In this document: in pieces, positions 1 through 64,000 of the stretch
Numbering within the stretch: the first letter of the stretch is position 1
Layout of the letters: every line of letters begins with the position of its first letter
Origin: Candidatus Bathyarchaeia archaeon
GTDB taxonomy: Archaea > Thermoproteota > Bathyarchaeia > Bathyarchaeales > Bathycorpusculaceae
Reading direction: 5' to 3'
Length of the DNA: 64,000 nucleotides
Assembly (NCBI GenBank): GCA_038883655.1
Contig: JAVZLQ010000001.1
Coordinates: forward strand, 192,001 to 256,000
The notes under the pieces: model-generated
Databases searched by the model: none
What the model was told of the DNA's origin: nothing
What the model saw: the letters and a program-made list of their open reading frames with translations, nothing else
Position numbers and translations under genes: made by a program

Positions 1-1
1 A

Positions 2-2086
2 GGAAAAAGTCTAATCGGCGCTTATGTCGAAAACCCAGCAACAAAAAACAAAATCATAATACTTCCAGCAGAATTCGTTGACCCAAAAAACGCCACGGGC
101 GTCGTTATGTCGGTTCCGGGGCACGCTCCATATGACCTAGTTGCACTTGAAAACATCAAAAAAGCTCCTGAAATACTAAAGGAATATGGCATAAAACAAG
201 AAGAAGTCAAAGCCATAAAGCCAATCTCGCTCATTGAAGTGCCCGACTACTCGGAAATTCCAGCAGCGGACGTCGTAAAAAAGATGGGCATCCAAAACCA
301 GACAGACCCGAAACTTGAGGACGCCACAAAAGAGGTTTACCGCCATGAGTTTCACAATGGAAGAATGAAAAGCAACACTGGCAAATATTATGGCTTAACG
401 GTGGCTGAAGCAAAAGACAAGGTTAAACAAGACTTGGTGGCAGAGGGCAAAGCAACAACAATGTACGAGCTCCTAAACAGACCAGTAAAATGCCGATGTG
501 GAACAGAATGCATCGTAAAAATATTCGAAGACCAGTGGTTTATAGACTACGGAAACCCACAATGGAAAGTTTTAGCCCACAAAAACCTCGAAAAAATGGA
601 AATCCTACCAGAAGAAAAACGCAAAGAATACGAAAACGTCATAGACTGGCTACATGAAAAGGCATGCGCCAGAAAGTCGGGCATGGGCACAAGGCTTCCA
701 TGGGACAAGAACTGGATAATCGAGTCCCTATCAGACTCAACAATCTACATGGCATACTATACCATAGCAAGACACATAAAAGAAGAAAAGATAGACGCAT
801 CCCAGCTAACAGATGAGGTCTTCGACTACGTCTTTCTCGGAAAAGGAAGCGCTAAAGAAATAGCAGAAAAAATAGGGCTAAAGCAAGAAACATTAGAAAA
901 AATGCGAAACGAGTTCTTATACTTTTACCCACTCGACAGCCGCCACTCAGCACACGAGCTAATCCCAAACCACCTAACATTCATGATCTTCAACCACACG
1001 GCAATATTCCCAGAAAACCTTTGGCCACGCCAAATAGTGACAAACGGCCATGTGTTAATGCAAGGCGCAAAAATGAGCAAATCCTTCGGAAACATAATAC
1101 CACTACGCGAAGGACTAGAAAAATACGGGGCAGACCCAATAAGACTAAGCGTTTTAGGCACGGCAGAACTGCTACAAGACGCTGACTTCAGCCCATCAGT
1201 TGCAAGAGCCATGCGCGAAAGACTAGAACGTATACACAAGTTTGTCACAAACTTCATCAAAGAAAAGCGTGAACAAAGAAAAACAAGCTATTCTACGATT
1301 GACAAGTGGATGCTTAGCCGAATGCAATGGCACATTAAAAGGACAACAGAAGCCATGGAAAAACTAGCCGTGCGAAAAGCCATACAAATCATCTTATATG
1401 AGCTAGACCAGGATGTTCAATGGTACCAAAGGCGTAAAACAGCTGCGGAAAATGGTGCAGCATCCCACGTTATCGGTGAAATTCTAAAAGCCCAAATAAG
1501 AATGCTTGCGCCAGTAGCCCCACACATTTGCGAGGAGCTATGGGAAATGCTTGGCGGAAAAGGCTTCGTTTCAATGGCTAGCTGGCCGACACCAGATGAG
1601 TCTAAAATAGACATTGAAGCAGAAGAAAAAGAAAACCTAATCATGAGCGTCCTAGAAGACACGTGCAACATTGTAAGAGCCACGGGCATGACACCAACGA
1701 AGGTATACTATTACACCGCTGCTCCGTGGAAATGGCAAATATACCAAAAAACTCTGAAAAAATCGGTCGGCGCAAAAATTTCACAAAAAGACTTGATGAA
1801 AGAGCTGATGGCGGACACCCAACTAAAAGCAAAAGCAGAAAGAGTTGCAAAATTCCTCAACCAAATACTGGACGACGTCAACCGCATGCCAGAAGAAAGA
1901 AAACAAAGGCTAATGCAAATCAAAGAAATAGACGAACACCAAACACTAAAAAGTGCTGAAAAATTCTTCAGAAAAGAACTAAAAGCCGAAATATACATAT
2001 ACAATGAAGAAGACCCAGAATGCTACGACCCCAAAAAGCGGGCACAACAAGCAAAACCATTCAGACCAGCAATCTACATAGAATAA
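2..2086 (+). CDS. leuS: Leucyl-tRNA synthetase (5'-truncated by window edge)
   Basis: Frame open from position 2; editing-domain motif ATGVVMSVPGHAPYD, IESLSDSTIYMAY and KMSKS motif (GAKMSKSFGN); archaeal-type C-terminus. Confidence 0.96.
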   Translation, partial: GKSLIGAYVENPATKNKIIILPAEFVDPKNATGVVMSVPGHAPYDLVALENIKKAPEILKEYGIKQEEVKAIKPISLIEVPDYSEIPAADVVKKMGIQNQTDPKLEDATKEVYRHEFHNGRMKSNTGKYYGLTVAEAKDKVKQDLVAEGKATTMYELLNRPVKCRCGTECIVKIFEDQWFIDYGNPQWKVLAHKNLEKMEILPEEKRKEYENVIDWLHEKACARKSGMGTRLPWDKNWIIESLSDSTIYMAYYTIARHIKEEKIDASQLTDEVFDYVFLGKGSAKEIAEKIGLKQETLEKMRNEFLYFYPLDSRHSAHELIPNHLTFMIFNHTAIFPENLWPRQIVTNGHVLMQGAKMSKSFGNIIPLREGLEKYGADPIRLSVLGTAELLQDADFSPSVARAMRERLERIHKFVTNFIKEKREQRKTSYSTIDKWMLSRMQWHIKRTTEAMEKLAVRKAIQIILYELDQDVQWYQRRKTAAENGAASHVIGEILKAQIRMLAPVAPHICEELWEMLGGKGFVSMASWPTPDESKIDIEAEEKENLIMSVLEDTCNIVRATGMTPTKVYYYTAAPWKWQIYQKTLKKSVGAKISQKDLMKELMADTQLKAKAERVAKFLNQILDDVNRMPEERKQRLMQIKEIDEHQTLKSAEKFFRKELKAEIYIYNEEDPECYDPKKRAQQAKPFRPAIYIE

Positions 2087-2129
2087 AATAATATATCACC
2101 GCCAACCTTTTTTATTCAACCCAGAAAGA

Positions 2130-2222
2130 GGGCCCGTGGCGCAGCATGGATAGAAAAGCCAACCCAAAAAGCGCGTCGGCCTTCTAAGCCGGAGATCCCG
2201 GGTTCAAATCCCGGCGGGCCCG
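2130..2222 (+). tRNA. tRNA-Arg(TCT) with ~18-nt non-canonical D-loop intron (~2152-2169)
   Basis: Acceptor GGGCCCG/CGGGCCC, anticodon arm TCGGC-CT TCT AA-GCCGG, T-loop TTCAAAT; removing 18 nt restores D-arm GCGC AGCATGGATA GCGC. Confidence 0.9.
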
Positions 2223-2319
2223 TTTTGTATTCGTTTTTGAGCGGAAATTTTAAATTAGTAGTGCAATAATAATTGGTAAGCGCCTTAATGTTTAACTGGT
2301 CAGTGTATAAGGGATTGTT

Positions 2320-3075
2320 ATGAATACGCATGTGGATGAGTTAAAGTTTCGTTTGATGACTATTGAGATGCTTAGGACAGCCAAGTATAAGCGGAACATA
2401 ACCTATCGCGAGTTAGCCTCAAAAACTGGTTTACCCGTAACTGTTTTGAGCCGCTATGCGAAAGGTCATGTTTTGCCTAATACGGCTCGGGCTAGGCAGC
2501 TTTGGAAAGTTTTAACGAAGCTTGTTGGTTTAGAGAGCGAGCTTCGTAATAGGATAAAATTTGACGAAGAAGGATATTTCGACAATACGGACATTATTGG
2601 CGATTTTACAATTCTTCAGCAAGCGGCTAATCATGCACTTGCAAATTTCGCTGGGAAACGCGTAACAAAGGTTTTAACTGCTGCTGTCGACGGAATTCCG
2701 CTTGCCACGATGGTTGCAAATGCTTTGGGCGTGAACCTCGTAATCGCCAAGAGAGGCAAGGAAGTAGGCGTAAAAGCCTTTCTCGAGGAGACTTATGCGC
2801 TTAGGGATTCAGGCGTAACCATGACGCTTTACATCCCAAAGGACAGCATAAAAAAGAGAGACAGCGTCCTAATAGTTGATGATATGATTAAGACCGGGGA
2901 AACCCAAGCGGCGCTGGTTAATTTGGTTAGGAAGGCAAAGGCTGAGATTTCAGGGGTTTTCCTGCTCATCGCGGTTGGAGAGGAGTGGAAGAAGAAGCTG
3001 AAGCTTTCTGGAGAATGTCCAGTCGAAGTTATAACCTACATTAAGGCTCCTCAGGGCTTAGGCACTCAGCCCTAA
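2320..3075 (+). CDS. HTH-fused phosphoribosyltransferase (PurR/APRT-like)
   Basis: N-terminal HTH (TYRELASKTGLPVTVLSRY) and PRPP-binding loop VLIVDDMIKTGET. Confidence 0.85.
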   Translation: MNTHVDELKFRLMTIEMLRTAKYKRNITYRELASKTGLPVTVLSRYAKGHVLPNTARARQLWKVLTKLVGLESELRNRIKFDEEGYFDNTDIIGDFTILQQAANHALANFAGKRVTKVLTAAVDGIPLATMVANALGVNLVIAKRGKEVGVKAFLEETYALRDSGVTMTLYIPKDSIKKRDSVLIVDDMIKTGETQAALVNLVRKAKAEISGVFLLIAVGEEWKKKLKLSGECPVEVITYIKAPQGLGTQP

Positions 3076-3745
3076 ATTGGCAGACGGCGCATTTCTTTTT
3101 TCTGCAATAGTCTTTGCCAAGCCTAAGCAGTGCCGTTTCAAAATTTACAAAAGATTTCCCAGCGACGCTGTTCTCGAACCAAAAATTCTTCAGAGTTTCC
3201 GACACATTTTTGGTTTTTTCATCAATTATTCCAAGCTTTCTAGCTGCAAGAACAACAAGTGCTGTTGGTTCTGGTTCTGCTTTTTCCCATATTCCACGTA
3301 GTTCCCTTAAAAAGATGCTTACCGTAACGTTGCCTATCCCCTTCCCGAGGCTTTTCAGCTTGTTTGCTAAATCTTCCGTGTTTTTTGCCTCGTTGTAGAG
3401 GCGAGTTAAACTTCCATCATAATTTTCCACGAGGTTTTTCATTGTTTCTAGGAGCTTGTCTGCAGTTTTAAAGTCATACCGCGTATAGCTTCCTTCGTCC
3501 AAAATCTGGACAAGTCCATCCCAGCCTTTTTCTAGGATTTTTCTTGGCGTTAAGACGCCGTACTTCTCGAAGCACTTGTAGGTTTTTATTGCTGCTCTCT
3601 CTGTTATCGGCGCGCCAAACAAGATTGCCGCGAGAAACCATTTGAAAATTTCATTTTCCCCTCCCTCTGCAAGGTTTATTCCCAGAATTTCAGAATATTT
3701 TTTTCCGAATTTCTCCACCAAAAGTTTTAGGCTTTGACTTTTCAT
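3041..3745 (-). CDS. HhH-GPD / endonuclease III-like protein
   Basis: HhH motif LGKGIGNVTVSIFL and C-terminal Cys cluster CRKKKCAVCQFRAEC. Confidence 0.7.
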   Translation of the reverse strand: MKSQSLKLLVEKFGKKYSEILGINLAEGGENEIFKWFLAAILFGAPITERAAIKTYKCFEKYGVLTPRKILEKGWDGLVQILDEGSYTRYDFKTADKLLETMKNLVENYDGSLTRLYNEAKNTEDLANKLKSLGKGIGNVTVSIFLRELRGIWEKAEPEPTALVVLAARKLGIIDEKTKNVSETLKNFWFENSVAGKSFVNFETALLRLGKDYCRKKKCAVCQFRAECLSPEEP

Positions 3746-3810
3746 GGCTTTCGCCTTCCAACACTTTTTATACGTTTTGGAGCATAAACGGTTTACTGGA
3801 GTTAGGGCTT

Positions 3811-4830
3811 ATGCTGGAGCGAACAATAGAGTGGTGTGACGGAAAAGTTCTCACAATAGATCAGACGAGACTTCCAAATGAAACTGTTATTCTTGAGATT
3901 AAAAATTGCGTTGAGATGGCTGAAGCCATAAAAAATATGAAGATTAGGGGTGCACCTCTTCTAGGCGCGGCCGCCGCTTTTGCCCTTGCTTTAACAGCCC
4001 ATCATTCAAAAGCAAAGAGTAAAGACGCGCTTCTCAAGGAGTTGGAAGAAGCTGCCAGCGTTATTAGGGCGACGAGACCTACGGCTGTAAACCTTTTCTG
4101 GGCTTTGGATAGAGTTCTCGCGAAGGCGAAGAATTTTTCTGGTGACGTTAAGGCTCTTGCTTCTTTTGTTATTGAGGAAGCCCAGAAAATAGCTGACGAG
4201 GATGTTGAGGCAAATCGTTTGATTGGCAAGCATGGCGCGAAGCTTATCGCTGATGGCGACTCTATTTTGACGCATTGTAATGCTGGCGCCTTAGCAACCG
4301 TCGGTTATGGCACAGCTTTAGGCGTTATACGCGCGGCGTGGGAGCAGGGCAAGTGCATCAAGGTTTTTGCAACTGAAACTCGTCCAAAACTTCAGGGTGC
4401 AAGGTTAACAACTTACGAGCTTAAGCGTGATGGTATTCCAGTGACGCTGATTACTGATGGTATGGTTGGCTACGTGCTGCATAAGCGTCTTGTAAACAAG
4501 GTTGTTGTTGGCGCTGACAGAATTGTCCGTGATGCCGTGATAAACAAGATTGGAACCTTTACAATTGCGGTTGTGGCAAAGGCGCATGGAATTCCCTTCT
4601 ACGTCGCGGCTCCAAAGTCGACATTCGACCTGAAGCACACGTCGGCTGAAATCGTCATAGAAGAGCGAAATTCAAGCGAAGTCACACATTTTTGTTCGCA
4701 GCGAATAGCCGCGGATGGCATAGACGTTTTGAACCCAGCCTTTGACATAACGCCAATGGATTATATTACTGCAATAATTTGTGAAAGCGGCATTCTATAT
4801 AAGGAAGACCTTGATAAACTAAAAGGCTGA
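3811..4830 (+). CDS. mtnA: S-methyl-5-thioribose-1-phosphate isomerase (eIF-2B-related family)
   Basis: IRGAP, TRPTAVNL, LTHCNAGALATVGYGTA, ETRPKLQGARLT, NPAFDITP motifs. Confidence 0.9.
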   Translation: MLERTIEWCDGKVLTIDQTRLPNETVILEIKNCVEMAEAIKNMKIRGAPLLGAAAAFALALTAHHSKAKSKDALLKELEEAASVIRATRPTAVNLFWALDRVLAKAKNFSGDVKALASFVIEEAQKIADEDVEANRLIGKHGAKLIADGDSILTHCNAGALATVGYGTALGVIRAAWEQGKCIKVFATETRPKLQGARLTTYELKRDGIPVTLITDGMVGYVLHKRLVNKVVVGADRIVRDAVINKIGTFTIAVVAKAHGIPFYVAAPKSTFDLKHTSAEIVIEERNSSEVTHFCSQRIAADGIDVLNPAFDITPMDYITAIICESGILYKEDLDKLKG

Positions 4831-4848
4831 ACGTGGCTTGGTATAGAG

Positions 4849-5406
4849 ATGGATGTGGAAAAGGAAAAAGCTGCTGTTAAGGCTGAATTCAGAGTCAGGG
4901 GTTTGCTATTGGAGAAAGGCGTCAAAATTTCGGAGAAGCAAAGCGTTGATGAGCTTTCCTCAAAAGGCTATGGCATGGCTGAAGATAATTCGCTTATCCT
5001 AGCCTTTTACGAGGCACTTTATCTTCTGGAGAAGGGATTACTCGAAGTTGAGAATGAAAGTGGCAAGACTGTTGACTTTAAGGGACTCTTACAACTTTAT
5101 GAGCGGGTTGACGAAAATGCGTGGGCGAAATATTTGGTGTACCGCGACTTGAGAAGTAGGGGTTACGTTGTTCGTGAAGGTTTTGGTTTGGGTGTTGATT
5201 TTCGTGTTTATGAAAGAGGCGAGTATGGTAAGGATACTGCCAAATACCTAATTTTGAACATTCAGGAGGGCAAGCCAATTTCGGTTGAGGATTTAACCCG
5301 CATTATGAGGCAGTGTCAAAGCCTCAAGAAGGAGCTTATTTTGGCTGTTATGAACCGTAGGGGAGAAACTGTTTACTATTCCCTTTCACAATTAAACCTA
5401 CCATAA
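4849..5406 (+). CDS. endA: tRNA-intron endonuclease subunit (probably non-catalytic/structural)
   Basis: LAFYEALYL and YLVYRDLRSRGYVVREGFGLGVDFRVYERG; catalytic His apparently absent. Confidence 0.85.
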   Translation: MDVEKEKAAVKAEFRVRGLLLEKGVKISEKQSVDELSSKGYGMAEDNSLILAFYEALYLLEKGLLEVENESGKTVDFKGLLQLYERVDENAWAKYLVYRDLRSRGYVVREGFGLGVDFRVYERGEYGKDTAKYLILNIQEGKPISVEDLTRIMRQCQSLKKELILAVMNRRGETVYYSLSQLNLP

Positions 5407-5422
5407 ACTTGGATGTGGTTGG

Positions 5423-6712
5423 ATGTCATCTTTCCAAACTGTTCGTGGAATGCGCGACTTTATGCCAGAAGAAGCAAAAATTATGCGTTACATCGAAAGC
5501 AAAGCGCGAAAAATAGCTGAACTTTATGGTTATAAGGAAATCATAACGCCAGTTGTGGAGTCTTACGAACTTCTAGCGGCTAAGGCTGGCGAGGAAGTTC
5601 GCTTGCGAATGTATGCCTTTAAAGACCTTGGCGGGCGTATGGTCGCTTTAAGACCAGAATTCACACCTTCTGTTGCTAGACTCGTGGCGACAACGCTTCG
5701 AAATGAACCTCGTCCCTTTAGGCTTTTCTGTGTTGGAAGTCTATACCGCTATGATGAGCCACAAATGGGCAGATACAGGGAATTTTGGCAGTCAAACTTT
5801 GAGCTAATGGGTTCAAACAGACCAGAGGCAGACGCGGAAATAATGATGTTGACTGACGATTTTATGCGCAGTGTTGGGCTTAAGAATTATGTCTTTAAGG
5901 TTGGGCATGTTGGCGTTTTGAGGGGAATACTTAGCCAAGAAAACGTTGAAGAGAAAAACGTGAATGAAATTATGCAGTTGATGGACAAGAAACTGTACTC
6001 AGAGGCAGTCAAACGCCTTGAAGAAATTGGCGTTACGCGAAAATGTGTGGAAATTGTTCAGAGGCTTGTTAAACTTAAGGGGAGTGATACCTTTGAAATA
6101 GTTGGGAAGATGCAAGAATGTGTTAAAGGTTATGATAAAGCCTTGGATGCCGTAGAAAACCTGAAGGATATTTTGAAGCTAATAGCGGAAAGCGAAAGCA
6201 AAATCGTCATAACCGTGGACGCTGGGTTCGCAAGGGGACTTGAATACTATACTGGCGCAATTTTTGAGGTTAACGTTCCAGAACTCGACATAGCTTTGGC
6301 TGGCGGCGGCAGATATGATAGGCTTATAGAATTGTTTGGCGGCGAACCCACGCCTGCTGTTGGAATAGCTCATGGGTTAGACCGCATAATGTTGGCTATG
6401 CAGAAGCAAAACGTGAAAATGGAGAGTGCCGAAGCGAAAAAAGTTGTTGTCATCTCAACGAGGGAAGAGCTGAAAACTGAAGCCTTAAAAATTGCAAACA
6501 AACTTCGCGGCACCGGCATGCCTGTTGAGGTCGAGGTTATGGGACGAAAAGTAAGTAAGGCTCTTGAGGATGCAGATAGGCGTAAAATGGATTACGCCAT
6601 AATCGTCGGTGAAAGGGAGCTAAAAGATGGTGCTGTTGTTTTGCGAGACTTGGTGAAAAGGGAGCAGAACAACGTGAAAATCGAAGAACTGGTAGATAAA
6701 ATAAAGAGTTAA
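5423..6712 (+). CDS. hisS: Histidyl-tRNA synthetase
   Basis: RGMRDF, LRPEFTPSVAR, YRYDEPQMGRYREFWQ, ARGLEYYTG, GGGRYD motifs. Confidence 0.96.
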   Translation: MSSFQTVRGMRDFMPEEAKIMRYIESKARKIAELYGYKEIITPVVESYELLAAKAGEEVRLRMYAFKDLGGRMVALRPEFTPSVARLVATTLRNEPRPFRLFCVGSLYRYDEPQMGRYREFWQSNFELMGSNRPEADAEIMMLTDDFMRSVGLKNYVFKVGHVGVLRGILSQENVEEKNVNEIMQLMDKKLYSEAVKRLEEIGVTRKCVEIVQRLVKLKGSDTFEIVGKMQECVKGYDKALDAVENLKDILKLIAESESKIVITVDAGFARGLEYYTGAIFEVNVPELDIALAGGGRYDRLIELFGGEPTPAVGIAHGLDRIMLAMQKQNVKMESAEAKKVVVISTREELKTEALKIANKLRGTGMPVEVEVMGRKVSKALEDADRRKMDYAIIVGERELKDGAVVLRDLVKREQNNVKIEELVDKIKS

Positions 6713-6715
6713 TTT

Positions 6716-7195
6716 TCATTCTTCCAGAGGCTTTCTTTCCCTTCTCAAAAAATCCCCGATATCCAGAACATTTTTCACGGCAACACCTTTCTTGGCGGCG
6801 TCCAAATTTTGAAGAATTATTCCAAAACCTAAACATTCGCCATACTCGTTCAAAACCAAAGTGTAGTCGCCCTTCCTTCTGGAACCTTCAACTTTTATTA
6901 TTCCGCGTTTGAATACGTCTCTGCCGCAGATAAAAAGCCACGCAGAACGTTTATTCACAAAGACCTTGTTTGCCCCCTCTTTTTCTGCAATAACCTTTAA
7001 CAAATTAAAGCTTGGAAGGAAAACATCATTTTTAACCCTTCCAAGATAAGCACCAGCATAGAAAAAGTCAGCCGCAGCTACGCCCTTAAGCCTATCATTC
7101 AAGAGAAAATAACGATTATCCCTCTTGACAATATTTTCCTCGTCAAACTCAACCTTTACGCCAAAACGCGCCACAAACGCGCCTATAAACCTCAT
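6716..7195 (-). CDS. Nip7-like PUA-domain protein
   Basis: AWLFICGRDV and NVLDIGDFLRRER pattern; downstream of the RsmB/NOP gene. Confidence 0.7.
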   Translation of the reverse strand: MRFIGAFVARFGVKVEFDEENIVKRDNRYFLLNDRLKGVAAADFFYAGAYLGRVKNDVFLPSFNLLKVIAEKEGANKVFVNKRSAWLFICGRDVFKRGIIKVEGSRRKGDYTLVLNEYGECLGFGIILQNLDAAKKGVAVKNVLDIGDFLRRERKPLEE

Positions 7196-7201
7196 AGGCT
7201 T

Positions 7202-8080
7202 TCACGCTCTCTTAAGCTTACAAACAAAGAAACCTTGAGTTTCTCCAGGCCATATCCTTCTGCAATTTTCTATTTGGCTATCAAGCTTTTTGCCAAAAAT
7301 GTTTGTTGGAGATTTTTCGCCATAACAATTGATTTTTTCAGTCTCAAGCCCAAGCGTTTTCACTGCCCAGTCAACGTTTAGTTCATTCTCTTCCGGCTCC
7401 AGCGAACACGTGGAATAGACTATTTCGCCATCTTCAGCCAAAACTTTAACCGCTTCAGCTAACATTTCCCTTTGAAGCCGCGCGTTTCTCTGCACATCGT
7501 TGAGTGTTCTGCGCCTAAACCATTCTACGTCTGTTACAAAGTTTCCAGAACACGGCACATCCAAAAGAACCCTATCAAACTTCATCTTGAGCCTTGAAGA
7601 CTTCCGCGCATCCAAACAGTACACTATCGTGTTTTTCACGTTGCATCTTTCAAGCTGATTTGCGAGGGCGGCAAGTCTCCGCTTCTTAACATCTAAAGCA
7701 ACTATCACACCAGTGTTACCCATCAAATCCGCCAATTGAACAGTTTTTCCTCCAGGCGCAGCACATGCGTCTAGAACAGTTTTATTTCGTAAATTCGCAA
7801 ATAGCGTAACTGGGATTTGGGCTGCTGCCTCCTGAATTGAATACATGCCTAGAAGGTATTCTGTTGTTGCCCCAACTGAAAATTTCGCTTTCTTAACCCA
7901 ATAGCCATTTTCAAGAAACGAAATCTTTTCAAGCTCTATGCCCAACGCTTCCAGCCTTTCTACAATATCCCATCCTCCAGTGTTAATTGTGTTTATTCTT
8001 ATTGCTTGCCTTAGCTTTACATTGCGGTATTTCCAGCCAAGTTCCTCATAGCGTTTTATGAAAAATTCTTTTTGCGACAT
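7202..8080 (-). CDS. RsmB/NOP2 family RNA (cytosine-C5) methyltransferase
   Basis: DACAAPGGKT, LLDVPCSG, YSTCSLEPEENE motifs. Confidence 0.93.
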   Translation of the reverse strand: MSQKEFFIKRYEELGWKYRNVKLRQAIRINTINTGGWDIVERLEALGIELEKISFLENGYWVKKAKFSVGATTEYLLGMYSIQEAAAQIPVTLFANLRNKTVLDACAAPGGKTVQLADLMGNTGVIVALDVKKRRLAALANQLERCNVKNTIVYCLDARKSSRLKMKFDRVLLDVPCSGNFVTDVEWFRRRTLNDVQRNARLQREMLAEAVKVLAEDGEIVYSTCSLEPEENELNVDWAVKTLGLETEKINCYGEKSPTNIFGKKLDSQIENCRRIWPGETQGFFVCKLKRA

Positions 8081-8167
8081 CGATGCTTAAGTGGATGGCT
8101 TCGCTCATAAACTTTAGTTCTGGCAAATTTTAAATGACCAAGTCGAAGCATCTAATAACGTGGTTTC

Positions 8168-8617
8168 ATGAAGGAAAAATATGCCTTCGTCATAATGGTT
8201 AAGGAGAAGTGGTGGCGCGAGTTTCTTCGCCTTCGCAGCAAAGGCAGAGAAATCCAATCCTATGTTCGAAGGGGTTCAGCTCCGCCAAAAAGTGCTTCGC
8301 TGATATTCTTTTACGTTACAAAGCCCATTTGTGAGATTGCTGGATACGCAGAATTTGTTGAACGCAAGGTCGGCAAGGCAGAAGATCTATGGAAGGAGCA
8401 CGGCGGCGAATCTGTTTTGGAATCTGCTGAACAGTACTTTCAATTCGTAAAGGACAAGAATCCCGTCTCATTCATAAGATTCAAAAATCTCAAGGAAGCT
8501 GCTAACCCAATCCCGCTGAAAAACGCACTAATGTTTCTGGGCGTTAAAAGGCTTGGGAGACGCGGCTTTTACATTGACAAAGAAACGGCTGAAAAATTTG
8601 TCGCAATAATGGAGTAG
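8168..8617 (+). CDS. PUA-like (ASCH/EVE/DUF365-type) protein
   Basis: IFFYVTKP..EIAGYA...DLWKEHG pattern typical of ASCH/EVE-like domains. Confidence 0.55.
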   Translation: MKEKYAFVIMVKEKWWREFLRLRSKGREIQSYVRRGSAPPKSASLIFFYVTKPICEIAGYAEFVERKVGKAEDLWKEHGGESVLESAEQYFQFVKDKNPVSFIRFKNLKEAANPIPLKNALMFLGVKRLGRRGFYIDKETAEKFVAIME

Positions 8618-8791
8618 TACGTACTGCAACTTGTTATGTTAAGGCTCTAAACTGCAACAAAAAGTTAATAGGCGACTTTTTCACTTTCCATGTAGCCTAA
8701 CTTAAGTGAACATAAATGTTGTTTAAAACAAAAAACGAAGACATAGACCTCGACAGAACCCGGTTAGTTAGCCGAGAGAAGGTTTAGGATT

Positions 8792-11011
8792 ATGGGACGT
8801 TATCGACAGATTGAAGAAATAGTAAAACTGATGAACAACCCAGAAGTGATAAGAAACACGAGCATCATTGCTCACGTTGACCACGGAAAGACAACTCTCT
8901 CAGATAGTCTACTTGCTGCGGCTGGCATCATAAGCGAACAGACCGCTGGTCAAAAACTTTTCCTAGACTCTTGGGAACTAGAGCAGAAGAGGCAGATGAC
9001 TGTTTTTGCTTCAAACATAAGCATGGTCCACAACTACAAGGGAAAAGAATACCTCATCAACCTAATAGACACGCCTGGACACATAGACTTCAGCGGAGCT
9101 GTAACACGTAGCCTACGTGCTGTCGACGGCGCCTTAGTAGTTGTTGACGCTGTTGAGGGACCGATGACGCAGACGGAAACTGTTTTGATGCAAGCGCTCC
9201 GCGAAAGGGTAAAACCAATACTCTTCATAAACAAGGTTGACAGGCTCATTAAGGAGATAAAGCTAACTCCAGAGGAGATACAACGCAAATTCGCAAAAAT
9301 AATCGTCAGAATCAACAGCCTAATAGAAAAGTATGCGCCGCCAGAACACAAGAAGGACTGGCAGGTGAAAGTTGAAGATGGACGTGTGGCCTTCGGCTCA
9401 GCGCTTCACAAATGGGGATTCAATCTTCCCCACATGAAAGCCAAAGGCATAACATTCCAAGAAATAATTAACGCTTATTCTGGCGAACCAGAGGAAATCG
9501 CGAAGAAAGTTGAAGTTTTAAGCAAAAAGGCGCCCCTATACGAGCCAATACTGGACATGTTCTGCGAGCACCTTCCAAACCCGCTGGAAGCCCAACCATA
9601 CAGACAGACGCAGATTTGGCCCGGAGACATTAACAGTCCAGTAGGCAAGGCAATGGCGAAGGTTGACCCTAACGGTCCGCTTCTGATGTGTATAACAACG
9701 ATTGAAGTTGACCCGCATAGTGGTGTTGTCGCCATCGGTAGGGTTTTCAGCGGTACCGTGGAGAAGGGAAAAGTTGTTAGGCTTATAAACAGCCGCCAAA
9801 AGGGAATAATCCAGCAAGTCTACATGAGTATGGCTGCAGACCGTGTAATTGTGGACAAGATTCCAGCGGGAAACATCGCTGCACTTTCTGGTCTACCATC
9901 AATTCACGTTGGCGAAACGGTTGCTGAAGAAGGCGTTGAAACACAACCATTTGAAGGGCTGAAATACGTTTCAGATCCAGTTGTAACTGTTGCTGTTGAG
10001 CCGGCAGACATTAAGGATTTGCCGCTCTTTGACAAGGTTATACACAAACTAACCCTAGAAGACCCAAATCTGCACTTTACCATAAACAAGGAAAGCGGCG
10101 AATACCTTCTTAGCGGAATGGGTGAACTACACTTGGAAGTTACGGCTTACAGAATGCAGGAAGCGGGCTTAAAAGTGAAGATAAGCAAGCCGATAGTCAT
10201 TTACCGCGAAACGATAAGCCGCGACTACAAAGGACCGCCAATAATGGGCAAAAGCCCAAACAAGCACAACAGACTTTGGGTTACAATCGAAAAGCTTTCA
10301 GAAGACGTGATTGAAGCAATAAGGACTGGAAAGATTTCTGAGATGCAAACGCGGGATGAACGCCAAAAGATTTTGACGAAAGAGTTTGGCTGGTCGACGG
10401 ATGACGCACGCAATGTCATAGCCATAGAAGGAACAAACGTGCTCGTGAACAGGATCAAAGGAAGACAATACGTTGAGGAAGTCATAGACCACGTTAAATC
10501 AGGCTTCCGCGAGGCAGTCCACACATGTGTACTAGCCAAGGAACCAGCATACGGCTTAAAAGTAAACTTGGAAGACATAATGATTCACGAAGACCCGGTA
10601 CACAGAGGCCCAGCACAGATACTTCCGATGACTTGGCGTCCAATATGGTGTGCCTTCCTCCTAAGCGACCCTAAACTTCTTGAACCGCTGCTAAACTTTG
10701 AATGCAAGGTTCCAAACGAGTTTGTAAGCTCTGTAATAGCCATAGTGCAGAAGCGTCGCGGAAGAATCGTTGACATGGTGAACGAAGAAGACATGGTTAT
10801 AGTTAAGGCTGAAATGCCAGTTGCAGAATCATTCGGTTTGGCTGACGAACTACGCTCCTCAACTCAGGGCAGAGCCTTCTGGGCAACGCAGTTTAGCCGT
10901 TGGGCACCAGTTCCAGAATCAATGCAGGCGGAAATAATCAGACAAATTCGCGAAAGAAGAGGCTTAAGTCCAACACCACCAAAAGCAGAGGAATTCTACG
11001 AAGAAGCATAA
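8792..11011 (+). CDS. fusA: Translation elongation factor EF-2 (possibly the aEF-2p paralog)
   Basis: AHVDHGKTT, DTPGHIDF, NKVD, GMGELHL; diphthamide loop HEDPVHRGPAQ. Confidence 0.93.
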   Translation: MGRYRQIEEIVKLMNNPEVIRNTSIIAHVDHGKTTLSDSLLAAAGIISEQTAGQKLFLDSWELEQKRQMTVFASNISMVHNYKGKEYLINLIDTPGHIDFSGAVTRSLRAVDGALVVVDAVEGPMTQTETVLMQALRERVKPILFINKVDRLIKEIKLTPEEIQRKFAKIIVRINSLIEKYAPPEHKKDWQVKVEDGRVAFGSALHKWGFNLPHMKAKGITFQEIINAYSGEPEEIAKKVEVLSKKAPLYEPILDMFCEHLPNPLEAQPYRQTQIWPGDINSPVGKAMAKVDPNGPLLMCITTIEVDPHSGVVAIGRVFSGTVEKGKVVRLINSRQKGIIQQVYMSMAADRVIVDKIPAGNIAALSGLPSIHVGETVAEEGVETQPFEGLKYVSDPVVTVAVEPADIKDLPLFDKVIHKLTLEDPNLHFTINKESGEYLLSGMGELHLEVTAYRMQEAGLKVKISKPIVIYRETISRDYKGPPIMGKSPNKHNRLWVTIEKLSEDVIEAIRTGKISEMQTRDERQKILTKEFGWSTDDARNVIAIEGTNVLVNRIKGRQYVEEVIDHVKSGFREAVHTCVLAKEPAYGLKVNLEDIMIHEDPVHRGPAQILPMTWRPIWCAFLLSDPKLLEPLLNFECKVPNEFVSSVIAIVQKRRGRIVDMVNEEDMVIVKAEMPVAESFGLADELRSSTQGRAFWATQFSRWAPVPESMQAEIIRQIRERRGLSPTPPKAEEFYEEA

Positions 11012-11054
11012 ACAATAAACCTTTACATGCTCAATTACATGTTGGTGCACAGAT

Positions 11055-11333
11055 TTGCCGAATCCAGTAGACATTGTTAGGCTTATCATTCCGCTTGTGG
11101 TTGGAATAGTCCTAGGCTATTTTTTACGCAACAAGAAAGCTCTAAACCTAAACAAAGTCGTTTCTGGAACAATCCTTATGCTAATATTCTCGCTAGGCTT
11201 CACCATAGGCTCAAACAACGATTTGTTGGCTATGATGCCAAACGTTGGATTAAGCGCCGCGGTGCTTTTATTCACAACATTATTTTTCAGCATAATTTTC
11301 GCTAAAGCGGCAAGAAAGCTGATGAAAATATGA
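11055..11333 (+). CDS. LysO-family transporter, small subunit
   Basis: Three hydrophobic segments, LIFSLGFTIGSN; overlaps the next gene (ATGA). Confidence 0.7.
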   Translation: MPNPVDIVRLIIPLVVGIVLGYFLRNKKALNLNKVVSGTILMLIFSLGFTIGSNNDLLAMMPNVGLSAAVLLFTTLFFSIIFAKAARKLMKI

Positions 11334-11941
11334 TAAAATACATTTTATTTGCTTTAGCTCTCGGCATAGCCACCGGCTACATAAGCAACAACCTTGAAAT
11401 GACGATAATCACCGTCATGTTCTCTGAACACCTATTCAACCTATCCCTAATCGCGTTGCTTTTCTTTATGGGTTTGCTCTTTGGCGCAGACAAAGAAGCG
11501 GTGGCTAACTTAAAGAAGACGGGAACAAAAGTCCTTGTATTCCCATTTGCAATAGCCCTAGGAAGCATACTGGGCGGGCTCCTAGGCGGACTAATCCTAA
11601 AACTGGACTTAGTAGCTTCTATGGGTGTTTGTGCTGGCTACGGTTGGTACACTTTGGCGGGACCGCTTGCCGGACAGCTTTTCGGCGTTGAATGGGCTGC
11701 CCTAGGCTTCACGGTGAACTTCTTAAGGGAAATAGCCACAATAACAACGATTTCGCTTACGAGTAAAATTGACAAGTACGCACCAGTAGCCATGGGTGGC
11801 GCAACAGCAATGGACACAACTCTCCCAGTAATAGTACGCTACTGCGGACAAGACACGCTGATAACCGCATTTTCAAGCGGTTTCATCCTAACACTAATAG
11901 CGCCATTCACGATAACAGTAATAGCAACACTAGCACATTAA
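11330..11941 (+). CDS. Lysine exporter LysO family (DUF340) membrane protein
   Basis: AGYGWYTLAG, NFLRE, GGATAMDTTLP motifs. Confidence 0.85.
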   Translation: MIKYILFALALGIATGYISNNLEMTIITVMFSEHLFNLSLIALLFFMGLLFGADKEAVANLKKTGTKVLVFPFAIALGSILGGLLGGLILKLDLVASMGVCAGYGWYTLAGPLAGQLFGVEWAALGFTVNFLREIATITTISLTSKIDKYAPVAMGGATAMDTTLPVIVRYCGQDTLITAFSSGFILTLIAPFTITVIATLAH

Positions 11942-12359
11942 ACCCGCCATATGATGGTTAGGTTATACCTTGTAGTAAAATCTGCGACGTGTACCGTCAG
12001 GTAATTCACCAAGGGAGCAGTTGAAGCAAGACCATTAAGTGCAGAACTAGCCGCTAAAAGGCTACATATAACTTTTAAAGATTATTGCTTATGTTTGTAA
12101 TTTTGTGCTGAAAATTCTTATTTTTCTCTACTTTTTTCGTTAACTTCAGGTGAGAGAACACCATGACTCAAAGTCATAGCAAGTCACTTCATAAGGACCA
12201 GCAGAAATGTCAAAAGCAAGATTTTCCAATAAAAAGGTTATCAATTGCTCATGCATCATCATCTAAACAACCATTCATAAGACAATACCCTTATTTTTAA
12301 AAGTTAACATGATTTGAGCTTTTCTCCATTTGACAGTTTAATCCTTATGTGAGATTTAG

Positions 12360-12444
12360 TGCGGGGGGTGGGATTTGAACCCACGAACCCCTACGGGACA
12401 AGGTCCTAAGCCTTGCGCCTTTGACCAGGCTTGGCGACCCCCGC
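12360..12444 (-). tRNA. tRNA-Leu(TAG), intronless
   Basis: Reverse complement GCGGGGGTCGCCAAGCCTGGTCAAAGGCGCAAGG CT TAG GA CCTTG..., long variable arm, GGTTCAAATCC. Confidence 0.95.
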
Positions 12445-12550
12445 CCTTTTCAAGTGCTATCTTTTGCATATTAAGAATAATAAAATTATTTGTTTTCGTC
12501 TTTGTGTGTCGCGAAATCTTTTAAAAAATATGATGTGTATACTTGTTTGG

Positions 12551-12646
12551 GCCTCGGTAGCTCAGCCTGGTGGAGCATCGCCTTGGTAAGGCGGTGGTCG
12601 CGGGTTCAAATCCCGCCCGAGAACCGCCGTGTGCGGTCGGGAAGCT
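12551..12646 (+). tRNA. tRNA-Thr(GGT) with 22-nt BHB intron in the acceptor stem (12622-12643, position 70/71)
   Basis: 5' strand GCCTCGG pairs with CCGAG|GC only after removing AACCGCCGTGTGCGGTCGGGAA; motif CCCG-AGA-ACCGC..GCGGT-CGGG-AAG; anticodon loop TT GGT AA. Confidence 0.88.
12578..12627 (+). repeat. attL (3' half of tRNA-Thr plus start of intron)
   Basis: tcgccttggtaaggcggtggtcgcgggttcaaatcccgcccgagaaccgc, identical to 17420-17469. Confidence 0.93.
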
Positions 12647-12826
12647 TTGGTTTGAACCCGCCTTGCCGCCGTTAGTGTTGTTTAGGGCGTTTTGGATGTT
12701 TAGGTTTGAGAGGTGGGCGATTGCTTGTTTTAGGGCGTTTTCTGTGAATTGTGAGATGTTTATGCCTAATTCTTTAGCTTTTTTGACTGTTTCGGCGTCT
12801 ATTGAAAGGGTTAGTTTTGTTTTCAC
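12578..12826 (-). CDS. Integrase N-terminal fragment int(N) with CcdA-like RHH domain (reads on to stop at 12521 when integrated)
   Basis: GTG start after AGGTGA; KTKLTLSIDAETVKKAKELGINISQFTENALKQAI, then att-encoded GSRAGFEPATTALPRR. Confidence 0.82.
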
Positions 12827-12870
12827 GTTCTCACCTACACGTATATTCACGTATGACAAATATTTACCAT

Positions 12871-13017
12871 TCACTCTTTTTTTTCTGTTTCGATGAGTTT
12901 GGCGATGGCGTATTCTATGGCGTGACTTCTATTAGCAAAGCGTAGTTTCTGCACTTGGTCATCTATCCATTTAACGAAGTCTTCTCTTATGGTTACGTAA
13001 ACTCTTATTTTTGGCAT
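12871..13017 (-). CDS. CopG/ribbon-helix-helix protein, 48 aa (not in ORF track)
   Basis: Manual translation MPKIRVYVTIREDFVKWIDDQVQKLRFANRSHAIEYAIAKLIETEKKE. Confidence 0.8.
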   Translation of the reverse strand: MPKIRVYVTIREDFVKWIDDQVQKLRFANRSHAIEYAIAKLIETEKKE

Positions 13018-13139
13018 TTCAACCATTCTTTTTTACCTTCCCATATGAGTAGTTTATCCACAACTATACTCAAATATACACAAATCTTATAGATTTTCCG
13101 TTCAAAAATAGGATTTGCCTTTAAGGTGAGTGTGAGAAA

Positions 13140-13358
13140 ATGGAAAAGACGGAAATCAGCTTCTTTGGAAAGAGAAAGTGGCATATTCCCAGAAAATATA
13201 TTGTGGTTTCAAAGCGTCTTTGCAGCAGAGAGTTTAAGAAGTTGAGGCAATGGTTAGACGATAAAGACAGAATAGAGATAGGCACGGATTCAGAAGGGCG
13301 AATTTGGATTTTAAACGAAACCAAAGTTGGAGAGCATTTAAAAAGACAAAATAATTAA
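13140..13358 (+). CDS. Small hypothetical protein (possibly AbrB-like)
   Basis: 72-aa ORF preceded by AGGTGA; DRIEIGTDSEGRIWI resembles the end of a swapped hairpin. Confidence 0.5.
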   Translation: MEKTEISFFGKRKWHIPRKYIVVSKRLCSREFKKLRQWLDDKDRIEIGTDSEGRIWILNETKVGEHLKRQNN

Positions 13359-13368
13359 GCGCTATTGC

Positions 13369-13749
13369 CTATTTGCCTTCCAGCTTCCCCTTTTTCTTGT
13401 CAAGAGAACTCTTATTAATTGGAATTTCCGAAGGACTGAAATTTAACAGTCTTGATAATGGCAGGTCTGCAATATCAAATTCTTGAACAAAAGTTTTAAG
13501 ATGTCGTGCAAGTTGCAGAACATCTGCTTCTGGACTGTAATAATAGGGTTGAAATTTATGTCTCAAAATTAATCCTTTATTGATGAGTTTGTTTATACTT
13601 CTGGTTAAAAGTCTGTTGAAGGTATCCTCAGAATAAAACTCTTTAAATTTCGGATAAACAGCATTAAAGATTTCTTTTCGAGATTGCCATTCAGAGCATT
13701 TTTTCAAATATTCTCGTATTGCGTTTTCTATGTTGTCCATTATGGACAT
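13369..13749 (-). CDS. Winged-helix-like protein
   Basis: SRKEIFNAV...LTRSINKLINKGLILR wHTH pattern. Confidence 0.6.
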   Translation of the reverse strand: MSIMDNIENAIREYLKKCSEWQSRKEIFNAVYPKFKEFYSEDTFNRLLTRSINKLINKGLILRHKFQPYYYSPEADVLQLARHLKTFVQEFDIADLPLSRLLNFSPSEIPINKSSLDKKKGKLEGK

Positions 13750-13796
13750 ATCTGACTGAATGACAATTTAAGACTTACTGACAAAGGTGTGTAAAC

Positions 13797-13949
13797 ATGG
13801 AAAAAGTTAGAATAAGCGTAAGAATTGATGGAGAAGACTTCAAAAGAATCCAGGAAACCATAAAGAAGGCGTATCCGACTTTACGGTCTATTTCAGACGT
13901 GGTTCGCCAAGCTCTGAAAGAGTTTTTAATAAAATATGAAAGTGTGTGA
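13797..13949 (+). CDS. CopG/ribbon-helix-helix protein, 50 aa (not in ORF track)
   Basis: Manual translation MEKVRISVRIDGEDFKRIQETIKKAYPTLRSISDVVRQALKEFLIKYESV; AGGTG upstream. Confidence 0.8.
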   Translation: MEKVRISVRIDGEDFKRIQETIKKAYPTLRSISDVVRQALKEFLIKYESV

Positions 13950-14135
13950 GTGTATGTGTGTGTATTATAGAATGTCTGTCTTGTCTTTCTTCTTTTCTTC
14001 TTTCTTCTTTACCCCTAATATACATATACATACACACATACACACTAAACACACACCTTCACTAAGAAAGCAAGTTAAGCGGCGGCGAAGCTCTGCTTCT
14101 TTTCCCATAATACACACACTCACACATACACACAC
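13942..14135. repeat. (GT)n/(AC)n inverted-repeat tract with internal pyrimidine run
   Basis: GTGTGTGTATTAT (13956-13968) is the exact reverse complement of ATAATACACACAC (14107-14119); further AC-rich block at ~14018-14057. Confidence 0.75.
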
Positions 14136-14152
14136 CCTTAAAGGTGATGTTC

Positions 14153-14398
14153 ATGGTTAGACGAGACGGAGCAGAAATAAGAAAAGAAAGAATTCAAGAA
14201 GTAATTAGACGAGTTGTCGCCCTTCTCTACAACCATGATGAAGTTGAACTAGAATCCACAGTCGCCATGCTTCAATACGAAACAGGATTAAGACCAGACA
14301 AAATAATGGAATACCTATCAATTGGAGACCAGCTTAAACGGTTCGAGCTTGACATAGACAAAAATAAAATTAGAAAAATAAAAGCTGATGAAACATGA
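14153..14398 (+). CDS. Small helical, probably wHTH DNA-binding protein
   Basis: AGGTGA RBS; VAMLQYETGLRPDKIMEYL pattern. Confidence 0.6.
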   Translation: MVRRDGAEIRKERIQEVIRRVVALLYNHDEVELESTVAMLQYETGLRPDKIMEYLSIGDQLKRFELDIDKNKIRKIKADET

Positions 14399-14520
14399 GT
14401 CTTTATGAGTTTGGTGTTTTGGTTCTTGTTCTCGTCGTGTTTTTCTAGTTGTTTTGGCATATCTGGTTAATGCCTTCTGGAGCTGGAAACTATGAGAACT
14501 AAAATTTTAATTCGCTATAA

Positions 14521-14748
14521 GTGGTGCAAAACCGCCATACTCTTTTACCCCTAATACTGTTTGTCATTGCAATATTAACAAGCATAGAACCGCACTTCTA
14601 TCCACTGTTCATATTCTTCTCAGTGGATTTTCTATTGATAGTTAGCGCCGCCTTCTACCTAATCGTTGAACATGGAATTAAAATCTTCAATAAATATGAA
14701 GATAAAGAGTTATATGGTTTATTGCAAAAAGCTGATAAATGGATTTAA
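14521..14748 (+). CDS. Small membrane protein
   Basis: Two hydrophobic segments. Confidence 0.5.
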   Translation: MVQNRHTLLPLILFVIAILTSIEPHFYPLFIFFSVDFLLIVSAAFYLIVEHGIKIFNKYEDKELYGLLQKADKWI

Positions 14749-14763
14749 CCTTATATTAGAAGG

Positions 14764-15072
14764 ATGACAATGAACATAAATAAGAGGGTTATAATTTTTA
14801 GCATATTGCTAATTTACTTTTTGCCTACATTGATTGAGTGGATTCAAATTTTTAATGAAACTTCCAAGTATGGTTATCCCCAAAGCAATAGATATTTTGA
14901 AATATTCTTAATATTCTTCCTATCATCTTTCATTTGGATGCCAATTGCAATATTTTTTTATTTCCCTACGCCATTAATATGGAAAATCAGTTTAGCTTCG
15001 TATTATATTATCGCCTACGGAATTTTGGCATGCATAATCCTTTACAAATATAGAAAAATTAGAAAAAATTAG
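14764..15072 (+). CDS. Small membrane protein
   Basis: Three hydrophobic segments, basic C-terminus; AT-rich. Confidence 0.55.
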   Translation: MTMNINKRVIIFSILLIYFLPTLIEWIQIFNETSKYGYPQSNRYFEIFLIFFLSSFIWMPIAIFFYFPTPLIWKISLASYYIIAYGILACIILYKYRKIRKN

Positions 15073-15075
15073 TTT

Positions 15076-16119
15076 TTAAATTCTATCAAAAAACCATTTC
15101 CCTAAAATTATGCCAAATAAAATCGTTCCAATAACAATCGCATAATTTTTGGGGTCTTCATACCATTTTTCTATTGAAGGGATGCTTTCCCCTTTAATTT
15201 GTGCAATATATTGTTTAGTTAAATTGTAAAGATAGTATGGGTCATTATTCCATGCATCACGGTCATAATGCGGTTCAATTGCTGTGCGCTCTGGGAATTC
15301 ATTCCAAGTAGCAATTGTTACAATATCAATTTTATTTGCCTTTGCATATTTGATAGCATCTTTCCATTCATTTTCATAAATTGGCAATGATAAATCTTTA
15401 TTTATTGTGTAATTAGGATAGCGCACATAAAAATCATCATATCGCGGACATAAAGGATACATTCGACAATAAGGTATATCGTAAAACTTGTTATTTTTCC
15501 ATGACTGATATGGTTCATATCCTTCAAAATGCGAATAAACAAAATTACAGAATGAAAAATGTCCAGAAAATTTTACGGTAAAACGGTCATCATATTGAAA
15601 TTTTGAAAAATCTGTTAAATTTGGAGCATTCCAAAAGAGAATTAATGGTTTGTTATCCATTATGAAACATAGGGAATAGTAAGGCAAAATATAATTTTCG
15701 TAAACGTAATCATAGATAGATTTATAATCGTAAATTCCAGATTGGTTAAAATCTTCAACCATCAAACAAAATTTAATGTTTGAAACTTGATTTTTTGCGC
15801 ATTCATAAACCAATTTAGCATTATTATCTATGTGATTGCCTATTCCCCACCATGAAATTATGACAAAATCTATTTTAAGGTCATTCCACCATTCTAAATG
15901 CTGATTAATAACCGTTATATTTCCGCTATTGTAATAACCTAAAATTGGTTTATCTTGATGCGTTGGGTATGACCAATTATAATAGGCATCTGGAGAATCG
16001 GGGTCATACCAAACATAATAGTATATGCCTACTTTGATTTTAGGCGTTTCTGAATAGGCGCATGGAATGCAAAGTAGCAAAAAACATAAAAAAAGGGGAG
16101 TTGAAGGGGGGACATTCAT
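15076..16119 (-). CDS. GH99/GH71-like glycoside hydrolase, secreted and membrane-anchored
   Basis: YYVWY, PILGYYNS, IISWWG, IATWNEFPERTAIEP (cf. GH99 NEWHEGTQIEP); signal peptide and C-terminal TM helix. Confidence 0.75.
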   Translation of the reverse strand: MNVPPSTPLFLCFLLLCIPCAYSETPKIKVGIYYYVWYDPDSPDAYYNWSYPTHQDKPILGYYNSGNITVINQHLEWWNDLKIDFVIISWWGIGNHIDNNAKLVYECAKNQVSNIKFCLMVEDFNQSGIYDYKSIYDYVYENYILPYYSLCFIMDNKPLILFWNAPNLTDFSKFQYDDRFTVKFSGHFSFCNFVYSHFEGYEPYQSWKNNKFYDIPYCRMYPLCPRYDDFYVRYPNYTINKDLSLPIYENEWKDAIKYAKANKIDIVTIATWNEFPERTAIEPHYDRDAWNNDPYYLYNLTKQYIAQIKGESIPSIEKWYEDPKNYAIVIGTILFGIILGKWFFDRI

Positions 16120-16585
16120 GTTTTTATACCGCCCTACGTAGTATTCCAATAGCTATGCCTAATAGCGCAATGCTGAATATTACATATATCCATTGCGATA
16201 TCATTACAGATGCAGATGAAGTCATACGTTTTAGGAATATTCCAAGAACAACCGTGCAGTTTGACCCTTACCGCATTGCCGTCTGGAAGTTGGAAAGTGA
16301 CAAAAAAACCATAGATATTATAGATAGAGACATAAAAATCGCATTAGATTATGTTAAGTTGGATTCGCATGAAGTCATGCAAAAATACGCTTTAAAAATA
16401 CCGTAGCGACTTAACATGGGCAGTCAAGCGCGGAATATCTAAACTCTATGATGTGGTAGTGCGTGTTGAGAGGAAACAAGCATTAGATAATTCTACAAAC
16501 ATGCTTTAAACATTGAAATTTTATGGAAAAGTTATCGCCTTTTCGAGGCGATTGAAGTTTGTGGAAATATAAAAAAGTAGGAAGT

Positions 16586-17469
16586 TTAAGTGATTTTAGA
16601 TTGTATTTCCGCTATGCCTTTGAACACTCTTTCCTTCAAATCGCTTATCAACGCGGGATTAAAGTAGTTCTGCATGAAAACGCTTATGCCTATCCGTCCA
16701 TGTATGAAATCGATTTCTGGCGGTTTAAGGTATTGAGTCATTAGGGTAGCGTGAGCTTCTCTTATGTCTCCAAATTTGCATTCTAATCCGCGTTTCTGTA
16801 GTCGTTGGAGAATTGCGTGTGCGCTTGGCAAGGGTTTACTACAACTTATCTTTTCAATTATTTCTTTTGGCATGAAGACAACAAAGCTCTTTTTTGTGCG
16901 TCTTATGAATTTGTTTTTAAACTTGTAGTTTTCCAAAGCACAATTTTCACAGTTGTAGTATTCGCTTAACTTTCCTTCTCTATGGAGCTGGATTATCAAG
17001 TTGTAGCTTTCCACTGCTTCAACTAACCGCATACCGCTATACGTAATGAAATCAAAGAATAACGCCAAATCTGGAAAATCCGCCTTAATTTGTTTAACCC
17101 ACTGGAAAATGCTTTCTGGGTCTATAACCTTTGTTAATCGTTGAATCAAAAGGTCATCTTTCGCCTTTCCACTCCATTTCAAACCGTAGCTTCTAACTAG
17201 TTGTTTGAACTTCTCGTAAACTCCCAAATACTTCGCTAACACACTTAACGCCTTCAACACGTGACCACGCTTGTCATCACTTAAAACCATCAAATCACTC
17301 AAGTTCTCACTAACCAAACAATGCGCATACTGTCTAGCATAACTGAACCTTTCCCTCGCCCTATTACGCTTATACAACTTCAACAAATACTCAAAGAAAC
17401 CATCCCAATCAATCAAAAGTCGCCTTGGTAAGGCGGTGGTCGCGGGTTCAAATCCCGCCCGAGAACCGC
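16586..17469 (-). CDS. Tyrosine recombinase catalytic fragment int(C), SSV1-type
   Basis: YSGMRLVEA, RRTKK, DIREAHAT, IDFIHGR, MQNYF; frame continues through att (ALPRR-LLIDWDGF). Confidence 0.9.
17420..17469 (+). repeat. attR (duplicate tRNA-Thr 3' half; variant intron continues to 17485)
   Basis: 50 bp identical to 12578-12627, then a different 5-nt loop and 14 more identical bp. Confidence 0.93.
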
Positions 17470-17815
17470 TTTGGGCGGTCGGGAAGCTCTGATTTGAACT
17501 CGCGATCGCATTCGCTTCATTGTTTAGTGCTTGTTTTTAAGCCAATACTGATCTATCCCCCTAGGATTCTTTAGAAAATGGTGTATAGCCACAGCCTTAT
17601 TTTCCCTACCCCTCCCTCTAGGCATAAGACATCCAAAAAGTGTAGATCGTTAATTAGCCTTAGATCTGCACGTATAGTTAAAGATTCACGAGCAAATTGA
17701 AGGGCAGAAGTAAAAATGATAATTTTGAATTAGATGTCTATAAGGCGCATTTAGCCATAAATGTTTTCGAAAATCTTAAATGAAAATGATTTGATAACGT
17801 CTAAATGGTGTTATA

Positions 17816-18379
17816 ATGTCTAGAAAGGAATTTATTTATAAACTACCTCGTACATTCGAAGTTCTTGACGAAGAGGAACTTTCTCGAGATATACCCAAAC
17901 TGGATTTAGAGGAAGTTTATTTTGATGAAGTCAAAGAAGGGGATTTATCGATCATGAAAGTTCCTGTCACCTCCAAGATTGTTAAGTTATTTGCTATGAT
18001 TAGTGGAGATTATAATCCTCTTCATGTGGATGAGGAATTTGCAAGGACGCTTCCTCCAAAACTTTTTGGTGGAAAAAATATAGCGCATGGGATTCTTTTA
18101 AACTCTTTTTTAAGCGCGTTGATTACGCTTTCCTTTGGGAAAGGAGTAACGTTACTAGAATGGAAAGATCAGAAATTCAAAAGGCCTGTGAAGGTTGGAG
18201 ACACAATAACGGCAAAGCTTGAAGTTGTAAGGAAGTATACAGAAGTTGTAAAGGAAAAAGAGAGACTATTCCTCGAATTAAAAGGATCAATTTTGACCTC
18301 TTCGGAAGAGGGGGAGATAGAGGCAACAAGTTGCTTAATTCTTGTCACATTATTTAAGAAGTCAAGAAAATTAATGTAA
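17816..18379 (+). CDS. MaoC-family (R)-enoyl-CoA hydratase/dehydratase
   Basis: FAMISGDYNPLHVDEEFA, IAHGIL, FKRPVKVGDTI. Confidence 0.88.
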   Translation: MSRKEFIYKLPRTFEVLDEEELSRDIPKLDLEEVYFDEVKEGDLSIMKVPVTSKIVKLFAMISGDYNPLHVDEEFARTLPPKLFGGKNIAHGILLNSFLSALITLSFGKGVTLLEWKDQKFKRPVKVGDTITAKLEVVRKYTEVVKEKERLFLELKGSILTSSEEGEIEATSCLILVTLFKKSRKLM

Positions 18380-18396
18380 CATGTCATAGCGGTTTA

Positions 18397-19188
18397 TCAT
18401 TGTTGCTCCTTGATAAATTGTAATGCTATGTTGTTGAATTCTTCTGGACGTTCCCAGATTACCGCGTGCCCTGAATTCTTTATTGCGACAAAACGCGATC
18501 CTTGTATTTTGTTATGAATTATTTTAGAGTACTTTGGAGGCTTTATTTTATCATTTTCTGCAGCAATAATTAATGTCGGCTTTTTGATTTTGTAAAGTTC
18601 AGGTGTTATATTTAACTGCATAAAACCCTTTAGCAATTCAATAAAAGCATCAATGTCAACTGCGGTGTCATAAATTGGGGCTGTGCCACTCACGAAATCC
18701 CACCTTTTTTCTATGAACTCGTCAGAGAAAATATCCGGATAAACCGCTTGGAAAAGATACTTTCCACTTCTGAGTCTAGCCGCAATTAGCCATCTCTCAA
18801 CTATGGCTTTGACCACTGGATCTACGTGGCTTACTGCACAAGACACAATTAAAGATTTCACCATCTCCGGATATCTCGTTGCAAAGATTAAGGCAACCTC
18901 TCCGCCGAAAGATATTCCAACAATGTGGGCGCTTTGTATCTTTAGTTTCTGCATTAGTGCCCTAAGATCTTCTACATGAAGCTCCATAGGATATTTCATT
19001 AATGGCTTTTCCGATTTCCCTTGCCCCCTAAAATCTAACAAGAGCGTTTGAAATTGTTTTGCAAAATAGGGCACTTGATTCATCCAGCTTGAAGTGTTTG
19101 CAAGTATTCCGTTAAGAAAAACTATTGTTTCGCCGGCACCATGCAGCTCATAATACATTTGAATATCGTTTATTTTAGCGTAGGGCAT
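18397..19188 (-). CDS. Alpha/beta hydrolase
   Basis: DFRGQGKS, nucleophile elbow GISFG, SGH; start MPYAK at 19188. Confidence 0.88.
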   Translation of the reverse strand: MPYAKINDIQMYYELHGAGETIVFLNGILANTSSWMNQVPYFAKQFQTLLLDFRGQGKSEKPLMKYPMELHVEDLRALMQKLKIQSAHIVGISFGGEVALIFATRYPEMVKSLIVSCAVSHVDPVVKAIVERWLIAARLRSGKYLFQAVYPDIFSDEFIEKRWDFVSGTAPIYDTAVDIDAFIELLKGFMQLNITPELYKIKKPTLIIAAENDKIKPPKYSKIIHNKIQGSRFVAIKNSGHAVIWERPEEFNNIALQFIKEQQ

Positions 19189-19216
19189 ACGGGCTACCTC
19201 CCCATTTCCATTTATG

Positions 19217-20755
19217 TTAACCATATTTTTCGATAAGCTTTTCCCGCAAAATTTTGCCAGCTGGAGTTTTTGGTATAGAATCCACATATTCTATAACTTT
19301 TGGAATTTTGTATTTTGCCATTTTGTCTTCACAATATTTGATAACTTCTTCTTTGCTCAGTTTTTCTCCAGCTTTCAACGCAATTAACGCTTTAGGAACT
19401 TCTCCCCATTTTTCATCCGGAATTCCGAAAACAACTGCTTCCTGTATTTTCGGATGGGAACTAAGTATTCTCTCGATTTCTTCCGGATAAATGCTCTCGC
19501 TTCCGCTCCTTATCACGTTTTTCTTTCTACCTACTATGTAAAAGAAACCTTCCTTGTCATATTCGACTATGTCGCCAGTATGAAGCCACCCATCTTCTAA
19601 CGCTCTTGATGTCTCTTCAGGGTTGTTCCAATAACCCCCAAAAAGCGATGGTGCTCTTATGAGAAGTTCGCCAGGAGTATTAGGAGCCACTTCTTCTCCT
19701 TTATCGTTTACTACTTTAACGTCGATCAGAAGGTTGGGTTTTCCTATGGAACCCATTTTATTTATTGCGTCTTTGGGGTCTAGTGCAAAAACCCCTGGTC
19801 CTGCTTCTGTAAGGCCGTATCCTTGCTTTACTAAGACACCCTTTTTCAAGAAGGCATCAACAATGTCCTTAGTCAGAGCAGCTCCTCCCGTCGTAAACCA
19901 ACGGACAGAGGTAAGGTCGGCTGTCTTAAACTTTGGCGATTCTATAAGCATCTTAAGTTGGGTGGGTACAAGAAACTGGAAAGTGACTCTCTCCTTTTCA
20001 ATCAGTTCTAGAAGCTTTTCTGGGTTCCATCTATACATGAGTATATTTGTGCCTTGCCAAAAAAGTAATGGCAATGTGTATGTGTATCCACCAATGTGAA
20101 ATAGTGGAACGCATGTGACAGTAACTTCGCCGGGCACTATTAAGTCCCTAATAGTTATCATAGCATTCCAAAATATCATTCTGTATGGTATAATTGCGCC
20201 TTTCGGTGTTCCAGTTGTTCCTCCAGTCTGCAAAATCATGAATGGGTCTTCTAAATTAACTGGTGTCGGTTTGTCTAATCTTTCCTCATAATCTACTAAA
20301 TTCTCAAAATCTATCGAATCTATTATGTGGCTCTTTCCTAAATGCACGAGCCAACTGCCTTTTATCTTTTTTAAATCTTCAACTTTTTCGGTAAATTCTT
20401 CTTCGTATATGAGAACTTTAGGCTTGATTAGTGTTATTTGCTCCTCTATCTCTCTAGATGTATATCTAGTGTTGACTGGTATGAAGATACCGCCTATTTT
20501 TGTTGTTGCAAATAGTGCATCCAGCATTTCTATGCGATTCCATGAGATCATCGCAACTCTATCGCCTTTTTTAAGTTTTAATTCGTTCTTAAAGAAAGCA
20601 GCAATTCCATCTACTCTTTCACTGAAAACCTTGTAAGTGAATCGTCTTTCACTTTTTTCATCTATCAAAGCAACGTGATTTGGGTTTATTTTTGCATGCT
20701 GAGCTATCCAGTTATTAACCCAGTAGCCTTGTGTTGCAACGTTTTCTACGTTCAT
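19217..20755 (-). CDS. Acyl-CoA synthetase / long-chain fatty acid-CoA ligase
   Basis: QTGGTTGTPKG, QGYGLTE, WLHTGD, PKTPAGK. Confidence 0.92.
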   Translation of the reverse strand: MNVENVATQGYWVNNWIAQHAKINPNHVALIDEKSERRFTYKVFSERVDGIAAFFKNELKLKKGDRVAMISWNRIEMLDALFATTKIGGIFIPVNTRYTSREIEEQITLIKPKVLIYEEEFTEKVEDLKKIKGSWLVHLGKSHIIDSIDFENLVDYEERLDKPTPVNLEDPFMILQTGGTTGTPKGAIIPYRMIFWNAMITIRDLIVPGEVTVTCVPLFHIGGYTYTLPLLFWQGTNILMYRWNPEKLLELIEKERVTFQFLVPTQLKMLIESPKFKTADLTSVRWFTTGGAALTKDIVDAFLKKGVLVKQGYGLTEAGPGVFALDPKDAINKMGSIGKPNLLIDVKVVNDKGEEVAPNTPGELLIRAPSLFGGYWNNPEETSRALEDGWLHTGDIVEYDKEGFFYIVGRKKNVIRSGSESIYPEEIERILSSHPKIQEAVVFGIPDEKWGEVPKALIALKAGEKLSKEEVIKYCEDKMAKYKIPKVIEYVDSIPKTPAGKILREKLIEKYG

Positions 20756-20769
20756 ATCTCTTCCTTTAA

Positions 20770-21765
20770 TTATATCCATCTAAATAATGCGGCAGACATC
20801 ACGTATCCTACGCCAGAAGTGCAGAAGCACACAAGGTCATCTTTCTTAATTTTCCCTTGTTCCAGAGCGTCATGCAACGCGAATATCACGCATGCCGACC
20901 CGTTATATCCATATTTGTCCATTATCCAGTGAGTCTTTGTTAAGGGTAGGCCAAGTTCCTTCATAACATCCTTTATTGTATTTACGTTTACCTGCGTCAT
21001 CAATATCATATTTAAGTCTTCTACCTTATATCCCGCTTTCTTCACGGTGTCTCTAATAAGCTGAGGCCAATGCGCAAAGTTTATATCCGCTGGGTAGCGA
21101 TGACCACTTTCATGAAATCGTAAATAATGTTTTTTCTCTTCCACCATTTTGATGGTTATTGGGTTAGCTGTGCCCACGTAAATGCCGTAACAGTCCCAGT
21201 AACTTCCGTCAGCAATAATTTTTGAAGTTATATATCCAGGCTTATCCGAGGCGGTCAATATTACTGCTCCAGCACCATCGCTAAAAATCGGGGCTAGCCA
21301 CTTTTCGTTCCAGTCAAGCCACTTAGTCATTCCATAGGATCCTGTTACAAGTACATAATTTATGCTTGGGTCATTCATAATGTAGTTTGATGCTATAGAA
21401 AGAGCGATGGGCACGTCTGTACAAGCGGCATTAATATCGAAGCAACCTGCATTTTTGGCTCCAAGCTTGTGTTGAATAACGGCTGATGTTGGTGGACTTA
21501 CAAAGTCGGGAGTATCAGTAGCTAAGATAAGGAGATCTAAATCTTCTGGCTTTAAATTTGCATTTTTAAGTGCGTGTCGAGCTGCTTCTACAGCCATATC
21601 AGAAGTAGCCTCGTTAGGTTCTGAAATGTGTCTTAAAGTGATTCCTGTTCTTGGGCGAAGCCATCCATCAACATCAAATCCTATTCGTTTTCCTAATTCT
21701 TCGTTTGTTTCAACTTTTTTCGGTAGGTAAATTCCTGTGCTCAAAATTTTTGCGTATCTATTCAT
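20770..21765 (-). CDS. fabH: 3-oxoacyl-ACP synthase III (FabH)-like protein, atypical active site
   Basis: TGIYLP, DINAACT, FSDGAGA; His and Asn positions read LMTQVN and YGYNGS. Confidence 0.8.
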   Translation of the reverse strand: MNRYAKILSTGIYLPKKVETNEELGKRIGFDVDGWLRPRTGITLRHISEPNEATSDMAVEAARHALKNANLKPEDLDLLILATDTPDFVSPPTSAVIQHKLGAKNAGCFDINAACTDVPIALSIASNYIMNDPSINYVLVTGSYGMTKWLDWNEKWLAPIFSDGAGAVILTASDKPGYITSKIIADGSYWDCYGIYVGTANPITIKMVEEKKHYLRFHESGHRYPADINFAHWPQLIRDTVKKAGYKVEDLNMILMTQVNVNTIKDVMKELGLPLTKTHWIMDKYGYNGSACVIFALHDALEQGKIKKDDLVCFCTSGVGYVMSAALFRWI

Positions 21766-21777
21766 ATCTCCAATCTC

Positions 21778-22542
21778 CTAAATTTTTATTTTATGTAGAA
21801 ATTCTTCCAATAAGCTATTGAATTTTTCTGGGGCTTCTCTATTCGGCAAGTGCCCAACGCCTGGTATTATTTGCAAGATTGATCCCTGTATGGATTTGCT
21901 TATTGTTTCGGCGGAGCTTACTGGAGTGACTATGTCAAGATCTCCTACTATTATAAGTGTTGGAACTTTGATTTTCGGCAAGAGTTCGGAGTAGTCAAGC
22001 ATGGACGTTGCCTCTGCTGATTGAATGTAGACGTCTTTTCTGGTTCCTGCAATCATCTTTGCTACTTCTTCTTTGAGTTGTTCTGGTGCATTCGCAGCGA
22101 GGGCGAATGTGGCTACTTCAGCGCCAATTATTTCCATGCTCATGCCTTCTAAGACTGCAGTTTGTGCTGGTGGAAATTTGTGTCTAGCAGCCACTAAGAT
22201 CATGCTTAAAAAGTAGTCTGGATATTTTTTGTACATTTCAAAAAGAACTAATGCGCCCATTGAAAGACCGCAAAAATGCGCCTTTTTTATCCCTAAATGG
22301 TCAAGTAGACTTTTGACATCCTCTGCAAAATCTTCAATTTCGATTTTCTTTTTTGGGGTACTTGACTTTCCATGCCCTCGCAAGTCCAAAGCAACAACCC
22401 TGAATTTTTCAGAAAAAAAGTTAACTTGGTGTCTCCAACTCTCAAGAGATTCTCCTAACCCGTGAATAAAAACAATGTTTTCAGATCCTGTTCCCTCGAA
22501 CACGTAGTTTATCTTTACGCCGTTTATTTCAACTTGAGGCAA
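21778..22542 (-). CDS. Alpha/beta hydrolase (PcaD-like)
   Basis: FIHGLG, DLRGHGKS, GLSMG, GVGHL. Confidence 0.88.
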   Translation of the reverse strand: MPQVEINGVKINYVFEGTGSENIVFIHGLGESLESWRHQVNFFSEKFRVVALDLRGHGKSSTPKKKIEIEDFAEDVKSLLDHLGIKKAHFCGLSMGALVLFEMYKKYPDYFLSMILVAARHKFPPAQTAVLEGMSMEIIGAEVATFALAANAPEQLKEEVAKMIAGTRKDVYIQSAEATSMLDYSELLPKIKVPTLIIVGDLDIVTPVSSAETISKSIQGSILQIIPGVGHLPNREAPEKFNSLLEEFLHKIKI

Positions 22543-22635
22543 GCAAAGTTCTCCCCGACATATAATTCTAGATTAGTATTTTTGGCATTTGTAATTATTT
22601 AAATCTAATTGCATAGTTTGTCGGTTATTAACGTT

Positions 22636-23358
22636 CTAAATACTTACTCCCAAATGCTTTCTTATCAATTCTTTATCTTCCGCCACATCTTCCATATTAC
22701 CATGGTGAACTATTTTGCCCATTTCCAGAATGTAACATTCATCTCCAACTTCTCTTGCCAATTTGAAGCTCTGCTCCACTAAAATCATTGTGACTTGCTC
22801 TTTAAGTTTAACCAATGTTTCTGAAAACTTCTTTACAAGGATAGGGCTTAACCCCTCTGTTGGCTCATCAATTAAAAGGAGCTCGTTTTTATTAATTATT
22901 GCACGGGCAATCAGCAGCATTTTTTGTTGTCCACCGCTTAAATTATGAGCTTTATCTTTCAACATATTTTTTAGATTTGGAAATATGTCGAAAATGAATT
23001 GTAACCTTTCTTTATAGGAATCTTCTGGGCCTTTGAATGCTATTTGAAGGTTTTCTTCAACTGTTAGCTTACCAAAAATTTTTCTTTGAGAGGGAACATA
23101 AGCGATTCCCTTCCTTGCGATTTCGTACGTGGGTAATTTTGTTATTTCTTCTCCCTTGAAGATTACCTTTCCTGACTTGGTGGGAATAATATTCATTATG
23201 CTTTTAAGCAGAGTTGTTTTACCTGCACCATTTCTTCCAAGTATTACAGTTAACTTGCCTTTTTCAGCAGCGAATGATACTCCTTGAAGTATGTGAAATG
23301 GACCAATATAGGTGTGCATGTCTTCGACGTGCAGCAACCCCACTTTAGTCTCCTCCAA
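22636..23358 (-). CDS. livF: Branched-chain amino acid-type ABC transporter ATPase
   Basis: GRNGAGKTT, LSGGQQKML, IDEPTEGL. Confidence 0.88.
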   Translation of the reverse strand: MEETKVGLLHVEDMHTYIGPFHILQGVSFAAEKGKLTVILGRNGAGKTTLLKSIMNIIPTKSGKVIFKGEEITKLPTYEIARKGIAYVPSQRKIFGKLTVEENLQIAFKGPEDSYKERLQFIFDIFPNLKNMLKDKAHNLSGGQQKMLLIARAIINKNELLLIDEPTEGLSPILVKKFSETLVKLKEQVTMILVEQSFKLAREVGDECYILEMGKIVHHGNMEDVAEDKELIRKHLGVSI

Positions 23359-24106
23359 GGTAAACTTTTTGAACTAATTCATTTTCGGCAATTTCTTTTG
23401 GAGTACCATCCGCAATAACAGCCCCTTCATGCATAACCATAACCGAGTCACATATGCCCATAATAACATCAATCTTGTGTTCAACGAGAAGAATTGTAAT
23501 TTTTGAATTCTGCTTTATTTTTCGTATTGCATTCACAACGTCTGGCACTTCCTCCATCGATACGCCTGCAGTAGGTTCATCAAGCAACAGAAGTTCTGGA
23601 TCTGTTGCGATTGCCATGGCAATTTCAAGTTTTCTTTGATCGCTATGCGGCAAGAAATTTACTGGATAAAATGCTTTTTGTTTTAAACCAATGCTTTCTA
23701 GAATTTCAAGGGCTCTTCTGTGATATTCTTTAAAGCGATCTATGCTAGAATAGAAATTGTAGTTTTCTCTTCCTATCGATTGTACGGCTAATCTTACATT
23801 TTCTAAGACTGATAATCTTGCAAAGACATTTGTTATTTGAAATGATCTGCTAATTCCTTTTTTAGAAATTTTGTTTGGTGGCAATCCAGTAATATCTTCT
23901 CCTTTAAAGAATATCCTTCCACTAGTGGGTTTCAGGAGTCCACAGATTAAGTTAAATAGCGTCGTTTTTCCAGCTCCGTTGGGGCCTATTAAGCCTTTGC
24001 AAATTCCTTGTTCTATGGTAATGCTGACGTTGTTAACTGCTGCCAATCCGCCGAATTTTTTGGTTAAGTCCCTTGTTTCTAATATAGCGCTGCTTAAATT
24101 CGTCAT
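23345..24106 (-). CDS. livG: Branched-chain amino acid-type ABC transporter ATPase
   Basis: FGGLAAV, GPNGAGKTT, LLDEPTAG, VEH. Confidence 0.88.
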   Translation of the reverse strand: MTNLSSAILETRDLTKKFGGLAAVNNVSITIEQGICKGLIGPNGAGKTTLFNLICGLLKPTSGRIFFKGEDITGLPPNKISKKGISRSFQITNVFARLSVLENVRLAVQSIGRENYNFYSSIDRFKEYHRRALEILESIGLKQKAFYPVNFLPHSDQRKLEIAMAIATDPELLLLDEPTAGVSMEEVPDVVNAIRKIKQNSKITILLVEHKIDVIMGICDSVMVMHEGAVIADGTPKEIAENELVQKVYLGGD

Positions 24107-24107
24107 T

Positions 24108-25340
24108 CTATTTACCTCTTATAGAAGTTTTTATTAATGTCGCTATTTTTTTGATGTTTTTCTTTACAGACACTCTCTTTAGTTTCCACGTAATTACAAT
24201 GCCGTATGGGAAGAATAATATTACAACTATGTAGAATACGCCCAAAACCAGCATCCAATACTCTCCAATACCACGAATGCTTGTCAACTCATTTGCTAAA
24301 AGCGTGATTATCCCTGCGCCAAGCATGGGTCCGACCAATGTGCCTAAACCGCCGAGGATGTTGTAAAGCAGTATATTTATCATGATAGCAGAGCTTAGAA
24401 CACTGTATGGGCTGATGCTTAGGGCAAAGGGAGTGTAAAGTGCTCCAGCCAGGCTTGCAAACATGCTTGAAATGATTGAAGCAATTAACTTGTAAATTGG
24501 CACGTCATAACCCAACATTTTCGTTCTTTCCTCGTTTTCTCTAATAGCCACAAATATTTTACCCATTGGAGAGTCTATGATTCTCTTTGCAATGAGGTAA
24601 CATATTGCAATAGGAAGTAAAGCGATAAGGTAGTATGTGTTCGTGACCATTATCATCGTGTTTTTCTCCCTGATTGATCCCTCTAGAAGGATATTCAGTT
24701 TCGATGGAAAACTGTAGATTAATATCGCAAGAACTGCTGCTATGAAAGCGCAATATGCGATTTTGTTCTTGATAGCTTTATTCTTATTTGCCAAGTCACG
24801 TAATATGGTCAAAAATAGCATAATCACTATTGCGATAGAAATTACAAACATCGCGTAGATAATTAAATCGAATCTTAAAAATTCGGGTCTTGGAACAGAA
24901 AGTCCGGTTTCGCCCCCTGACAGTTCAACCCATTTGTTGAAAATTGCGAAAATCATCTCTGCAAAGGCCAGTGTAACTAATGCATAGTATATTCCGCTAA
25001 CTCTGAAGGTGAAGATGCCTAATGCCAGCCCAACTAGCGCGCCAAATAATATTGCTATCAAAACAGCTAAGAGAAAGGGAAAATTCATCCTTAAAAGTAA
25101 TGCGACCACATAAGCGCCGATGCCGAATGGTGCAGCATGGCCAAAACTTACCAAACTTGTGTAGCCCAAGGCTAAGTCGTAGCTCATAGCGAGTAACGCC
25201 CAAATGAGCATTTCTGTTAGCAGTGATAAGTAATACACGGAAGGCGTTGCTATCGGAAAAGTAAACAATAATGCGAAGCTTGCCAGCAGAAGTTTCTTTT
25301 TTGTCAAAACTTCAAAGCTGCGTTTGATGATTTTGATCAT
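24108..25340 (-). CDS. livM: Branched-chain amino acid-type ABC transporter permease
   Basis: VSFGHAAPFGIGAY, AIRENEER, GGLGTLVGP. Confidence 0.86.
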   Translation of the reverse strand: MIKIIKRSFEVLTKKKLLLASFALLFTFPIATPSVYYLSLLTEMLIWALLAMSYDLALGYTSLVSFGHAAPFGIGAYVVALLLRMNFPFLLAVLIAILFGALVGLALGIFTFRVSGIYYALVTLAFAEMIFAIFNKWVELSGGETGLSVPRPEFLRFDLIIYAMFVISIAIVIMLFLTILRDLANKNKAIKNKIAYCAFIAAVLAILIYSFPSKLNILLEGSIREKNTMIMVTNTYYLIALLPIAICYLIAKRIIDSPMGKIFVAIRENEERTKMLGYDVPIYKLIASIISSMFASLAGALYTPFALSISPYSVLSSAIMINILLYNILGGLGTLVGPMLGAGIITLLANELTSIRGIGEYWMLVLGVFYIVVILFFPYGIVITWKLKRVSVKKNIKKIATLIKTSIRGK

Positions 25341-25341
25341 A

Positions 25342-26178
25342 TTATTTTCCCACGCCAAATAGTCCTTCTGTTCTTATCAGTAGAACAATAGCCATCGCCA
25401 GAAAGTCAATAACAAAAGTTAGTTGAGGGAAGAAATATTCTGAGAGTCCATGAAGCATTCCAATTATGAGGCTCCCATAAAAAGAGCCCTTAAAGCTTCC
25501 TAATCCGCCAACCACCGTTACAACTAGGCTAGTGAACATCCATGTCGACCCCATCTGTGGCGTTGCTCCGAGCCAAGGTACTGCAGAAGCCCCGCCGAAA
25601 GCGGCTAGTAAGGCTCCGAATCCAAATGTTAACGTGAAAACTCTTTTTATGTTGATGCCTAAAGCTTCCACCATCTCCGCATCCTCTGTTCCTGCTTGGA
25701 CGATTATGCCCATTTTGGTTCGAGTTAAAAGTAGATATGTAAAGACAGCAATCATGAAACCGAGGAATGCGAGAAAAGTTCGATATGCTGAACCACTAAG
25801 GTATGGCAGATAGAAAATTTTTGGTGTGCGTCCCCAAATTATTAGCACAAGTTGAGAGAATAAGAGTAAATAGCCCAATGTAAGCATTATTTGAGCTATT
25901 GGATTGCCATGTACACGGCGAAGGGTTAAGCGTTCGACTATTACCCCTATCAAGAAGCCGAAAAAGGCTGCGCAGATTAATGCAACAGCAAAATTGTTAG
26001 TTAATTCGAAAAATGTTACGGCAATGTAGGCTCCTATCATGAAAAAGGCTCCATGGGCAAAGTTTAGGATTCCCATTAAACCAAATATTATGGAGAAGCC
26101 AGATGCTATGAGAAAGAGTAGCATTGAGTAAGCTAATCCATCTAGAATTGCAGCTGCGACCAGATTTGGATCAATCAT
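25342..26178 (-). CDS. livH: Branched-chain amino acid-type ABC transporter permease
   Basis: GLMGILNFAHG, VVGGLGSFKG. Confidence 0.88.
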   Translation of the reverse strand: MIDPNLVAAAILDGLAYSMLLFLIASGFSIIFGLMGILNFAHGAFFMIGAYIAVTFFELTNNFAVALICAAFFGFLIGVIVERLTLRRVHGNPIAQIMLTLGYLLLFSQLVLIIWGRTPKIFYLPYLSGSAYRTFLAFLGFMIAVFTYLLLTRTKMGIIVQAGTEDAEMVEALGINIKRVFTLTFGFGALLAAFGGASAVPWLGATPQMGSTWMFTSLVVTVVGGLGSFKGSFYGSLIIGMLHGLSEYFFPQLTFVIDFLAMAIVLLIRTEGLFGVGK

Positions 26179-26280
26179 GTGAAAATCTCCAGTTCATGTG
26201 GCTGAGCTAAAATTTTATATTAAAAAAGGTTTATAAAACTTGTTTTAATCATAGTTTGAAGCTTAGGGGAGTAAAAACTA

Positions 26281-28179
26281 TTGAACGCAAAAATTAAAAG
26301 CATTATAGCTTGTGCGATTTCACTTCTGGTGTTAAGTTTGTTGTTTTCATCGCGAGCGAAGTTTGCCTTTTCACAAGGCACAGGTCCAATTAAGATTGGT
26401 GTAATTACGGACCTTTCTGGTGCGCTTGCATATTATGGAGAGATGGAGGTGAACGGTCTTTACCTTGGAATAGAGTACGCTACTGGTGGAACTTTTAAGG
26501 TTTTAGGCAGAGACATACAAATAATTGTTGAAGACGATGTAGGGAATCCAACACAAGCTGCATCTAAGGCAACAAAGCTGATTTTGCAAGATGGCGTGGA
26601 CTTCCTTCAAGGGTGCGCTAGTAGTGCATGCGCAAGCGCGGTTCAAGCTGTAGCTGCGCAATATGGCGTAATATTCATGGTTGCTCCCGCTGCGGATGAG
26701 AAAATTACTGGCGAAGGATATAACCGGTATACTTTTAGAACTGCAAGCAGCACTTGGCATGACGCCTTTACGGGTGGAGCCTTTGCAGCTACATACATGG
26801 GAAAAACATTTGCCTTTTTGGCACCAGATTATTCATGGGGTTACAGCACTGTTAAATGTTGGAAGTATGTCATCGAGAAATATGGTGGGCAAGTTATACA
26901 CGTTGAGTATGCGCCTACAACCACGGTAAATTTTGCACCTTACCTTAACAGAATAATATCTGCGGATCCTGACTGCTTCATACCAGTTTGGTCAGGAACT
27001 GGAGCAATGTATATGTTTCAAGCGATGGCTGACCTTCATATTTATGACTATATGAATGTAACTTCCGGAATTGGTGATCTTTTCAGCCTCCAACTTTTGA
27101 ATGTAGCCATAAACTTTACTGGAATGACCAAGTACGCCTATTTGCTTCCAAATAACACCGTTAACGATTGGCTTGTGAACACATGGAGAGTCAGATATGA
27201 TGCAGGTACATTGCCAAGAAAAACGTCCATGACGCTTCCTGTACCCGATCTGTTCGTGGAAAGCGCATTTGCAGCTGGTCAAGCAATAGTTTACGCAATC
27301 CAGCAGGCTGGAACCATTAACACGGAGATTTTGATATCTACTCTTGAGGGCTTGAATTTTACTGGTCCAAAAGGAAATATGTATATTAGGCCAGAGGATC
27401 ACCAAGCCTTGCAAAGCATGTATATTGCTCAGGTTTTTAATGATACAACTTCTTGGATAACAAACTACTATCCTAATGGATTTATAAATTTGAGACTAGT
27501 AGCGGAAATTCCACCAGAATTTACGGCTCCGCCAATTAGAGGAGACATAACTCCTCCCACTATAACTAATGTTGCTAATACGCCTAGCATACCCACCCTC
27601 ATTGATGACGTCAATATCACCGCAACGATTACAGATGACCTTACTGGAGTCAAAAATGCAAGCGTATACTATTCTATAGATGGTGGTCTTAACTGGTCTC
27701 AAGTTCCAATGCAACACATTGGAGATTCAACATACAAGGCAACAATTCCAAAACAAGAGGACGGCACAGTTGTACAATACTATGTAAACGCTGCAGACAT
27801 AGCGCTAAACACCAACCAGTCAGCTATTTACGTGTACACGGTTGCAGACTTGCCCAAATATTACTTGACCATATCGGTTCAACCGGCAAATGGAGGAACC
27901 ACCAACCCGCCAGCTGGTACTGTAAGCTACACAGAAGGCGAGAACGCAGCCGTGACGGTTACAGCCGCAGAAGGGTTCGAGTTTGACTATTGGGAACTTG
28001 ACGGAGTTAAAATCAATATTACAGCAACAACGTATGTTGTGCCGATGTATGCAAACCATACGCTTATTGCGTATATGAAAGTTAAGCAGGGAATACCAAC
28101 AGAGTGGCTCATAGGCGGCGCAGTCGCTGGAATAGCAATAATCGTACTAGCCGTTGTATTTCTAAAGAAAAGAAAATAG
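26281..28179 (+). CDS. LivK-type ABC substrate-binding protein with C-terminal Ig-like domains and TM anchor
   Basis: Signal peptide, IKIGVITDLSG, GPKG..IRPEDHQA; DITPPTI domain, InlB-B-like repeat, TM plus KKRK tail. Confidence 0.85.
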   Translation: MNAKIKSIIACAISLLVLSLLFSSRAKFAFSQGTGPIKIGVITDLSGALAYYGEMEVNGLYLGIEYATGGTFKVLGRDIQIIVEDDVGNPTQAASKATKLILQDGVDFLQGCASSACASAVQAVAAQYGVIFMVAPAADEKITGEGYNRYTFRTASSTWHDAFTGGAFAATYMGKTFAFLAPDYSWGYSTVKCWKYVIEKYGGQVIHVEYAPTTTVNFAPYLNRIISADPDCFIPVWSGTGAMYMFQAMADLHIYDYMNVTSGIGDLFSLQLLNVAINFTGMTKYAYLLPNNTVNDWLVNTWRVRYDAGTLPRKTSMTLPVPDLFVESAFAAGQAIVYAIQQAGTINTEILISTLEGLNFTGPKGNMYIRPEDHQALQSMYIAQVFNDTTSWITNYYPNGFINLRLVAEIPPEFTAPPIRGDITPPTITNVANTPSIPTLIDDVNITATITDDLTGVKNASVYYSIDGGLNWSQVPMQHIGDSTYKATIPKQEDGTVVQYYVNAADIALNTNQSAIYVYTVADLPKYYLTISVQPANGGTTNPPAGTVSYTEGENAAVTVTAAEGFEFDYWELDGVKINITATTYVVPMYANHTLIAYMKVKQGIPTEWLIGGAVAGIAIIVLAVVFLKKRK

Positions 28180-28243
28180 AGCTCGCGGAAAGCGCACAAA
28201 TCTTATTAATTTATAACTTAAAATAATACATTCGGGTTATAAC

Positions 28244-29785
28244 ATGAAAAAGGAAATTAGAAGCCTCATTTTAATGGTTACCATTGCAATTTTGGCCATC
28301 GCATACGTTGGATATGCTCAATATCAATGGCCAATGTTCCGCCAAAATGCTACCCGCACAGGGTACACTTCAAGTCCAGGACCAACAATGAATCAGACTC
28401 TGTGGACGTTCAATGCCACATATGATATTTGGGGTCCGTCTCCATCCGTAGTGGATGGTGTACTCTATATAAGCTTGGGTTTCGGGCCTTCCTTGATAGC
28501 CTTAAACGCAACAACGGGTGAACTAATTTGGAACTACACTGGGCTTACTTGGATCTCGTCTTCTCCAATGGTTGCTTATGGAATGGTTTATTTCGGCTCT
28601 TTTGATAAGAATGTTTACGCATTAAATGCAACTACGGGCGGTAAGGTATGGAACTACACAACTGGAGGCTTTATGGCAGCTTCTTCTCCTGCAGTAGCGG
28701 ACGGTGTGGTATACATTGGTGGCGGATATGGAAAAGGTGTTTTTGCTTTAAATGCCACAACGGGAGATGAATTGTGGAACTACACTACTGAAGGCGATGT
28801 TCATTCTTCTCCTGCAATCGTTAACGGAATATTGTACATAGGTTCTTATGATAACAATGTTTACGCATTAAATGCCACAACTGGAGAAAGAATATGGAAC
28901 TACACAACAGGCTCCGATGTATATTCGTCTCCCACAGTTGTTGATGGAATTGTCTACATAGGCTCAAATGACAACAACATTTACGCGTTAAACGCGACCA
29001 CAGGCGAGAAAATATGGAACTACACAACTGGATACTGGGTTGTTTCATCTCCAGCTGTTGCTGACGGAGTAGTTTACGTAGGTTCTTATGATTTCAATGT
29101 TTACGCATTAAATGCCACAACTGGAGAAAGAATATGGAACTACACAACCGGAGGCTCTATCTCTTCTTCACCCGCAATTTCAAGTAACGGCATAATCTAC
29201 ATCGGTTCAGGTGACAACAAAACCTACGCACTAAATGCACAAACAGGAGAACTCATATGGAGCTTTGAAACTGGCGGTGATGTCTGGTCCTCTCCTGCCA
29301 TTGCTGACGGAGTAGTCTATTTTGCTTCACGTTACGAAGGTAAAATTTACGCTGTTTGCGGCAGCCACCAAACATTTAACGTGGTCTGGGAAACACAAGA
29401 CTATTCGGTAACCATAATCAGCAATTCCTCATTGCTGGACTTCGCGTTCAGCCAGCCAGACAAGCAAATAAGCTTCAAAGTTGTAGGACCAAAAGCTATG
29501 AACAGTTTCTGCAACGTAACAATTCCGAAAAGCTTACTCGGTGGAGATTGGACAGTTCAAATAGACGATTCAGACGTCATCCCAATCATAAGTGAAAACG
29601 ATACTTACACATGCATTTACATAACATACACGCATGAAAGCACACATACCATAAAAATCATAGGATCATGGGTAGTTCCAGAATTCTCAACAGCCATCCT
29701 CATAATATCACTAATGATTACAACAATATTGACAGTGCTACTACGAAAAGGATGGTTTCCTAAGAAAAATCGCATACAAAAATAG
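28244..29785 (+). CDS. Secreted PQQ-like beta-propeller protein with PEF-CTERM
   Basis: 40-aa repeats SSPAV.DGVVYIGS.D..VYALNATTG..IWNYTT; VVPEF + TM + basic tail. Confidence 0.88.
   Translation: MKKEIRSLILMVTIAILAIAYVGYAQYQWPMFRQNATRTGYTSSPGPTMNQTLWTFNATYDIWGPSPSVVDGVLYISLGFGPSLIALNATTGELIWNYTGLTWISSSPMVAYGMVYFGSFDKNVYALNATTGGKVWNYTTGGFMAASSPAVADGVVYIGGGYGKGVFALNATTGDELWNYTTEGDVHSSPAIVNGILYIGSYDNNVYALNATTGERIWNYTTGSDVYSSPTVVDGIVYIGSNDNNIYALNATTGEKIWNYTTGYWVVSSPAVADGVVYVGSYDFNVYALNATTGERIWNYTTGGSISSSPAISSNGIIYIGSGDNKTYALNAQTGELIWSFETGGDVWSSPAIADGVVYFASRYEGKIYAVCGSHQTFNVVWETQDYSVTIISNSSLLDFAFSQPDKQISFKVVGPKAMNSFCNVTIPKSLLGGDWTVQIDDSDVIPIISENDTYTCIYITYTHESTHTIKIIGSWVVPEFSTAILIISLMITTILTVLLRKGWFPKKNRIQK
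28855..29148 (+). repeat. Intragenic direct repeat between propeller blades
   Basis: 54 identical bp at 28855-28908 and 29095-29148 (240-bp spacing). Confidence 0.8.
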
Positions 29786-29861
29786 ACCTAACAAACCTCA
29801 CTTTTCTTTTTCACTTCAACATAAGAAACTGTAATATAAGATATTCTCAACTAGTTTAAGT

Positions 29862-31721
29862 ATGCAAGAAACCAGAAAGAACTTGGCACTCACACTTCTG
29901 CTTTCACTATTCATCTTTACATTTCCCATATTAGAAGTTGCAGATGCAGAAATCGAGGATCAAAGCAGTAATCCTGAAAATGTCGGCCCCTACACAGTTG
30001 GTTGGATTCAAGTGAACATTTCAAAAAATGGAGGAGAACAGCTTCCGATAATTGTATTCTATCCAGCAGTAATTGACGGCGAAGAAAGCGACCCTAATTC
30101 CACAGATGCACCGTACCCAGCAGTATTGTTTAGTCCAGGATATAGATCGCCCATAGAAAATTATCGCGCTTTGGGTTTGAAAATCGCAAGTTGGGGTTTC
30201 ATAACAGCGTTGGTGGGTTCTAACCTTGAAAGCTGGGACATTGATAGGGTTAACGATTTGGAGGGTGCTCTAAACTGGCTTGATGAACAAAACGATAATT
30301 CCTCCTTCAAGCTCCACCAATTAATAGATGAGTCAAAGTTTATAGTTTCTGGGCATTCGCTTGGAGCGGAAGCTGCTTTGATCCTTTCTATTTCTGAACA
30401 TAGGTTAAAAGCAGTAATTCCAATAGCACCGTTTATCTATCCACCGTGGACTTTCATGTACCCTTCATCTGCTAAGGATATTCATATTCCAATGCTCATA
30501 CTTGTGGGATCTGCTGATACAATAAGTCCACCCAGTACAATGGCGTATCCCATTTATGAAAATGGAAATGTTCCAAAGTTTTGCTTGACAATCATCGGAA
30601 GCGACCATTTCACCATCATTTTCACATGCACCAAATACATAATCTCATTCTTAAAATTCTATTTCCATAACGAACAAGAATATGCAAGATACCTATACGG
30701 TTTTGAAGCCCAACAAGAAGCCCTTAACGGAAAAATAGATCTAAAATATGATTTAAGAACAACCTTCGAGTATGAAATCATTTTTAAGGGAATTTCATGT
30801 GAGATACACGTTTATTCCGACTCAACTTTTCTAGATTTGACCTTCAACGAGAGTTTAATGGAGATGACCTTTAGAGTATTTGGTCCACCTCATACTGTTG
30901 GAACAGCTAACATCTCAATCCCAAAAGCGCCGCTTGAAGAATATACTATCAAAGCTTATTTCGACGGAGAATTGTACTCGTTCACTCTTACTAACAGCTC
31001 CACATTAGACTTTGTTTATTTATGTTACAACCACAGCCTGCATGAATTAAAGCTATGTTTTGTGGACTTAACTCCACCAACTCTACTCATATTTTCGCCA
31101 AAAGAAAATTCTGTGCTTCCATCTTCTACCGTCGTAGTAGCATGGATCAGCAAAGATGCAGCATCAGGACTTAATTATTTCGAGGTAAAAGTTGACGAAG
31201 GTCCATGGTTAAGGGTTGAAAACGCAATGGCTTACGAGTTTGAAAATTTAAATGATGGAAATCACACCGCGTATGTCAAAGCCTATGATTTTGCTGGAAA
31301 TGTCAAAGAGGCGCGCATAAACTTTAAAATAGACACAATACCGCCAGCAGTCTCTCTGCTTTCACCTGATGCATGTTCTACGCTAAACTCTTCGAATATA
31401 ACAATTACCTGGGTTGGCACAGATTACATCGCCGGAATTGAACGTTACGAAGTGAAATTAGATAATGATCCGTGGATAAACGTAGGAACAAACGAAACAT
31501 ATACTCTCTATAATTTGGCAAATGGAAAACATGAGTTATACATTAAAGCCATAGATAAAGCTGGAAACGTTTTTGAAATGCAAGTAAGTTTCAATGTTGA
31601 CGCAAATTATGGTACGGACTTTTTGCCTTTGACGATAATAAGCATAATTATTCTTTGTTTAGCTTTTCCCATTGCACTTTACATAGCAAAGAAAGTTAAA
31701 TTACACAGGAAAAATTTCTAA
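29862..31721 (+). CDS. Secreted, membrane-anchored chlorophyllase/cutinase-like alpha/beta hydrolase with Ig-like domains
   Basis: Signal peptide; FSPGY, GHSLG, GSADT, GSDHF; two DTxPP Ig-like repeats; C-terminal TM. Confidence 0.78.
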   Translation: MQETRKNLALTLLLSLFIFTFPILEVADAEIEDQSSNPENVGPYTVGWIQVNISKNGGEQLPIIVFYPAVIDGEESDPNSTDAPYPAVLFSPGYRSPIENYRALGLKIASWGFITALVGSNLESWDIDRVNDLEGALNWLDEQNDNSSFKLHQLIDESKFIVSGHSLGAEAALILSISEHRLKAVIPIAPFIYPPWTFMYPSSAKDIHIPMLILVGSADTISPPSTMAYPIYENGNVPKFCLTIIGSDHFTIIFTCTKYIISFLKFYFHNEQEYARYLYGFEAQQEALNGKIDLKYDLRTTFEYEIIFKGISCEIHVYSDSTFLDLTFNESLMEMTFRVFGPPHTVGTANISIPKAPLEEYTIKAYFDGELYSFTLTNSSTLDFVYLCYNHSLHELKLCFVDLTPPTLLIFSPKENSVLPSSTVVVAWISKDAASGLNYFEVKVDEGPWLRVENAMAYEFENLNDGNHTAYVKAYDFAGNVKEARINFKIDTIPPAVSLLSPDACSTLNSSNITITWVGTDYIAGIERYEVKLDNDPWINVGTNETYTLYNLANGKHELYIKAIDKAGNVFEMQVSFNVDANYGTDFLPLTIISIIILCLAFPIALYIAKKVKLHRKNF

Positions 31722-31796
31722 TCTACAAATTTTCTATAAAAAAGTTCCACAAAACCTTTATAAAATTAATCAACAATATAACCTCACGGTGTTCTT

Positions 31797-33530
31797 ATGA
31801 AAAAAATAAATAAAGTATCCAGCGTTACAATCGTTGTTTTGTGTCTAATGGCTCTATTACTATTTCAGAGATCAATAAGAGTGGTAGGTAGTGACGAAAC
31901 CTCTGACTGGACCATGTACCGCCATGACGTTAACAGAAGCGGACATACACAAATTGCTGGGCCAAAATATAGCTTCACAAAATGGACGCACCAAACTGGT
32001 GACATAATACTTTCTTCTCCTGCAGTAGCCAATGGCATAGTATATGTCGGATCAAATGATTCTAATGTCTACGCCATAAATATGTGGACAGGAGAAGAAA
32101 TATGGAGTTTCAGCACCGGGCCTGGAGGAATATATTCCTCGCCTGCAGTTGCTGATGGAATTGTTTACATAGGCGCAAATGACAATAAAACATACGCGTT
32201 AAATGCTACTACAGGCGAACTTATATGGAGCTTTACGGCGTGGGGCACCATCTTCTATGGGTTGCCTTCGCCTTTCTGGTCGTCTCCCATCGTGGTTGAT
32301 GGAGTTGTATATATAGGCAATCAGGATAGTTTGGTTTACGCTTTGAATGCGACTACTGGCGCAGTCATTTGGGTTCAAACCGTTTATGGTGCTTGTACCG
32401 GTTCGTCTCCTGCCGTTGTAGATGGTAGACTATACATAGCTGCGGCAGGGTACTCCGCTCCCTATGATGGAAATGTTACATGCTTAGACGCTGCAACAGG
32501 GCAGTTAATATGGTATTACACGGTTCCCTTTGGAGTTTACTTCTCCACACCAGCTGTTGTGAATGGCGTAGTTTATATAGGCACATTTAGTGGTTCCGTA
32601 CTTGCACTAAACGCAACAACTGGACAACTAATGTCACTCTTCTTTGCCGGAGATTACCTTCCAATAAACACATCTCCAGCCGTAGCTAATGGAATTGTTT
32701 ACGTAGGTTCTGGCAATGGCAGAATATACGCCCTAGACGCCTCAAACCTGGCTATAGTAAAATGGGCTAAAACGCTATCTCCTTACGGAGTTTACAGCTC
32801 TCCAGTTGTTGCTGGAGACGTAGTCTACATAGGCACAGAAGATGGTAAAATATTTGCCTTAGACGCAGCAACAGGAACGGAAATATGGGTTTATCAGACA
32901 GAAGGAAAAATACGTGGTTCGTTTGCTGTCGTTTCGGGTCTTCCTGATTACTCCTCCTTGCTTTACGCGCCTTCATATGACGGCAAAATATATGCCATTT
33001 ACGATGTTCTCCACGACATTGCAATCACAGATGTTTCGCCTTCCAAAACGATTGTTGGACAAGGCTATACGATGGACATAAATGTTGCAGTTAAAAACCA
33101 AGGTGATTACACGGAAACCTTTAATGTGACACTTTACGCAAATGCAACAGCAATAGAAACGAGAGAAGTCACACTTGGAGGTGGCGAATCAGCAGTTCTA
33201 ACTTTTACGTGGAGCACTGGAGGCGCTGGAGGCATAGGAGTTTTTGCTAAGGGCAATTATACGCTTTGGGCTTATGCGTGGCCAGTTCTAGGCGAGACAG
33301 ATTTGGCGGACAACGCGTTTGAGTATGGCTTTGTTCTGGTCACTATTGCTGGTGATGTTACTGGCGAAATATGGGTTGACATGCTGGACATAAGCATACT
33401 CATAGACAAATTCATGAGCAGCCCAACGCACCCACTTTGGGATCCAAACTGCGACGTTAACGACGACCAAAGCGTAGACATGGCAGACATATCAATAGCC
33501 ATAGACAACTTCATGCGAGAAGACCCATAA
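31797..33530 (+). CDS. Secreted PQQ-like beta-propeller + CARDB + dockerin protein
   Basis: SSPAV.NG.VY.GS repeats; HDIAITDV...VKNQGDYTETFNV; GDVTG..VDMLD / CDVNDDQSVDMAD. Confidence 0.85.
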   Translation: MKKINKVSSVTIVVLCLMALLLFQRSIRVVGSDETSDWTMYRHDVNRSGHTQIAGPKYSFTKWTHQTGDIILSSPAVANGIVYVGSNDSNVYAINMWTGEEIWSFSTGPGGIYSSPAVADGIVYIGANDNKTYALNATTGELIWSFTAWGTIFYGLPSPFWSSPIVVDGVVYIGNQDSLVYALNATTGAVIWVQTVYGACTGSSPAVVDGRLYIAAAGYSAPYDGNVTCLDAATGQLIWYYTVPFGVYFSTPAVVNGVVYIGTFSGSVLALNATTGQLMSLFFAGDYLPINTSPAVANGIVYVGSGNGRIYALDASNLAIVKWAKTLSPYGVYSSPVVAGDVVYIGTEDGKIFALDAATGTEIWVYQTEGKIRGSFAVVSGLPDYSSLLYAPSYDGKIYAIYDVLHDIAITDVSPSKTIVGQGYTMDINVAVKNQGDYTETFNVTLYANATAIETREVTLGGGESAVLTFTWSTGGAGGIGVFAKGNYTLWAYAWPVLGETDLADNAFEYGFVLVTIAGDVTGEIWVDMLDISILIDKFMSSPTHPLWDPNCDVNDDQSVDMADISIAIDNFMREDP

Positions 33531-33797
33531 CCCCCTTTTTACTTTATTCAAAAATGCTTCATGTCATTGTAAAATGAACATGCACCACGAGGCCTTCATT
33601 ATTGATTTTAATAAGCACACCGAGTTGAAATGAAAGAAATTTCTGTTAACAGACTAACGGAAAGTCTTTCGTTAAGTATGTTTTGAGATGCATACTGCTG
33701 GCGGATTGCTTATGCTTTTGGGTGGGATATTAACGTTAATAGGCGTATACATTGAAATAGGAATTGGGTTGTTCCCAAGTGATTAGGCGTGATGTAG

Positions 33798-34256
33798 ATG
33801 AAGAGTGTTCTTGAGCAGAATTCTTCATAGAGTTTGAGATGTTAGCTGAAATGGATGGAGCCCTTGAACAGCTCTTTGCTTCAGGCCGGTGGTTATTGTT
33901 GCTGCCATGGAAGTCTTGCGGGAAACTTTTTTGCCTTAAAATGAAAAGCCAAAACCTAGGCGTAGAAGACACACTTGAAAGGCTTTGCCAAATTTTAACT
34001 GGATGGAGCTGGGGTGAGTTCACTGTCACTTATATAGATGCTGAGGAAGGAGCTGGAAGGCTTTGCGTTAAAAATTCCCCTGAAACTCGGACAAGGAGGT
34101 CCGGCGGTATAGTTGGTTGCTATTTTTGTTGAATTTTTGGGCGGCTTTCTATCAAAGCTGCTTAGCAGAAATATTGCTGCGAAAGAGCGGAAATGCGCCT
34201 CTTTTGAAGGTGAGGCATGCGAGTTTGAGTTTCAACCTGCTCAGAGCGGGGAGTAA
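33798..34256 (+). pseudogene. V4R-domain protein, disrupted
   Basis: GWSWGEF..NSPE..CYF in one frame; FLGGFLSKLL..ERKCASFEGEACEFEF in another, after a stop at 34132. Confidence 0.65.
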
Positions 34257-34261
34257 CGGCA

Positions 34262-35219
34262 ATGAATTTTAGCGACCCGCTTAGTGATAGGCGTGTTCAA
34301 GCCCTTCTCAACAAATTTATGAGCGGAAAGGTTAAAGCCCTAACCCCACTTTTTTACTTGAAAAAGGTGCTTGTTTATCCAGAGGTTGAAGAAATAGTCG
34401 GGGATTCGGACAGCGCGGAACAGTTTTTATCAAAGCTTCATGAATGCGGAATTTTGAAGCGGAAGCTTTACGATAGGATCGTCTGCTGTCCAAAATGTGG
34501 ATCCGTGAACGTTTCCATTCTTTACTCTTGCCCTTTTTGCGGGTCTTTTGATATTGAGAGAAGCTCCCTTATTGAACATATTAAGTGCGGACATGGATGT
34601 TGAAGAGAAATTCTGCAAAAAGGATGGGCTTGTTTGCCCTAAATGTGGGCGCGAATTAGCCGAAATGGATGTTGACTTTAGAAGGGCTGGTGTTTGGTGC
34701 ACATGCAACAAATGCGGGAAAAGCTTTGACATACCAGTTACAAGACACTTCTGCAGAGACTGCCAAACAAAATTCACATTTGACCACGCCAAATTAAAAG
34801 ATGCCTACACATACAGCCTAAACGAGGACTTGGTCAAAACGGTGACAATGGACTGGGCTATTTTAGCCCATATTGGAAAACTGTTGGAAGACAGAGGCTT
34901 CAAAGTGGAAATTCCAGGATTTTTTGAGGGTCGCTCTGGAGTTAGACACATGTTCAACTTGATAGCCTACAACAATGGAAGAAAACCCTACAAAGTAGCC
35001 ATCAACACCTCAACATCAACAGACGAGAAACCAGTCCATGAACAGGCCATAATAGATATGTTCGCAAAAGCCTACGACTCAAATATAGAAAAGACCATCC
35101 TAATAGCCATGCCAAAAATAGGCGAAAACGGAAAAAGACTCGCAAACCTATACAAAATCCGCATAGTAGAAGCCAAAAACCCAGAAGAAGCATTAGAAAA
35201 AGTAAAAGACTCACTGTAA
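34262..35219 (+). pseudogene. TackOD1-like multi-Cys protein with C-terminal restriction-endonuclease-like domain, frameshifted at ~34590
   Basis: YPEVEE..DRIVCCPKCGS..CPFCGS..LIEHIKCG, then MDVEE..CPKCG..CNKCG..CRDC in another frame. Confidence 0.72.
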
Positions 35220-35221
35220 CC

Positions 35222-35396
35222 TTACATAACGCTAAATGGTCCCTTCTTCACAATAGCATAACAAGATTTAACACAAATAATAATCCACAACAGACTTCAA
35301 CTCACCAGTCTCACGATCCAAAACCGCCTTATAGACGGGACCAGTCTCACCCTCCGAAAGTTCCTTACCGCACATAAAACAAACCCTCCTCTTCAC
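35222..35396 (-). pseudogene. Small Zn-finger protein, frameshifted
   Basis: MKRRVCFMCGKEL...YYLC* continues as KSCYAIVKK if one T is removed. Confidence 0.4.
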
Positions 35397-35532
35397 CGTT
35401 CTACTGCATCCCTCAGCATAAACCCGCATTTAAAATGTAAAAGACTCATCAACTAATAAAACCTATCGATTTCCTTCTACACCTCGTTTAAAATCCAATG
35501 GACACATTTATTATGCAAATTTTATTGTTCCG

Positions 35533-35742
35533 TTAACGATGATTAACAGGAGTCATCCAAGATTTCTTTTGACAGTTTGGGCATTTTAGATAGTAGGCTG
35601 TTTTGGGCACTGGAGTTGGATCTGGATGTGGATAAGGCATGTTTGGATGGGGTGGGGTATAGCCGCTGAAACGTCTTGCAAAAAGAAGCTTTAGCCGAGA
35701 AACATGAAAACTTAGACCACAATAAGGGCATACAAATTTCAT
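35533..35742 (-). CDS. Small CPxCG-type zinc-ribbon protein
   Basis: CPYCG ... KCPNCQ. Confidence 0.55.
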   Translation of the reverse strand: MKFVCPYCGLSFHVSRLKLLFARRFSGYTPPHPNMPYPHPDPTPVPKTAYYLKCPNCQKKSWMTPVNHR

Positions 35743-36022
35743 TTTCCATTCACTTTTGACATTTTAGATCTAGCATGGATTTTGGGTAGAAAGTATGATA
35801 GCATACAGCGCCAAAAATTGCTTCTAAGAACTTTTTTACTCCAAGTTCACTTTTAATATAATACGTGAAAAAGAGTGAAGCGCTTGTAAATGCCGAGGCT
35901 AAACCATGACTATGTCCATATCGAATCACCTTTTGAATACTCCTCTTTAAGAAGTATTATGCTATAATTTGTATTTTCAAATAAAAACATATCACATACA
36001 TCGCATACCATTTGATGATGAA

Positions 36023-36393
36023 ATGGCGAAGGTCTCCATATTTAAAGGTCGGGAAGCAAGAGTTAATAAGGCGATTTTCCGGATCCTCGCTATGCAAAGT
36101 CCGCTAACAATTTATGATATATGGCGAAGCTGAGAACTCAAAGCGACTTCGCCTACATGCGCTATCACATTGTAAACAGACAAGTTAGAACACTCAAAGA
36201 GCAAGGCGTCATCGAAAAAATCGGAGAGAGAAAAACGAAAAACGGCTTTCAAGCAACACTGTACCAGTTAACCTTACAATCTTATCTATCAATTTTACTA
36301 GATAAACTCGACATGGATTTTTTCTTAAAGAAGGCTTCTAGTGATGAGATTTTATCACTGCTCGTCATCCTTGCTTCGCAACAACAAAGTTAA
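36023..36393 (+). pseudogene. Winged-helix regulator, frameshifted at ~36128
   Basis: MAKVSIFKGREARVNKAIFRILAMQSPLTIYDIWR joins KLRTQ..VNRQVRTLKEQGVIEK only with +1 nt. Confidence 0.65.
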
Positions 36394-36562
36394 ACATAAG
36401 AGTTTAGAAACAATTTAAAGGGTCTTTTACACCTTAACTTTGAAGCACGCCCGAGGCTTTGCGCCTTTCAGTTTTGTGTATTTCTGTTGTGCTTTTGAAC
36501 GGAAATATTTATTAAATATTAATATTAAAGATTCATATGACGTAACTAGCGAGGAATCCGAG

Positions 36563-36904
36563 ATGCCATTCCTCCACTCTCACGATGAAAAACTAAAGTG
36601 TCCCTACAAGGGCTGCGGAAAAACATTTTCTAAGCCAACAGTATTAACGGATTCCTCAACGATTCCGAGACAAACATACTACGCTTGTCCCCATTGTATG
36701 TCGAAACTTGACATAATAGTTGAAAACGCAAAGATAATAGGCGTGAAGCCTACAGAATACCCAAAGGTTTTTGAGTCACCAGCAAAATGTGCGCACTACC
36801 TTGGATTCCTAAACACAATCCCAAAGGACATGCCAATACCAGACGAATGCCTAGTATGTCCAAAAGTCCTCCAATGCAGCATAAGAAAACGCCAAAACGT
36901 TTAG
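36563..36904 (+). CDS. Small Cys-rich zinc-finger protein
   Basis: CPYKGCGKTF, YACPHC, CAHYLG, ECLVCPKVLQC; GAGG upstream of ATG. Confidence 0.7.
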   Translation: MPFLHSHDEKLKCPYKGCGKTFSKPTVLTDSSTIPRQTYYACPHCMSKLDIIVENAKIIGVKPTEYPKVFESPAKCAHYLGFLNTIPKDMPIPDECLVCPKVLQCSIRKRQNV

Positions 36905-36978
36905 GACATATTTCTCGTAGGAGAGAATCTTTTAAATTTACCTTCTAGAATTCTAAAATAACATAGCGCAGAGCATGC

Positions 36979-37086
36979 GGGGCTGTCGGCTAGCTTGGTC
37001 TAGGCTTGGAGACTTGGGCTCTCTAAGCGTGTTGGCATTTGCCACGTGCGGGAAGGACCCCGGTTCAAATCCGGGCAGCCCCACCA
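36979..37086 (+). tRNA. tRNA-Pro(TGG) with 30-nt intron in the variable region (~37026-37055, 44/45); CCA encoded
   Basis: GGGGCTG/CAGCCCC ACCA; GGAGA-CT TGG GC-TCTCT; BHB TCTC-TAA..GGGA-AGG. Confidence 0.88.
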
Positions 37087-37090
37087 TATT

Positions 37091-37633
37091 TTACTGGGCA
37101 ATTTGTTTTTGGAGCTTGTATAAAATAAGAGCGGTATTGAGAGAGCAAAATGCATACACCAGTCCAAAAAGCATAAACCACAATTCGATGCCCCAGTACA
37201 AAAATGCTTGCCAAAACCATGTTAAAGTTAGAAGCGCAATAAGAATGGATAACGAGGCAATCAGCAAGCTAATTTTTGGATGTGGAAGAGCCTTTCTAAC
37301 ATTTAGAAGAGTTACTCCCCAAACTAGAATTCCAACGTTCAGAGATGCCAGAAAGTTAGCAGTGATTGCCAGAATATTACTTTGTAAAAGGTTTAGGCTC
37401 ATAATTGAATAACTTGTTATAGTAAAAGAAGCCAAATATGAAAAGCTGCATAATAGGGCTATGTTTGAGTTGTACTTTATTTTAAATCCAAAACAGGCGA
37501 AACTGCTAAGAAAAAATGAGGCTGAGAAAAAACTGTAAATAACTGTTAAATAAGCTTTGGACTGGATGAATATTCCGCTTATAGCACTTGAATAGCCGTA
37601 ACCAAGCCGATATGATATAAGATTCAAAAGCAC
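37091..37633 (-). CDS. Hypothetical membrane protein
   Basis: About five hydrophobic segments; start uncertain. Confidence 0.55.
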   Translation of the reverse strand: MLLNLISYRLGYGYSSAISGIFIQSKAYLTVIYSFFSASFFLSSFACFGFKIKYNSNIALLCSFSYLASFTITSYSIMSLNLLQSNILAITANFLASLNVGILVWGVTLLNVRKALPHPKISLLIASLSILIALLTLTWFWQAFLYWGIELWFMLFGLVYAFCSLNTALILYKLQKQIAQ

Positions 37634-37755
37634 GAGTAAAAACCATGTAAACCAACCTAAAAAGCCAAAGATATGCCCGATGCAGCCAATTTGGAAGAAA
37701 ATATTGCTTTTTTGCTTTTTGTGTTATTAGAAGACAGCTTATCTCACCATGACTA

Positions 37756-38742
37756 TCATGTTATGAAGTGTTTATAAATTGGATGTTCTTTGAAGCGTAG
37801 CGTTGTTTCTGATTTTTCCACCGTTCCACTTGGGAGTCTTATGCATACCGAGTTTACTATGGCGCCGTTTGGTATGAAGCGCACTCCGTCTAACAGTTCG
37901 CCTTTTGTCACGCCTGAAGCGCAGAATACTAGTTCGTTTCCCTTGGCTAGCTCATCTTGCGTATAGGTTTTGTTTGGGTCTACTCCTTCTGCCACAAGTC
38001 TTTCAAGCCTTTTTGGGTCGTCGCTTTTGTCTCGCCAAACTTTTACGAGCATTGCTCCGCCAAGGCATTTTACGGCTGTTGCGGCTATTGTTGCTTCTGG
38101 TCCTGCTCCAGCGCCTAATAGTAGGTCTACGCCTGAGCCTGGGATGCACGTGGCTACTGCTGCTGCAATGTCCCCGTCTGGTATTAAGATTATCCTCACG
38201 CCCATTTTCCTTAACGTTTGAAGTATCGCTGCGTGCCTTTCACGTTCAAGCATTATCACAGTGAAGTTTTCAAGTGGTAGCCCCTTTGCTTCGGCTACAG
38301 TTTTGACGATTTCTTCTATTGACATGTCTAATGATATTTTTCCGATGGAGTGGTAATCTGTTGCAACCTTGAAGTAATATCCGTCGTCTGGAAGAACTTG
38401 GAAGCATCCTTTTGGCGCGCATGCTAATGCGGAAATCGCGTCTTTTCTTCCTTTTGAGGCTGCTGTCGTTCCGTCAACCGGATCTATAACGAACTCCACT
38501 TTCGGCCCTTTTCCGGTCCCAACCTTTTCTCGGCGCATGAATGCTGGAGCGTTATCCTTTGGCCCTTCGCAAGCGATTACTTCGCCGGCCACATCTGTTT
38601 GCGCTAGGACAGCCCTTGAAAATTGGACAGCCTTCTCGTCTATTAAGTCTGGATTACCTTGTCCAATGTGTAATGCGGCGCCCACAGCCGCTGCAATTGT
38701 AATTCGTGTTAGAGAAGGCGCTAAAGCCCTTAGAGAAACCAA
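37756..38742 (-). CDS. glpX: Class II fructose-1,6-bisphosphatase family
   Basis: CEGPKDNAP, IDPVDGT, LIPDGDI, GPEATI, SGVTKGELLDGV. Confidence 0.88.
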   Translation of the reverse strand: MVSLRALAPSLTRITIAAAVGAALHIGQGNPDLIDEKAVQFSRAVLAQTDVAGEVIACEGPKDNAPAFMRREKVGTGKGPKVEFVIDPVDGTTAASKGRKDAISALACAPKGCFQVLPDDGYYFKVATDYHSIGKISLDMSIEEIVKTVAEAKGLPLENFTVIMLERERHAAILQTLRKMGVRIILIPDGDIAAAVATCIPGSGVDLLLGAGAGPEATIAATAVKCLGGAMLVKVWRDKSDDPKRLERLVAEGVDPNKTYTQDELAKGNELVFCASGVTKGELLDGVRFIPNGAIVNSVCIRLPSGTVEKSETTLRFKEHPIYKHFIT

Positions 38743-38868
38743 GTGTTCACCAATTTAGGATTAAAGTTCTTTACTTGTAAAACTTTTTGGGTCTTTTCAA
38801 CAAGTGTCCGTTCAATCCTTCATGTCAAATGTTAAAACTAGGTGGGCAGATTGGAAAATATAGTGAGT

Positions 38869-39268
38869 TTAGATCGCTTTTGCCACTAGGTTGAGGCTTG
38901 TCAGCGGGGTCATGGGCTGCAGGTTTACTAAACTTCCGTAATATGCTACTGTTTCCCATTTGGCTTTTTCCAATAGTGAAGAGAGCTCTTTTAGGCTGTA
39001 TATGTGGAGCTGAAAGTCTACCTTGTCCATATATTTTAGGTCTTTTCCGCTTTTCTTGTAGAAAGTCCATGTTGTGTTTATTTGGGATGCTTTTGGGTCA
39101 TAGCTTCTATTTTCTAAAATTACAAAGCCATCTACTTCTGAATAGTCTGTTGGCGTGAATTTTAGGGAAAAGAATTCTGTGTGAGCTGTTTCTAGCCCAT
39201 CTTTCGTCAAGAATCTTTAGGAATACGTCCGCCCTTTCAACGAAAAGCTTCCTAATCCACTCTTCCAT
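38869..39268 (-). pseudogene. Probable class I SAM-methyltransferase remnant with internal deletion
   Basis: N-terminus MEEWIRKLFVERADVFLKILDERWA joined out of frame to C-terminal HIYSLKELSSLLEKAKWE..YGSL; no SAM motif I. Confidence 0.55.
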
Positions 39269-39293
39269 AAATATCCTCATTTCCCAGATTTTG

Positions 39294-40397
39294 TTACTTG
39301 TACACTTTCAGTGGTTTTCCAAGGATCTGAGCATCTAGTTCTTTTATGCCTAATCCGTGTTGCTTTGGGAATGTGCGCATGGAGTTCTTGATTCTTGTTC
39401 CGCCCTTTTTTACGAGTCTGTCTTTGAGGAGTAAGTCTGAGTCTAGGTCTGCGTACATTATGTTTTTTGATGCTGCTGCCAGGTGGGTTCCAGCGGCTAT
39501 GCCTATTTGGGATTCACCCATACAGCCTATCATGCATGGTATGCCAGCGGCTTCGGCTATGTCCGCGATTTTTCTGCCTTTTAGGATTCCTCCACTTTTC
39601 ATCAGTTTGATGTTTATTAGGTCTACAGCCTCGGCTTTTATTAGGCGTATGGCGTCTTCTGGCGAGTGGACGCTTTCATCTGCCATTATAGGTATCGGCG
39701 AGTTCCGCTTTACCTCAATTAAGCCTTTCAAGTTTTCTGCTGGAACGGGCTGCTCGGCAAACTCTATGTTGAACTTTTCCATTTTGTTCAGCGCTTCTAT
39801 GGCTTGTTTGGGCGTCCACCCTTGGTTTGCATCTATTCTTATGACGATTTCGTCGCCGACAGCCTCGCGTATAAGCCTAATGCGTTCCACATCTTCTGTG
39901 GGGTTGACGCCGACCTTGACTTTTAGGGCTTTAAACCCTTTTTTGACGGCTTTTTTGGCGTCTTTAGCCATCTCCTTTGGAGATTTTATTCCAAGCGTTA
40001 TGTCTGTTAGGACTTCTGTGCGGTAGCCTCCCAAGACCATGAATAGCGGCTTTTTAACTGTTTTACCGAGTATGTCGTGCAGGGCAATGTCCATTGCTGC
40101 TTTTGCCGCTGGGTTTCCCTTCACAATTGAGTCCATTAACTCTATGTTTTGTTCTATACGCAGCGGACACATGCCAATCAGTTTTGGGGCAACCTTGTCG
40201 ATTGTTTGGAGGACCGTTTCTGGCGTTTCGCCCGTAACTCTCTCTGATGGCGAGGATTCTCCCCAGCCGATTACGCCGTAATCTGTAATTACCTTTACAA
40301 CTACGTTGTGGCTTTCTGTGCTTGCTCCTGGCGCTATTCTGAATGGCTCATAGTAGGCTAGCGTGATTGGGTAAACTTCAATTTGTTTTATTCCCAA
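39294..40397 (-). CDS. L-Ala-D/L-Glu dipeptide epimerase (enolase superfamily)
   Basis: KVKVG, IDANQGW, EQP, ADES, NIKLMKSGG, DLD. Confidence 0.88.
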   Translation of the reverse strand: MGIKQIEVYPITLAYYEPFRIAPGASTESHNVVVKVITDYGVIGWGESSPSERVTGETPETVLQTIDKVAPKLIGMCPLRIEQNIELMDSIVKGNPAAKAAMDIALHDILGKTVKKPLFMVLGGYRTEVLTDITLGIKSPKEMAKDAKKAVKKGFKALKVKVGVNPTEDVERIRLIREAVGDEIVIRIDANQGWTPKQAIEALNKMEKFNIEFAEQPVPAENLKGLIEVKRNSPIPIMADESVHSPEDAIRLIKAEAVDLINIKLMKSGGILKGRKIADIAEAAGIPCMIGCMGESQIGIAAGTHLAAASKNIMYADLDSDLLLKDRLVKKGGTRIKNSMRTFPKQHGLGIKELDAQILGKPLKVYK

Positions 40398-40440
40398 ACT
40401 TGACACCAAGGATATGTTTGTTTTGTTTTGTGGAAAAGCT

Positions 40441-41754
40441 TTACGAAATTTCCTCAACTTTTGCTTTTCTGCGTCTTCCCAAACCCATAAACTTTAGCTT
40501 TGCCGTCAATATTTTCTCTGTTGCAAAGAGCCTTGAAGCTGCATACATAACAATCAGAGTGAAGACTGAAACGTAGACTATGCCAAAAACAACCGTCCAG
40601 TAATCGCCAATTAAAATGACTTTTGATGCTATAATTGGCTGGCTGAAAGGAATGGCGAACAAAACAAGCTTGAAGGCAAAAGGCAAGGTGTTGATGTCTA
40701 AAAACATTAGGGCGAGGGATGGTAAGAAAACCATTGGGTAAATGTTGCTGACGAGGGCTTGGGCACTTCTAACGTCTTCGGCGAAAGCCGATAGAATAAC
40801 AGACAAGGCTAAAACCGCAATTATGGTGACGAAAAGCGACAAACCCAAAAGCAAATAGCCGAAAGCCGAAGGCGCAAGCCCCAAAGCAGCTAAATCCAAG
40901 TTTAAGCCTGCTGTGTCTCCAACCATAACAGAGCCAAGCATATAACTGTAGCCAGCCATGTAGGCGGCGGCACCTATAGCTGCAACGATAATAGAGCTTG
41001 AAAGCTTACCCCAAAGAATCGCAAGACGATCCATAGGCAACGTTAAAAGAGTTTCCAGAGTTTTTTCCTCCTTCTCCACAGCCATGGAAGCCGCGACGAT
41101 CTGAGGAGCATAAGAAAGCAGGAAAAACACAGCTAGTGGTAAGGCTATGGACTGCGACATTAAAAGTCCAGAAATAACAGTTGGATCTACGCCATATTTA
41201 ACTTCGCCTTTGATCACTGTTGCCTTCTCAGAGTATAAAACGTCTGGAGCGTAGTGTCTGTTGAACATGCTTATTAAAGCGTCAACCGCTGAAGAGCTGA
41301 CGCTTTCAAAGACACTTGTTCCGTGCAAGACACCGTAAAACCTCACACAAGCCTTCACACTGAAGTTGCTGAAATAGGCGGTTACGTTTTGACTAAACCC
41401 CTCCGGAATTTCCAGAATCTGGGTGGTGTTGTATTTGGACAAAAGCTCCAAAATTTTTTCGCTATCCAACGGTTTTATGTTGTTTTCAGTGTAAATGGTC
41501 AAATTAGAGCCGATGGCATTCAAACTTTCTAAGAAATTGATGAAATTGATAGACCAGTATTCGCCGTCGTTGTTTACTATTACCAAACTGGCTTTTATGG
41601 CTTGTTCCTGGGCTGTTTGTGCTACATAACCCATTACCCCACCCATAACAGGAAATAGGACAAGTGGCACAACAATCATGGGCAGTAGGATTTTCGGGTC
41701 TCTTATTAGCTCTTTAAGTTCTTTCAAGAGGAAGGTTCCGAATCCTTTAAGCAA
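40441..41754 (-). CDS. ABC-2 type exporter permease
   Basis: KELKELIRD, AVEKEEKTLETLLTLP; multiple TM helices. Confidence 0.85.
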   Translation of the reverse strand: MLKGFGTFLLKELKELIRDPKILLPMIVVPLVLFPVMGGVMGYVAQTAQEQAIKASLVIVNNDGEYWSINFINFLESLNAIGSNLTIYTENNIKPLDSEKILELLSKYNTTQILEIPEGFSQNVTAYFSNFSVKACVRFYGVLHGTSVFESVSSSAVDALISMFNRHYAPDVLYSEKATVIKGEVKYGVDPTVISGLLMSQSIALPLAVFFLLSYAPQIVAASMAVEKEEKTLETLLTLPMDRLAILWGKLSSSIIVAAIGAAAYMAGYSYMLGSVMVGDTAGLNLDLAALGLAPSAFGYLLLGLSLFVTIIAVLALSVILSAFAEDVRSAQALVSNIYPMVFLPSLALMFLDINTLPFAFKLVLFAIPFSQPIIASKVILIGDYWTVVFGIVYVSVFTLIVMYAASRLFATEKILTAKLKFMGLGRRRKAKVEEIS

Positions 41755-42478
41755 TCTTAACCACCTTTGCGAAAACCTCTTCCAAGTTTGTACATTCAAA
41801 TTTTTCTTTAAGCTCTTGAGGGGCGCCTTCAGCCACGAGTTTGCCCTTGTTTATTAGGGCGACTCTGTCGCACAAGCGTTCTACTTCCAGCATGTTGTGG
41901 CTTGAAAGTAGCACCGTTACGCCGTGCTCTTCCACGTATCGTTTTATTATTTCTCTAACATGGTAGGAGTGTATGACGTCCAAACCGCTTGTTGGTTCAT
42001 CCAAAATCGCTAGTTTAGGCTTAAGCATAAGCGCCCTTGCCACCAAAAGCCGACGTTTCATTCCCTTACTGTAGGTTTTAGTTTTGTCTTTAAGGCGCTC
42101 GCCTAAACCAGATATTTGAGCAGCCTCATTAACCATTGCACGAACAGCATCCTTGTCTTTAGCGCTGAATTTTGCCATAAACTCAAGATACTCCCATCCC
42201 GATAGATACCTGTACGCTCCAGCTTCCTCGGGAAGGTATGTTATTATTTTACGGACTTCACTTGCCCTTTCAACAACATCTAAACCAAAAACTTTGGCAG
42301 TTCCAGAAGTCGGCAAGAGCAGCGTGGAAATTATGCGCAAGGCTGTTGTTTTTCCAGCGCCATTTGGACCAATTAAGCCGAAAATTTCTTCTTGTTTGAT
42401 TTTGAGGCTCAACCCGTCTAGGGCGCGTATGTTTCCGAACACTTTAACGAGGTTTTGTGTTTCAACTGCAAAGCTCAT
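41747..42478 (-). CDS. ABC transporter ATP-binding protein
   Basis: GPNGAGKTT, YSKGMKRR, LDEPTSGLD. Confidence 0.9.
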   Translation of the reverse strand: MSFAVETQNLVKVFGNIRALDGLSLKIKQEEIFGLIGPNGAGKTTALRIISTLLLPTSGTAKVFGLDVVERASEVRKIITYLPEEAGAYRYLSGWEYLEFMAKFSAKDKDAVRAMVNEAAQISGLGERLKDKTKTYSKGMKRRLLVARALMLKPKLAILDEPTSGLDVIHSYHVREIIKRYVEEHGVTVLLSSHNMLEVERLCDRVALINKGKLVAEGAPQELKEKFECTNLEEVFAKVVKIA

Positions 42479-42543
42479 TGTTGTTTGCCCCAAAACCATT
42501 AATCCAGCATGTTTAAAAGGGTTAAGGTCTCAAATGTGCTTTT

Positions 42544-43050
42544 TCATCTTTTTGAGGGTGGCACATACTTAACATTAAGTGTCTCCGTAAGTTTTCGCAG
42601 TTCTCTTTCACTAAGCCACTCCGTCTTTAGGTACTGGCATATCCTAGCGTCGTCCAAACCGAGCCTACGGGCTTCTTCAACAGCGTGGCGATATGCCTCA
42701 ATCTCCGTTGGTCTTCCAACATAGTCATACCTATCATCGAAAAGTTTCTTTCCCTCCATGAATTGCTTCACATGAACCAGTTCATGGATAATGTCTAAGT
42801 AAATGTCGATCAAGTCGCCATTATTCAAGTAGTACGCGCTAATCATCAAGTGGCCGTCCACTTCGCTTACGCCCATGTAACCCCTAAAACCCACAAACTC
42901 CACTCGAAGGTTACGTAGAACATCGGCTGTTTTTTCGCCGAAAATGCGCCTAACAGCCTCAACATTTTCAAAACCCCTAAAATACTTCGTGAAAGGATGC
43001 GTCGTAATCCTAACGTTTCTAGGTATCTTAACTCCAAGCTGCGCCTCCAC
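42544..43050 (-). CDS. Hypothetical protein with HExxH zincin-like motif
   Basis: IIHELVHVKQ...PTEIEAY. Confidence 0.65.
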   Translation of the reverse strand: MEAQLGVKIPRNVRITTHPFTKYFRGFENVEAVRRIFGEKTADVLRNLRVEFVGFRGYMGVSEVDGHLMISAYYLNNGDLIDIYLDIIHELVHVKQFMEGKKLFDDRYDYVGRPTEIEAYRHAVEEARRLGLDDARICQYLKTEWLSERELRKLTETLNVKYVPPSKR

Positions 43051-43161
43051 GGTTGCTGTTAACCCCCCTAGTTTCGAGTTTTCATGTTCATCGTCCTAGT
43101 AAAGTTTATGCCGACAAAAATGAGATAAACACGCACCACAAAGGACCAAAGAGGAGAGTCG

Positions 43162-44004
43162 ATGTTTAAGGTTAAGAAGATGTCTTCAGAAGACATTGAA
43201 TTCGCAGTTCACATAACTGACACAATGAACTGGAACCTAACAGAACAAGATTTCGCGTTTATGATACAGCTTGAACCAGAAGGATGCTTTACGCTGATGT
43301 GCAACTCGGAAAGAATTGGCATAACAACAACCATATGCTACGGCAAAATCGGCTGGATTGGGAACGTTGTCGTGGATGAAAAGTACCGCAGAAAAGGCGC
43401 TGGAAGCATCCTCATAAAGCACGCCATAAACCACTTGAAACGCAAAGGCGCCGAAACAATAGGCTTATACTCATACAAGGAAAAGGCAAACTTTTATGCG
43501 AGGCTAGGCTTCAAACGCAACTTACAATTCACGGTTTTAAATGGCAAAGCTTCCTCTCCAAATTTTGAGATAGCTAAAGTGAAAGAGGCGGAAAAAACTG
43601 AAATGCAGAAGATAATCGAATTCGACAGCCTCTACTTCGGGGCATCAAGAAAAAAGCTGCTTGAAAAAATTGTTGAAGAAAAAGACAACTTATGCTACTA
43701 TTATGCTAAGGATGGGGAAATTTTGGGATACGCTATGGCAAAAGTTTATGGGCACTACGTGGAGATAGGCCCGCTCATCTGCAGAAGAGGAAAAAGCCAC
43801 GTAGCCAAAAACCTTTTGAACGCGATGCTGAAGAAGGTTGAGGGTTCCGAGGTTTCAATTTGCCTACCAAAAAAGGAAAAGGCGATGGTAAACATGCTTT
43901 TAGATTACGGATTTAAGGAAAGCTTTACGGTTTTTAGGATGTTTTTTGGACCATTAGCTTTTAGGGACTGCATTTACATTGCAGAATCTCTAGAGAGAGG
44001 ATGA
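43162..44004 (+). CDS. Tandem GNAT N-acetyltransferase
   Basis: IGNVVVDEKYRRKGAG, FYARLGF; second GNAT-like domain with IGPLI. Confidence 0.85.
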   Translation: MFKVKKMSSEDIEFAVHITDTMNWNLTEQDFAFMIQLEPEGCFTLMCNSERIGITTTICYGKIGWIGNVVVDEKYRRKGAGSILIKHAINHLKRKGAETIGLYSYKEKANFYARLGFKRNLQFTVLNGKASSPNFEIAKVKEAEKTEMQKIIEFDSLYFGASRKKLLEKIVEEKDNLCYYYAKDGEILGYAMAKVYGHYVEIGPLICRRGKSHVAKNLLNAMLKKVEGSEVSICLPKKEKAMVNMLLDYGFKESFTVFRMFFGPLAFRDCIYIAESLERG

Positions 44005-44010
44005 AAGTAT

Positions 44011-45369
44011 TTGACACAACAGAACTTAGCCAAAACTATTCTTGAGGATTTCTTAAAGAATTCGCGTTCATGCATAGAAGTTTTGGTGAAGGAACTTGCA
44101 GAATTTGAGGGAAACGAGAAAAGGGAATTCACATTCTTCCAGTTTAAAAATGGCAAGAAACACGAAGTTAAGCTTAGTGGCAATCACTTCTTCTTAAGAA
44201 GCTCAGTTGAATACTCAAATCCACAGTTAACGGTTGAGGAAGTTCAAGGAATAATCGCCGCCCGCCTACTCGAAGTCTGCGGAAATTACTTCCACGAGCA
44301 TGGCTTAAGAGAAATCCAAAAAGAGGACGTTGACGAACTATGCGTGATACTGCAAAAACCGCCAGAAGGAAAAATCATCGCATTTCTACTCAACACAGAC
44401 GACACGGAACCAGATAGATATTCAATGAACCCGCTGAAAGAGTCGATTGTAACCAGCGGGCAAAGCGCTTTTCCATCAGCCTACGTCAAAACTGGACAGC
44501 TAAAAATTGACGAAAACTTTGTCAAAAAATATGATGGTACACTAATATCGCAGGGCGAAATTGAACTGATAATGCGTCACATGGAAACTTGCAACAACAG
44601 CTACGTGGACATGGTTGACGCAGTGAAATACGAACAAATGGAGGAGCTCTCTGAAACTTTCGGAATAAACCTATGCTTATATGCCATACGCATGCCGATC
44701 GAAACTATGCAAAAAGAAGACACGCAAGGCTTGCTGCACCACGTTATAAAAGAAACGCATAGGGACTATTATGCGGTTGAAGGCGCATACCAGTGCATGG
44801 GCAGAAGCATGAAAAAGCGCACAACACTTTTAACCGTTCCGCATTCTGCTAAGGGTTATGGCTCAAAACGTGCGGCAAGAGGCAGAATCTACTTTGAAAA
44901 TGAAAAGCTGAAAAGCGTAAAAGTGACATACAAAACCACACTGCTTTATCCAAACGCCATAGATCCAAACGACGTAAGCATAGCAGAAGCCGAAGACGAA
45001 TTTACAGTTGAAGGAGAAGCCCTAACAAACTACGATTTCAAAAAAACTCCATCCTCACCACAATTCTTCCTATACGCGCTCGCTTCGCCAGAAAACGCCG
45101 CACTTTGGCATGGCATAGGCGTCTTCGGCGCAAAAGAACTCTTAAAAAGCTACGCATCAATCCGTAGAGCATGCGCAAGCAACAACGCCCCGGTAAGGAA
45201 TTTAAGCGCCTACGGAGTATCCACAAAAATCCCGATACAGTTTAACCTCGCGCCCCAACACATGTGGGTTCACCCAAAACACCGCAACATAGACGCAAGC
45301 ATAGGCTGTGTCCAAAACATCGAGGAACTGGCAAAAATGGGCATGCACGTTGACCACATCCCACTATGA
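44011..45369 (+). CDS. Hypothetical protein (452 aa, soluble)
   Basis: Long ORF tightly packed between the GNAT and MBL genes; no motif recognised. Confidence 0.7.
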   Translation: MTQQNLAKTILEDFLKNSRSCIEVLVKELAEFEGNEKREFTFFQFKNGKKHEVKLSGNHFFLRSSVEYSNPQLTVEEVQGIIAARLLEVCGNYFHEHGLREIQKEDVDELCVILQKPPEGKIIAFLLNTDDTEPDRYSMNPLKESIVTSGQSAFPSAYVKTGQLKIDENFVKKYDGTLISQGEIELIMRHMETCNNSYVDMVDAVKYEQMEELSETFGINLCLYAIRMPIETMQKEDTQGLLHHVIKETHRDYYAVEGAYQCMGRSMKKRTTLLTVPHSAKGYGSKRAARGRIYFENEKLKSVKVTYKTTLLYPNAIDPNDVSIAEAEDEFTVEGEALTNYDFKKTPSSPQFFLYALASPENAALWHGIGVFGAKELLKSYASIRRACASNNAPVRNLSAYGVSTKIPIQFNLAPQHMWVHPKHRNIDASIGCVQNIEELAKMGMHVDHIPL

Positions 45370-45382
45370 AGGAGGCCAAAAA

Positions 45383-45994
45383 ATGTTTTTTAGGCAGATA
45401 AAGCACCGCGGCGACAACTTCTCATACATAATAGCAGACGAAACAACAGGAGAAGCCGCTGTAATAGACCCAAGCTTCAACACAGAAGCCATAACACAGA
45501 TCTTGAAAACCCACGGCCTCCAACTAAAATACATAATAAACACACATGGACACAAGGACCACACGGCGGGCAACCAAGAGCTGCAAGAAAGGTTTAATAC
45601 AAAAATTGTAGCCCACAAAAAATCAAAAATCAACAAGCACGTAAGCGTAGAAGACGGGGACACCATAAAAATTGGACAAATAACAGCAAGGGTTATCCAC
45701 ACGCCCGGACACACACCGGACAGCATATGCCTCCTAGTAAACGGTAAACTATTTACAGGCGACACTCTCTTTGTCGGGGAATGCGGAAGAACAGATTTAC
45801 CGGGCGGAAGCGCAGAAGACCTGTACAACAGCCTCTTCAACAAAATTTTGAAACTAAATGACGAAATAGAAGTTTATCCAGGACACGACTATGGAGAACA
45901 ACCCCACTCGACAATAGGCAGAGAAAGAAAAACAAACTACACACTTGAAAGGCGTACACTCGAAGAATTCATCAAATTTATGGAACAACAGTGA
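45383..45994 (+). CDS. MBL-fold metallohydrolase (glyoxalase II-like)
   Basis: THGHKDH, HTPGHT, FTGDTLF, PGHDY; GGAGG RBS. Confidence 0.9.
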   Translation: MFFRQIKHRGDNFSYIIADETTGEAAVIDPSFNTEAITQILKTHGLQLKYIINTHGHKDHTAGNQELQERFNTKIVAHKKSKINKHVSVEDGDTIKIGQITARVIHTPGHTPDSICLLVNGKLFTGDTLFVGECGRTDLPGGSAEDLYNSLFNKILKLNDEIEVYPGHDYGEQPHSTIGRERKTNYTLERRTLEEFIKFMEQQ

Positions 45995-46069
45995 TGGGCC
46001 GGACCGGATTTGAACCGGTGACCTTCCGCACGTCAAGCGGATGTCCTAACCGAGCTAGACTACCGGCCC
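45995..46069 (-). tRNA. tRNA-Val(GAC), intronless
   Basis: Reverse complement GGGCCGG..TCCGC TT GAC GT GCGGA..GGTTCAAATCC..CCGGCCC A. Confidence 0.95.
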
Positions 46070-46469
46070 ACTGAACTAGTTACTGCAAAGCTTGAATATT
46101 TTATTTTCTTTTGCGGTATATAGCCACTTCGTCTTTTTCATCGAACGTATAAATTCAAACAGTTCTTAGCTAACTTTCCCCTTTTCTAAGTTTTGGCGGT
46201 TGCCGCGTGCATAGGTCTATGTTTTTAAGTTTCTTGTGTCCGAGTAAGTATTAAACGTATTTATTTCTCTGCTGACAAAGTTTTGCGAACAGTTGAAATG
46301 TTCATGTTGAATATGAACTCACTAGTTTTAAGTAACATTTAATATCGCAACACTTGTCACACCATAAATAAATACCATGGAAGACATGTACGCTGAATGT
46401 TACTAACAAAACAACATAAACATTTTAAATTTTGACAATTAATTGATATAGCACTAGAAGTGGTGAAAA

Positions 46470-47594
46470 ATGATTGAACTAACAAAGAGGAATCTTGAAA
46501 GCCTATTGGTCGGCGCTGAAATAATGGGTTGTGGTGGTGGGGGGCCGCCTGAGTGGGCTGCTAATGCGATATCTGATATCCTAAAGCGAGGCAGACGATT
46601 TCGCTTAGTTGATCCAAAGGAGGTGGCTGATGATAAACTCGTGGTAATAGTTGGACGGGTGGGCGGAGGAGTGTCTGAAGATATTGAAAAGAAAGTTGCG
46701 AAACTTAAGAAGATTTATGAAAATCCAGAGTACATTGCTGTGAAGGAACTATCTAAATATTTGGGGGAAGAACCCTATGCTTTCTTGCCCAGCGAAATTG
46801 GAGCAGGGAATACCGCCCTTCCCATGTGTATTGCAGCTATGAATGATGCCGTGACTATTGATGGTGACGCTTGTGGAAGGGCTAAGCCGGAAATAGCAAT
46901 ATCTACCACACATATTCGTGGGCTATCAGCTACACCTTTGGCTATTGTGAGTCCATTTGGCGATGTTATGATACTAAAAGAATCTGTTGACGATTTTAGA
47001 GTTGAGGATATATGCAGACAGATGGCCATAGCATCAGGTGGATTATGCGGAGTCTGTAGGTTACCAGCAAGGGGTAAAGACATCAAAAATGCAATAGTTC
47101 ATAATTCCATATCTAAGGCTATTGCAATCGGAGAAGCGATAACAGAAAGTCGAAAGAAAAAACAAGATCCCGTTAGGGCTTTTATTGAGAGTTCAGGTGG
47201 ATATGAGCTTTTTAAAGGCATAGTAGAGAGTTGGACACGGACTAAAGCAGGTGCCTTCATGGAGGGTTATATTACCATTAAGGGCGTAGAGAAATATTTT
47301 GGACAGAGCATGAAAATATGGTATAAAAACGAGTTTCTCATAAGCTGGTTGAACGGCGAGCCATACGTCACTTGTCCAGATTTAATATGCATCGTTGATT
47401 CTTCCACTTCAAGAGGGCTCTCAAATTGGATTGAAAACATAAAAGATAATGTGGGAAAAAGCGTTGTTGTTGTAGGAATTAAATGCGCAGACGTGTGGCG
47501 AACAGATAAAGGAATAAAATTGTTTGGTCCGGAGCATTTTGGGTTTGATATCAAATATACTCCGATAGAGAAATTGCTTAATGCGAAAGTATAG
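46470..47594 (+). CDS. DUF917 family protein
   Basis: GCGGGG, EIGAGN, IDGDACGRAKPE, YKNEFL, TCPDLI. Confidence 0.88.
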   Translation: MIELTKRNLESLLVGAEIMGCGGGGPPEWAANAISDILKRGRRFRLVDPKEVADDKLVVIVGRVGGGVSEDIEKKVAKLKKIYENPEYIAVKELSKYLGEEPYAFLPSEIGAGNTALPMCIAAMNDAVTIDGDACGRAKPEIAISTTHIRGLSATPLAIVSPFGDVMILKESVDDFRVEDICRQMAIASGGLCGVCRLPARGKDIKNAIVHNSISKAIAIGEAITESRKKKQDPVRAFIESSGGYELFKGIVESWTRTKAGAFMEGYITIKGVEKYFGQSMKIWYKNEFLISWLNGEPYVTCPDLICIVDSSTSRGLSNWIENIKDNVGKSVVVVGIKCADVWRTDKGIKLFGPEHFGFDIKYTPIEKLLNAKV

Positions 47595-47597
47595 TCT

Positions 47598-49511
47598 TTA
47601 TGGAATTACTCCTTTCTCTCTAAGTTTATCTGCAACATCCTTCATTTCAAGTTTTACAAGGGTTTCGTATGTTGGTTTGCCAGTTTCTGGATTCCATCCA
47701 TGAAGTAGGTAATATTCATGTAAAAGTCCATCCAATTCTTCTTTTGAGTTCACTAATCCTTTTGCTGGTCCCTTGCTGACTGGCTCATTCATTAATCTCC
47801 AGGGTAGAGTGTCGTCTTTTCTGGTTAGTCCTTCTCGAATATTGAAGCATCTTTCTAAAGTTACGGTGCGCCTTCCAACTAGCATTAGATCGTCACTTTT
47901 AAGTTTGACTCCTGTTACTGCGTAATACATTTCAGCCAAGGTTTCCGGCGTAAGTATATAAGTAGTCGTTGTTGCGAATGAACAAAGACCTAAAACCTCT
48001 GTTAAAGCGAACATATCTTCATGCCATCTCACAATGCTGGCTTTTTTATCTGGTATGTATGGATTTGCGTACTTCACGTCTCCAGTCAATTGTTTCACAA
48101 GCTCTCTAGATTCTGGATATATGCCCATTTCAGCCATTGGTTGCGCGTGAAGATGATCCGGGCCTCTGGGGTTTACAGCGAATGCAAGAGCATAGGCTTT
48201 CGCGCTTCTTGTGTCGACGCGTGATTGTTCTAAACCTCTGGCTTGCACTGCATACTTCCACGAGTCCTTGCCTACAATACTTGATGCTTTGCGTAGGCCT
48301 TCAGCAAGAATGTTTCCAAAACCTTCTCTGTGCACTATTCTCTTAAGTAATTCAATAGTGTTATCCGCATCTCCCCATGTAATGTTTAAGCCATCCACAT
48401 CCTCCCTCGATAAAATCCCTTTTTCAAGACACTCCATAGTCCATTGGATGACAGCAGCAACGCTTAATCCATCCAATCCATAAAGTCCACACAGTATATG
48501 CAAGTGTAATACTGCTTCTGGATTCCCAATTCCGCAACCTGCTCCAAAAGCCGCAAGCGTCTCGTATTCAGGTCCACCTCCATAGCATTGGTACTTACCC
48601 TTATCTACAATTAGGTACTTGTGGCAGTGTATTGGGCATGCAGTGCACGCTTTTCTTTTGCGAATATATTGCTTCTCAACCAGCGTTACGCCATCTATAT
48701 CCGCAGCCTTCTCGAATGAGGGTTCTTTAAAATTGAAACTTGGGAGGGCACCTATCTCGTTTATTGGATCTATCGATCCTGAGGTGCCGTATTTCATGTA
48801 GGTGACCGCTTTAACGCTTTTAGGAATCTTGGAAACAGCGTCTAAAACTAGTTGCCTAAGAAGCTGTGGATCATAAACTTCTATTTTCTCCCTATTCCCG
48901 TGCACAGCCATCGCTTTAAAGTTTTTAGAACCCATAACGGCACCTAATCCACCCCGCGCTGCAAAATGGTATACGGATACACTTATTCCAGCAAACTTAA
49001 CGAGTTTTTCCCCAGCAGGTCCAATGCATGCGACATGGACATCTTTCCCAAGATCTTTTCTTAGAATTATGTTTGTTTCTCTAGTGTCCTTACCCCAGAT
49101 ATGAGATGCATCTTTTATGTCAACGTGATCATTATCTATGTATAAATAAACTGGTCTATCGGCTTTTCCTTTGACTATTATGTAGTTGTATCCGGCAAAT
49201 CTAATTTCAGATGCAAGATGTCCACCAGAATTGGATTTAAAGTAAAGATTTGTTAGCGGACTTTTGCTTGTGACTGTAAGTTGCCCAGCTGTTGGGATGA
49301 AAGTGCCAGCAAAAGGGCCTGTCCCAAATATGATTGGATTATCCTCTCCAAGAGGATCCGTGTTCGCGTCCGTCATGTCGAATAGATAAGCTGCGTTTAC
49401 TCCTCTTCCGCCAATGTAACGATCAAGGTAAGACGTGGGAGTGTCTTCCACTTTTATTTTGCTGGTGCTCAAATCAATGGTTAAGGTTTTGCTAACTGTA
49501 GCCATTACCAT
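47598..49511 (-). CDS. aor: Aldehyde:ferredoxin oxidoreductase (W/Mo)
   Basis: YIGGRG, KSPLT, SNSGG, GPAGE, RGGLGAVMGSKN, CTACPIHC, GPEYET. Confidence 0.92.
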   Translation of the reverse strand: MVMATVSKTLTIDLSTSKIKVEDTPTSYLDRYIGGRGVNAAYLFDMTDANTDPLGEDNPIIFGTGPFAGTFIPTAGQLTVTSKSPLTNLYFKSNSGGHLASEIRFAGYNYIIVKGKADRPVYLYIDNDHVDIKDASHIWGKDTRETNIILRKDLGKDVHVACIGPAGEKLVKFAGISVSVYHFAARGGLGAVMGSKNFKAMAVHGNREKIEVYDPQLLRQLVLDAVSKIPKSVKAVTYMKYGTSGSIDPINEIGALPSFNFKEPSFEKAADIDGVTLVEKQYIRKRKACTACPIHCHKYLIVDKGKYQCYGGGPEYETLAAFGAGCGIGNPEAVLHLHILCGLYGLDGLSVAAVIQWTMECLEKGILSREDVDGLNITWGDADNTIELLKRIVHREGFGNILAEGLRKASSIVGKDSWKYAVQARGLEQSRVDTRSAKAYALAFAVNPRGPDHLHAQPMAEMGIYPESRELVKQLTGDVKYANPYIPDKKASIVRWHEDMFALTEVLGLCSFATTTTYILTPETLAEMYYAVTGVKLKSDDLMLVGRRTVTLERCFNIREGLTRKDDTLPWRLMNEPVSKGPAKGLVNSKEELDGLLHEYYLLHGWNPETGKPTYETLVKLEMKDVADKLREKGVIP

Positions 49512-49519
49512 AAATCATA

Positions 49520-49978
49520 TCACTCTCCAATTTTCTTGAGCATATTTTTAATTTTCACTTTTATTACGTCTCTCGTAGCTTCAAGAAATTGCAAAGCATT
49601 AGCTGTGCAATAATTTATACACTCCGGAGAGCCTTCGCAAAGGTCGCACTTCATTGCCTTCCCATCGTAGCCTGTAAATATGCTATTGTATGGGCATGCT
49701 TTTACACAGTTTCCACAAGCAATGCAAGAATCAGCATCAACTTTAAAGATTGAAACTTTTGGATCGTAGGTTATGGCATTCACTGCGCAAGCGTCTACGC
49801 ATGGATGTTCTCCACATTGTTCACACACATGCGGTGTATAAACACCCAATACTTCATCCTCGGCTATTCTTATTCTAGAATTCAGAGGGTTGAAGGATTT
49901 TTCATGTTTCAGCGAGCAAGCCAACATACAGAGTTTACAACCAGTACATTTTTCTGAGTCCGCAAGAAGAACTTTCAT
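49520..49978 (-). CDS. 4Fe-4S dicluster protein (AOR partner)
   Basis: CTGCKLCMLAC, CEQC..PCVDAC, CIACGNCVKACP, KCDLC. Confidence 0.9.
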   Translation of the reverse strand: MKVLLADSEKCTGCKLCMLACSLKHEKSFNPLNSRIRIAEDEVLGVYTPHVCEQCGEHPCVDACAVNAITYDPKVSIFKVDADSCIACGNCVKACPYNSIFTGYDGKAMKCDLCEGSPECINYCTANALQFLEATRDVIKVKIKNMLKKIGE

Positions 49979-49996
49979 AGATTAGGCTCCTCTCCG

Positions 49997-50281
49997 TTAT
50001 AGTTCTTCGCGTGTTAACTTAAAGGTAACAGTTCTATTTGGGTCTGGACATTGCACGTCATGGAGCAGATTTATCCAGTCCTCTTTAGGTGTTTTTCTGC
50101 ACGCGGCCACAAAGTATAGTCCAAGGGAAGATAAAGCCCACAAACATAGTTTGTCGCTTTTCTCTTTTACTATCTCTGGTTCTTCGAAAACTATTTTGTC
50201 CCCAACTTTGTAATATGGACAATTTCTTACATCTTTCACTGTGGCTATAACACGGTATTTTATAGGAGTTTGTTCGGTCAT
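49997..50281 (-). CDS. TIGR04076-like small Cys protein
   Basis: CPYYKVGDKIV..LCLWAL..QCPDP..VTFKL. Confidence 0.7.
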   Translation of the reverse strand: MTEQTPIKYRVIATVKDVRNCPYYKVGDKIVFEEPEIVKEKSDKLCLWALSSLGLYFVAACRKTPKEDWINLLHDVQCPDPNRTVTFKLTREEL

Positions 50282-50333
50282 AACATCTCACTTTAAACTG
50301 ATAGGTAGTAAGACAAAGAGAATTAAATTTTTC

Positions 50334-50933
50334 TTAGGCTTTCTGTAATTTTAATCGTTCTCCAACGCGAAACGCTTCTATATTTTTATTTAACGTGCCA
50401 TGATAAACGTTATTTTTAATACTCTCGATTAAAGCAGAGCGGTTTACTGGGAACTTTTTTACAGTTGACAAAGCCCCTAACATTATCATGTTCATAACTC
50501 TCTCATCCTCGAGAGAGCGGGCAAGTTGTGTAGCATTCAGTTTTAAAAGCTCACCGCATACTTTTTTAACAGCATCTTCAATTTCAGAAATTTCCGGATA
50601 TTTTTCAGCACCAAGTATAACTGAAACCGGAAGAACTTCGCTAATATTTAGCAACACTATGCCATTTTGGGACAGAAGGTTCATATAACGAAGTGCTTCC
50701 AGTGGCTCGAAACCGACTATTATATCCGCTTGACCAGTGCCTATCAAAGGTGAGTATATATCTTTTCCAATGCGCACAAAAGCCACAACCGACCCGTATC
50801 GCTGTGCAGCCGTAAAGGATTGTCCTACTATTGCTTTATATCCTGAGTGAAGCGCTGCTTCTGCCAATATTCGCGAAAATAATATTATTCCTTGACCGCC
50901 AACCCCAGCCACTACTAGGTTACACTCATCCAT
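50334..50933 (-). CDS. iorB: Indolepyruvate:ferredoxin oxidoreductase beta subunit
   Basis: AGVGGQG, AQRYGSV, EPLEALR, NMIMLG. Confidence 0.9.
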   Translation of the reverse strand: MDECNLVVAGVGGQGIILFSRILAEAALHSGYKAIVGQSFTAAQRYGSVVAFVRIGKDIYSPLIGTGQADIIVGFEPLEALRYMNLLSQNGIVLLNISEVLPVSVILGAEKYPEISEIEDAVKKVCGELLKLNATQLARSLEDERVMNMIMLGALSTVKKFPVNRSALIESIKNNVYHGTLNKNIEAFRVGERLKLQKA

Positions 50934-50936
50934 ATT

Positions 50937-52784
50937 CTACATCTCCTTAAAAATAGCTTTGGATGGGCATACTGCTGCACAAACTCCACAGCCTATACAA
51001 GAGTCGGTTATTTCTATGTTGCCTTCTTTCGTTTTTATGATTGCGGGACAAGACAATTGGCTTATGCAAATGAGGCATTTTTTGCATTTTGATTCATCCA
51101 CCTTAAAACGGCTTATTTCGCCCCTATGTTTCCGTGCATAAGTTAGAGCGCATTCTCGCCTAAAAATCACAACAGCAACTCCATTAAACTCTAGTGCCTC
51201 TGAAAAAGCTTTAAGCGATGAATCAAGGTCATATGGATCCACGATTTTGATGAATTCCACACTGCATCCCCTAACAACATCTTCTATAGCCACTTTTTTC
51301 AACGCGCTTCCCTTGGCATCTAAGCCAACACCTGGATGAGGCTGATGCCCCGTCATTGCCGTTTCCTCGTTATCCAAAATCAACACCTTCACGTTTGCCT
51401 TATTGTAAACAGCATTTATTAGCCCGGGTATCCCGCTGTGCAAGAAAGTGGAATCTCCTATAATCGCTAAAACATAGTCATATGCGGATTGCATTGCAAA
51501 TCCTAAAGCTGTTCCTATACTCGCGCCCATACATAGGCATGTGTCCATCATCTTGAATGGCGGAAACTTGCCGATGGTATAACAGCCGATATCACCCAAA
51601 ATAACATAAGTTTTATCTTTGCATCGCGATAGTGCCTTTTTTATAACATAGTATGTAGCCCTATGTGGACATCCAGCACAGAAAGAAAGAGGTCTAATAG
51701 GTAGGCTTGTCTCAAAAAGACTGGTTATCGCTAATTTTTGGTTTTTGCCAAGAAGCGAAAGTATTGCTGAATGTACTTGGTCGGGGGTCAACTCTCCTTC
51801 TAGGGGTAAGAGTCCATCACTTTTCCCAATGATCTTTGTCGGAATGTTGTACTTTTGGGATATGCTCCTGACAGCCTGTTCGATAAGGGGGTCTAGTTCT
51901 TCAACCACTAACACTTTTCGTTTCTGTTTTAAAAAATCGGCAATCAATTTTTCTGGTAGTGGAAAAGAACCGAATAATTTAAGTACACTCGCATTCCTTT
52001 TAAGTTTCCTCAGCGCGTCAAGAACGTAGGTATACGCTACACCGACCGTTATTATTCCAAGATTACTAGGATTAAAGATAATTTTGTTAAACATCGATTG
52101 TTCAAGTAGTTCTTTCGCTTTTAACTGCTGCTGTTCTAGCCATTTATGTCTGCGTAGAGCTGTGGGGCCTACGCATACCCATCTGTCGACATTTTTATCG
52201 AAAACTGGCTTCACATCTTTCTTTATTACTTCTCCCAAAGTCACAGGGCACGTGGTGTGACTAACCCGCGGGGTTGTCCTTAACATTATTGGAAGCTCTA
52301 GACTTTCAGATAAATTGAAGGCTTCTTTACACATCTCCTTTGCTTCGCTTGGATCGCTTGGTTCTAAAATAGGTATTTTCGCGAGTACTGCATAATATCT
52401 ATTGTCTTGTTCCGTTTGTGAGGTGTGACATTGAGGGTCATCAGCTGAAATTAGGACTAATCCGCCCTTCAAACCAGTGTACGCTAATGTCATGAGTGGA
52501 TCAGCCGCTACGTTTACGCCTACATGCTTCATTACAACAAGAGATCGGACACCACAAAAGGCGGCGCCTATAGCCATTTCCAAAGCAACCTTTTCATTCA
52601 CCGCCCAATTTACGTAAATCTTTAGCTTATCTGCAGCTGGAACTAAAGCTTCCAATATTTCACTGGCGGGCGTACCAGGATAACCGGTCACAAACTTCAC
52701 ATCAGCTTCTATGGCACCTCTTGCTATAGCTTCGTTACCAAGCAATAAGACCGTGTCACCAGGACTTTTTTCGAGGTATACCAT
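50937..52784 (-). CDS. iorA: Indolepyruvate:ferredoxin oxidoreductase alpha subunit
   Basis: GNEAIARG, GYPGTP, KHVGVNVAAD, FCAGCPH, GDIGC, GDSTF, C-terminal ferredoxin. Confidence 0.93.
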   Translation of the reverse strand: MVYLEKSPGDTVLLLGNEAIARGAIEADVKFVTGYPGTPASEILEALVPAADKLKIYVNWAVNEKVALEMAIGAAFCGVRSLVVMKHVGVNVAADPLMTLAYTGLKGGLVLISADDPQCHTSQTEQDNRYYAVLAKIPILEPSDPSEAKEMCKEAFNLSESLELPIMLRTTPRVSHTTCPVTLGEVIKKDVKPVFDKNVDRWVCVGPTALRRHKWLEQQQLKAKELLEQSMFNKIIFNPSNLGIITVGVAYTYVLDALRKLKRNASVLKLFGSFPLPEKLIADFLKQKRKVLVVEELDPLIEQAVRSISQKYNIPTKIIGKSDGLLPLEGELTPDQVHSAILSLLGKNQKLAITSLFETSLPIRPLSFCAGCPHRATYYVIKKALSRCKDKTYVILGDIGCYTIGKFPPFKMMDTCLCMGASIGTALGFAMQSAYDYVLAIIGDSTFLHSGIPGLINAVYNKANVKVLILDNEETAMTGHQPHPGVGLDAKGSALKKVAIEDVVRGCSVEFIKIVDPYDLDSSLKAFSEALEFNGVAVVIFRRECALTYARKHRGEISRFKVDESKCKKCLICISQLSCPAIIKTKEGNIEITDSCIGCGVCAAVCPSKAIFKEM

Positions 52785-52836
52785 AGTTTTATCACCTTTC
52801 AAGAATAACAGTGAATAAAACAACTGATTTAATAAT

Positions 52837-54108
52837 TTATAGGGATGCAATTACGCTGACAGATGAAGGAATCACTGCGATTTTAACGTTTCTTCCAAGT
52901 GTTTTGAAGGCTTCATGGAGCGCATCTTCTGGAGTGTTGAAAGGCTCCATGAACATCCTTCTAACAAGGCTTTTTGGCATGCTTGTTACTGCGAATATTT
53001 TCGCTTTTTGGAGGATGTGATAACAAGTATACCAAAATACGTGAGGGCCAATTTTTAGTCCTTCTTTTTCTACGCGTTCTAAAATATCACGGGGTGAAGA
53101 TGCGTTGTTTATCCACTCCTCCATAAGAGCATCACCTATTCCTTCCTTACATGGCGACGCTAGGATTACTATTCCATTATCTTTTATTAGCGGCCAGAAT
53201 GGATTTACTGCTTTGCTTAATGTTTGATACATGTTAATTCCCGCTGCACCACCACCCGGACTTGTAATAAGAACATCCACGGGTTCTGGAAGGCTTACAT
53301 TAAACATTTTATGTGCAACTTCAACTCCTTTGTACCATGCTTGAAACGGTTCTCCTGCAACGACTCCACACACTTCTTCCTTTGAGTTGTAGATCACGTT
53401 TACAATGAAGTCTAGACCAACTAATTTTGCTGCTTCTTCCATGTCCTGGTGTACTGGATTGTTTTCTAAAATTCCCGGACGAACATTTGGATTTGTTATA
53501 AATTTGGTATGGTTATAGCTTATGGTTTTTCTCGAGGAAACGCCGGGAAGAATTGATTTTCTTCCTCCACTGTATCCCGCTATAATGTGAGGTGATATGC
53601 ATCCAGTAGCTATTTTCAAATCGGCTTCGACAACTGTTTTATTGACATAAATCTCATTGCCAAGCTTTGTTTTACCAACAAATGCAAATTCGCTTTTGTC
53701 ACAATCATGAATAGCGATTTCGATTTCTTCAATAATTCTGCTCTTTATCCTACCCTTTACTTCTTCTTTTGTGGGTGGTGCATGAGAACCAGTAGCTACA
53801 ACCACGGTAATGTCGTTTAGAGACACTCCACTTTTGCATAGTTCGTTAATAATCTCTGGAACTAACACGTTGTCTGGCACATTACGCGTCAAATCGTTTA
53901 TTATTATTACAACTTTTTTGGGATGGCGAAGAGCAACAATGTCTCTTAGGGGTTTAGTTGCAATTGGGTTATTTAACACATTTTTAACTGTTGCTTTTAG
54001 GTTTTTAATTTTTGGTAAATCGGATGGTACCAGTACTTTTAAAAGATTTTCTTTAGGTATTTCAACAATATATTCGCGTTCACCATAAGGAATTCTAACT
54101 TGAAACTT
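52837..54108 (-). CDS. larA: Nickel-pincer-dependent LarA-family racemase/epimerase (start codon unclear)
   Basis: NDLTR, ATGSH, PHIIAGYSGGRKSILPG, YNH; frame open upstream to FQVRIPYG. Confidence 0.8.
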   Translation of the reverse strand, partial: KFQVRIPYGEREYIVEIPKENLLKVLVPSDLPKIKNLKATVKNVLNNPIATKPLRDIVALRHPKKVVIIINDLTRNVPDNVLVPEIINELCKSGVSLNDITVVVATGSHAPPTKEEVKGRIKSRIIEEIEIAIHDCDKSEFAFVGKTKLGNEIYVNKTVVEADLKIATGCISPHIIAGYSGGRKSILPGVSSRKTISYNHTKFITNPNVRPGILENNPVHQDMEEAAKLVGLDFIVNVIYNSKEEVCGVVAGEPFQAWYKGVEVAHKMFNVSLPEPVDVLITSPGGGAAGINMYQTLSKAVNPFWPLIKDNGIVILASPCKEGIGDALMEEWINNASSPRDILERVEKEGLKIGPHVFWYTCYHILQKAKIFAVTSMPKSLVRRMFMEPFNTPEDALHEAFKTLGRNVKIAVIPSSVSVIASL

Positions 54109-54117
54109 TGGTCACCC

Positions 54118-54774
54118 CTATTTTGCGGAAGCCTTTTGTAACCCCATTTTTATAATTCTAGCTGTTTCAGCAACTCTCTTGCCAACTTGCCTAGAAGCTT
54201 CGATGCCCAGGCTATCCGATTTCACAGCATCTAGCTTTAATGATGATTCGCCCATAGTCCATGCCGCTCCGCCTATGTATGATGTTGGAGTAAAACCTGA
54301 AACAACTATCATATCCAACGATAGAAAATAATGGATTATTGCTGCTAGTGCATGTTCAACTCCACCGTGCCTATCAAAGCCGACAGCTATGGCGCCGCCA
54401 ACTTTCCTTGAAAAATCTACGCTTATTGGCATTTCTGGGAAGAACTTTGCTTTAACAAGCCACGTGGTGCGATCCATGAATGCCTTTAGCTGTGCAGACA
54501 CTGTGTGAAAATATACGGGGGTTCCAAGAATTAATCCGTCAGCTTCGGCTATTTTGGGAAATAGATCTTGCATGTCGTCTTTGATGATGCAGTACGTTTT
54601 GTTTCGAACGCAATGGTAACAAGCAAGACAAGGACTGATTTTTTTTCCTCGCAGCGTCTCAAATTCGGTTTTTACATCATCTATTTCTTCTGCTGCTCGT
54701 AAAGCCTCTTGCACGAGTATTTCAGTGTTACCTTTGCGTGGACTGCCGCTCACGCCCAAAATCTTTATCTTCAT
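54118..54774 (-). CDS. Flavodoxin-like / iron-sulfur flavoprotein
   Basis: SGSPRKGNT, PCLACYHC..C..DD, GTPVYF, KAFMDR. Confidence 0.88.
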   Translation of the reverse strand: MKIKILGVSGSPRKGNTEILVQEALRAAEEIDDVKTEFETLRGKKISPCLACYHCVRNKTYCIIKDDMQDLFPKIAEADGLILGTPVYFHTVSAQLKAFMDRTTWLVKAKFFPEMPISVDFSRKVGGAIAVGFDRHGGVEHALAAIIHYFLSLDMIVVSGFTPTSYIGGAAWTMGESSLKLDAVKSDSLGIEASRQVGKRVAETARIIKMGLQKASAK

Positions 54775-54778
54775 TTTA

Positions 54779-56440
54779 TCAACTCCTAAAAAGTATTGCG
54801 CCAGAGTCTGCAGATGACACGTTTCGCGAGTATCTTGCAAGATAACCCTTCAGAATCGACGGGTGAGGAGCCCAACTCTTCAATCGTTTGTCGATTTCTT
54901 CTTTCGGAATTAACAATTCAAGCTTCCTGCCTATGATGTCAATCAAAATTTCATCGCCATCTTTAACTATTGCAATTGGGCCCCTATCAGCCGCTTCTGG
55001 AGATACGTGACCAACGGCCGGGCCTCTTGTAGCTCCAGAAAATCGTCCGTCGGTAACCAACGCTACATGTTCGCCTAATTTCATGTGGCGCAGGGCTTCA
55101 GGAGACATTATCATTTCCCGCATGCCTGGACCGCCCTTTGGGCCTTCGTATCTTATAACTATGACCATTCCCTTCTCTATAACTCCATTGTATATGGCTT
55201 TAACAGCATCTTCTTCTCTGTCAAACACTTTGGCCTTTCCCTTAAACCTGAGCATTGATGGTGGAACCGTGGTGGTTCTAACAATTGCGCCTTTAGGTGC
55301 TAAAGAGCCTTTTAATACAGCTAATCCTCCTTCTTTACTAATTGGATTTTCTATAGATCTTATAACCTCAGTGTTTGCAATAAATGCTCTTTTCAAATTT
55401 TCTCTAAGTGTAGTTCCGGTTGCGGTTAAAACATTTAAATTAAGTTTATTCTTTAGTGCTAGCATAACGCCTGGTATTCCACCAGCATCGTCTAAATCCT
55501 TCATTGTGTATTGCCCCGCAGGCCAGATTTTACAAAGATAAGGGGTCTCTCGGCTTAACTCGTCAAACATTTCCAGCTCAATATTTATGCCGAGTTCATG
55601 CGCTATCGCTGGCAGATGTAAAACCATGTTTGTTGAACCTCCAAGTGAAAGAGAAACTCTTATTGCATTTTCGAAGGCTTTTTTAGTCATTATCTTTGAT
55701 GGAGTAATATCTTTTTCAAGAAGCTTCATTATTTGAATCCCGCTTTCTTTTGCAAGTCTAATCCTTCTTGCATCCACTGCTGGAATTGTTGCACAATAAG
55801 GAAGTGTTATGCCCAAGGCTTCAGCGATGCAACCCATAGTATTGGCTGTATATATGCCTGGACATGAGCCCGGACCTGGAGACGCTCTATTTTCGATGTC
55901 TAGTAATTCCTCTTCTTGTATTTCTCCTCGCTTAAATTTCCCAACAGCTTCTGAAACATGTAAAGCTGTTATTTGAGAACCATGATAACAACCGGCAAGC
56001 ATGGGGCCTCCAGTGACCATTATTGAGGGAATATCTAACCTTGCAATTGCCATCAGCATTCCCGGCACAATTTTATCGCATGAGCCTATAGCTACAACGG
56101 CGTCAAATCTGTGGGCTTGTATCATCAGTTCAACAGAATCTGCTATTACCTCTCTTGTTGGGAGAACATATTTCATTCCTTCGTGTCCCTCAGTTAGTGC
56201 GTCGCAAACAGCTATGGTATTGAATTCTAATGGAGTGCCTCCCGCCATTCTTATTCCGGCTTTTACGGCCTCAGCGACTTTGTCTAAGTGTATGTGTCCT
56301 GGAACTATTTCATTCCACGAATTAGCAACTGCTATTAGAGGTTTTTTAAGCTCTTCGTCCGTAAGTCCAGCAGCTCTTAAAAATGACCTATATGGTGCCC
56401 TCTCGACGCCCTCTATTACTAAAGAGCTTCTTCGTACCAT
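54779..56440 (-). CDS. ilvD: Dihydroxy-acid dehydratase (IlvD/Edd family)
   Basis: VPGHIHL, VCDALTEGH, SCDKIVPG, YEGPKGGPGMREM, TDGRFSG. Confidence 0.92.
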   Translation of the reverse strand: MVRRSSLVIEGVERAPYRSFLRAAGLTDEELKKPLIAVANSWNEIVPGHIHLDKVAEAVKAGIRMAGGTPLEFNTIAVCDALTEGHEGMKYVLPTREVIADSVELMIQAHRFDAVVAIGSCDKIVPGMLMAIARLDIPSIMVTGGPMLAGCYHGSQITALHVSEAVGKFKRGEIQEEELLDIENRASPGPGSCPGIYTANTMGCIAEALGITLPYCATIPAVDARRIRLAKESGIQIMKLLEKDITPSKIMTKKAFENAIRVSLSLGGSTNMVLHLPAIAHELGINIELEMFDELSRETPYLCKIWPAGQYTMKDLDDAGGIPGVMLALKNKLNLNVLTATGTTLRENLKRAFIANTEVIRSIENPISKEGGLAVLKGSLAPKGAIVRTTTVPPSMLRFKGKAKVFDREEDAVKAIYNGVIEKGMVIVIRYEGPKGGPGMREMIMSPEALRHMKLGEHVALVTDGRFSGATRGPAVGHVSPEAADRGPIAIVKDGDEILIDIIGRKLELLIPKEEIDKRLKSWAPHPSILKGYLARYSRNVSSADSGAILFRS

Positions 56441-56472
56441 GTAAAAAAGGGGGGGAGTATTAGATATAAGGT

Positions 56473-58044
56473 TTACTCAGGAGGTAGTTCATAGAAGGTT
56501 TTGTCTATTGGAAGGCCTTTCTTGGTGTTCCAGTGGGCATAGATGAGGAATAGCACTATTGCAGTTCCATAGGTTAAGAGGAAGGCATAAATGGTTTCTA
56601 TTTTGGCTCCAACGATGGCGTTTAGCATGAAGAATCCAAAGAGTATGGCATTGACAATGCCTACAAGTGTAAGAACTGGCAGCGCCCCGATTGTTAATGG
56701 CAGTCCTCTCTCCCATATATGGCGCCTAAGATAGGGTAGCACGATTTCGCACAAGGTCCATTCGAACCTGATGAAGAAGTAAATTGCCAAGAGACTGACT
56801 ACAGCAAGCCACGGGCTGTAGGAGCAAAGTACTATTGCAGCACATCCGAGCAAGAAACAGAAAAGCACACCGTATTTTGGCGAGTGCCATCGTGAAATAC
56901 GTGTGAACCATTCTGGAGCAAAGCGGTCCATGGCCATCGCAAACGCGTTTCTCGTAGTCCAGAAGAACGAAGAAGGCATTCTTCCAAAGTTCGACCAAAC
57001 AACTAAGCCGCCTAAGTAGCCAACCAGCACGGGCGATTGGGGAGCAAGCAACGCTGCAAATGTTGGATAACTAATAGAAAGTCTAGGGCTCTTTGTTAAT
57101 TGGCCACCAAAGCCCTTTAATATTACATAGGAATATTGGGATGCAAAATCTCCATAGGAATAAATGTAGCTCCATGCGGTAAGCGTTGTGACCACGCACA
57201 TGACAGCAGCGCTACCGACCGCTCCGATGAGAAAGCTCTTTTTGGGTTCACTGACTTCTCCAGCTACAGGTATAGCGTTGTAGGGCCACAGCATAGAAAC
57301 TGGTATGAAAAGCGCTTTAAACATAGAATCCCAGCTAAAAACTGCAGGTCGCCACCCATTTGCTTGAGCTACAGTAACCACCTCGTCGTAAGCGCCTGGA
57401 GCCCACACGGCGTCCCATCTATCCCTCAATGTTGCAGCGGGATTCTGAAGCGCCAGTACCCACATCAGAACTAATCCTATTAGAGTCACAATTCCCCAAA
57501 ATGACATCCAACGTGACATAATCCTAGGTCCAAGTAGGTCAAATAAAGCTCCGATAACAGCTAATAGTATGGCCATGCCTACTATGAACATTTGGTTAGT
57601 TGAAAGCGATGACCCCAGTGCAACCATGCCAGAGTCCTTCATTACAACGCCTAAGAGACTTATAAAGCCTGGAATTGTATAAGCAGCAGTATAGTTTCCG
57701 AAGCCTAAGCTAATCGGATTTTGCAGTGTTGCTCGCCAACCTTCCATTACTCCGAAGAATGGACCTAGACTTCTGCCCAAGACGACATAGTCGCCACCTG
57801 AGCGGGGCATGGTCACCATTAGAAAGAACTCGCCGACACCTTCGATGATAAGTATTAGTCCTGCTAAAAAGAACAAAAGCGGTAGATCTACTCCTGGATA
57901 ACTGACTATTAGTTGCGGTGATGTTGCGAGGAAGTACGCTGAAAGGCTTGGTGCTAGTGCAAGGAAAATCACTGTGTAGGGGCTAATGACTCTAACGAGA
58001 CCCGATGTAGTACGTACGAATAGGAGCTCTTCGTCCTTCGACAT
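56473..58044 (-). CDS. APC-family amino acid/polyamine permease
   Basis: FVRTTSGLVR, MPRSGGDYV, AGEV, FAMAMDR; ~12 TM helices. Confidence 0.85.
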   Translation of the reverse strand: MSKDEELLFVRTTSGLVRVISPYTVIFLALAPSLSAYFLATSPQLIVSYPGVDLPLLFFLAGLILIIEGVGEFFLMVTMPRSGGDYVVLGRSLGPFFGVMEGWRATLQNPISLGFGNYTAAYTIPGFISLLGVVMKDSGMVALGSSLSTNQMFIVGMAILLAVIGALFDLLGPRIMSRWMSFWGIVTLIGLVLMWVLALQNPAATLRDRWDAVWAPGAYDEVVTVAQANGWRPAVFSWDSMFKALFIPVSMLWPYNAIPVAGEVSEPKKSFLIGAVGSAAVMCVVTTLTAWSYIYSYGDFASQYSYVILKGFGGQLTKSPRLSISYPTFAALLAPQSPVLVGYLGGLVVWSNFGRMPSSFFWTTRNAFAMAMDRFAPEWFTRISRWHSPKYGVLFCFLLGCAAIVLCSYSPWLAVVSLLAIYFFIRFEWTLCEIVLPYLRRHIWERGLPLTIGALPVLTLVGIVNAILFGFFMLNAIVGAKIETIYAFLLTYGTAIVLFLIYAHWNTKKGLPIDKTFYELPPE

Positions 58045-58096
58045 CCTCTCACCGACAAGGCTTTTATTTCGTATACGTAGTTATATAACTTTTATT

Positions 58097-58711
58097 ATGA
58101 GTAAGGAAATTGAACTACTTAAAAAAATGGTAACGGTCGTGGATTCCTATAGAATAAACCTATTTTTAAGTGTGAAACATGTAGACAGCGAAATTGAACA
58201 AGTCAAACTCAGAAGCGAACTAAAAAGAGAATGGAAAAGACTGAGGGAAAAAATGATAAAGATGGCCAACGCTTCGCTTAATATACCGCAACTTAAAAAA
58301 ATTGCCAAAATAAGAGAGGTACTACGTTTCATTGTGTGGAGTATAGTTTTCCTAGCTTTTGCTACATTCATGTTCACGATGATATTTGGTATGGGCGATT
58401 TTTCCATCATTTGGATTACCGCATCAATGGCGTTACTGGTTCTAATGATTCTTGAACCTATTTTCAATTATGCAATTGCAAAAAACGTTGAAAGATACTA
58501 TTCAGAAAACGCGCAGCGATTCGAAGAGACAAAAAAGCAACTGAAACATTTTGCTCAACAATTAATATTCGCTTTAAAAGAAGAACTACAAAAAGAAAAG
58601 GAACCCTTCGAAAATAATCCAATAAAAATTTATAATGTAGACTATCAGAGGATTAAAGTTAAAAAGAGTCCAGCCTTATGGAGAAGGCATTATGTTATCA
58701 TAGTTTCTTAG
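58097..58711 (+). CDS. Hypothetical two-TM membrane protein
   Basis: Coiled N-terminus, two TM helices, soluble C-terminus. Confidence 0.6.
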   Translation: MSKEIELLKKMVTVVDSYRINLFLSVKHVDSEIEQVKLRSELKREWKRLREKMIKMANASLNIPQLKKIAKIREVLRFIVWSIVFLAFATFMFTMIFGMGDFSIIWITASMALLVLMILEPIFNYAIAKNVERYYSENAQRFEETKKQLKHFAQQLIFALKEELQKEKEPFENNPIKIYNVDYQRIKVKKSPALWRRHYVIIVS

Positions 58712-59658
58712 ACTTCTACTCTCCAGAAATTAACTTCTTCACTAGGAGACGAAGGCAACTCTATTACGTACCCGCGCAGTATGCCAAACTTGTATTCTGA
58801 GCCCGGATTTAGACAGAGAGTTCGACCTAACTTTTGATATGCGCAAGATTCATGAATGTGTCCATGTAACCCGATGAACGGTTGATGAGTCATGATAAAG
58901 TCTTTGACAGCCTTGCTTCCAACGTGCTCCATTACTGGTGCGCCAAAATGTGTAACAGGTTTCCAGTTCTTATCAAGTTTCGGCGCCATATCTAGGTGTG
59001 TATCGTGAGGAGGGGCGTGAAAATTACATATGAGCCTTTCAGAGTTTTTCACTTTCTCAAACTCTTTCTCTAGCGCTTTTCTTAATTCGGTTTCTGGTAA
59101 TTCTCTAGGAGTGTTCCATGGAGTTGGATTGACGTATTCATAACTTATCATGGAATAGTTGCCTAACTCTACAACCCTCCTAAGCGGGTATACGACCCTT
59201 TCATGCTGCTTTATGATTTCGTCTACTTCGAAGAAGTCATCGTTGCCTGGATTAACTATAACTGTAACGTCTTTTGGCACGCTTTCATCAACCATGTTAA
59301 GCCATTCAGTTAATGTTTCTCTCATGAGTTTGACAAATAATTCATATTCTTTAGCTTTAGAGGCTTTTAATTCTTCAAGTTCCTTTTGCGTAACCTCTAT
59401 GACGTAATAACCCTTTTCTCTAATGGAATGTTTCACTTTTTCCAATTCCGATTGCGTATGAATTGTACCCTTTCTGTCGCCTAAAGAATAGTACCATTCG
59501 CCGTCCTTTTTTATTATGGGAACAATAGCCTTACCAGTCAAGTCGCCACACATCATGACGACGTTGGCACCATAATGAATACTTGTCTTCAATATTTTCT
59601 TCCAAATAACTTCGCTTCCATGCATATCACATGCGTGAAAGATTTTTATTTTGTTCAT
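58708..59658 (-). CDS. Calcineurin-like metallophosphoesterase
   Basis: DMHGS, GDLTG, PGNDD, HAPP, HGHIHE. Confidence 0.88.
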   Translation of the reverse strand: MNKIKIFHACDMHGSEVIWKKILKTSIHYGANVVMMCGDLTGKAIVPIIKKDGEWYYSLGDRKGTIHTQSELEKVKHSIREKGYYVIEVTQKELEELKASKAKEYELFVKLMRETLTEWLNMVDESVPKDVTVIVNPGNDDFFEVDEIIKQHERVVYPLRRVVELGNYSMISYEYVNPTPWNTPRELPETELRKALEKEFEKVKNSERLICNFHAPPHDTHLDMAPKLDKNWKPVTHFGAPVMEHVGSKAVKDFIMTHQPFIGLHGHIHESCAYQKLGRTLCLNPGSEYKFGILRGYVIELPSSPSEEVNFWRVEV

Positions 59659-59756
59659 ACGCCCAGATTGAACAACATTTTATATAAGTTTTACGAGAGG
59701 AAGCATTGAAACTGGAAGCGTAAAATTTTAATTTTTCCTTATATACTTACGTTGCT

Positions 59757-60512
59757 ATGCTAAACGAAAAGAAACTCATAGAAGAAGCTACTTATCTAGT
59801 AGAGAAGGCTGAGGAAAATAACATTATTATGCGATTGATGGGTGCTATTGCCTTTAAGATACATTGCATTAACTACGCTGAATTATACAATAAAATTGGT
59901 AGAACACTATCAGACATGGATTTTGTGTCCTATTCAAGGTATCAACATGATGTTAGGAACCTTTTCAAAAATCTCGGATATAAAGAAAGGGTCCCAACGA
60001 TGGCAATGCATCTCGGAGCTAGGCAAATATGGCTAAACAAAGACGGTATAGTAATAGACATTTTCTTCGACCAAATGTATATGTGTCACAATATAGACTA
60101 CCGTGACAGGCTAGAAATTGATAAACCAACGGTACCATTAGCAGAACTTCTACTGCAGAAACTCCAAGTAGTTAACTTCACCGAGAAGGACTTGAAGGAT
60201 AGTATAATGCTGATTCTAGAACATGAAATGGCAAATGGAGATAACGAAACAATAAACATCAAGCGAATTGCAGAGATGCTATCAGACGATTGGGGATTCT
60301 ATTATACCTCAACGATAAATCTACAGAAAATAAAGAATAGTGTGGACAAGTATGATGTGCTGTCGAAGAAGGAGAAGGATGCTGTAAAAGGAAAAATTGA
60401 CGCTTTAATAAAAACTATTGAAGAACACCCAAAAACTATGAAGTGGAAGATGCGGTCAAAACTTGGAACAAAAGTGAAATGGTACAGAACTGTTGAAACA
60501 ATTTCAAAATAA
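59757..60512 (+). CDS. Nucleotidyltransferase-like hypothetical protein
   Basis: RLMGAIA...SDMDF and a later IDIF: Pol-beta-superfamily hG[GS]..DxD..D pattern. Confidence 0.6.
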   Translation: MLNEKKLIEEATYLVEKAEENNIIMRLMGAIAFKIHCINYAELYNKIGRTLSDMDFVSYSRYQHDVRNLFKNLGYKERVPTMAMHLGARQIWLNKDGIVIDIFFDQMYMCHNIDYRDRLEIDKPTVPLAELLLQKLQVVNFTEKDLKDSIMLILEHEMANGDNETINIKRIAEMLSDDWGFYYTSTINLQKIKNSVDKYDVLSKKEKDAVKGKIDALIKTIEEHPKTMKWKMRSKLGTKVKWYRTVETISK

Positions 60513-60533
60513 GATGTTACAAATATTTCATTT

Positions 60534-61901
60534 TTAATCTAATTTCCTTATGTGCATTCCATATTTAACTAGTGAGTACATGGCACGGACAGCACTCTCA
60601 GGCGTTTTGAAAACGGGAATACCCTTTGCCCATAACTTTTTAGGCGCATTCCCCGCAAATTCCCTTGAAAGCCAACATACCACAATAGGTTTTCTGTAAG
60701 TCTTTTTTGCATTTTGAATTATCTTTCCCACTTCTTCACCGCCTTTTAATGGACCAATTATAATTAAAATTACTCCATCTGCACAGTTATCTTCAAGTAC
60801 TGCTTCTAAAGCAGCCTTAAACCTTTCGGGTCTTGGATCTCCGGTTATGTCTATTGGATTTTCAATGGAAGATTGCGGCGGGAGAGCCTCTCTAAGTTTC
60901 ATACTTACAGAAGACGGAAACGGGCTTAGATTTAACCCTATTTCTTGACACAAATCAGCAGCAATTACTCCAGGGCCTCCGGCATTAGTTATTATGGTAA
61001 CATTTTTTCCATAAGCGTAGGAACTTGCTGAAAGGGCTAGAGAATACTCAACCATTTCTTCTATGGAATAAGCTCTAATAATTCCGCATTGCTTAAAAAC
61101 AGCATCGAATATTTCGTCAGAAGTTGTAAGAGAACCCGTGTGCGACGCCACAGCTTTGATGCCTACGGGTGAGCGCCCTGCTTTTAAAGCCACTATAGGC
61201 TTAACTTGCGAAACCTCTTTTGCGGTTTTAAAAAACTTTCTCCCATTTTTAATTCCTTCCATGTAAATCATGACGCTCTTAACATTAACGTCGTTTGCAA
61301 AATACTGCAGCAAATCTGATTCGCCAACATCACATTTATTTCCTAAGCTTACAACAATGTTAAATAGACCAATTTTTTCTTCATTAGCCCAACTTATCAA
61401 TCCACCACCTAAGGCGCCACTTTGAGTTATAAACGCGACATTCCCCTTCCTTTTAGGAGTTGCGCCGAACCAAGCGAAAAGATTCGCTGACATGTTTATT
61501 ACACCCTGGCAGTTTGGCCCTATAACTCTAATTCCCCCCTCTCTGGCGATTTTTAAAACTTCTTCCTCTAGTTTTTTGCCTTCGGAGCCAGTTTCACCAA
61601 ATCCAGCAGAGATAATCACGACTCCTCGAACTCCTTTTGAAGCGCATTCCTTCATTACTTGAATTGTGATTTTAGCGGGAACAGCTATTACTGCCAAATC
61701 AACTTTGTCAGGTATTTCGCTAACGCTTGCATATGACTTAAGGCCAAGTATCTCTTCACCACTTGGATTTACCGGGTAGATTTGGCCTTTAAAACCTCCC
61801 TTTAAAAGATTCTCGACAATGTTGTTTCCGATTTTTCCCCTTTCTCTAGACGCACCAATAACCGCCACATTTTTTGGGTAAAGAACTGCTCTCAAACTCA
61901 C
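60534..61901 (-). CDS. acdA: Acyl-CoA synthetase (ADP-forming) alpha subunit
   Basis: VIGASR, ISAGFGE, GPNCQG, QSGAL, ASHTGS, TNAGGPG, NPIDITGD. Confidence 0.88.
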   Translation of the reverse strand: MSLRAVLYPKNVAVIGASRERGKIGNNIVENLLKGGFKGQIYPVNPSGEEILGLKSYASVSEIPDKVDLAVIAVPAKITIQVMKECASKGVRGVVIISAGFGETGSEGKKLEEEVLKIAREGGIRVIGPNCQGVINMSANLFAWFGATPKRKGNVAFITQSGALGGGLISWANEEKIGLFNIVVSLGNKCDVGESDLLQYFANDVNVKSVMIYMEGIKNGRKFFKTAKEVSQVKPIVALKAGRSPVGIKAVASHTGSLTTSDEIFDAVFKQCGIIRAYSIEEMVEYSLALSASSYAYGKNVTIITNAGGPGVIAADLCQEIGLNLSPFPSSVSMKLREALPPQSSIENPIDITGDPRPERFKAALEAVLEDNCADGVILIIIGPLKGGEEVGKIIQNAKKTYRKPIVVCWLSREFAGNAPKKLWAKGIPVFKTPESAVRAMYSLVKYGMHIRKLD

Positions 61902-62132
61902 ACTTTAAACCTCCATATTTTAATCTTTAGAATTATAAAATTCAAACTTATAGGCATATAGCTTGATGCCTTCAGGTTTTTACTTTTTTGAAAGGCTGCG
62001 TTTCGGTTTGGTTTTTATTTTTCGTTTAGCAGTGGAAGATTGTGCAAAATTGTTCGAAACAGGATTGTGAGACTGGGCATTAACAATACTGTTAGAATTT
62101 TAATGTTCGTGTATGATGGTTTTTCATTTGCT

Positions 62133-63380
62133 TTAAAGCAAAAAGTAGGTAAGCAAAGCTGTTAGGAACGTTGGTATGAAGGATGGAATTACGTATTTGT
62201 ACACTTTTCCTAACTGGCATTTGAAGTAGTCCGCTGTGAATGTGAAGCATAGGTGTGTTGGCGCTATCGTGTATCCTAGATATGCGCTTATGTAAATTAG
62301 CGCTGCGATGTTTGCGGCTATTGGTGGAGCCCCGCAAAGTATTGGAAGACCTATGGCGATTCCGCTGGTTGGTGAACCAGTGAGGGCTCCCAAAACCGCT
62401 GGAAGTGTTATCAAGAGAACCGTGCCACTGTACGAGCTGTTGCTGTTTGTAACTATTTGAGAGAAAACTTGGCTGATTTCTGGAGAAATTACAACCTCTC
62501 TTAATAGGAAGGCGCCGTAGGCTGCAAGTGTTATGCCGTAAATCCCCCAACTTTTGAATGGCTTAGCAAAGACTGTAAAGCTCATTTTCGATATTGCAAT
62601 TAACACTGCAATCCCTATGAAGACAGCAATTACAACGTCGCGTCCCTGCTTGAAAAATTCAATTCCAGTTGCACCAAAAGCTAGGGCAAAGACTATTGTT
62701 GCTAAAATTGGACTAAAAGATAACAGAAAGACTTTGAAACTTGAGTTCATATTTTTTCCGCTTTCCTCTTCCATTTTTCTTGACACTTCTGTTTTCCAGA
62801 ATCCGATTACGTAGCCAACCATTATCATTACTAGAACTGTTGGAATCTGACGCAGAATGATGGGTGGAATTGCTACCTGAGCAAGCAAAGCCGTCGTAAT
62901 TATGGGCGGACTTAACGGGTAAACTGGAAAAATTGTGTGCCTAAACCACAAGTTTAGATAGGCTTTCCTTTGAGGCTTTAACTTTAGCTTTTCAGCTTCA
63001 ACGTCAACTAGGGGCGCTGACATTAAGGCTCCGCCAGCGACGGGCAAAAGCCCTATAACCGCTGGCACAAGTCCCAGCACTATTTTTGGATTGTTAATTA
63101 GTCTGCTTATGCTCTCGCTTAGTTTGTTGATGATTCCAGTTTCCTTGTAAAGTTGGCTTAGCAACATTATCCCAAAGGTTGCGGTAACAACCGAAATCGT
63201 TTCTGGTTTGATGCTTGCCTCATAAAATACTATAGGTATTCTTGTCCATTCGAGGGCAAGCAGCGCCATGGTTATGGCTGTTGCGTTTATGGTTATTCCC
63301 AGATTCGCGTGTTTGTAAAGCAGAATTATGAGTAGGGCAAACGCAATTATTATCGCAACTGCTGGGTCAACAAGTCCCAA
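62133..63380 (-). CDS. DUF401 family membrane protein
   Basis: IGLLPVAGGALMSAPLV, NLWFRH, APTHLC. Confidence 0.85.
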   Translation of the reverse strand: MGLVDPAVAIIIAFALLIILLYKHANLGITINATAITMALLALEWTRIPIVFYEASIKPETISVVTATFGIMLLSQLYKETGIINKLSESISRLINNPKIVLGLVPAVIGLLPVAGGALMSAPLVDVEAEKLKLKPQRKAYLNLWFRHTIFPVYPLSPPIITTALLAQVAIPPIILRQIPTVLVMIMVGYVIGFWKTEVSRKMEEESGKNMNSSFKVFLLSFSPILATIVFALAFGATGIEFFKQGRDVVIAVFIGIAVLIAISKMSFTVFAKPFKSWGIYGITLAAYGAFLLREVVISPEISQVFSQIVTNSNSSYSGTVLLITLPAVLGALTGSPTSGIAIGLPILCGAPPIAANIAALIYISAYLGYTIAPTHLCFTFTADYFKCQLGKVYKYVIPSFIPTFLTALLTYFLL

Positions 63381-63504
63381 GTTATACGCTCCATTCTCGA
63401 ACTGGCTTATAAAAAGCTAGGATAACTGGCCTGTTTTTAACATTTTTCCCTTAATAGGCAAATAAATTAATAGCGAATCACTGCAATCTTTGCGTGGCTA
63501 AACC

Positions 63505-63918
63505 ATGAAGGGCAAAGTTTTCATTTCAGGTCCAATTCAAGGCATGGAAACAAAGCAGAACTACAGAAAGGTCATTCGCGAAATTTGCGTTCAATGCGGC
63601 TATGATGTTCTTGACCCATGGGAAAGAGAAAAAATAATCTACAAGGGCTCGGAGTTTGGATGGTGGAATAAAGTGCCAGCAGCGGAATTCATCAAGAGGG
63701 ATTTAGAAGACATTGAAAGATGCGATGTTTTGGTTGCTTACATGCCGAAACTTTCAGCTGGAACATGCATGGAGCTCTTCTATGCAAAACAAAAAGGAAA
63801 GAAAACAATATGCATATGTAAAATAGAAAATCCAAGCCCGTGGATAGTGATGCATTCAGACATTATCATCGGAAAAATTGAAGAATTAAAAATACACCTA
63901 AGAAACCTCTACAGCTAA
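63505..63918 (+). CDS. Nucleoside 2-deoxyribosyltransferase-like protein
   Basis: FISGPI, RDLEDIERCD, SAGTCMELFYA. Confidence 0.8.
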   Translation: MKGKVFISGPIQGMETKQNYRKVIREICVQCGYDVLDPWEREKIIYKGSEFGWWNKVPAAEFIKRDLEDIERCDVLVAYMPKLSAGTCMELFYAKQKGKKTICICKIENPSPWIVMHSDIIIGKIEELKIHLRNLYS

Positions 63919-63974
63919 CATTCAACTTAAGCAAAAGAAAAATAAGAACCCTTGCAAATTCTCATTCAGCAAAA

Positions 63975-64000
63975 GCGGTCGTAGTCTAGCCTGGTCTAGG
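63975..64000 (+). tRNA. 5' fragment of a tRNA (possibly Gly), cut by window edge
   Basis: GCGGTCG TA GTCT AGCCTGGTCT AGG: acceptor strand and D-arm; anticodon not visible. Confidence 0.6.

Follow-up and report, generated by a model that had tools for sequence, protein, structure and literature searches.

A split-integrase element as the probable source of a 70/71 intron in the tRNA-Thr(GGU) gene of a Bathyarchaeia genome

The gain of archaeal tRNA introns at unusual positions is an open question, and an att-borne route has rested on a single population study from 2012. In that study, Sugahara et al. (PMC3293823) proposed a model of tRNA intron gain for Caldiarchaeum subterraneum in which an intron-containing attP recombines with an intron-free attB; the model was restated in a review by Badel et al. 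(2021; PMC8371274). In Thermoproteales, introns with non-canonical BHB/HBh' motifs have been described as spreading by 'intron transposition' (Sugahara 2008 and Fujishima 2010, as cited in later papers), while a 2026 preprint on Asgard archaea reports no mobile-element signal near its intron gains. Randau and Soll (2008) hypothesized that tRNA introns guard tRNA genes against integration (as cited in PMC4090602 and PMC3293823). Integrases of the SSV1 type, also called 'suicidal' integrases, occur in fuselloviruses and related archaeal elements and have attP within the int gene (PMC3293823).

Here we describe a 4.8-kb element, located in the tRNA-Thr(GGU) gene of a Bathyarchaeia genome, whose integrase is of the SSV type and is split. 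The whole stretch of DNA analysed, 64,000 nt in length, is hereinafter designated the window; the genome that holds it, G000, is a MAG (93% complete, 6.5% contamination), and the sequencing runs tied to it are labelled hot spring. The locus is reminiscent of Caldiarchaeum (PMC3293823), in that the gene concerned is a tRNA-Thr(GGU), a mobile element would be the intron vector and a displaced tRNA fragment marks the event. The Caldiarchaeum intron lies at 24/25 and goes with the 5' part of the tRNA, whereas the present intron lies at 70/71, in the acceptor stem, and goes with the 3' part. The Caldiarchaeum element is a 1.9-kb insertion, pNOB8-like by dinucleotide content, with a putative recombinase; in the present case the integrase can be recognised as a split enzyme of the SSV type, and its reading frame contains the intron. 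The Caldiarchaeum evidence comes from three clone types of one population, whereas ours comes from four genomes in three genera and from metagenome contigs, and, unlike the earlier case, includes compensatory changes and a genome (G144) that keeps the intron after loss of the element. Intron gain by site-specific integration, which the initial annotation of this DNA had raised, is therefore supported but not unheard of: because the model was already proposed in 2012, the present case is a new, better-documented variant of it.

The element shares with the SSV1 type a PF16795 integrase with an SSV1-like predicted catalytic fold (3vcf, 3uxu, 4dks), an attP within the ORF, integration at the 3' part of a tRNA gene, and Int(N) and Int(C) parts that overlap the two att copies. 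The core that it has in common with the intron-less tRNA is 44 nt (12578–12621), the same length as in SSV1 (PMC3293823). Unlike SSV1, it has a CcdA/RHH-like N-terminal domain (PF07362), a Bathyarchaeia host and a tRNA intron in the att arm. Like other Thermoproteota introns, the 70/71 intron is short, is located at a non-canonical position, has a relaxed BHB motif and occurs in a genome that encodes two paralogous endonucleases and has many tRNA genes with interruptions. In contrast to intron transposition, its source is traceable to the att site of an integrase and not to another tRNA gene of the genome. Contrary to the proposal of Randau and Soll, a tRNA gene with an intron can remain open to integration: this intron is no block to its own element family, the 44-nt core is untouched and a second element appears to have integrated into the intron-bearing gene. 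Our literature search turned up no paper on a split integrase whose att site contains a BHB intron, and none on this element family in Bathyarchaeia; comparable cases may be listed in Table S2 of PMC6563490, which covers integration sites in intron-containing tRNA genes.

The 4.8-kb element and its split integrase

The element is flanked by a direct repeat (D5) of 84 nt, the copies of which, 12578–12661 and 17420–17503, are 93% identical. The first 50 nt of the two copies are identical, and the six differences are divided equally between the intron loop and the trailer. A 26-nt core occurs twice in the window, compared with 0 expected copies (100 shuffles). The features of the tRNA gene and the element are as follows.

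12521..12874, minus strand: Int(N), the N-terminal part of the split integrase (ORF and translation)
12551..12621, plus strand: tRNA-Thr(GGU) exon 1, positions 1–70 (ARAGORN, Rfam)
12578..12661: attL, the left D5 copy, from the anticodon stem to 15 nt beyond the tRNA end
12622..12643, plus strand: predicted intron, 22 nt, position 70/71 (sequence, BHB geometry script)
12644..12646, plus strand: exon 2 (G71, C72 and the discriminator U73), which comes from the element
12662..16585: element body (ORFs, Pfam, G+C profile, BLAST to genome G063)
15076–16149: low-G+C GH99-like gene in the element body (Pfam, G+C profile)
16062–16406: truncated gene copy, whose counterpart in G063 has 259 aa (BLAST)
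16586..17419, minus strand: Int(C), the catalytic part of the split SSV-type integrase, whose frame runs on through attR
17420..17503: attR, the right D5 copy, with a second intron copy at 17464–17485 (loop UUUGG) followed by GCT at 17486–17488

Consistent with the initial annotation, the same DNA at 12578–12661 has three uses, as att site, as the 3' part of the tRNA and as codons of the integrase. Specifically, the Int(N) linker is encoded by the strand opposite to the trailer, exon 2, the intron and the 3' half of the tRNA, and the minus-strand ORF 12874..12521, a part of the integrase, reads ...NGGKAGSNQSFPTAHGGSRAGFEPATTALPRR... through trailer, intron and att core without a stop. Beyond the crossover, the Int(N) ORF continues into host tRNA sequence. 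The linker is preceded by a ribbon-helix-helix/CcdA-like domain (Pfam PF07362, CcdA, 33.6 bits). Int(C) matches PF16795, archaeal phage integrase, over residues 126–288 (36.7 bits with a cut-off of 27, E 4.8e-9). On the minus strand, Int(N) and Int(C) cross attL and attR in one frame at opposite ends of the element. There are 498 homologues of the integrase, which Bathyarchaeia records annotate as integrase; of the 120 listed, most bear PF16795, and full-length unsplit homologues of 349–383 aa have PF07362 and PF16795 together.

The structure of Int(C) was modelled with a pLDDT of 86. Foldseek aligned the model with the catalytic domain of SSV1 integrase (3vcf_A/3uxu) at a probability of 1.00 and a TM-score of 0.67–0.68 (target length), with rmsd of 4.1–4.3 over ~180 columns, and with the archaeal Xer structure 4a8e at E 9.6e-4. 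Neither the integrase protein nor a profile of 28 sequences had a relative in a sequence search of the PDB. The model thus predicts for Int(C) a tyrosine-recombinase catalytic fold resembling that of SSV1 integrase, and the candidate R..K..R..Y residues (R159, K204/K205, R248, R270 and Y280) are invariant in the 28 family sequences.

The remaining ORFs of the element body are small RHH/wHTH-like and small membrane ORFs. In contigs from two other runs, 14619 is joined to 16395 and 1775 nt are skipped, which represents a variant of the element. An unsplit integrase of 352 aa (P0003), encoded on a 3.8-kb contig, has the linker CGSRAGFEP, which at the level of the protein sequence fits an intron-bearing attP; intron-less att sites encode PRAGFEP in the linker. 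Relatives of P0003 were sought in viral contigs, and none was found.

Intron-less relatives and the origin of the intron

The tRNA-Thr(GGU) gene is contiguous at 70/71 in 24 of 24 genes of relatives, including the element-free genome G003 of the same genus (29 loci examined), which favours delivery of the intron by the element. An exact pattern search found the contiguous form in 112 of 332 family genomes and the intron form in four (G000, G063, G144 and G470), which belong to three genera. In the class sample, the intron pattern is present in 3 of 401 genomes and in 0 of the 297 outside the family, and an order-wide BLAST of 401 genomes found read-through in G000, G063 and G144 only. Int(N) lies directly 3' of every intron copy with downstream sequence (G063, G144, G470 and the metagenome contigs L327 and L330), and the two co-occur strictly, in four genomes and two metagenome contigs.

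The window retains the original end of the gene, displaced 24 kb downstream, and the following features lie to the right of attR.

17504..17536, minus strand: Int(N) linker remnant of an older related element (tblastn, translation)
17537..36447: ~19 kb that separate the element from the displaced tRNA end, nearly missing from three genomes of the same genus
36448..36458, plus strand: displaced original 3' end of tRNA-Thr(GGU), CGCCCGAG followed directly by GCT, with no intron

The ancestral trailer that follows 36448–36458 is collinear with G003. G003 has the same 5' flank as the window and an uninterrupted CCGAG-GCT, while the window at 36448 keeps CGCCCGAGGCT and the trailer; in a BLAST of the G003 locus, L084 2196–4526 matches G000:C1:228448–230814, which corresponds to the window from 36448 onward. 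A loss of DNA from G003 in place of a gain in G000 was rejected, because G000 has a duplicate tRNA end at 36448 and the G003 gene is intact.

The 70/71 intron was very probably gained through integration of the element, by delivery of an attP-borne intron to an intron-less tRNA-Thr(GGU) gene. Specifically, an SSV-type tyrosine-recombinase element would carry attP inside its integrase gene, so that integration would split that gene. It would recombine with the 3' part of the host tRNA-Thr(GGU) within 44–50 nt of identity, from the anticodon stem to G70. Because the attP arm would carry, after G70, the 22-nt BHB intron, G71-C72-U73 and the trailer, with the integrase linker on the other strand, the rebuilt gene would have a 70/71 intron that the ancestral gene lacked. 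The cell would have to excise this intron by its splicing endonuclease and ligate the exons for its only tRNA-Thr(GGU). Both partners of such a recombination are represented: an intron-free ancestral gene (G003 and 36448–36458) and an intron-bearing element arm. The crossover lies somewhere in 12578–12627, with host DNA on its left. The DNA on its right, intron and GCU exon included, is element-derived, as the initial annotation proposed, in agreement with the intron-less relatives and the displaced intron-less end.

The products expected from this model, namely attL with and attR without the intron, are found in G470 and G063, in both cases on separate contigs. In G470, the intron-bearing attL is at the end of contig C8, and contig C19 starts with an attR that encodes KPRAGFEP and has no intron, together with Int(C) and the host trailer. 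In G063, the intron-bearing attL is on C10, and the intron-less attR is on C8 and adjoins an Int(C) pseudogene. In G144, the element has decayed to 681 nt, after which the host trailer resumes, and the intron is kept. In the window, by comparison, attR has an inherited intron, identical in its right arm to the intron in attL of G063, G144 and G470. Int(N) residues 61–99 align in tblastn with window 17536–17420 (74% identity, E 3e-14). The intron copy in attR and this Int(N) remnant suggest that an earlier related element brought the first intron copy in G000, and that the 4.8-kb element entered a gene already converted by this relative. Since attR is also intron-bearing, the present element is not itself seen converting an intron-less gene. 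Thus, of the two origins considered in the initial annotation, delivery agrees with the intron-less relatives and the displaced end, and a match to an intron already in the host gene also holds for the present element.

It is improbable that the element only copied a native 70/71 intron of the host, with no gain by integration. The attP sites of tRNA-targeting integrases derive in general from host tRNA sequence, and the immediate target of the present element had an intron, as attR indicates; the right arm of attR, however, is adjoined by the Int(N) remnant and not by host trailer, and for G000 the displaced intron-less end with its G003-like trailer already contradicts a native intron. In the metagenome contig L326, an intron variant has a host-like trailer behind it and the contig ends 7 nt further on, so some lineage may have a native 70/71 intron that was a possible source of the attP copy. 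Against capture alone stand the uninterrupted genes of all 24 relatives, the restriction of the intron to four of 332 family genomes in three genera with Int(N) behind each copy, and the intron-less attR sites of G470 and G063. In our view, delivery by an element accounts for these observations. Two others of the five metagenome matches, L328 and L329, were rejected as not being tRNA-Thr genes; ARAGORN finds no tRNA in L328, and L329 is bacterial-looking. A 21-nt pattern was not found in viral contigs, a 14-nt pattern searched in genome and viral contigs gave, among the matches listed, unrelated G+C-rich bacterial and viral DNA, and no free attP was seen as DNA.

A predicted relaxed splicing motif in the 22-nt insertion

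The tRNA body ends with ...CCGAG at 12621 and is followed by 22 nt and then by GCT, which is exactly the GC and U missing from the acceptor stem. Excision of 12622–12643 gives CCGAG-GCU with a 7-bp acceptor stem, the sequence of the 24 relatives. The tRNA has an Rfam score of 52 bits (model positions 3–68), and ARAGORN calls a 75-nt tRNA (12551–12625) with mismatched last acceptor pairs; neither tool calls an intron. For annotators, this is a warning that a gene of this kind passes through standard tRNA finders as intact, though mispaired.

The BHB motif is defined by a 4-bp central helix and two 3-nt bulges on opposite strands, with cleavage after the second bulge nucleotide (PMC4090602). In the predicted fold, C65–G68 form the central helix with intron nt 17–20 (CCCG/CGGG, 4/4), the bulges are AG|A and AA|G, intron nt 2–6 form the inner helix with nt 12–16, and nt 7–11 form the loop. 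Only 31 of 200000 shuffles of the window intron reach the same geometry. All seven intron copies (five distinct sequences) have it, with 4/4 pairs in the central helix, AG|A and AA|G bulges (AU|G for the second bulge of L326), an inner helix of 5–9 bp and GCT as exon 2. The outer helix consists at most of G64:C72, short of the strict hBHBh' form. Judged from sequence, the motif is the relaxed HBh' form and would have to compete with the T and acceptor stems. The HBh' form is known from organisms with alpha2-beta2 endonucleases (PMC4090602). The present genome has two PF01974 splicing endonuclease (EndA-family) genes, with scores of 106.7 and 90.1 bits, and many other intron-containing tRNAs. 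The conserved domains of the two endonucleases are located at G000:C1:274439–274690 and C1:197122–197376.

Homologous att sites in other hosts retain the BHB pairing by means of compensatory changes, as the initial annotation anticipated for a pairing under selection. All 42 cells of the seven alignable pairs are paired, and two pairs are changed on both sides. These are two of the three alignable inner pairs, a value reached by 17 of 500 column shuffles, and slid control registers are all worse (17–63% paired). The covariation alone is modest, because there are only six distinct rows; the longer inner helices of L327 and L326 and the change of the fifth inner pair of L330 from C:G to U:A add to it. 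Intron length is 22, 28 or 29 nt among the variants, and in L327 the tRNA part of the integrase is in a different reading frame. Since both length and coding frame vary, the conserved feature is the RNA fold and not the peptide. This pattern shows what appears to be selection on the intron at the RNA level while it doubles as integrase coding sequence. Single-sequence folding energies are no better than those of shuffles (z −0.59, −0.26 and −1.54). In the MFE structure the register is slid by one, with A69 and not intron A2 paired to U16, which would yield an incorrect tRNA; the covariation fits this register and the splice-correct register equally.

In the MAGs G000, G063 and G144, no tRNA-Thr(GGU) other than the intron-bearing gene was found, and G000 may have a second, unassembled one. 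The exon 1 stretch is 99–100% identical to tRNA-Thr(GGU) of G003, G063 and G144; over its 71 nt, G000, G063 and G144 are 100% identical, while their flanks are ~79% identical. The intron is presumably spliced in vivo, and the only tRNA-Thr(GGU) of the host would have been made dependent on splicing of an element-derived sequence. It is very unlikely that the 22 nt are instead damage to the tRNA 3' end, with a hairpin that is part of the integrase linker or of the att site (as a protein-binding site, for instance) and another tRNA that copes. Such damage would be in line with the lack of a tool call, the shuffle-like folding energies and the missing outer helix, but removal of exactly these 22 nt gives the sequence of the relatives, and five variants that differ in length and frame retain the BHB geometry with correct splice bonds and show compensatory changes. 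Although the MAG is incomplete and ARAGORN finds one tRNA-Thr of any anticodon, exon 1 and GCU are intact in all four genomes, even in G144 where the element is gone, and no other tRNA-Thr(GGU) was found in G000, G063 and G144. A spliced tRNA intron is the reading we retain.

An artefact of assembly or binning, with chimeric metagenome joins at the repeat and intron junctions, can hardly be the explanation even though all the genomes are MAGs and contigs from public runs break at att repeats. The junction is shared by four genomes that were assembled independently and by three further metagenome contigs, and the 5' part of the host tRNA differs from one to the next. Contigs of run X1 span 12598–12922 and 16656–17449 with zero differences, and the window is part of a contig of >400 kb. 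At the locus, contigs of four runs are short fragments interrupted at the att repeats, and the lack of a circular-element joint, an empty site or a spliced form among them is uninformative either way.

Possible competition between elements, and the 19-kb stretch

Several stages of intron gain are now represented in real genomes: an intron-less ancestor, a fresh integration (attL with and attR without intron), a probable tandem re-integration, and a decayed element that has left its intron.

A second, unrelated type of element is flanked by CGCCCGAG-GCTT at the same tRNA end. In G063, CGCCCGAG-GCTT adjoins a PF00589 integrase, the first codons of which are the tRNA 3' end in sense; in G063 and in the window alike, the sequence sits at the island's right end. 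The 22 nt between G70 and G71 interrupt CGCCCGAG-GCTT, while the 44-nt core of the family itself is intact. The intron could conceivably be a tool of competition between elements and not a passive passenger, one that shuts out rivals while the site stays open for kin; we regard this as doubtful. If it were true, a decaying element would leave behind a fixed non-canonical intron, and if it were also general, elements with split integrases would rank among the main sources of introns in the acceptor stem and T arm of tRNA genes in Thermoproteota.

The ~19-kb stretch at 17537–36447 may be the remains of further integrations. Neither an Int(C) remnant nor a PF00589 integrase was found in it; beside the displaced end there is likewise no Int(C) remnant, and only 8 nt of the core are left there. 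The stretch contains acyl-CoA/fatty-acid genes, an ABC transporter and PQQ-repeat proteins, and a frameshifted wHTH gene at its right end is 93% identical to G063:C8.

The interrupted tRNA-Thr(GGU) gene and its putative intron

The window is from a Bathyarchaeia genome, and the public runs containing it are labelled hot-springs metagenome. A tRNA-Thr(GGU) gene neighbours tRNA-Leu(UAG), which lies on the opposite strand (ARAGORN, Rfam). Its body is normal up to G70 at 12621 (...CCCGCCCGAG), where 22 nt intervene before a GCT that comprises exactly the bases pairing with, or following, the 5' end GCCTCGG. ARAGORN places a 75-nt gene here, without an intron and with mispairing at the acceptor end. 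The only tRNA-Thr(GGU) found in the genome of the window (G000) is this intron-bearing gene, and the same holds for the related genomes G063 and G144.

Features of the locus and of the splicing endonuclease
12551, plus strand: start of tRNA-Thr(GGU) (ARAGORN, Rfam)
12622-12643, plus strand: non-tRNA insertion, 22 nt (window sequence)
12644-12646, plus strand: GCT, namely G71, C72 and discriminator U, directly after the insertion
12578-12661 and 17420-17503, unstranded: 84-nt direct repeat (attL and attR), 93% identical, first 50 nt identical
12874, minus strand: start of the ORF for the N-terminal integrase part, Int(N), with a CcdA/RHH-like domain (PF07362)
36448-36458: displaced tRNA 3' end, CGCCCGAGGCT then a G003-like trailer (comparison with G003)
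5122-5376, plus strand: PF01974 tRNA splicing endonuclease paralogue, 90.1 bits
G000:C1:274439-274690: PF01974 tRNA splicing endonuclease paralogue, 106.7 bits

The insertion was judged against the bulge-helix-bulge (BHB) geometry in the relevant passages of Yoshihisa 2014 (PMC4090602), a 4-bp helix flanked by two 3-nt bulges; the canonical BHB has the first two bases of the anticodon in its helix, which places each cut behind the second base of a bulge. The insertion fits this geometry, and its splicing is predicted. The central helix joins C65-G68 to intron nt 17-20 (CCCG/CGGG) and lies between the bulges A69-G70|A and A-A|G71; an inner helix of intron nt 2-6 and nt 12-16 closes a 5-nt loop, and the predicted cuts would yield CCGAG+GCU. 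Shuffles of the 22 nt attained a 4/4 central helix with at least five inner pairs in 31/200000 cases. Because the outer helix is G64:C72 at most, the motif is of the relaxed HBh' form. Folded singly, the sequence had an MFE no better than that of shuffles, and the preferred register was shifted by one base.

G000 has two PF01974 genes and numerous interrupted tRNA genes, which would fit a two-subunit enzyme of broad specificity, as the same passages (Yoshihisa 2014, PMC4090602) describe for related phyla. At 2133-2225 (plus strand), a tRNA-Arg(UCU)-like gene has only a partial Rfam match (model positions 9-63, 29.1 bits) and no ARAGORN call; about 18 nt appear to break its D-arm region and are thus likely another non-canonical intron.

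The element and its split integrase

The 84-nt repeats enclose an element of 4.8 kb. Past the PF07362 domain, the Int(N) ORF runs antisense to the trailer, then to GCT and the 22-nt insertion, and finally to the 3' half of the tRNA (...GGKAGSNQSFPTAHGGSRAGFEPATTALPRR). At the other end, attR is open on the minus strand in the same frame and leads into a 276-aa catalytic domain, Int(C), with a PF16795 match above the cut-off. In its modelled structure (pLDDT 86), Int(C) is similar to archaeal Xer and to the catalytic domain of SSV1 integrase (TM 0.67-0.68 by target). The PF07362 and PF16795 domains occur together in one protein in unsplit homologues (349-383 aa), and homologues in public records are named "Candidatus Bathyarchaeia archaeon". 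The element has the classical SSV-type arrangement: as in SSV-type integrases, attP lies inside the integrase ORF and integration separates Int(N) from Int(C). The triple use of this DNA proposed in the initial annotation, as att site, as tRNA part plus intron and as integrase codons, is therefore real.

The copy in the window looks worn. One gene is shorter than its counterpart in G063, and in contigs from two further hot-spring runs (X2, X4) 14619 is followed, after 11 other letters, by 16395, so that 14620-16394 is missing. This low-G+C block, which holds a GH99-like gene (15076-16149) with a signal-peptide-like start, looks like cargo acquired by the window's copy. Also within the element, 13939-14140 is a simple CA/TG-rich repeat with HTHT/CVCV runs in several frames, where public-run contigs break. 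Another member of this integrase family, 50% identical and with one in-frame TAA, is encoded elsewhere in the genome, at G000:C5:8126-9013.

Intron-less relatives and linkage of the intron to the integrase

Of the best loci in 40 relatives, 29 in all, 24 are tRNA-Thr(GGU) genes, and CCGAG-GCT is uninterrupted in 24/24; an ordinary anticodon-loop intron occurs in 3/24. Exact patterns, which miss diverged forms and count genomes searched, found the contiguous form in 112/332 genomes of the family and the intron form in 4/332; in a class-wide sample, the intron pattern occurred in 3/401 genomes (0/297 outside the family). Among the 24 is G003, from the same genus, which has the same 5' flank as the window and a tRNA-Thr(GGU) gene without the intron. 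Downstream of this gene, G003 is collinear with the window from 36448 (84% over 2.4 kb, continuing to 45989). On this alignment, 36448-36458 is the original intron-less 3' end of tRNA-Thr(GGU), shifted 24 kb by inserted DNA.

Further intron copies came from pattern scans, both of metagenome contigs (21-nt pattern) and of genomes.

Intron copies outside the window
G144: 22 nt, identical to the intron in the window's attR; then intact Int(N)
G063: 22 nt, identical to the same; then truncated Int(N) and further element genes
G470: 22 nt, identical to the same; then intact Int(N)
L330 (metagenome contig): 22 nt, fifth inner pair C:G to U:A; then Int(N) frame
L327 (metagenome contig): 28 nt, inner helix 9 bp, different sequence; then Int(N) frame
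L326 (metagenome contig): 29 nt, inner helix 9 bp, bulge AU|G

BHB geometry, which the initial annotation had proposed to check in homologous att sites, is retained in 7/7 copies (5 distinct intron sequences, the window's two copies included). In the 7 alignable pairs, 42/42 cells are paired, with both sides changed at 2 pairs; 17/500 column shuffles did as well, and slid controls were all worse. The L327 integrase reads the tRNA part in a different frame (GRDLNPRPPPYQ) and the length differences are not multiples of three, so the conserved feature is the RNA fold rather than the peptide. The window's two copies have 3 differences, all inside the 5-nt loop. On metagenome contig L328, 4900-5010 has the tRNA-Thr anticodon stem-loop in inverted copy and then a tRNA-Thr 3' part after which AATGACACC stands in place of GCT; ARAGORN finds no tRNA, and the locus may represent a rearranged gene or a further att arrangement.

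Every intron copy with downstream sequence has GCT, a conserved trailer and the Int(N) frame directly 3', and the hosts are separate, since the host-side tRNA 5' halves differ in the D arm. L326, where the trailer looks host-like and the contig stops 7 nt beyond, may be an exception. In G470, contig C8 ends with the intron-bearing attL, while attR, at the start of C19, reads minus-strand INKPRAGFEPATTALPRRESETT... running into Int(C), with no intron and a different trailer. This pair, its ends on two contigs, is the expected outcome of recombination between an intron-bearing attP and an intron-less attB. G063 has the same pair of sites on C10 and C8, with Int(C) interrupted by stop codons. In G144, a remnant of 681 nt consists of the intron, GCT, Int(N) and one gene, after which the host trailer resumes, and no Int(C) was found within 13 kb; here the intron has outlasted its vector.

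The initial annotation had offered two options, that the element copied a host intron or that the element family itself delivers it. The displaced intron-less end, the intron-less relatives and the joint occurrence of intron and Int(N) support the latter, bolder option, with splicing predicted. This is not a new category of mechanism but a new variant of a proposed one, with much better documentation. From three Caldiarchaeum clone types, Sugahara et al. 2012 (PMC3293823) inferred this principle: in tRNA-Thr(GGU), an intron at 24/25 arrived when an attP containing it recombined with an attB lacking it. They suggested that the intron might shield the integrated element from rivals. The tRNA and the type of recombination are thus alike, whereas the intron in the window lies at 70/71. 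A passage of the review by Badel et al. 2021 (PMC8371274) restates that model as a proposal, and the corresponding part of Krupovic et al. 2019 reports integrations in 10 intron-containing tRNA genes of Thaumarchaeota, there without a claim of intron delivery. Full-text literature searches turned up no account of a BHB intron within the reading frame of a split integrase, or of this integrase family in Bathyarchaeia.

A proposed layered history of the locus

In the right arm of attR, the intron copy matches those of G063, G144 and G470 exactly, and 11 codons from another Int(N) come next (17504-17536). We infer that an earlier, related element converted the tRNA-Thr(GGU) gene to the intron-bearing form, and that the stretch up to 36447 represents its remains, perhaps plus other integrated DNA. 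The present element would then have integrated into the converted gene, with a crossover left of 12628.

The 19-kb stretch from the element to the displaced tRNA end is nearly missing in three same-genus genomes, and no second Int(C) or PF00589 integrase was found in it. Its right end (35969-36447) is a frameshifted winged-helix-like (wHTH) gene, 36010-36447 sharing 93% identity with the right end of a G063 island (L333, G063:C8, 238-688), compared with ~79% for the host flanks; in both, the gene ends at the displaced CGCCCGAGGCTT. At its other end, the G063 island has a PF00589 integrase gene that begins with codons formed by the tRNA 3' end, read in sense:

L083 6103-7386 (G063:C8), minus strand: PF00589 integrase, 427 aa, first residues (MARRWSRVQIPPEA) from the tRNA-Thr 3' part

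This gene lies directly against the split-integrase element's intron-less attR, so two unrelated integrase types lie in tandem on the same tRNA end. Elsewhere in the window, 28244-33530 encodes three large PQQ/beta-propeller repeat proteins with repeat units of 120-123 nt (families D1-D4), and TackOD1 (PF18551) spans two overlapping ORFs at 34262-35219 (profile positions 11-112 and 112-188), probably a frameshifted gene.

What the first reader, a model, noticed from the sequence alone, without database searches (positions are those of the whole stretch)
17436..17509. Antisense trailer that can unzip the T-arm, conserved through G-U wobbles
Seen: downstream of both tRNA copies is a complement of the T-arm. 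TTTGAACCCGC (12651-12661) pairs perfectly with GCGGGTTCAAA (12600-12610). GATTTGAACTCGCGATCGC (17491-17509) pairs over 19 nt with 17436-17454, and all three deviations are G-U pairs on the + strand. Inference: wobble-only changes point to selection on RNA rather than on a DNA palindrome. The BHB central helix uses C65-G68, which competes with the cloverleaf, so the trailer could be a built-in folding chaperone that extends the outer helix until splicing is complete.
Basis: partly seen in the sequence, partly recalled or inferred. Interest (0 to 1): 0.75.

Follow-up and report, generated by a model that had tools for sequence, protein, structure and literature searches.

The report
Integrase-borne tRNA intron with splint trailer
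An integrated mobile element has replaced the end of this archaeon's only tRNA-Thr(GGU) gene with its own copy, which carries a short intron three bases from the tRNA's end and a downstream stretch that pairs with the T-arm and probably holds the tiny last exon in place for splicing.

Summary
TTTGAACCCGC (12651-12661) is the exact complement of 12600-12610, and 17491-17509 pairs over 19 nt with 17436-17454 with three G-U pairs.

The "second tRNA copy" is only a 3' part. The two copies are an 84-nt direct repeat flanking a 4.8-kb element whose SSV-type integrase gene is split across them.

Both copies carry a 22-nt insert between G70 and G71 of tRNA-Thr(GGU). Removing it restores the end CCGAG|GCU found in 29 of 29 relatives.

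The insert has a BHB-like shape. Its inner helix is a different but still paired sequence in other loci, and G-U pairs fall only on the tRNA strand.

Insert and trailer lie inside the integrase reading frame and came from the element. The native insert-free end survives 24 kb downstream.

The T-arm complement is present in 6 of 6 insert-bearing loci with readable trailers, though one element translates the stretch in another frame. It is absent from two related insert-less elements.

Best reading (about 0.55): an element-delivered intron whose trailer closes the 3' splice-site loop and tethers the 3-nt exon.

The parts
12551..12621 (+). tRNA-Thr(GGU) 5' exon, positions 1-70 (71 nt; one extra D-loop base)
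   Evidence: ARAGORN. Rfam tRNA 52.2 bits over model positions 3-68 only. 87-99% identical to Thr-GGU genes of relatives.
12622..12643 (+). 22-nt insert, read as an intron at 70/71: A, then ACCGC-CGTGT-GCGGT hairpin (h'), then CGGG (pairs with C65-G68), then AA
   Evidence: Absent in 29 of 29 relatives' genes. Fold. Helix pair counts.
12644..12646 (+). 3-nt 3' exon G71 C72 U73
   Evidence: GCT follows CGGGA(A/T) in 7 of 7 insert-bearing sequences. It equals the native end in relatives.
12649..12661 (+). Trailer strand of the 13-bp helix with T-stem 5' strand, T-loop and C61 (12600-12612).
12600..12612 (+). T-arm partner of the copy-1 trailer helix (G49 to C61)
12663..12670 (+). Distal trailer pairing with the anticodon-stem 3' strand and variable loop (12590-12597) in the MFE fold
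   Evidence: Contig variants 12665 G>A and 12670 C>T keep these pairs.
12578..12661 (+). Direct repeat copy 1 (attL side). It starts at the first base of the anticodon stem; 12578-12627 is identical to copy 2.
   Evidence: D1, 84 nt, 93%.
17420..17503 (+). Direct repeat copy 2 (attR side): 3' part of the tRNA with insert 17464-17485 and GCT 17486-17488. No 5' half, so not a gene.
17491..17509 (+). Copy-2 trailer complement (the finding): 19 bp with 17436-17454, three of them G-U
   Evidence: (I15).
17436..17454 (+). Variable-loop and T-arm partner of the copy-2 trailer
12521..12874 (-). Int(N): N-terminal piece of the split integrase (RHH/CcdA-like domain). It reads antisense through trailer, insert and tRNA.
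   Evidence: ORF. PF07362 E 5e-08. Frame.
16586..17500 (-). Int(C): catalytic piece of the integrase, open through copy 2 in the same frame as Int(N) through copy 1 (offset 4842 = 3 x 1614)
   Evidence: PF16795 E 4.8e-09. Homologues in 139 of 401 genomes of the order.
12622..17419 (.). About 4.8 kb integrated element 1. The true left edge is a crossover somewhere within 12578-12627.
17504..17545 (-). Remnant of an older int(N): ...KQALNNEANAIASS..., preceded by a stop, resembling element 1's ...QNALNNTNGGKAGS...
17504..36447 (.). About 19 kb older island between copy 2 and the native tRNA end; absent at this site in same-genus G003
   Evidence: Synteny. Cargo genes.
36448..36458 (+). 11-nt remnant of the native, insert-free tRNA 3' end (C63 to U73: CGCCCGAGGCT), followed by flank 82% identical to G003's downstream flank
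5122..5376 (+). One of two EndA-family (tRNA splicing endonuclease) genes of the genome
   Evidence: PF01974, 90.1 bits, G000:C1:197122-197376.

Best explanation
**What it is.** Window 12551-12672 is the only tRNA-Thr(GGU) gene found in this Bathyarchaeia-like genome. From about the anticodon arm onward, its 3' part was replaced by the attP of a small element with an SSV-type integrase. The attP lies inside the integrase ORF, so integration split the gene.

**What the element copy adds.** It differs from the native end in two ways:
- It has a 22-nt intron between G70 and G71.
- It has a 3' trailer complementary to the T-arm.

**Proposed mechanism.**
1. In the primary transcript the trailer pairs with G49-C61 and opens the T-arm.
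2. C65-G68 pairs with CGGG of the intron to form the 4-bp central helix.
3. A69-G70-A forms the 5' 3-nt bulge next to a 5-bp intron hairpin.
4. The 3' site (AA|G71) lies in an internal loop closed by the trailer helix. This is a relaxed bulge-helix-bulge motif.
5. The two-gene splicing endonuclease cuts both sites.
6. The trailer helix keeps the 3-nt exon (G71 C72 U73 plus trailer) bound to the body until RtcB ligates it.
7. The tRNA then refolds, the trailer is trimmed after U73 and CCA is added.

**Status of each step.**
- Shown: the anatomy, the element origin, conservation and covariation of the helices, and the overlap with the integrase frame.
- Inferred: transcription, cleavage, ligation, and the need for the trailer.

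Copy 2 (the finding's coordinates) is the same cassette left by an older, related element. It is now a non-genic att remnant.
For: **1. The insert breaks the acceptor stem and its removal restores it.**
- Rfam aligns only model positions 3-68.
- 29 of 29 relatives read CCGAG directly followed by GCT.
- All 7 insert-bearing sequences read CGGGA(A/T)GCT.

**2. The gene has no substitute.**
- One Thr(ggt) gene was found in G000.
- One full-length copy was found in each of G155 and G075, both insert-bearing.

**3. The shape is BHB-like and its inner helix covaries.**
- The central helix is invariant.
- h' reads ACCGC:GCGGT, ACCGT:ACGGT, an 8-bp helix in L064 and a 9-bp helix in L063, all different in sequence but paired.
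- 98.2% of cells are paired, 2 pairs change on both sides, and the slid controls give 23-53%.

**4. The structure belongs to the + (tRNA) strand.**
- All wobble pairs are G-U on +.
- The + strand folds better by 2.1, 7.5, 6.7 and 7.1 kcal/mol in 4 of 7 sequences and about equally in 3. The minus strand is never better by more than 0.5.

**5. The trailer complement goes with the insert.**
- A Watson-Crick run of at least 8 occurs in 5 of 6 insert-bearing loci. The sixth, L064, has 10 bp with one G-U.
- The same run occurs in 1 of 28 insert-less loci.
- L012 and L028 are related elements on the same tRNA without the insert, and they lack the complement.

**6. Protein coding does not explain the conservation.**
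- L064's Int(N) reads the same stretch in another frame, giving a wholly different peptide.
- P0002 implies a third frame.

**7. Thermodynamic predictions.**
- P(central helix) is 0.93-0.99 with the trailer in win1, L064 and L067, against about 0.1-0.8 in the two truncated versions.
- In L061 and L062 it is 0.61-0.63 with the trailer, against 0.65 when cut at U73 and 0.48 when cut at U73+4 (37 C).
- After excision the 3' fragment stays bound, with ddG -15.4, -11.1 and -8.2 kcal/mol at 37, 60 and 75 C. Without the complement the values are -2.7, 0 and 0.

**8. The host has the machinery.**
- Two EndA-family genes and one RtcB.
- Other tRNAs in the genome carry introns.

**9. The cassette came from the element.**
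- The integrase is split and in frame across the repeats.
- The native insert-free end and the G003-like flank lie at 36448.
- The same cassette sits on at least four different host 5' halves.
- It persists in G155 and G075 where no Int(C) remains nearby.
Against: - No RNA evidence exists. No RNA holder was listed and no spliced joint was seen; the runs were contigs only.
- The 3' splice site is not in a strict 3-nt bulge. P(G64:C72) is 0.09, and forcing that pair costs 1.7-2.4 kcal/mol.
- Without the trailer the central helix is still predicted at 0.44-0.77 in most loci. In L061 and L062 the trailer does not raise it above the version cut at U73 (0.61-0.63 against 0.65). So in silico the trailer helps in some loci but is not shown to be needed.
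- The 13-bp trailer helix must be undone for the tRNA to mature, and this could be a kinetic trap.
- All insert-bearing loci descend from one element lineage, so the co-occurrence of insert and trailer may be a single historical event.
- One insert-less genus has a 9-nt T-arm complement in its trailer with no int(N) nearby (L029, and more weakly L027).
- The T-arm side never varies, so no two-sided covariation is possible in the trailer helix.
- L063's trailer could not be read.
Confidence: 0.55

Rival explanations
1. The insert is a real, spliced intron delivered by the element, but the T-arm complement is not needed for splicing. It could be a leftover of the inverted duplication that created the cassette. 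It could also serve another RNA, for example a hairpin in the antisense integrase mRNA or a 3'-end or termination structure.
For: - The central helix and 5' bulge are predicted at 0.44-0.77 without the trailer.
- The whole 3' region is an imperfect palindrome centred on the intron loop.
- An insert-less genus also has a 9-nt T-arm complement in its trailer (L029).
- The minus-strand fold is nearly as stable in 3 of 7 sequences.
Against: - The complement is kept in 6 of 6 readable insert-bearing loci across Int(N) divergence down to about 40% identity and across a frame change.
- Its deviations are G-U on the tRNA strand only.
- A 3-nt exon has no predicted way to stay bound at 60 C or above without it.
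Confidence: 0.2
2. The repeat acts at the DNA level. The T-arm and its inverted copy would be integrase binding sites or a cruciform within attP/attL/attR, and the RNA-like features would be incidental.
For: - The repeat lies inside att sites of an integrase element, and both arms sit within the 84-nt direct repeat.
- tRNA stem-loops often serve as core sites for tyrosine recombinases (my own recall; no call).
Against: - Related elements targeting the same tRNA (L012, L028) have no such repeat.
- The arms are about 40 bp apart, unlike a core site with a short overlap region (direct reading plus recall).
- Deviations would be A-C mismatches in DNA or on the minus strand.
- The loop between the arms differs between the two copies, while the identical segment is 12578-12627. 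Exchange is therefore more likely upstream of the repeat.
Confidence: 0.1
3. The gene is a damaged scar. The insert is not removed, and tRNA-Thr(GGU) function comes from an unassembled copy or from another isoacceptor.
For: - G000 is a 93% complete MAG with 6.5% contamination.
- There is no RNA evidence.
- The other Thr isoacceptors were not found by ARAGORN, so the tRNA set is incompletely known.
Against: - Three genomes in two genera have only the insert-bearing copy.
- GCT, CGGG and the hairpin geometry are kept across diverged loci and across reading frames.
- The cassette persists after the element decayed.
Confidence: 0.08

Closest known systems
Intron gain in tRNA-Thr(GGU) of Caldiarchaeum subterraneum by integration of a mobile element (Sugahara et al. 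2012, PMC3293823; abstract and passages read)
   Same: The isoacceptor is the same and so is the logic. An attP carrying an intron recombines with an intron-less attB, so the rebuilt tRNA gene gains an intron. tRNA fragments are left as direct repeats.
   Different: - In that case the intron is at 24/25 on the 5' side. The element is inferred to be pNOB8-type, with the recombinase gene separate from attP.
- Here the intron is at 70/71. It lies inside the ORF of an SSV-type integrase and comes with a trailer complementary to the T-arm.
- The native intron-less end is still present downstream in the same contig.
SSV-type (fusellovirus-like) integration: attP inside int, gene partitioned on integration into a tRNA gene (described in the passages of PMC3293823; Pfam PF16795)
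   Same: The catalytic domain matches PF16795. There are direct repeats of the tRNA 3' part, and Int(N) and Int(C) lie at opposite ends in one frame.
   Different: - The N-terminus is an RHH/CcdA-like domain.
- The attP-coded linker includes an intron and trailer beyond the tRNA.
- The repeat is 84 nt, against 44 bp cited for SSV1 in that paper.
Non-canonical BHB and relaxed-BHB introns of Crenarchaeota and relatives (Yoshihisa 2014, PMC4090602; Fujishima and Kanai 2014, PMC4033280; passages only)
   Same: There is a 4-bp central helix, a 3-nt 5' bulge and a variable intron hairpin. The host has two EndA-family genes, as in lineages with heteromeric broad-specificity enzymes.
   Different: - Positions listed in the passages I read run from 3/4 to 59/60 'etc.'; none is at 70/71.
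- Here the 3' exon is 3 nt, so the exon-side helix has to come from the trailer.
Leader/trailer helices of split and permuted tRNAs (Nanoarchaeum, Caldivirga, Cyanidioschyzon; passages of PMC4090602)
   Same: Sequence that is not part of the mature tRNA pairs to build the splice motif and hold the pieces together for cleavage and ligation.
   Different: In those cases the two flanks pair with each other, in trans or across a permuted junction. Here a cis 3' trailer pairs with mature tRNA sequence (the T-arm) and must later be displaced.

Membership tests
Archaeal BHB-type tRNA intron | Removal restores a canonical cloverleaf | tested here: met
   G1-C72 and C2-G71 form only after removing 12622-12643. 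Rfam aligns model positions 3-68 on the unspliced gene. Relatives read CCGAG|GCT in 29 of 29 loci.
Archaeal BHB-type tRNA intron | 4-bp central helix flanked by a 3-nt bulge and outer helix on the 5' splice-site side | tested here: met
   CCCG:CGGG, bulge A-G-A and h' of 4-9 bp occur in 7 of 7 sequences. Two registers of the 5' bulge are predicted about equally (0.56 and 0.42).
Archaeal BHB-type tRNA intron | Second 3-nt bulge with an adjacent outer helix on the 3' side (strict hBHBh') | tested here: not met
   The MFE fold puts AA|GCUUU in a 3x7 internal loop. P(G64:C72) = 0.09, and the strict form costs 1.7-2.4 kcal/mol. Only the relaxed class fits.
Archaeal BHB-type tRNA intron | Host encodes a splicing endonuclease and an RtcB ligase | tested here: met
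   Two PF01974 genes (106.7 and 90.1 bits) and one PF01139 gene (590.9 bits). Subunit type and the specificity loop were not examined.
Archaeal BHB-type tRNA intron | Splicing observed in RNA | not testable with these tools
   No RNA holder was listed, and the runs laid were contigs only.
SSV-type integrase element | Catalytic domain of the archaeal SSV-type integrase family | tested here: met
   PF16795, E 4.8e-09, 36.8 bits against a cut-off of 27. Catalytic residues were not checked.
SSV-type integrase element | attP inside int; after integration the N and C parts lie at opposite ends, in frame across the att repeat | tested here: met
   The frame is shared across a 4842-nt offset. RHH...AGSNQSFPTAHGGSRAGFEPATTALPRR continues as ...PRRLLIDWDG.... 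Unbroken homologues with RHH plus catalytic domain exist, for example P0002 and P0010.
SSV-type integrase element | Direct repeats identical to part of a tRNA gene flank the element | tested here: met
   D1, 84 nt at 93%, with the first 50 nt identical.
Intron gain through an intron-bearing attP (Sugahara 2012 model) | The native attB lacks the intron while the element-derived end has it | tested here: met
   The native end CGCCCGAGGCT and the G003-like flank lie at 36448. G075's attR reads CCGAGGCT (L057). Protein P0002 implies the insert inside an unbroken int ORF; its DNA was not seen.
Split/permuted-tRNA type flank helix | Non-mature flanking sequence pairs to build the splice motif | tested here: inconclusive
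   Pairing is predicted and conserved. Here the partner is mature T-arm sequence, not another flank, and function is untested.

The most novel reading that the evidence does not exclude
A lineage of small integrating elements of hot-spring Bathyarchaeia carries a portable '3'-end cassette' inside the linker of its integrase gene. The cassette consists of the last tRNA exon bases, an intron 3 nt from the tRNA end, and a splint trailer.

On integration it turns an intron-less essential tRNA gene into an intron-bearing one, and the cassette stays after the element decays. This would be a direct, multi-locus snapshot of how tRNA introns are gained.

It would also be the first intron whose splice motif is completed by the 3' trailer pairing with the T-arm, with three codes overlapping on one stretch: tRNA exon, RNA structure and integrase peptide.
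Probability: 0.45. Interest if true: 0.75.

Novelty: new variant of a known kind. Interest (0 to 1): 0.62.

Why it matters
**Origin of tRNA introns.** How non-canonical tRNA introns arise is an open question. One published case (Caldiarchaeum tRNA-Thr) led to the proposal that integrating elements donate them. This locus gives a second, cleaner case with all the pieces in one contig:
- the rebuilt gene;
- the split integrase;
- an older remnant of the same cassette;
- the native intron-less end.

The same cassette also sits on several different host genes and inside an apparently unbroken integrase gene.

**Splicing mechanism.** The locus poses a concrete question: how is an intron removed when the 3' exon is only three nucleotides long? 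The trailer helix offers a testable answer.

**Annotation.** Standard tRNA finders mis-call the 3' end of such genes. ARAGORN's end falls at 12625, and the Rfam alignment is truncated.

Tried and rejected
**RNA evidence.**
- The look-up of sequencing runs listed no holder on record as RNA.
- Read laying on X1, X2, X5 and X7 used contigs only and showed no joint across 12621/12644.
- This says nothing either way about splicing.

**Free elements.**
- The DNA pattern gave 0 hits in viral contigs.
- The integrase, as a single protein and as alignment A2, found no relative in viral contigs.

**Sequences I could not obtain.**

**Hits dropped before counting.**
- The G203/L071 hit of the order-wide pattern lies in a coding region and is not a tRNA.
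- L065 and L066 match the 21-nt pattern but do not show the CGGG..GCT geometry. They are unresolved and were left out of all counts of 'insert-bearing loci'.
- L010 was too short for the trailer control, so that control has n = 28 of 29.

**Ideas considered and rejected.**
- A third full att copy in the window: none was found at up to 3 mismatches. Only the 11-nt native remnant exists.
- The second integrase homologue of G000 (contig C5) targets a different tRNA.
- Protein coding as the cause of conservation: rejected because of the frame change in L064.

**Literature limits.**
- I found no description of an intron at 70/71, or of a trailer/T-arm helix, in searches or in the passages read.
Either may list such positions.
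- One search was a listing only; those papers were not read.
Full report
**Observation.**
12651-12661 is the exact complement of 12600-12610. 17491-17509 pairs with 17436-17454 over 19 positions, three of them G-U on the + strand.

The repeat finder lists the 15-nt core (I15) and an 84-nt, 93% direct repeat at 12578-12661 / 17420-17503. The folds of both regions beat their shuffles:
- Copy 1: z = -2.52, with 4 of 200 shuffles as good.
- Copy 2: z = -5.97, with 0 of 200.

In a simpler test, copy 2's run was reached by 0 of 5000 shuffles. Copy 1's run of 12, with G-U allowed, was reached by 135 of 5000.

**What the two copies are.**
Only the first copy is a gene. ARAGORN calls tRNA-Thr(ggt) at 12551-12625, but Rfam aligns only model positions 3-68. 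After CCGAG (G70) the sequence runs on with 22 nt that do not belong to a tRNA, then GCT.

In 29 of 29 Thr(GGU) loci from relatives, CCGAG is followed directly by GCT, often GCTCCA. Removing 12622-12643 therefore gives exactly the native end, with C2-G71, G1-C72 and U73.

The second copy starts at the first base of the anticodon stem and has no 5' half.

Two minus-strand ORFs abut the copies:
- ORF 12874->12521 has an RHH/CcdA-like N-terminus (PF07362, E 5e-08).
- The frame 17500->16586 matches the archaeal SSV-type integrase family (PF16795, E 4.8e-09).

The repeat offset is 4842 = 3 x 1614, and both ORFs read the repeat in the same frame. This is therefore one integrase gene split by integration at an attP inside it. 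Unbroken homologues with both domains exist. Homologues of the C part occur in 139 of 401 sampled genomes of the order, next to 3' parts of various tRNAs.

**Where the insert came from.**
The same-genus genome G003 has the same upstream flank and an insert-free gene. Its downstream flank resumes in this contig at window position about 36448 with 82% identity. At that point, 11 nt of the native end (CGCCCGAGGCT) survive.

So 12622-36447 is inserted DNA, made of two parts:
- the 4.8-kb element;
- an older island of about 19 kb, whose left edge right of copy 2 still reads like an int(N) fragment. Its cargo is metabolic and transport genes.

Both insert-bearing ends are thus element-derived, and the host gene originally had no insert.

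**Other loci with the same cassette.**
A 21-nt pattern that ends two bases into the insert found:
- two Bathyarchaeia MAGs (L061, L062);
- five metagenome contigs;
- nothing in viral contigs.

Four more sequences show the same geometry after CCGAG (L061, L062, L064, L067), plus L063 with a cut-off trailer. L065 and L066 match the pattern but not the geometry and were set aside.

The cassette sits on at least four different host 5' halves, which argues for several separate integrations.

It is rare in sampled genomes:
- 3 of 401 in the class.
- The same three in the order, plus one chance hit in a coding region.

In G155 only int(N) remains, with no Int(C) in the 13 kb downstream. In G075 only a remnant is left, while an Int(C) with an attR carrying the native end sits on another contig (L057). 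In both genomes the insert-bearing gene is the only full-length Thr(GGU) copy found. The same holds for G000.

**Is it an intron?**
In all seven sequences:
- C65-G68 can pair with CGGG.
- A69-G70-A is left as a 3-nt bulge.
- An inner helix follows.
- A(A/T) plus G71 follow the CGGG strand.

The inner helix differs in sequence and length between loci but stays paired. It reads ACCGC:GCGGT or ACCGT:ACGGT in four of the loci, and forms an 8-bp helix in L064 and a 9-bp helix in L063. Its G-U pairs are on the + strand only.

On alignment A1, 98.2% of cells pair and two pairs change on both sides. Sliding the partners drops pairing to 23-53%. With seven related rows this is modest support.

The + strand folds better than the minus strand by 2.1 to 7.5 kcal/mol in four sequences and about equally in three.

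The genome has two EndA-family genes and an RtcB, and other intron-bearing tRNAs.

On the 3' side the motif is relaxed. The MFE fold places AA|GCUUU in a 3x7 internal loop. The strict bulge with G64:C72 has probability 0.09 and costs about 2 kcal/mol.

**The trailer.**
A Watson-Crick complement of at least 8 nt to the T-arm lies downstream in 5 of 6 insert-bearing loci with readable trailers. L064 has 10 bp with one G-U. The same is true of 1 of 28 insert-less loci (L029).

Two insert-less loci, L012 and L028, are followed by a related int(N) and have no such complement. The repeat is therefore not a general feature of this integrase family's attP.

Protein coding does not explain it either:
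- G000, L061 and L067 read the stretch as ...AGSNQSFPT..GSRAGFEP...
- L064's open Int(N) frame reads it as ...ADSIRASRSPEFPEILGRDLNP....
- P0002 is an unbroken 352-aa integrase, 67% identical, with ...KLPDHINCGSRAGFEPATTALPRR. KLPD is what the reverse complement of GTCGGGAAGCTT encodes, and GS fits AGAACC. This points to the same cassette in a third frame inside an intact gene. That is an inference from the protein only; the DNA was not seen.

Beyond the 13-bp core the trailers pair further, but in different registers:
- with the anticodon-stem 3' strand in copy 1, L062 and L064;
- with the variable loop in copy 2.

Variants seen in metagenome contigs at 12650, 12665 and 12670 keep pairs. They form one L062-like haplotype, not three independent events.

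**Predicted effect of the trailer.**
- With the trailer, the T-stem and acceptor stem are predicted at about zero.
- The central helix is at 0.93-0.99 in win1, L064 and L067, against about 0.1-0.8 in the truncated versions.
- In L061 and L062 it is 0.61-0.63 with the trailer, against 0.65 when cut at U73 and 0.48 when cut at U73+4 (37 C).
- After excision the 3' fragment with trailer stays bound to the 5' exon, with ddG -15.4, -11.1 and -8.2 kcal/mol at 37, 60 and 75 C. Without the complement, binding is -2.7, 0 and 0.

This is the basis for reading the trailer as a tether for a 3-nt exon and as the closure of the 3' splice-site loop. It is a prediction from energy parameters, not a measurement.

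**The wobble argument.**
The T-arm side is invariant, so only one-sided changes can be seen. On the trailer strand every C>T or A>G transition gives G-U, and 7 of the 13 positions are C or A. Three out of three such changes has a chance of roughly 0.16 under a transitions-only model (my arithmetic). The argument gains weight only together with three other results: the wobbles in the inner helix of L063 and L064, the strand asymmetry and the frame change.

**Comparison with what is known.**
- Sugahara et al. 2012 proposed that an intron at 24/25 of Caldiarchaeum tRNA-Thr(GGU) came from an intron-bearing attP of a pNOB8-type element (abstract and passages).
- Reviews list non-canonical intron positions from 3/4 to 59/60 'etc.'. 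They tie relaxed motifs to heteromeric or three-unit endonucleases. They also describe flank helices in split and permuted tRNAs.
- I found no mention of an intron at 70/71, or of a trailer pairing with the T-arm, in searches or in the passages read.
- Supplementary tables and Sugahara 2008 were not seen.

I therefore file this as a new variant of known kinds: a relaxed BHB-type intron, SSV-type integration, and intron gain through attP.

**Verdict.**
- The main addition is that the cassette is mobile-element cargo lying inside an integrase ORF.
- Splicing and the need for the trailer remain untested.

Noticed in passing
window 2131-2221: Probably a complete tRNA-Arg(UCU) with an insert of about 17 nt in the D-loop region. 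ARAGORN missed it, and Rfam aligns only model positions 9-63 at 2170-2214 (29.1 bits). I read it by eye; no BHB check was made.
   Followed up: partly
window 17504-36447: Island of about 19 kb, absent at this site in same-genus G003. Cargo: MaoC-like dehydratase, two alpha/beta hydrolases, acyl-CoA synthetase, KAS III-like enzyme, a branched-chain amino-acid type ABC transporter (2 ATPases, 2 permeases, binding protein), two PQQ beta-propeller proteins, a PETase-like hydrolase with Ig domains, and TackOD1-domain ORFs. Its right junction keeps only 11 nt of the tRNA end, so it is not a clean attR.
   Followed up: partly
L065 about 4805-5060 (metagenome contig): A Thr(GGU) gene with a long insert in the anticodon arm that contains an inverted copy of the anticodon stem-loop. 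After CCGAG the sequence lacks the CGGG..GCT geometry but has ATTTGAATCC (a T-arm complement with one G-U) about 33 nt downstream. An RHH-like ORF lies upstream of the tRNA. Unresolved.
   Followed up: partly
L066 about 1-200 of the reverse strand (metagenome contig): A different tRNA (acceptor GCCGGGG...CCCCGGC) appears to carry, inside its T-arm region, the same 21 nt as the Thr T-arm, acceptor and start of insert. This could be a transposed or recombined fragment. Read by eye only.
   Followed up: no
L057 (G075:C8:22168-25743) and L062/L081 (G075:C10): In G075 the insert-bearing tRNA with an int(N) remnant and the decayed Int(C) with an attR bearing the native end lie on two long contigs, tens of kb from either contig end. 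This suggests a rearrangement between att sites rather than one provirus.
   Followed up: partly
L029 and L027 (G052, G060; one genus): Insert-less Thr(GGU) genes whose trailers (GCTCCA, a few nt, then TTGAACCCG or GAATCCGC) hold an 8-9-nt complement of the T-arm without a detectable int(N) nearby.
   Followed up: partly
G000:C5:7800-9100: Second integrase of the same family (50% identity, one TAA in frame) abutting the reverse complement of the 5' half of another tRNA. It has a different target and orientation.
   Followed up: partly
Protein P0004: An integrase homologue starts LNPRPPPYQLKPRAGFEPATTALP. This looks like two tRNA-derived peptides in tandem, the same tRNA stretch read in two frames, which hints at duplicated att segments in some elements.
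   Followed up: no
window 13940-14135: GT/AC-rich short repeats and inverted repeats inside element 1 (families D2, I2, I10, I16). Function unknown.
   Followed up: no
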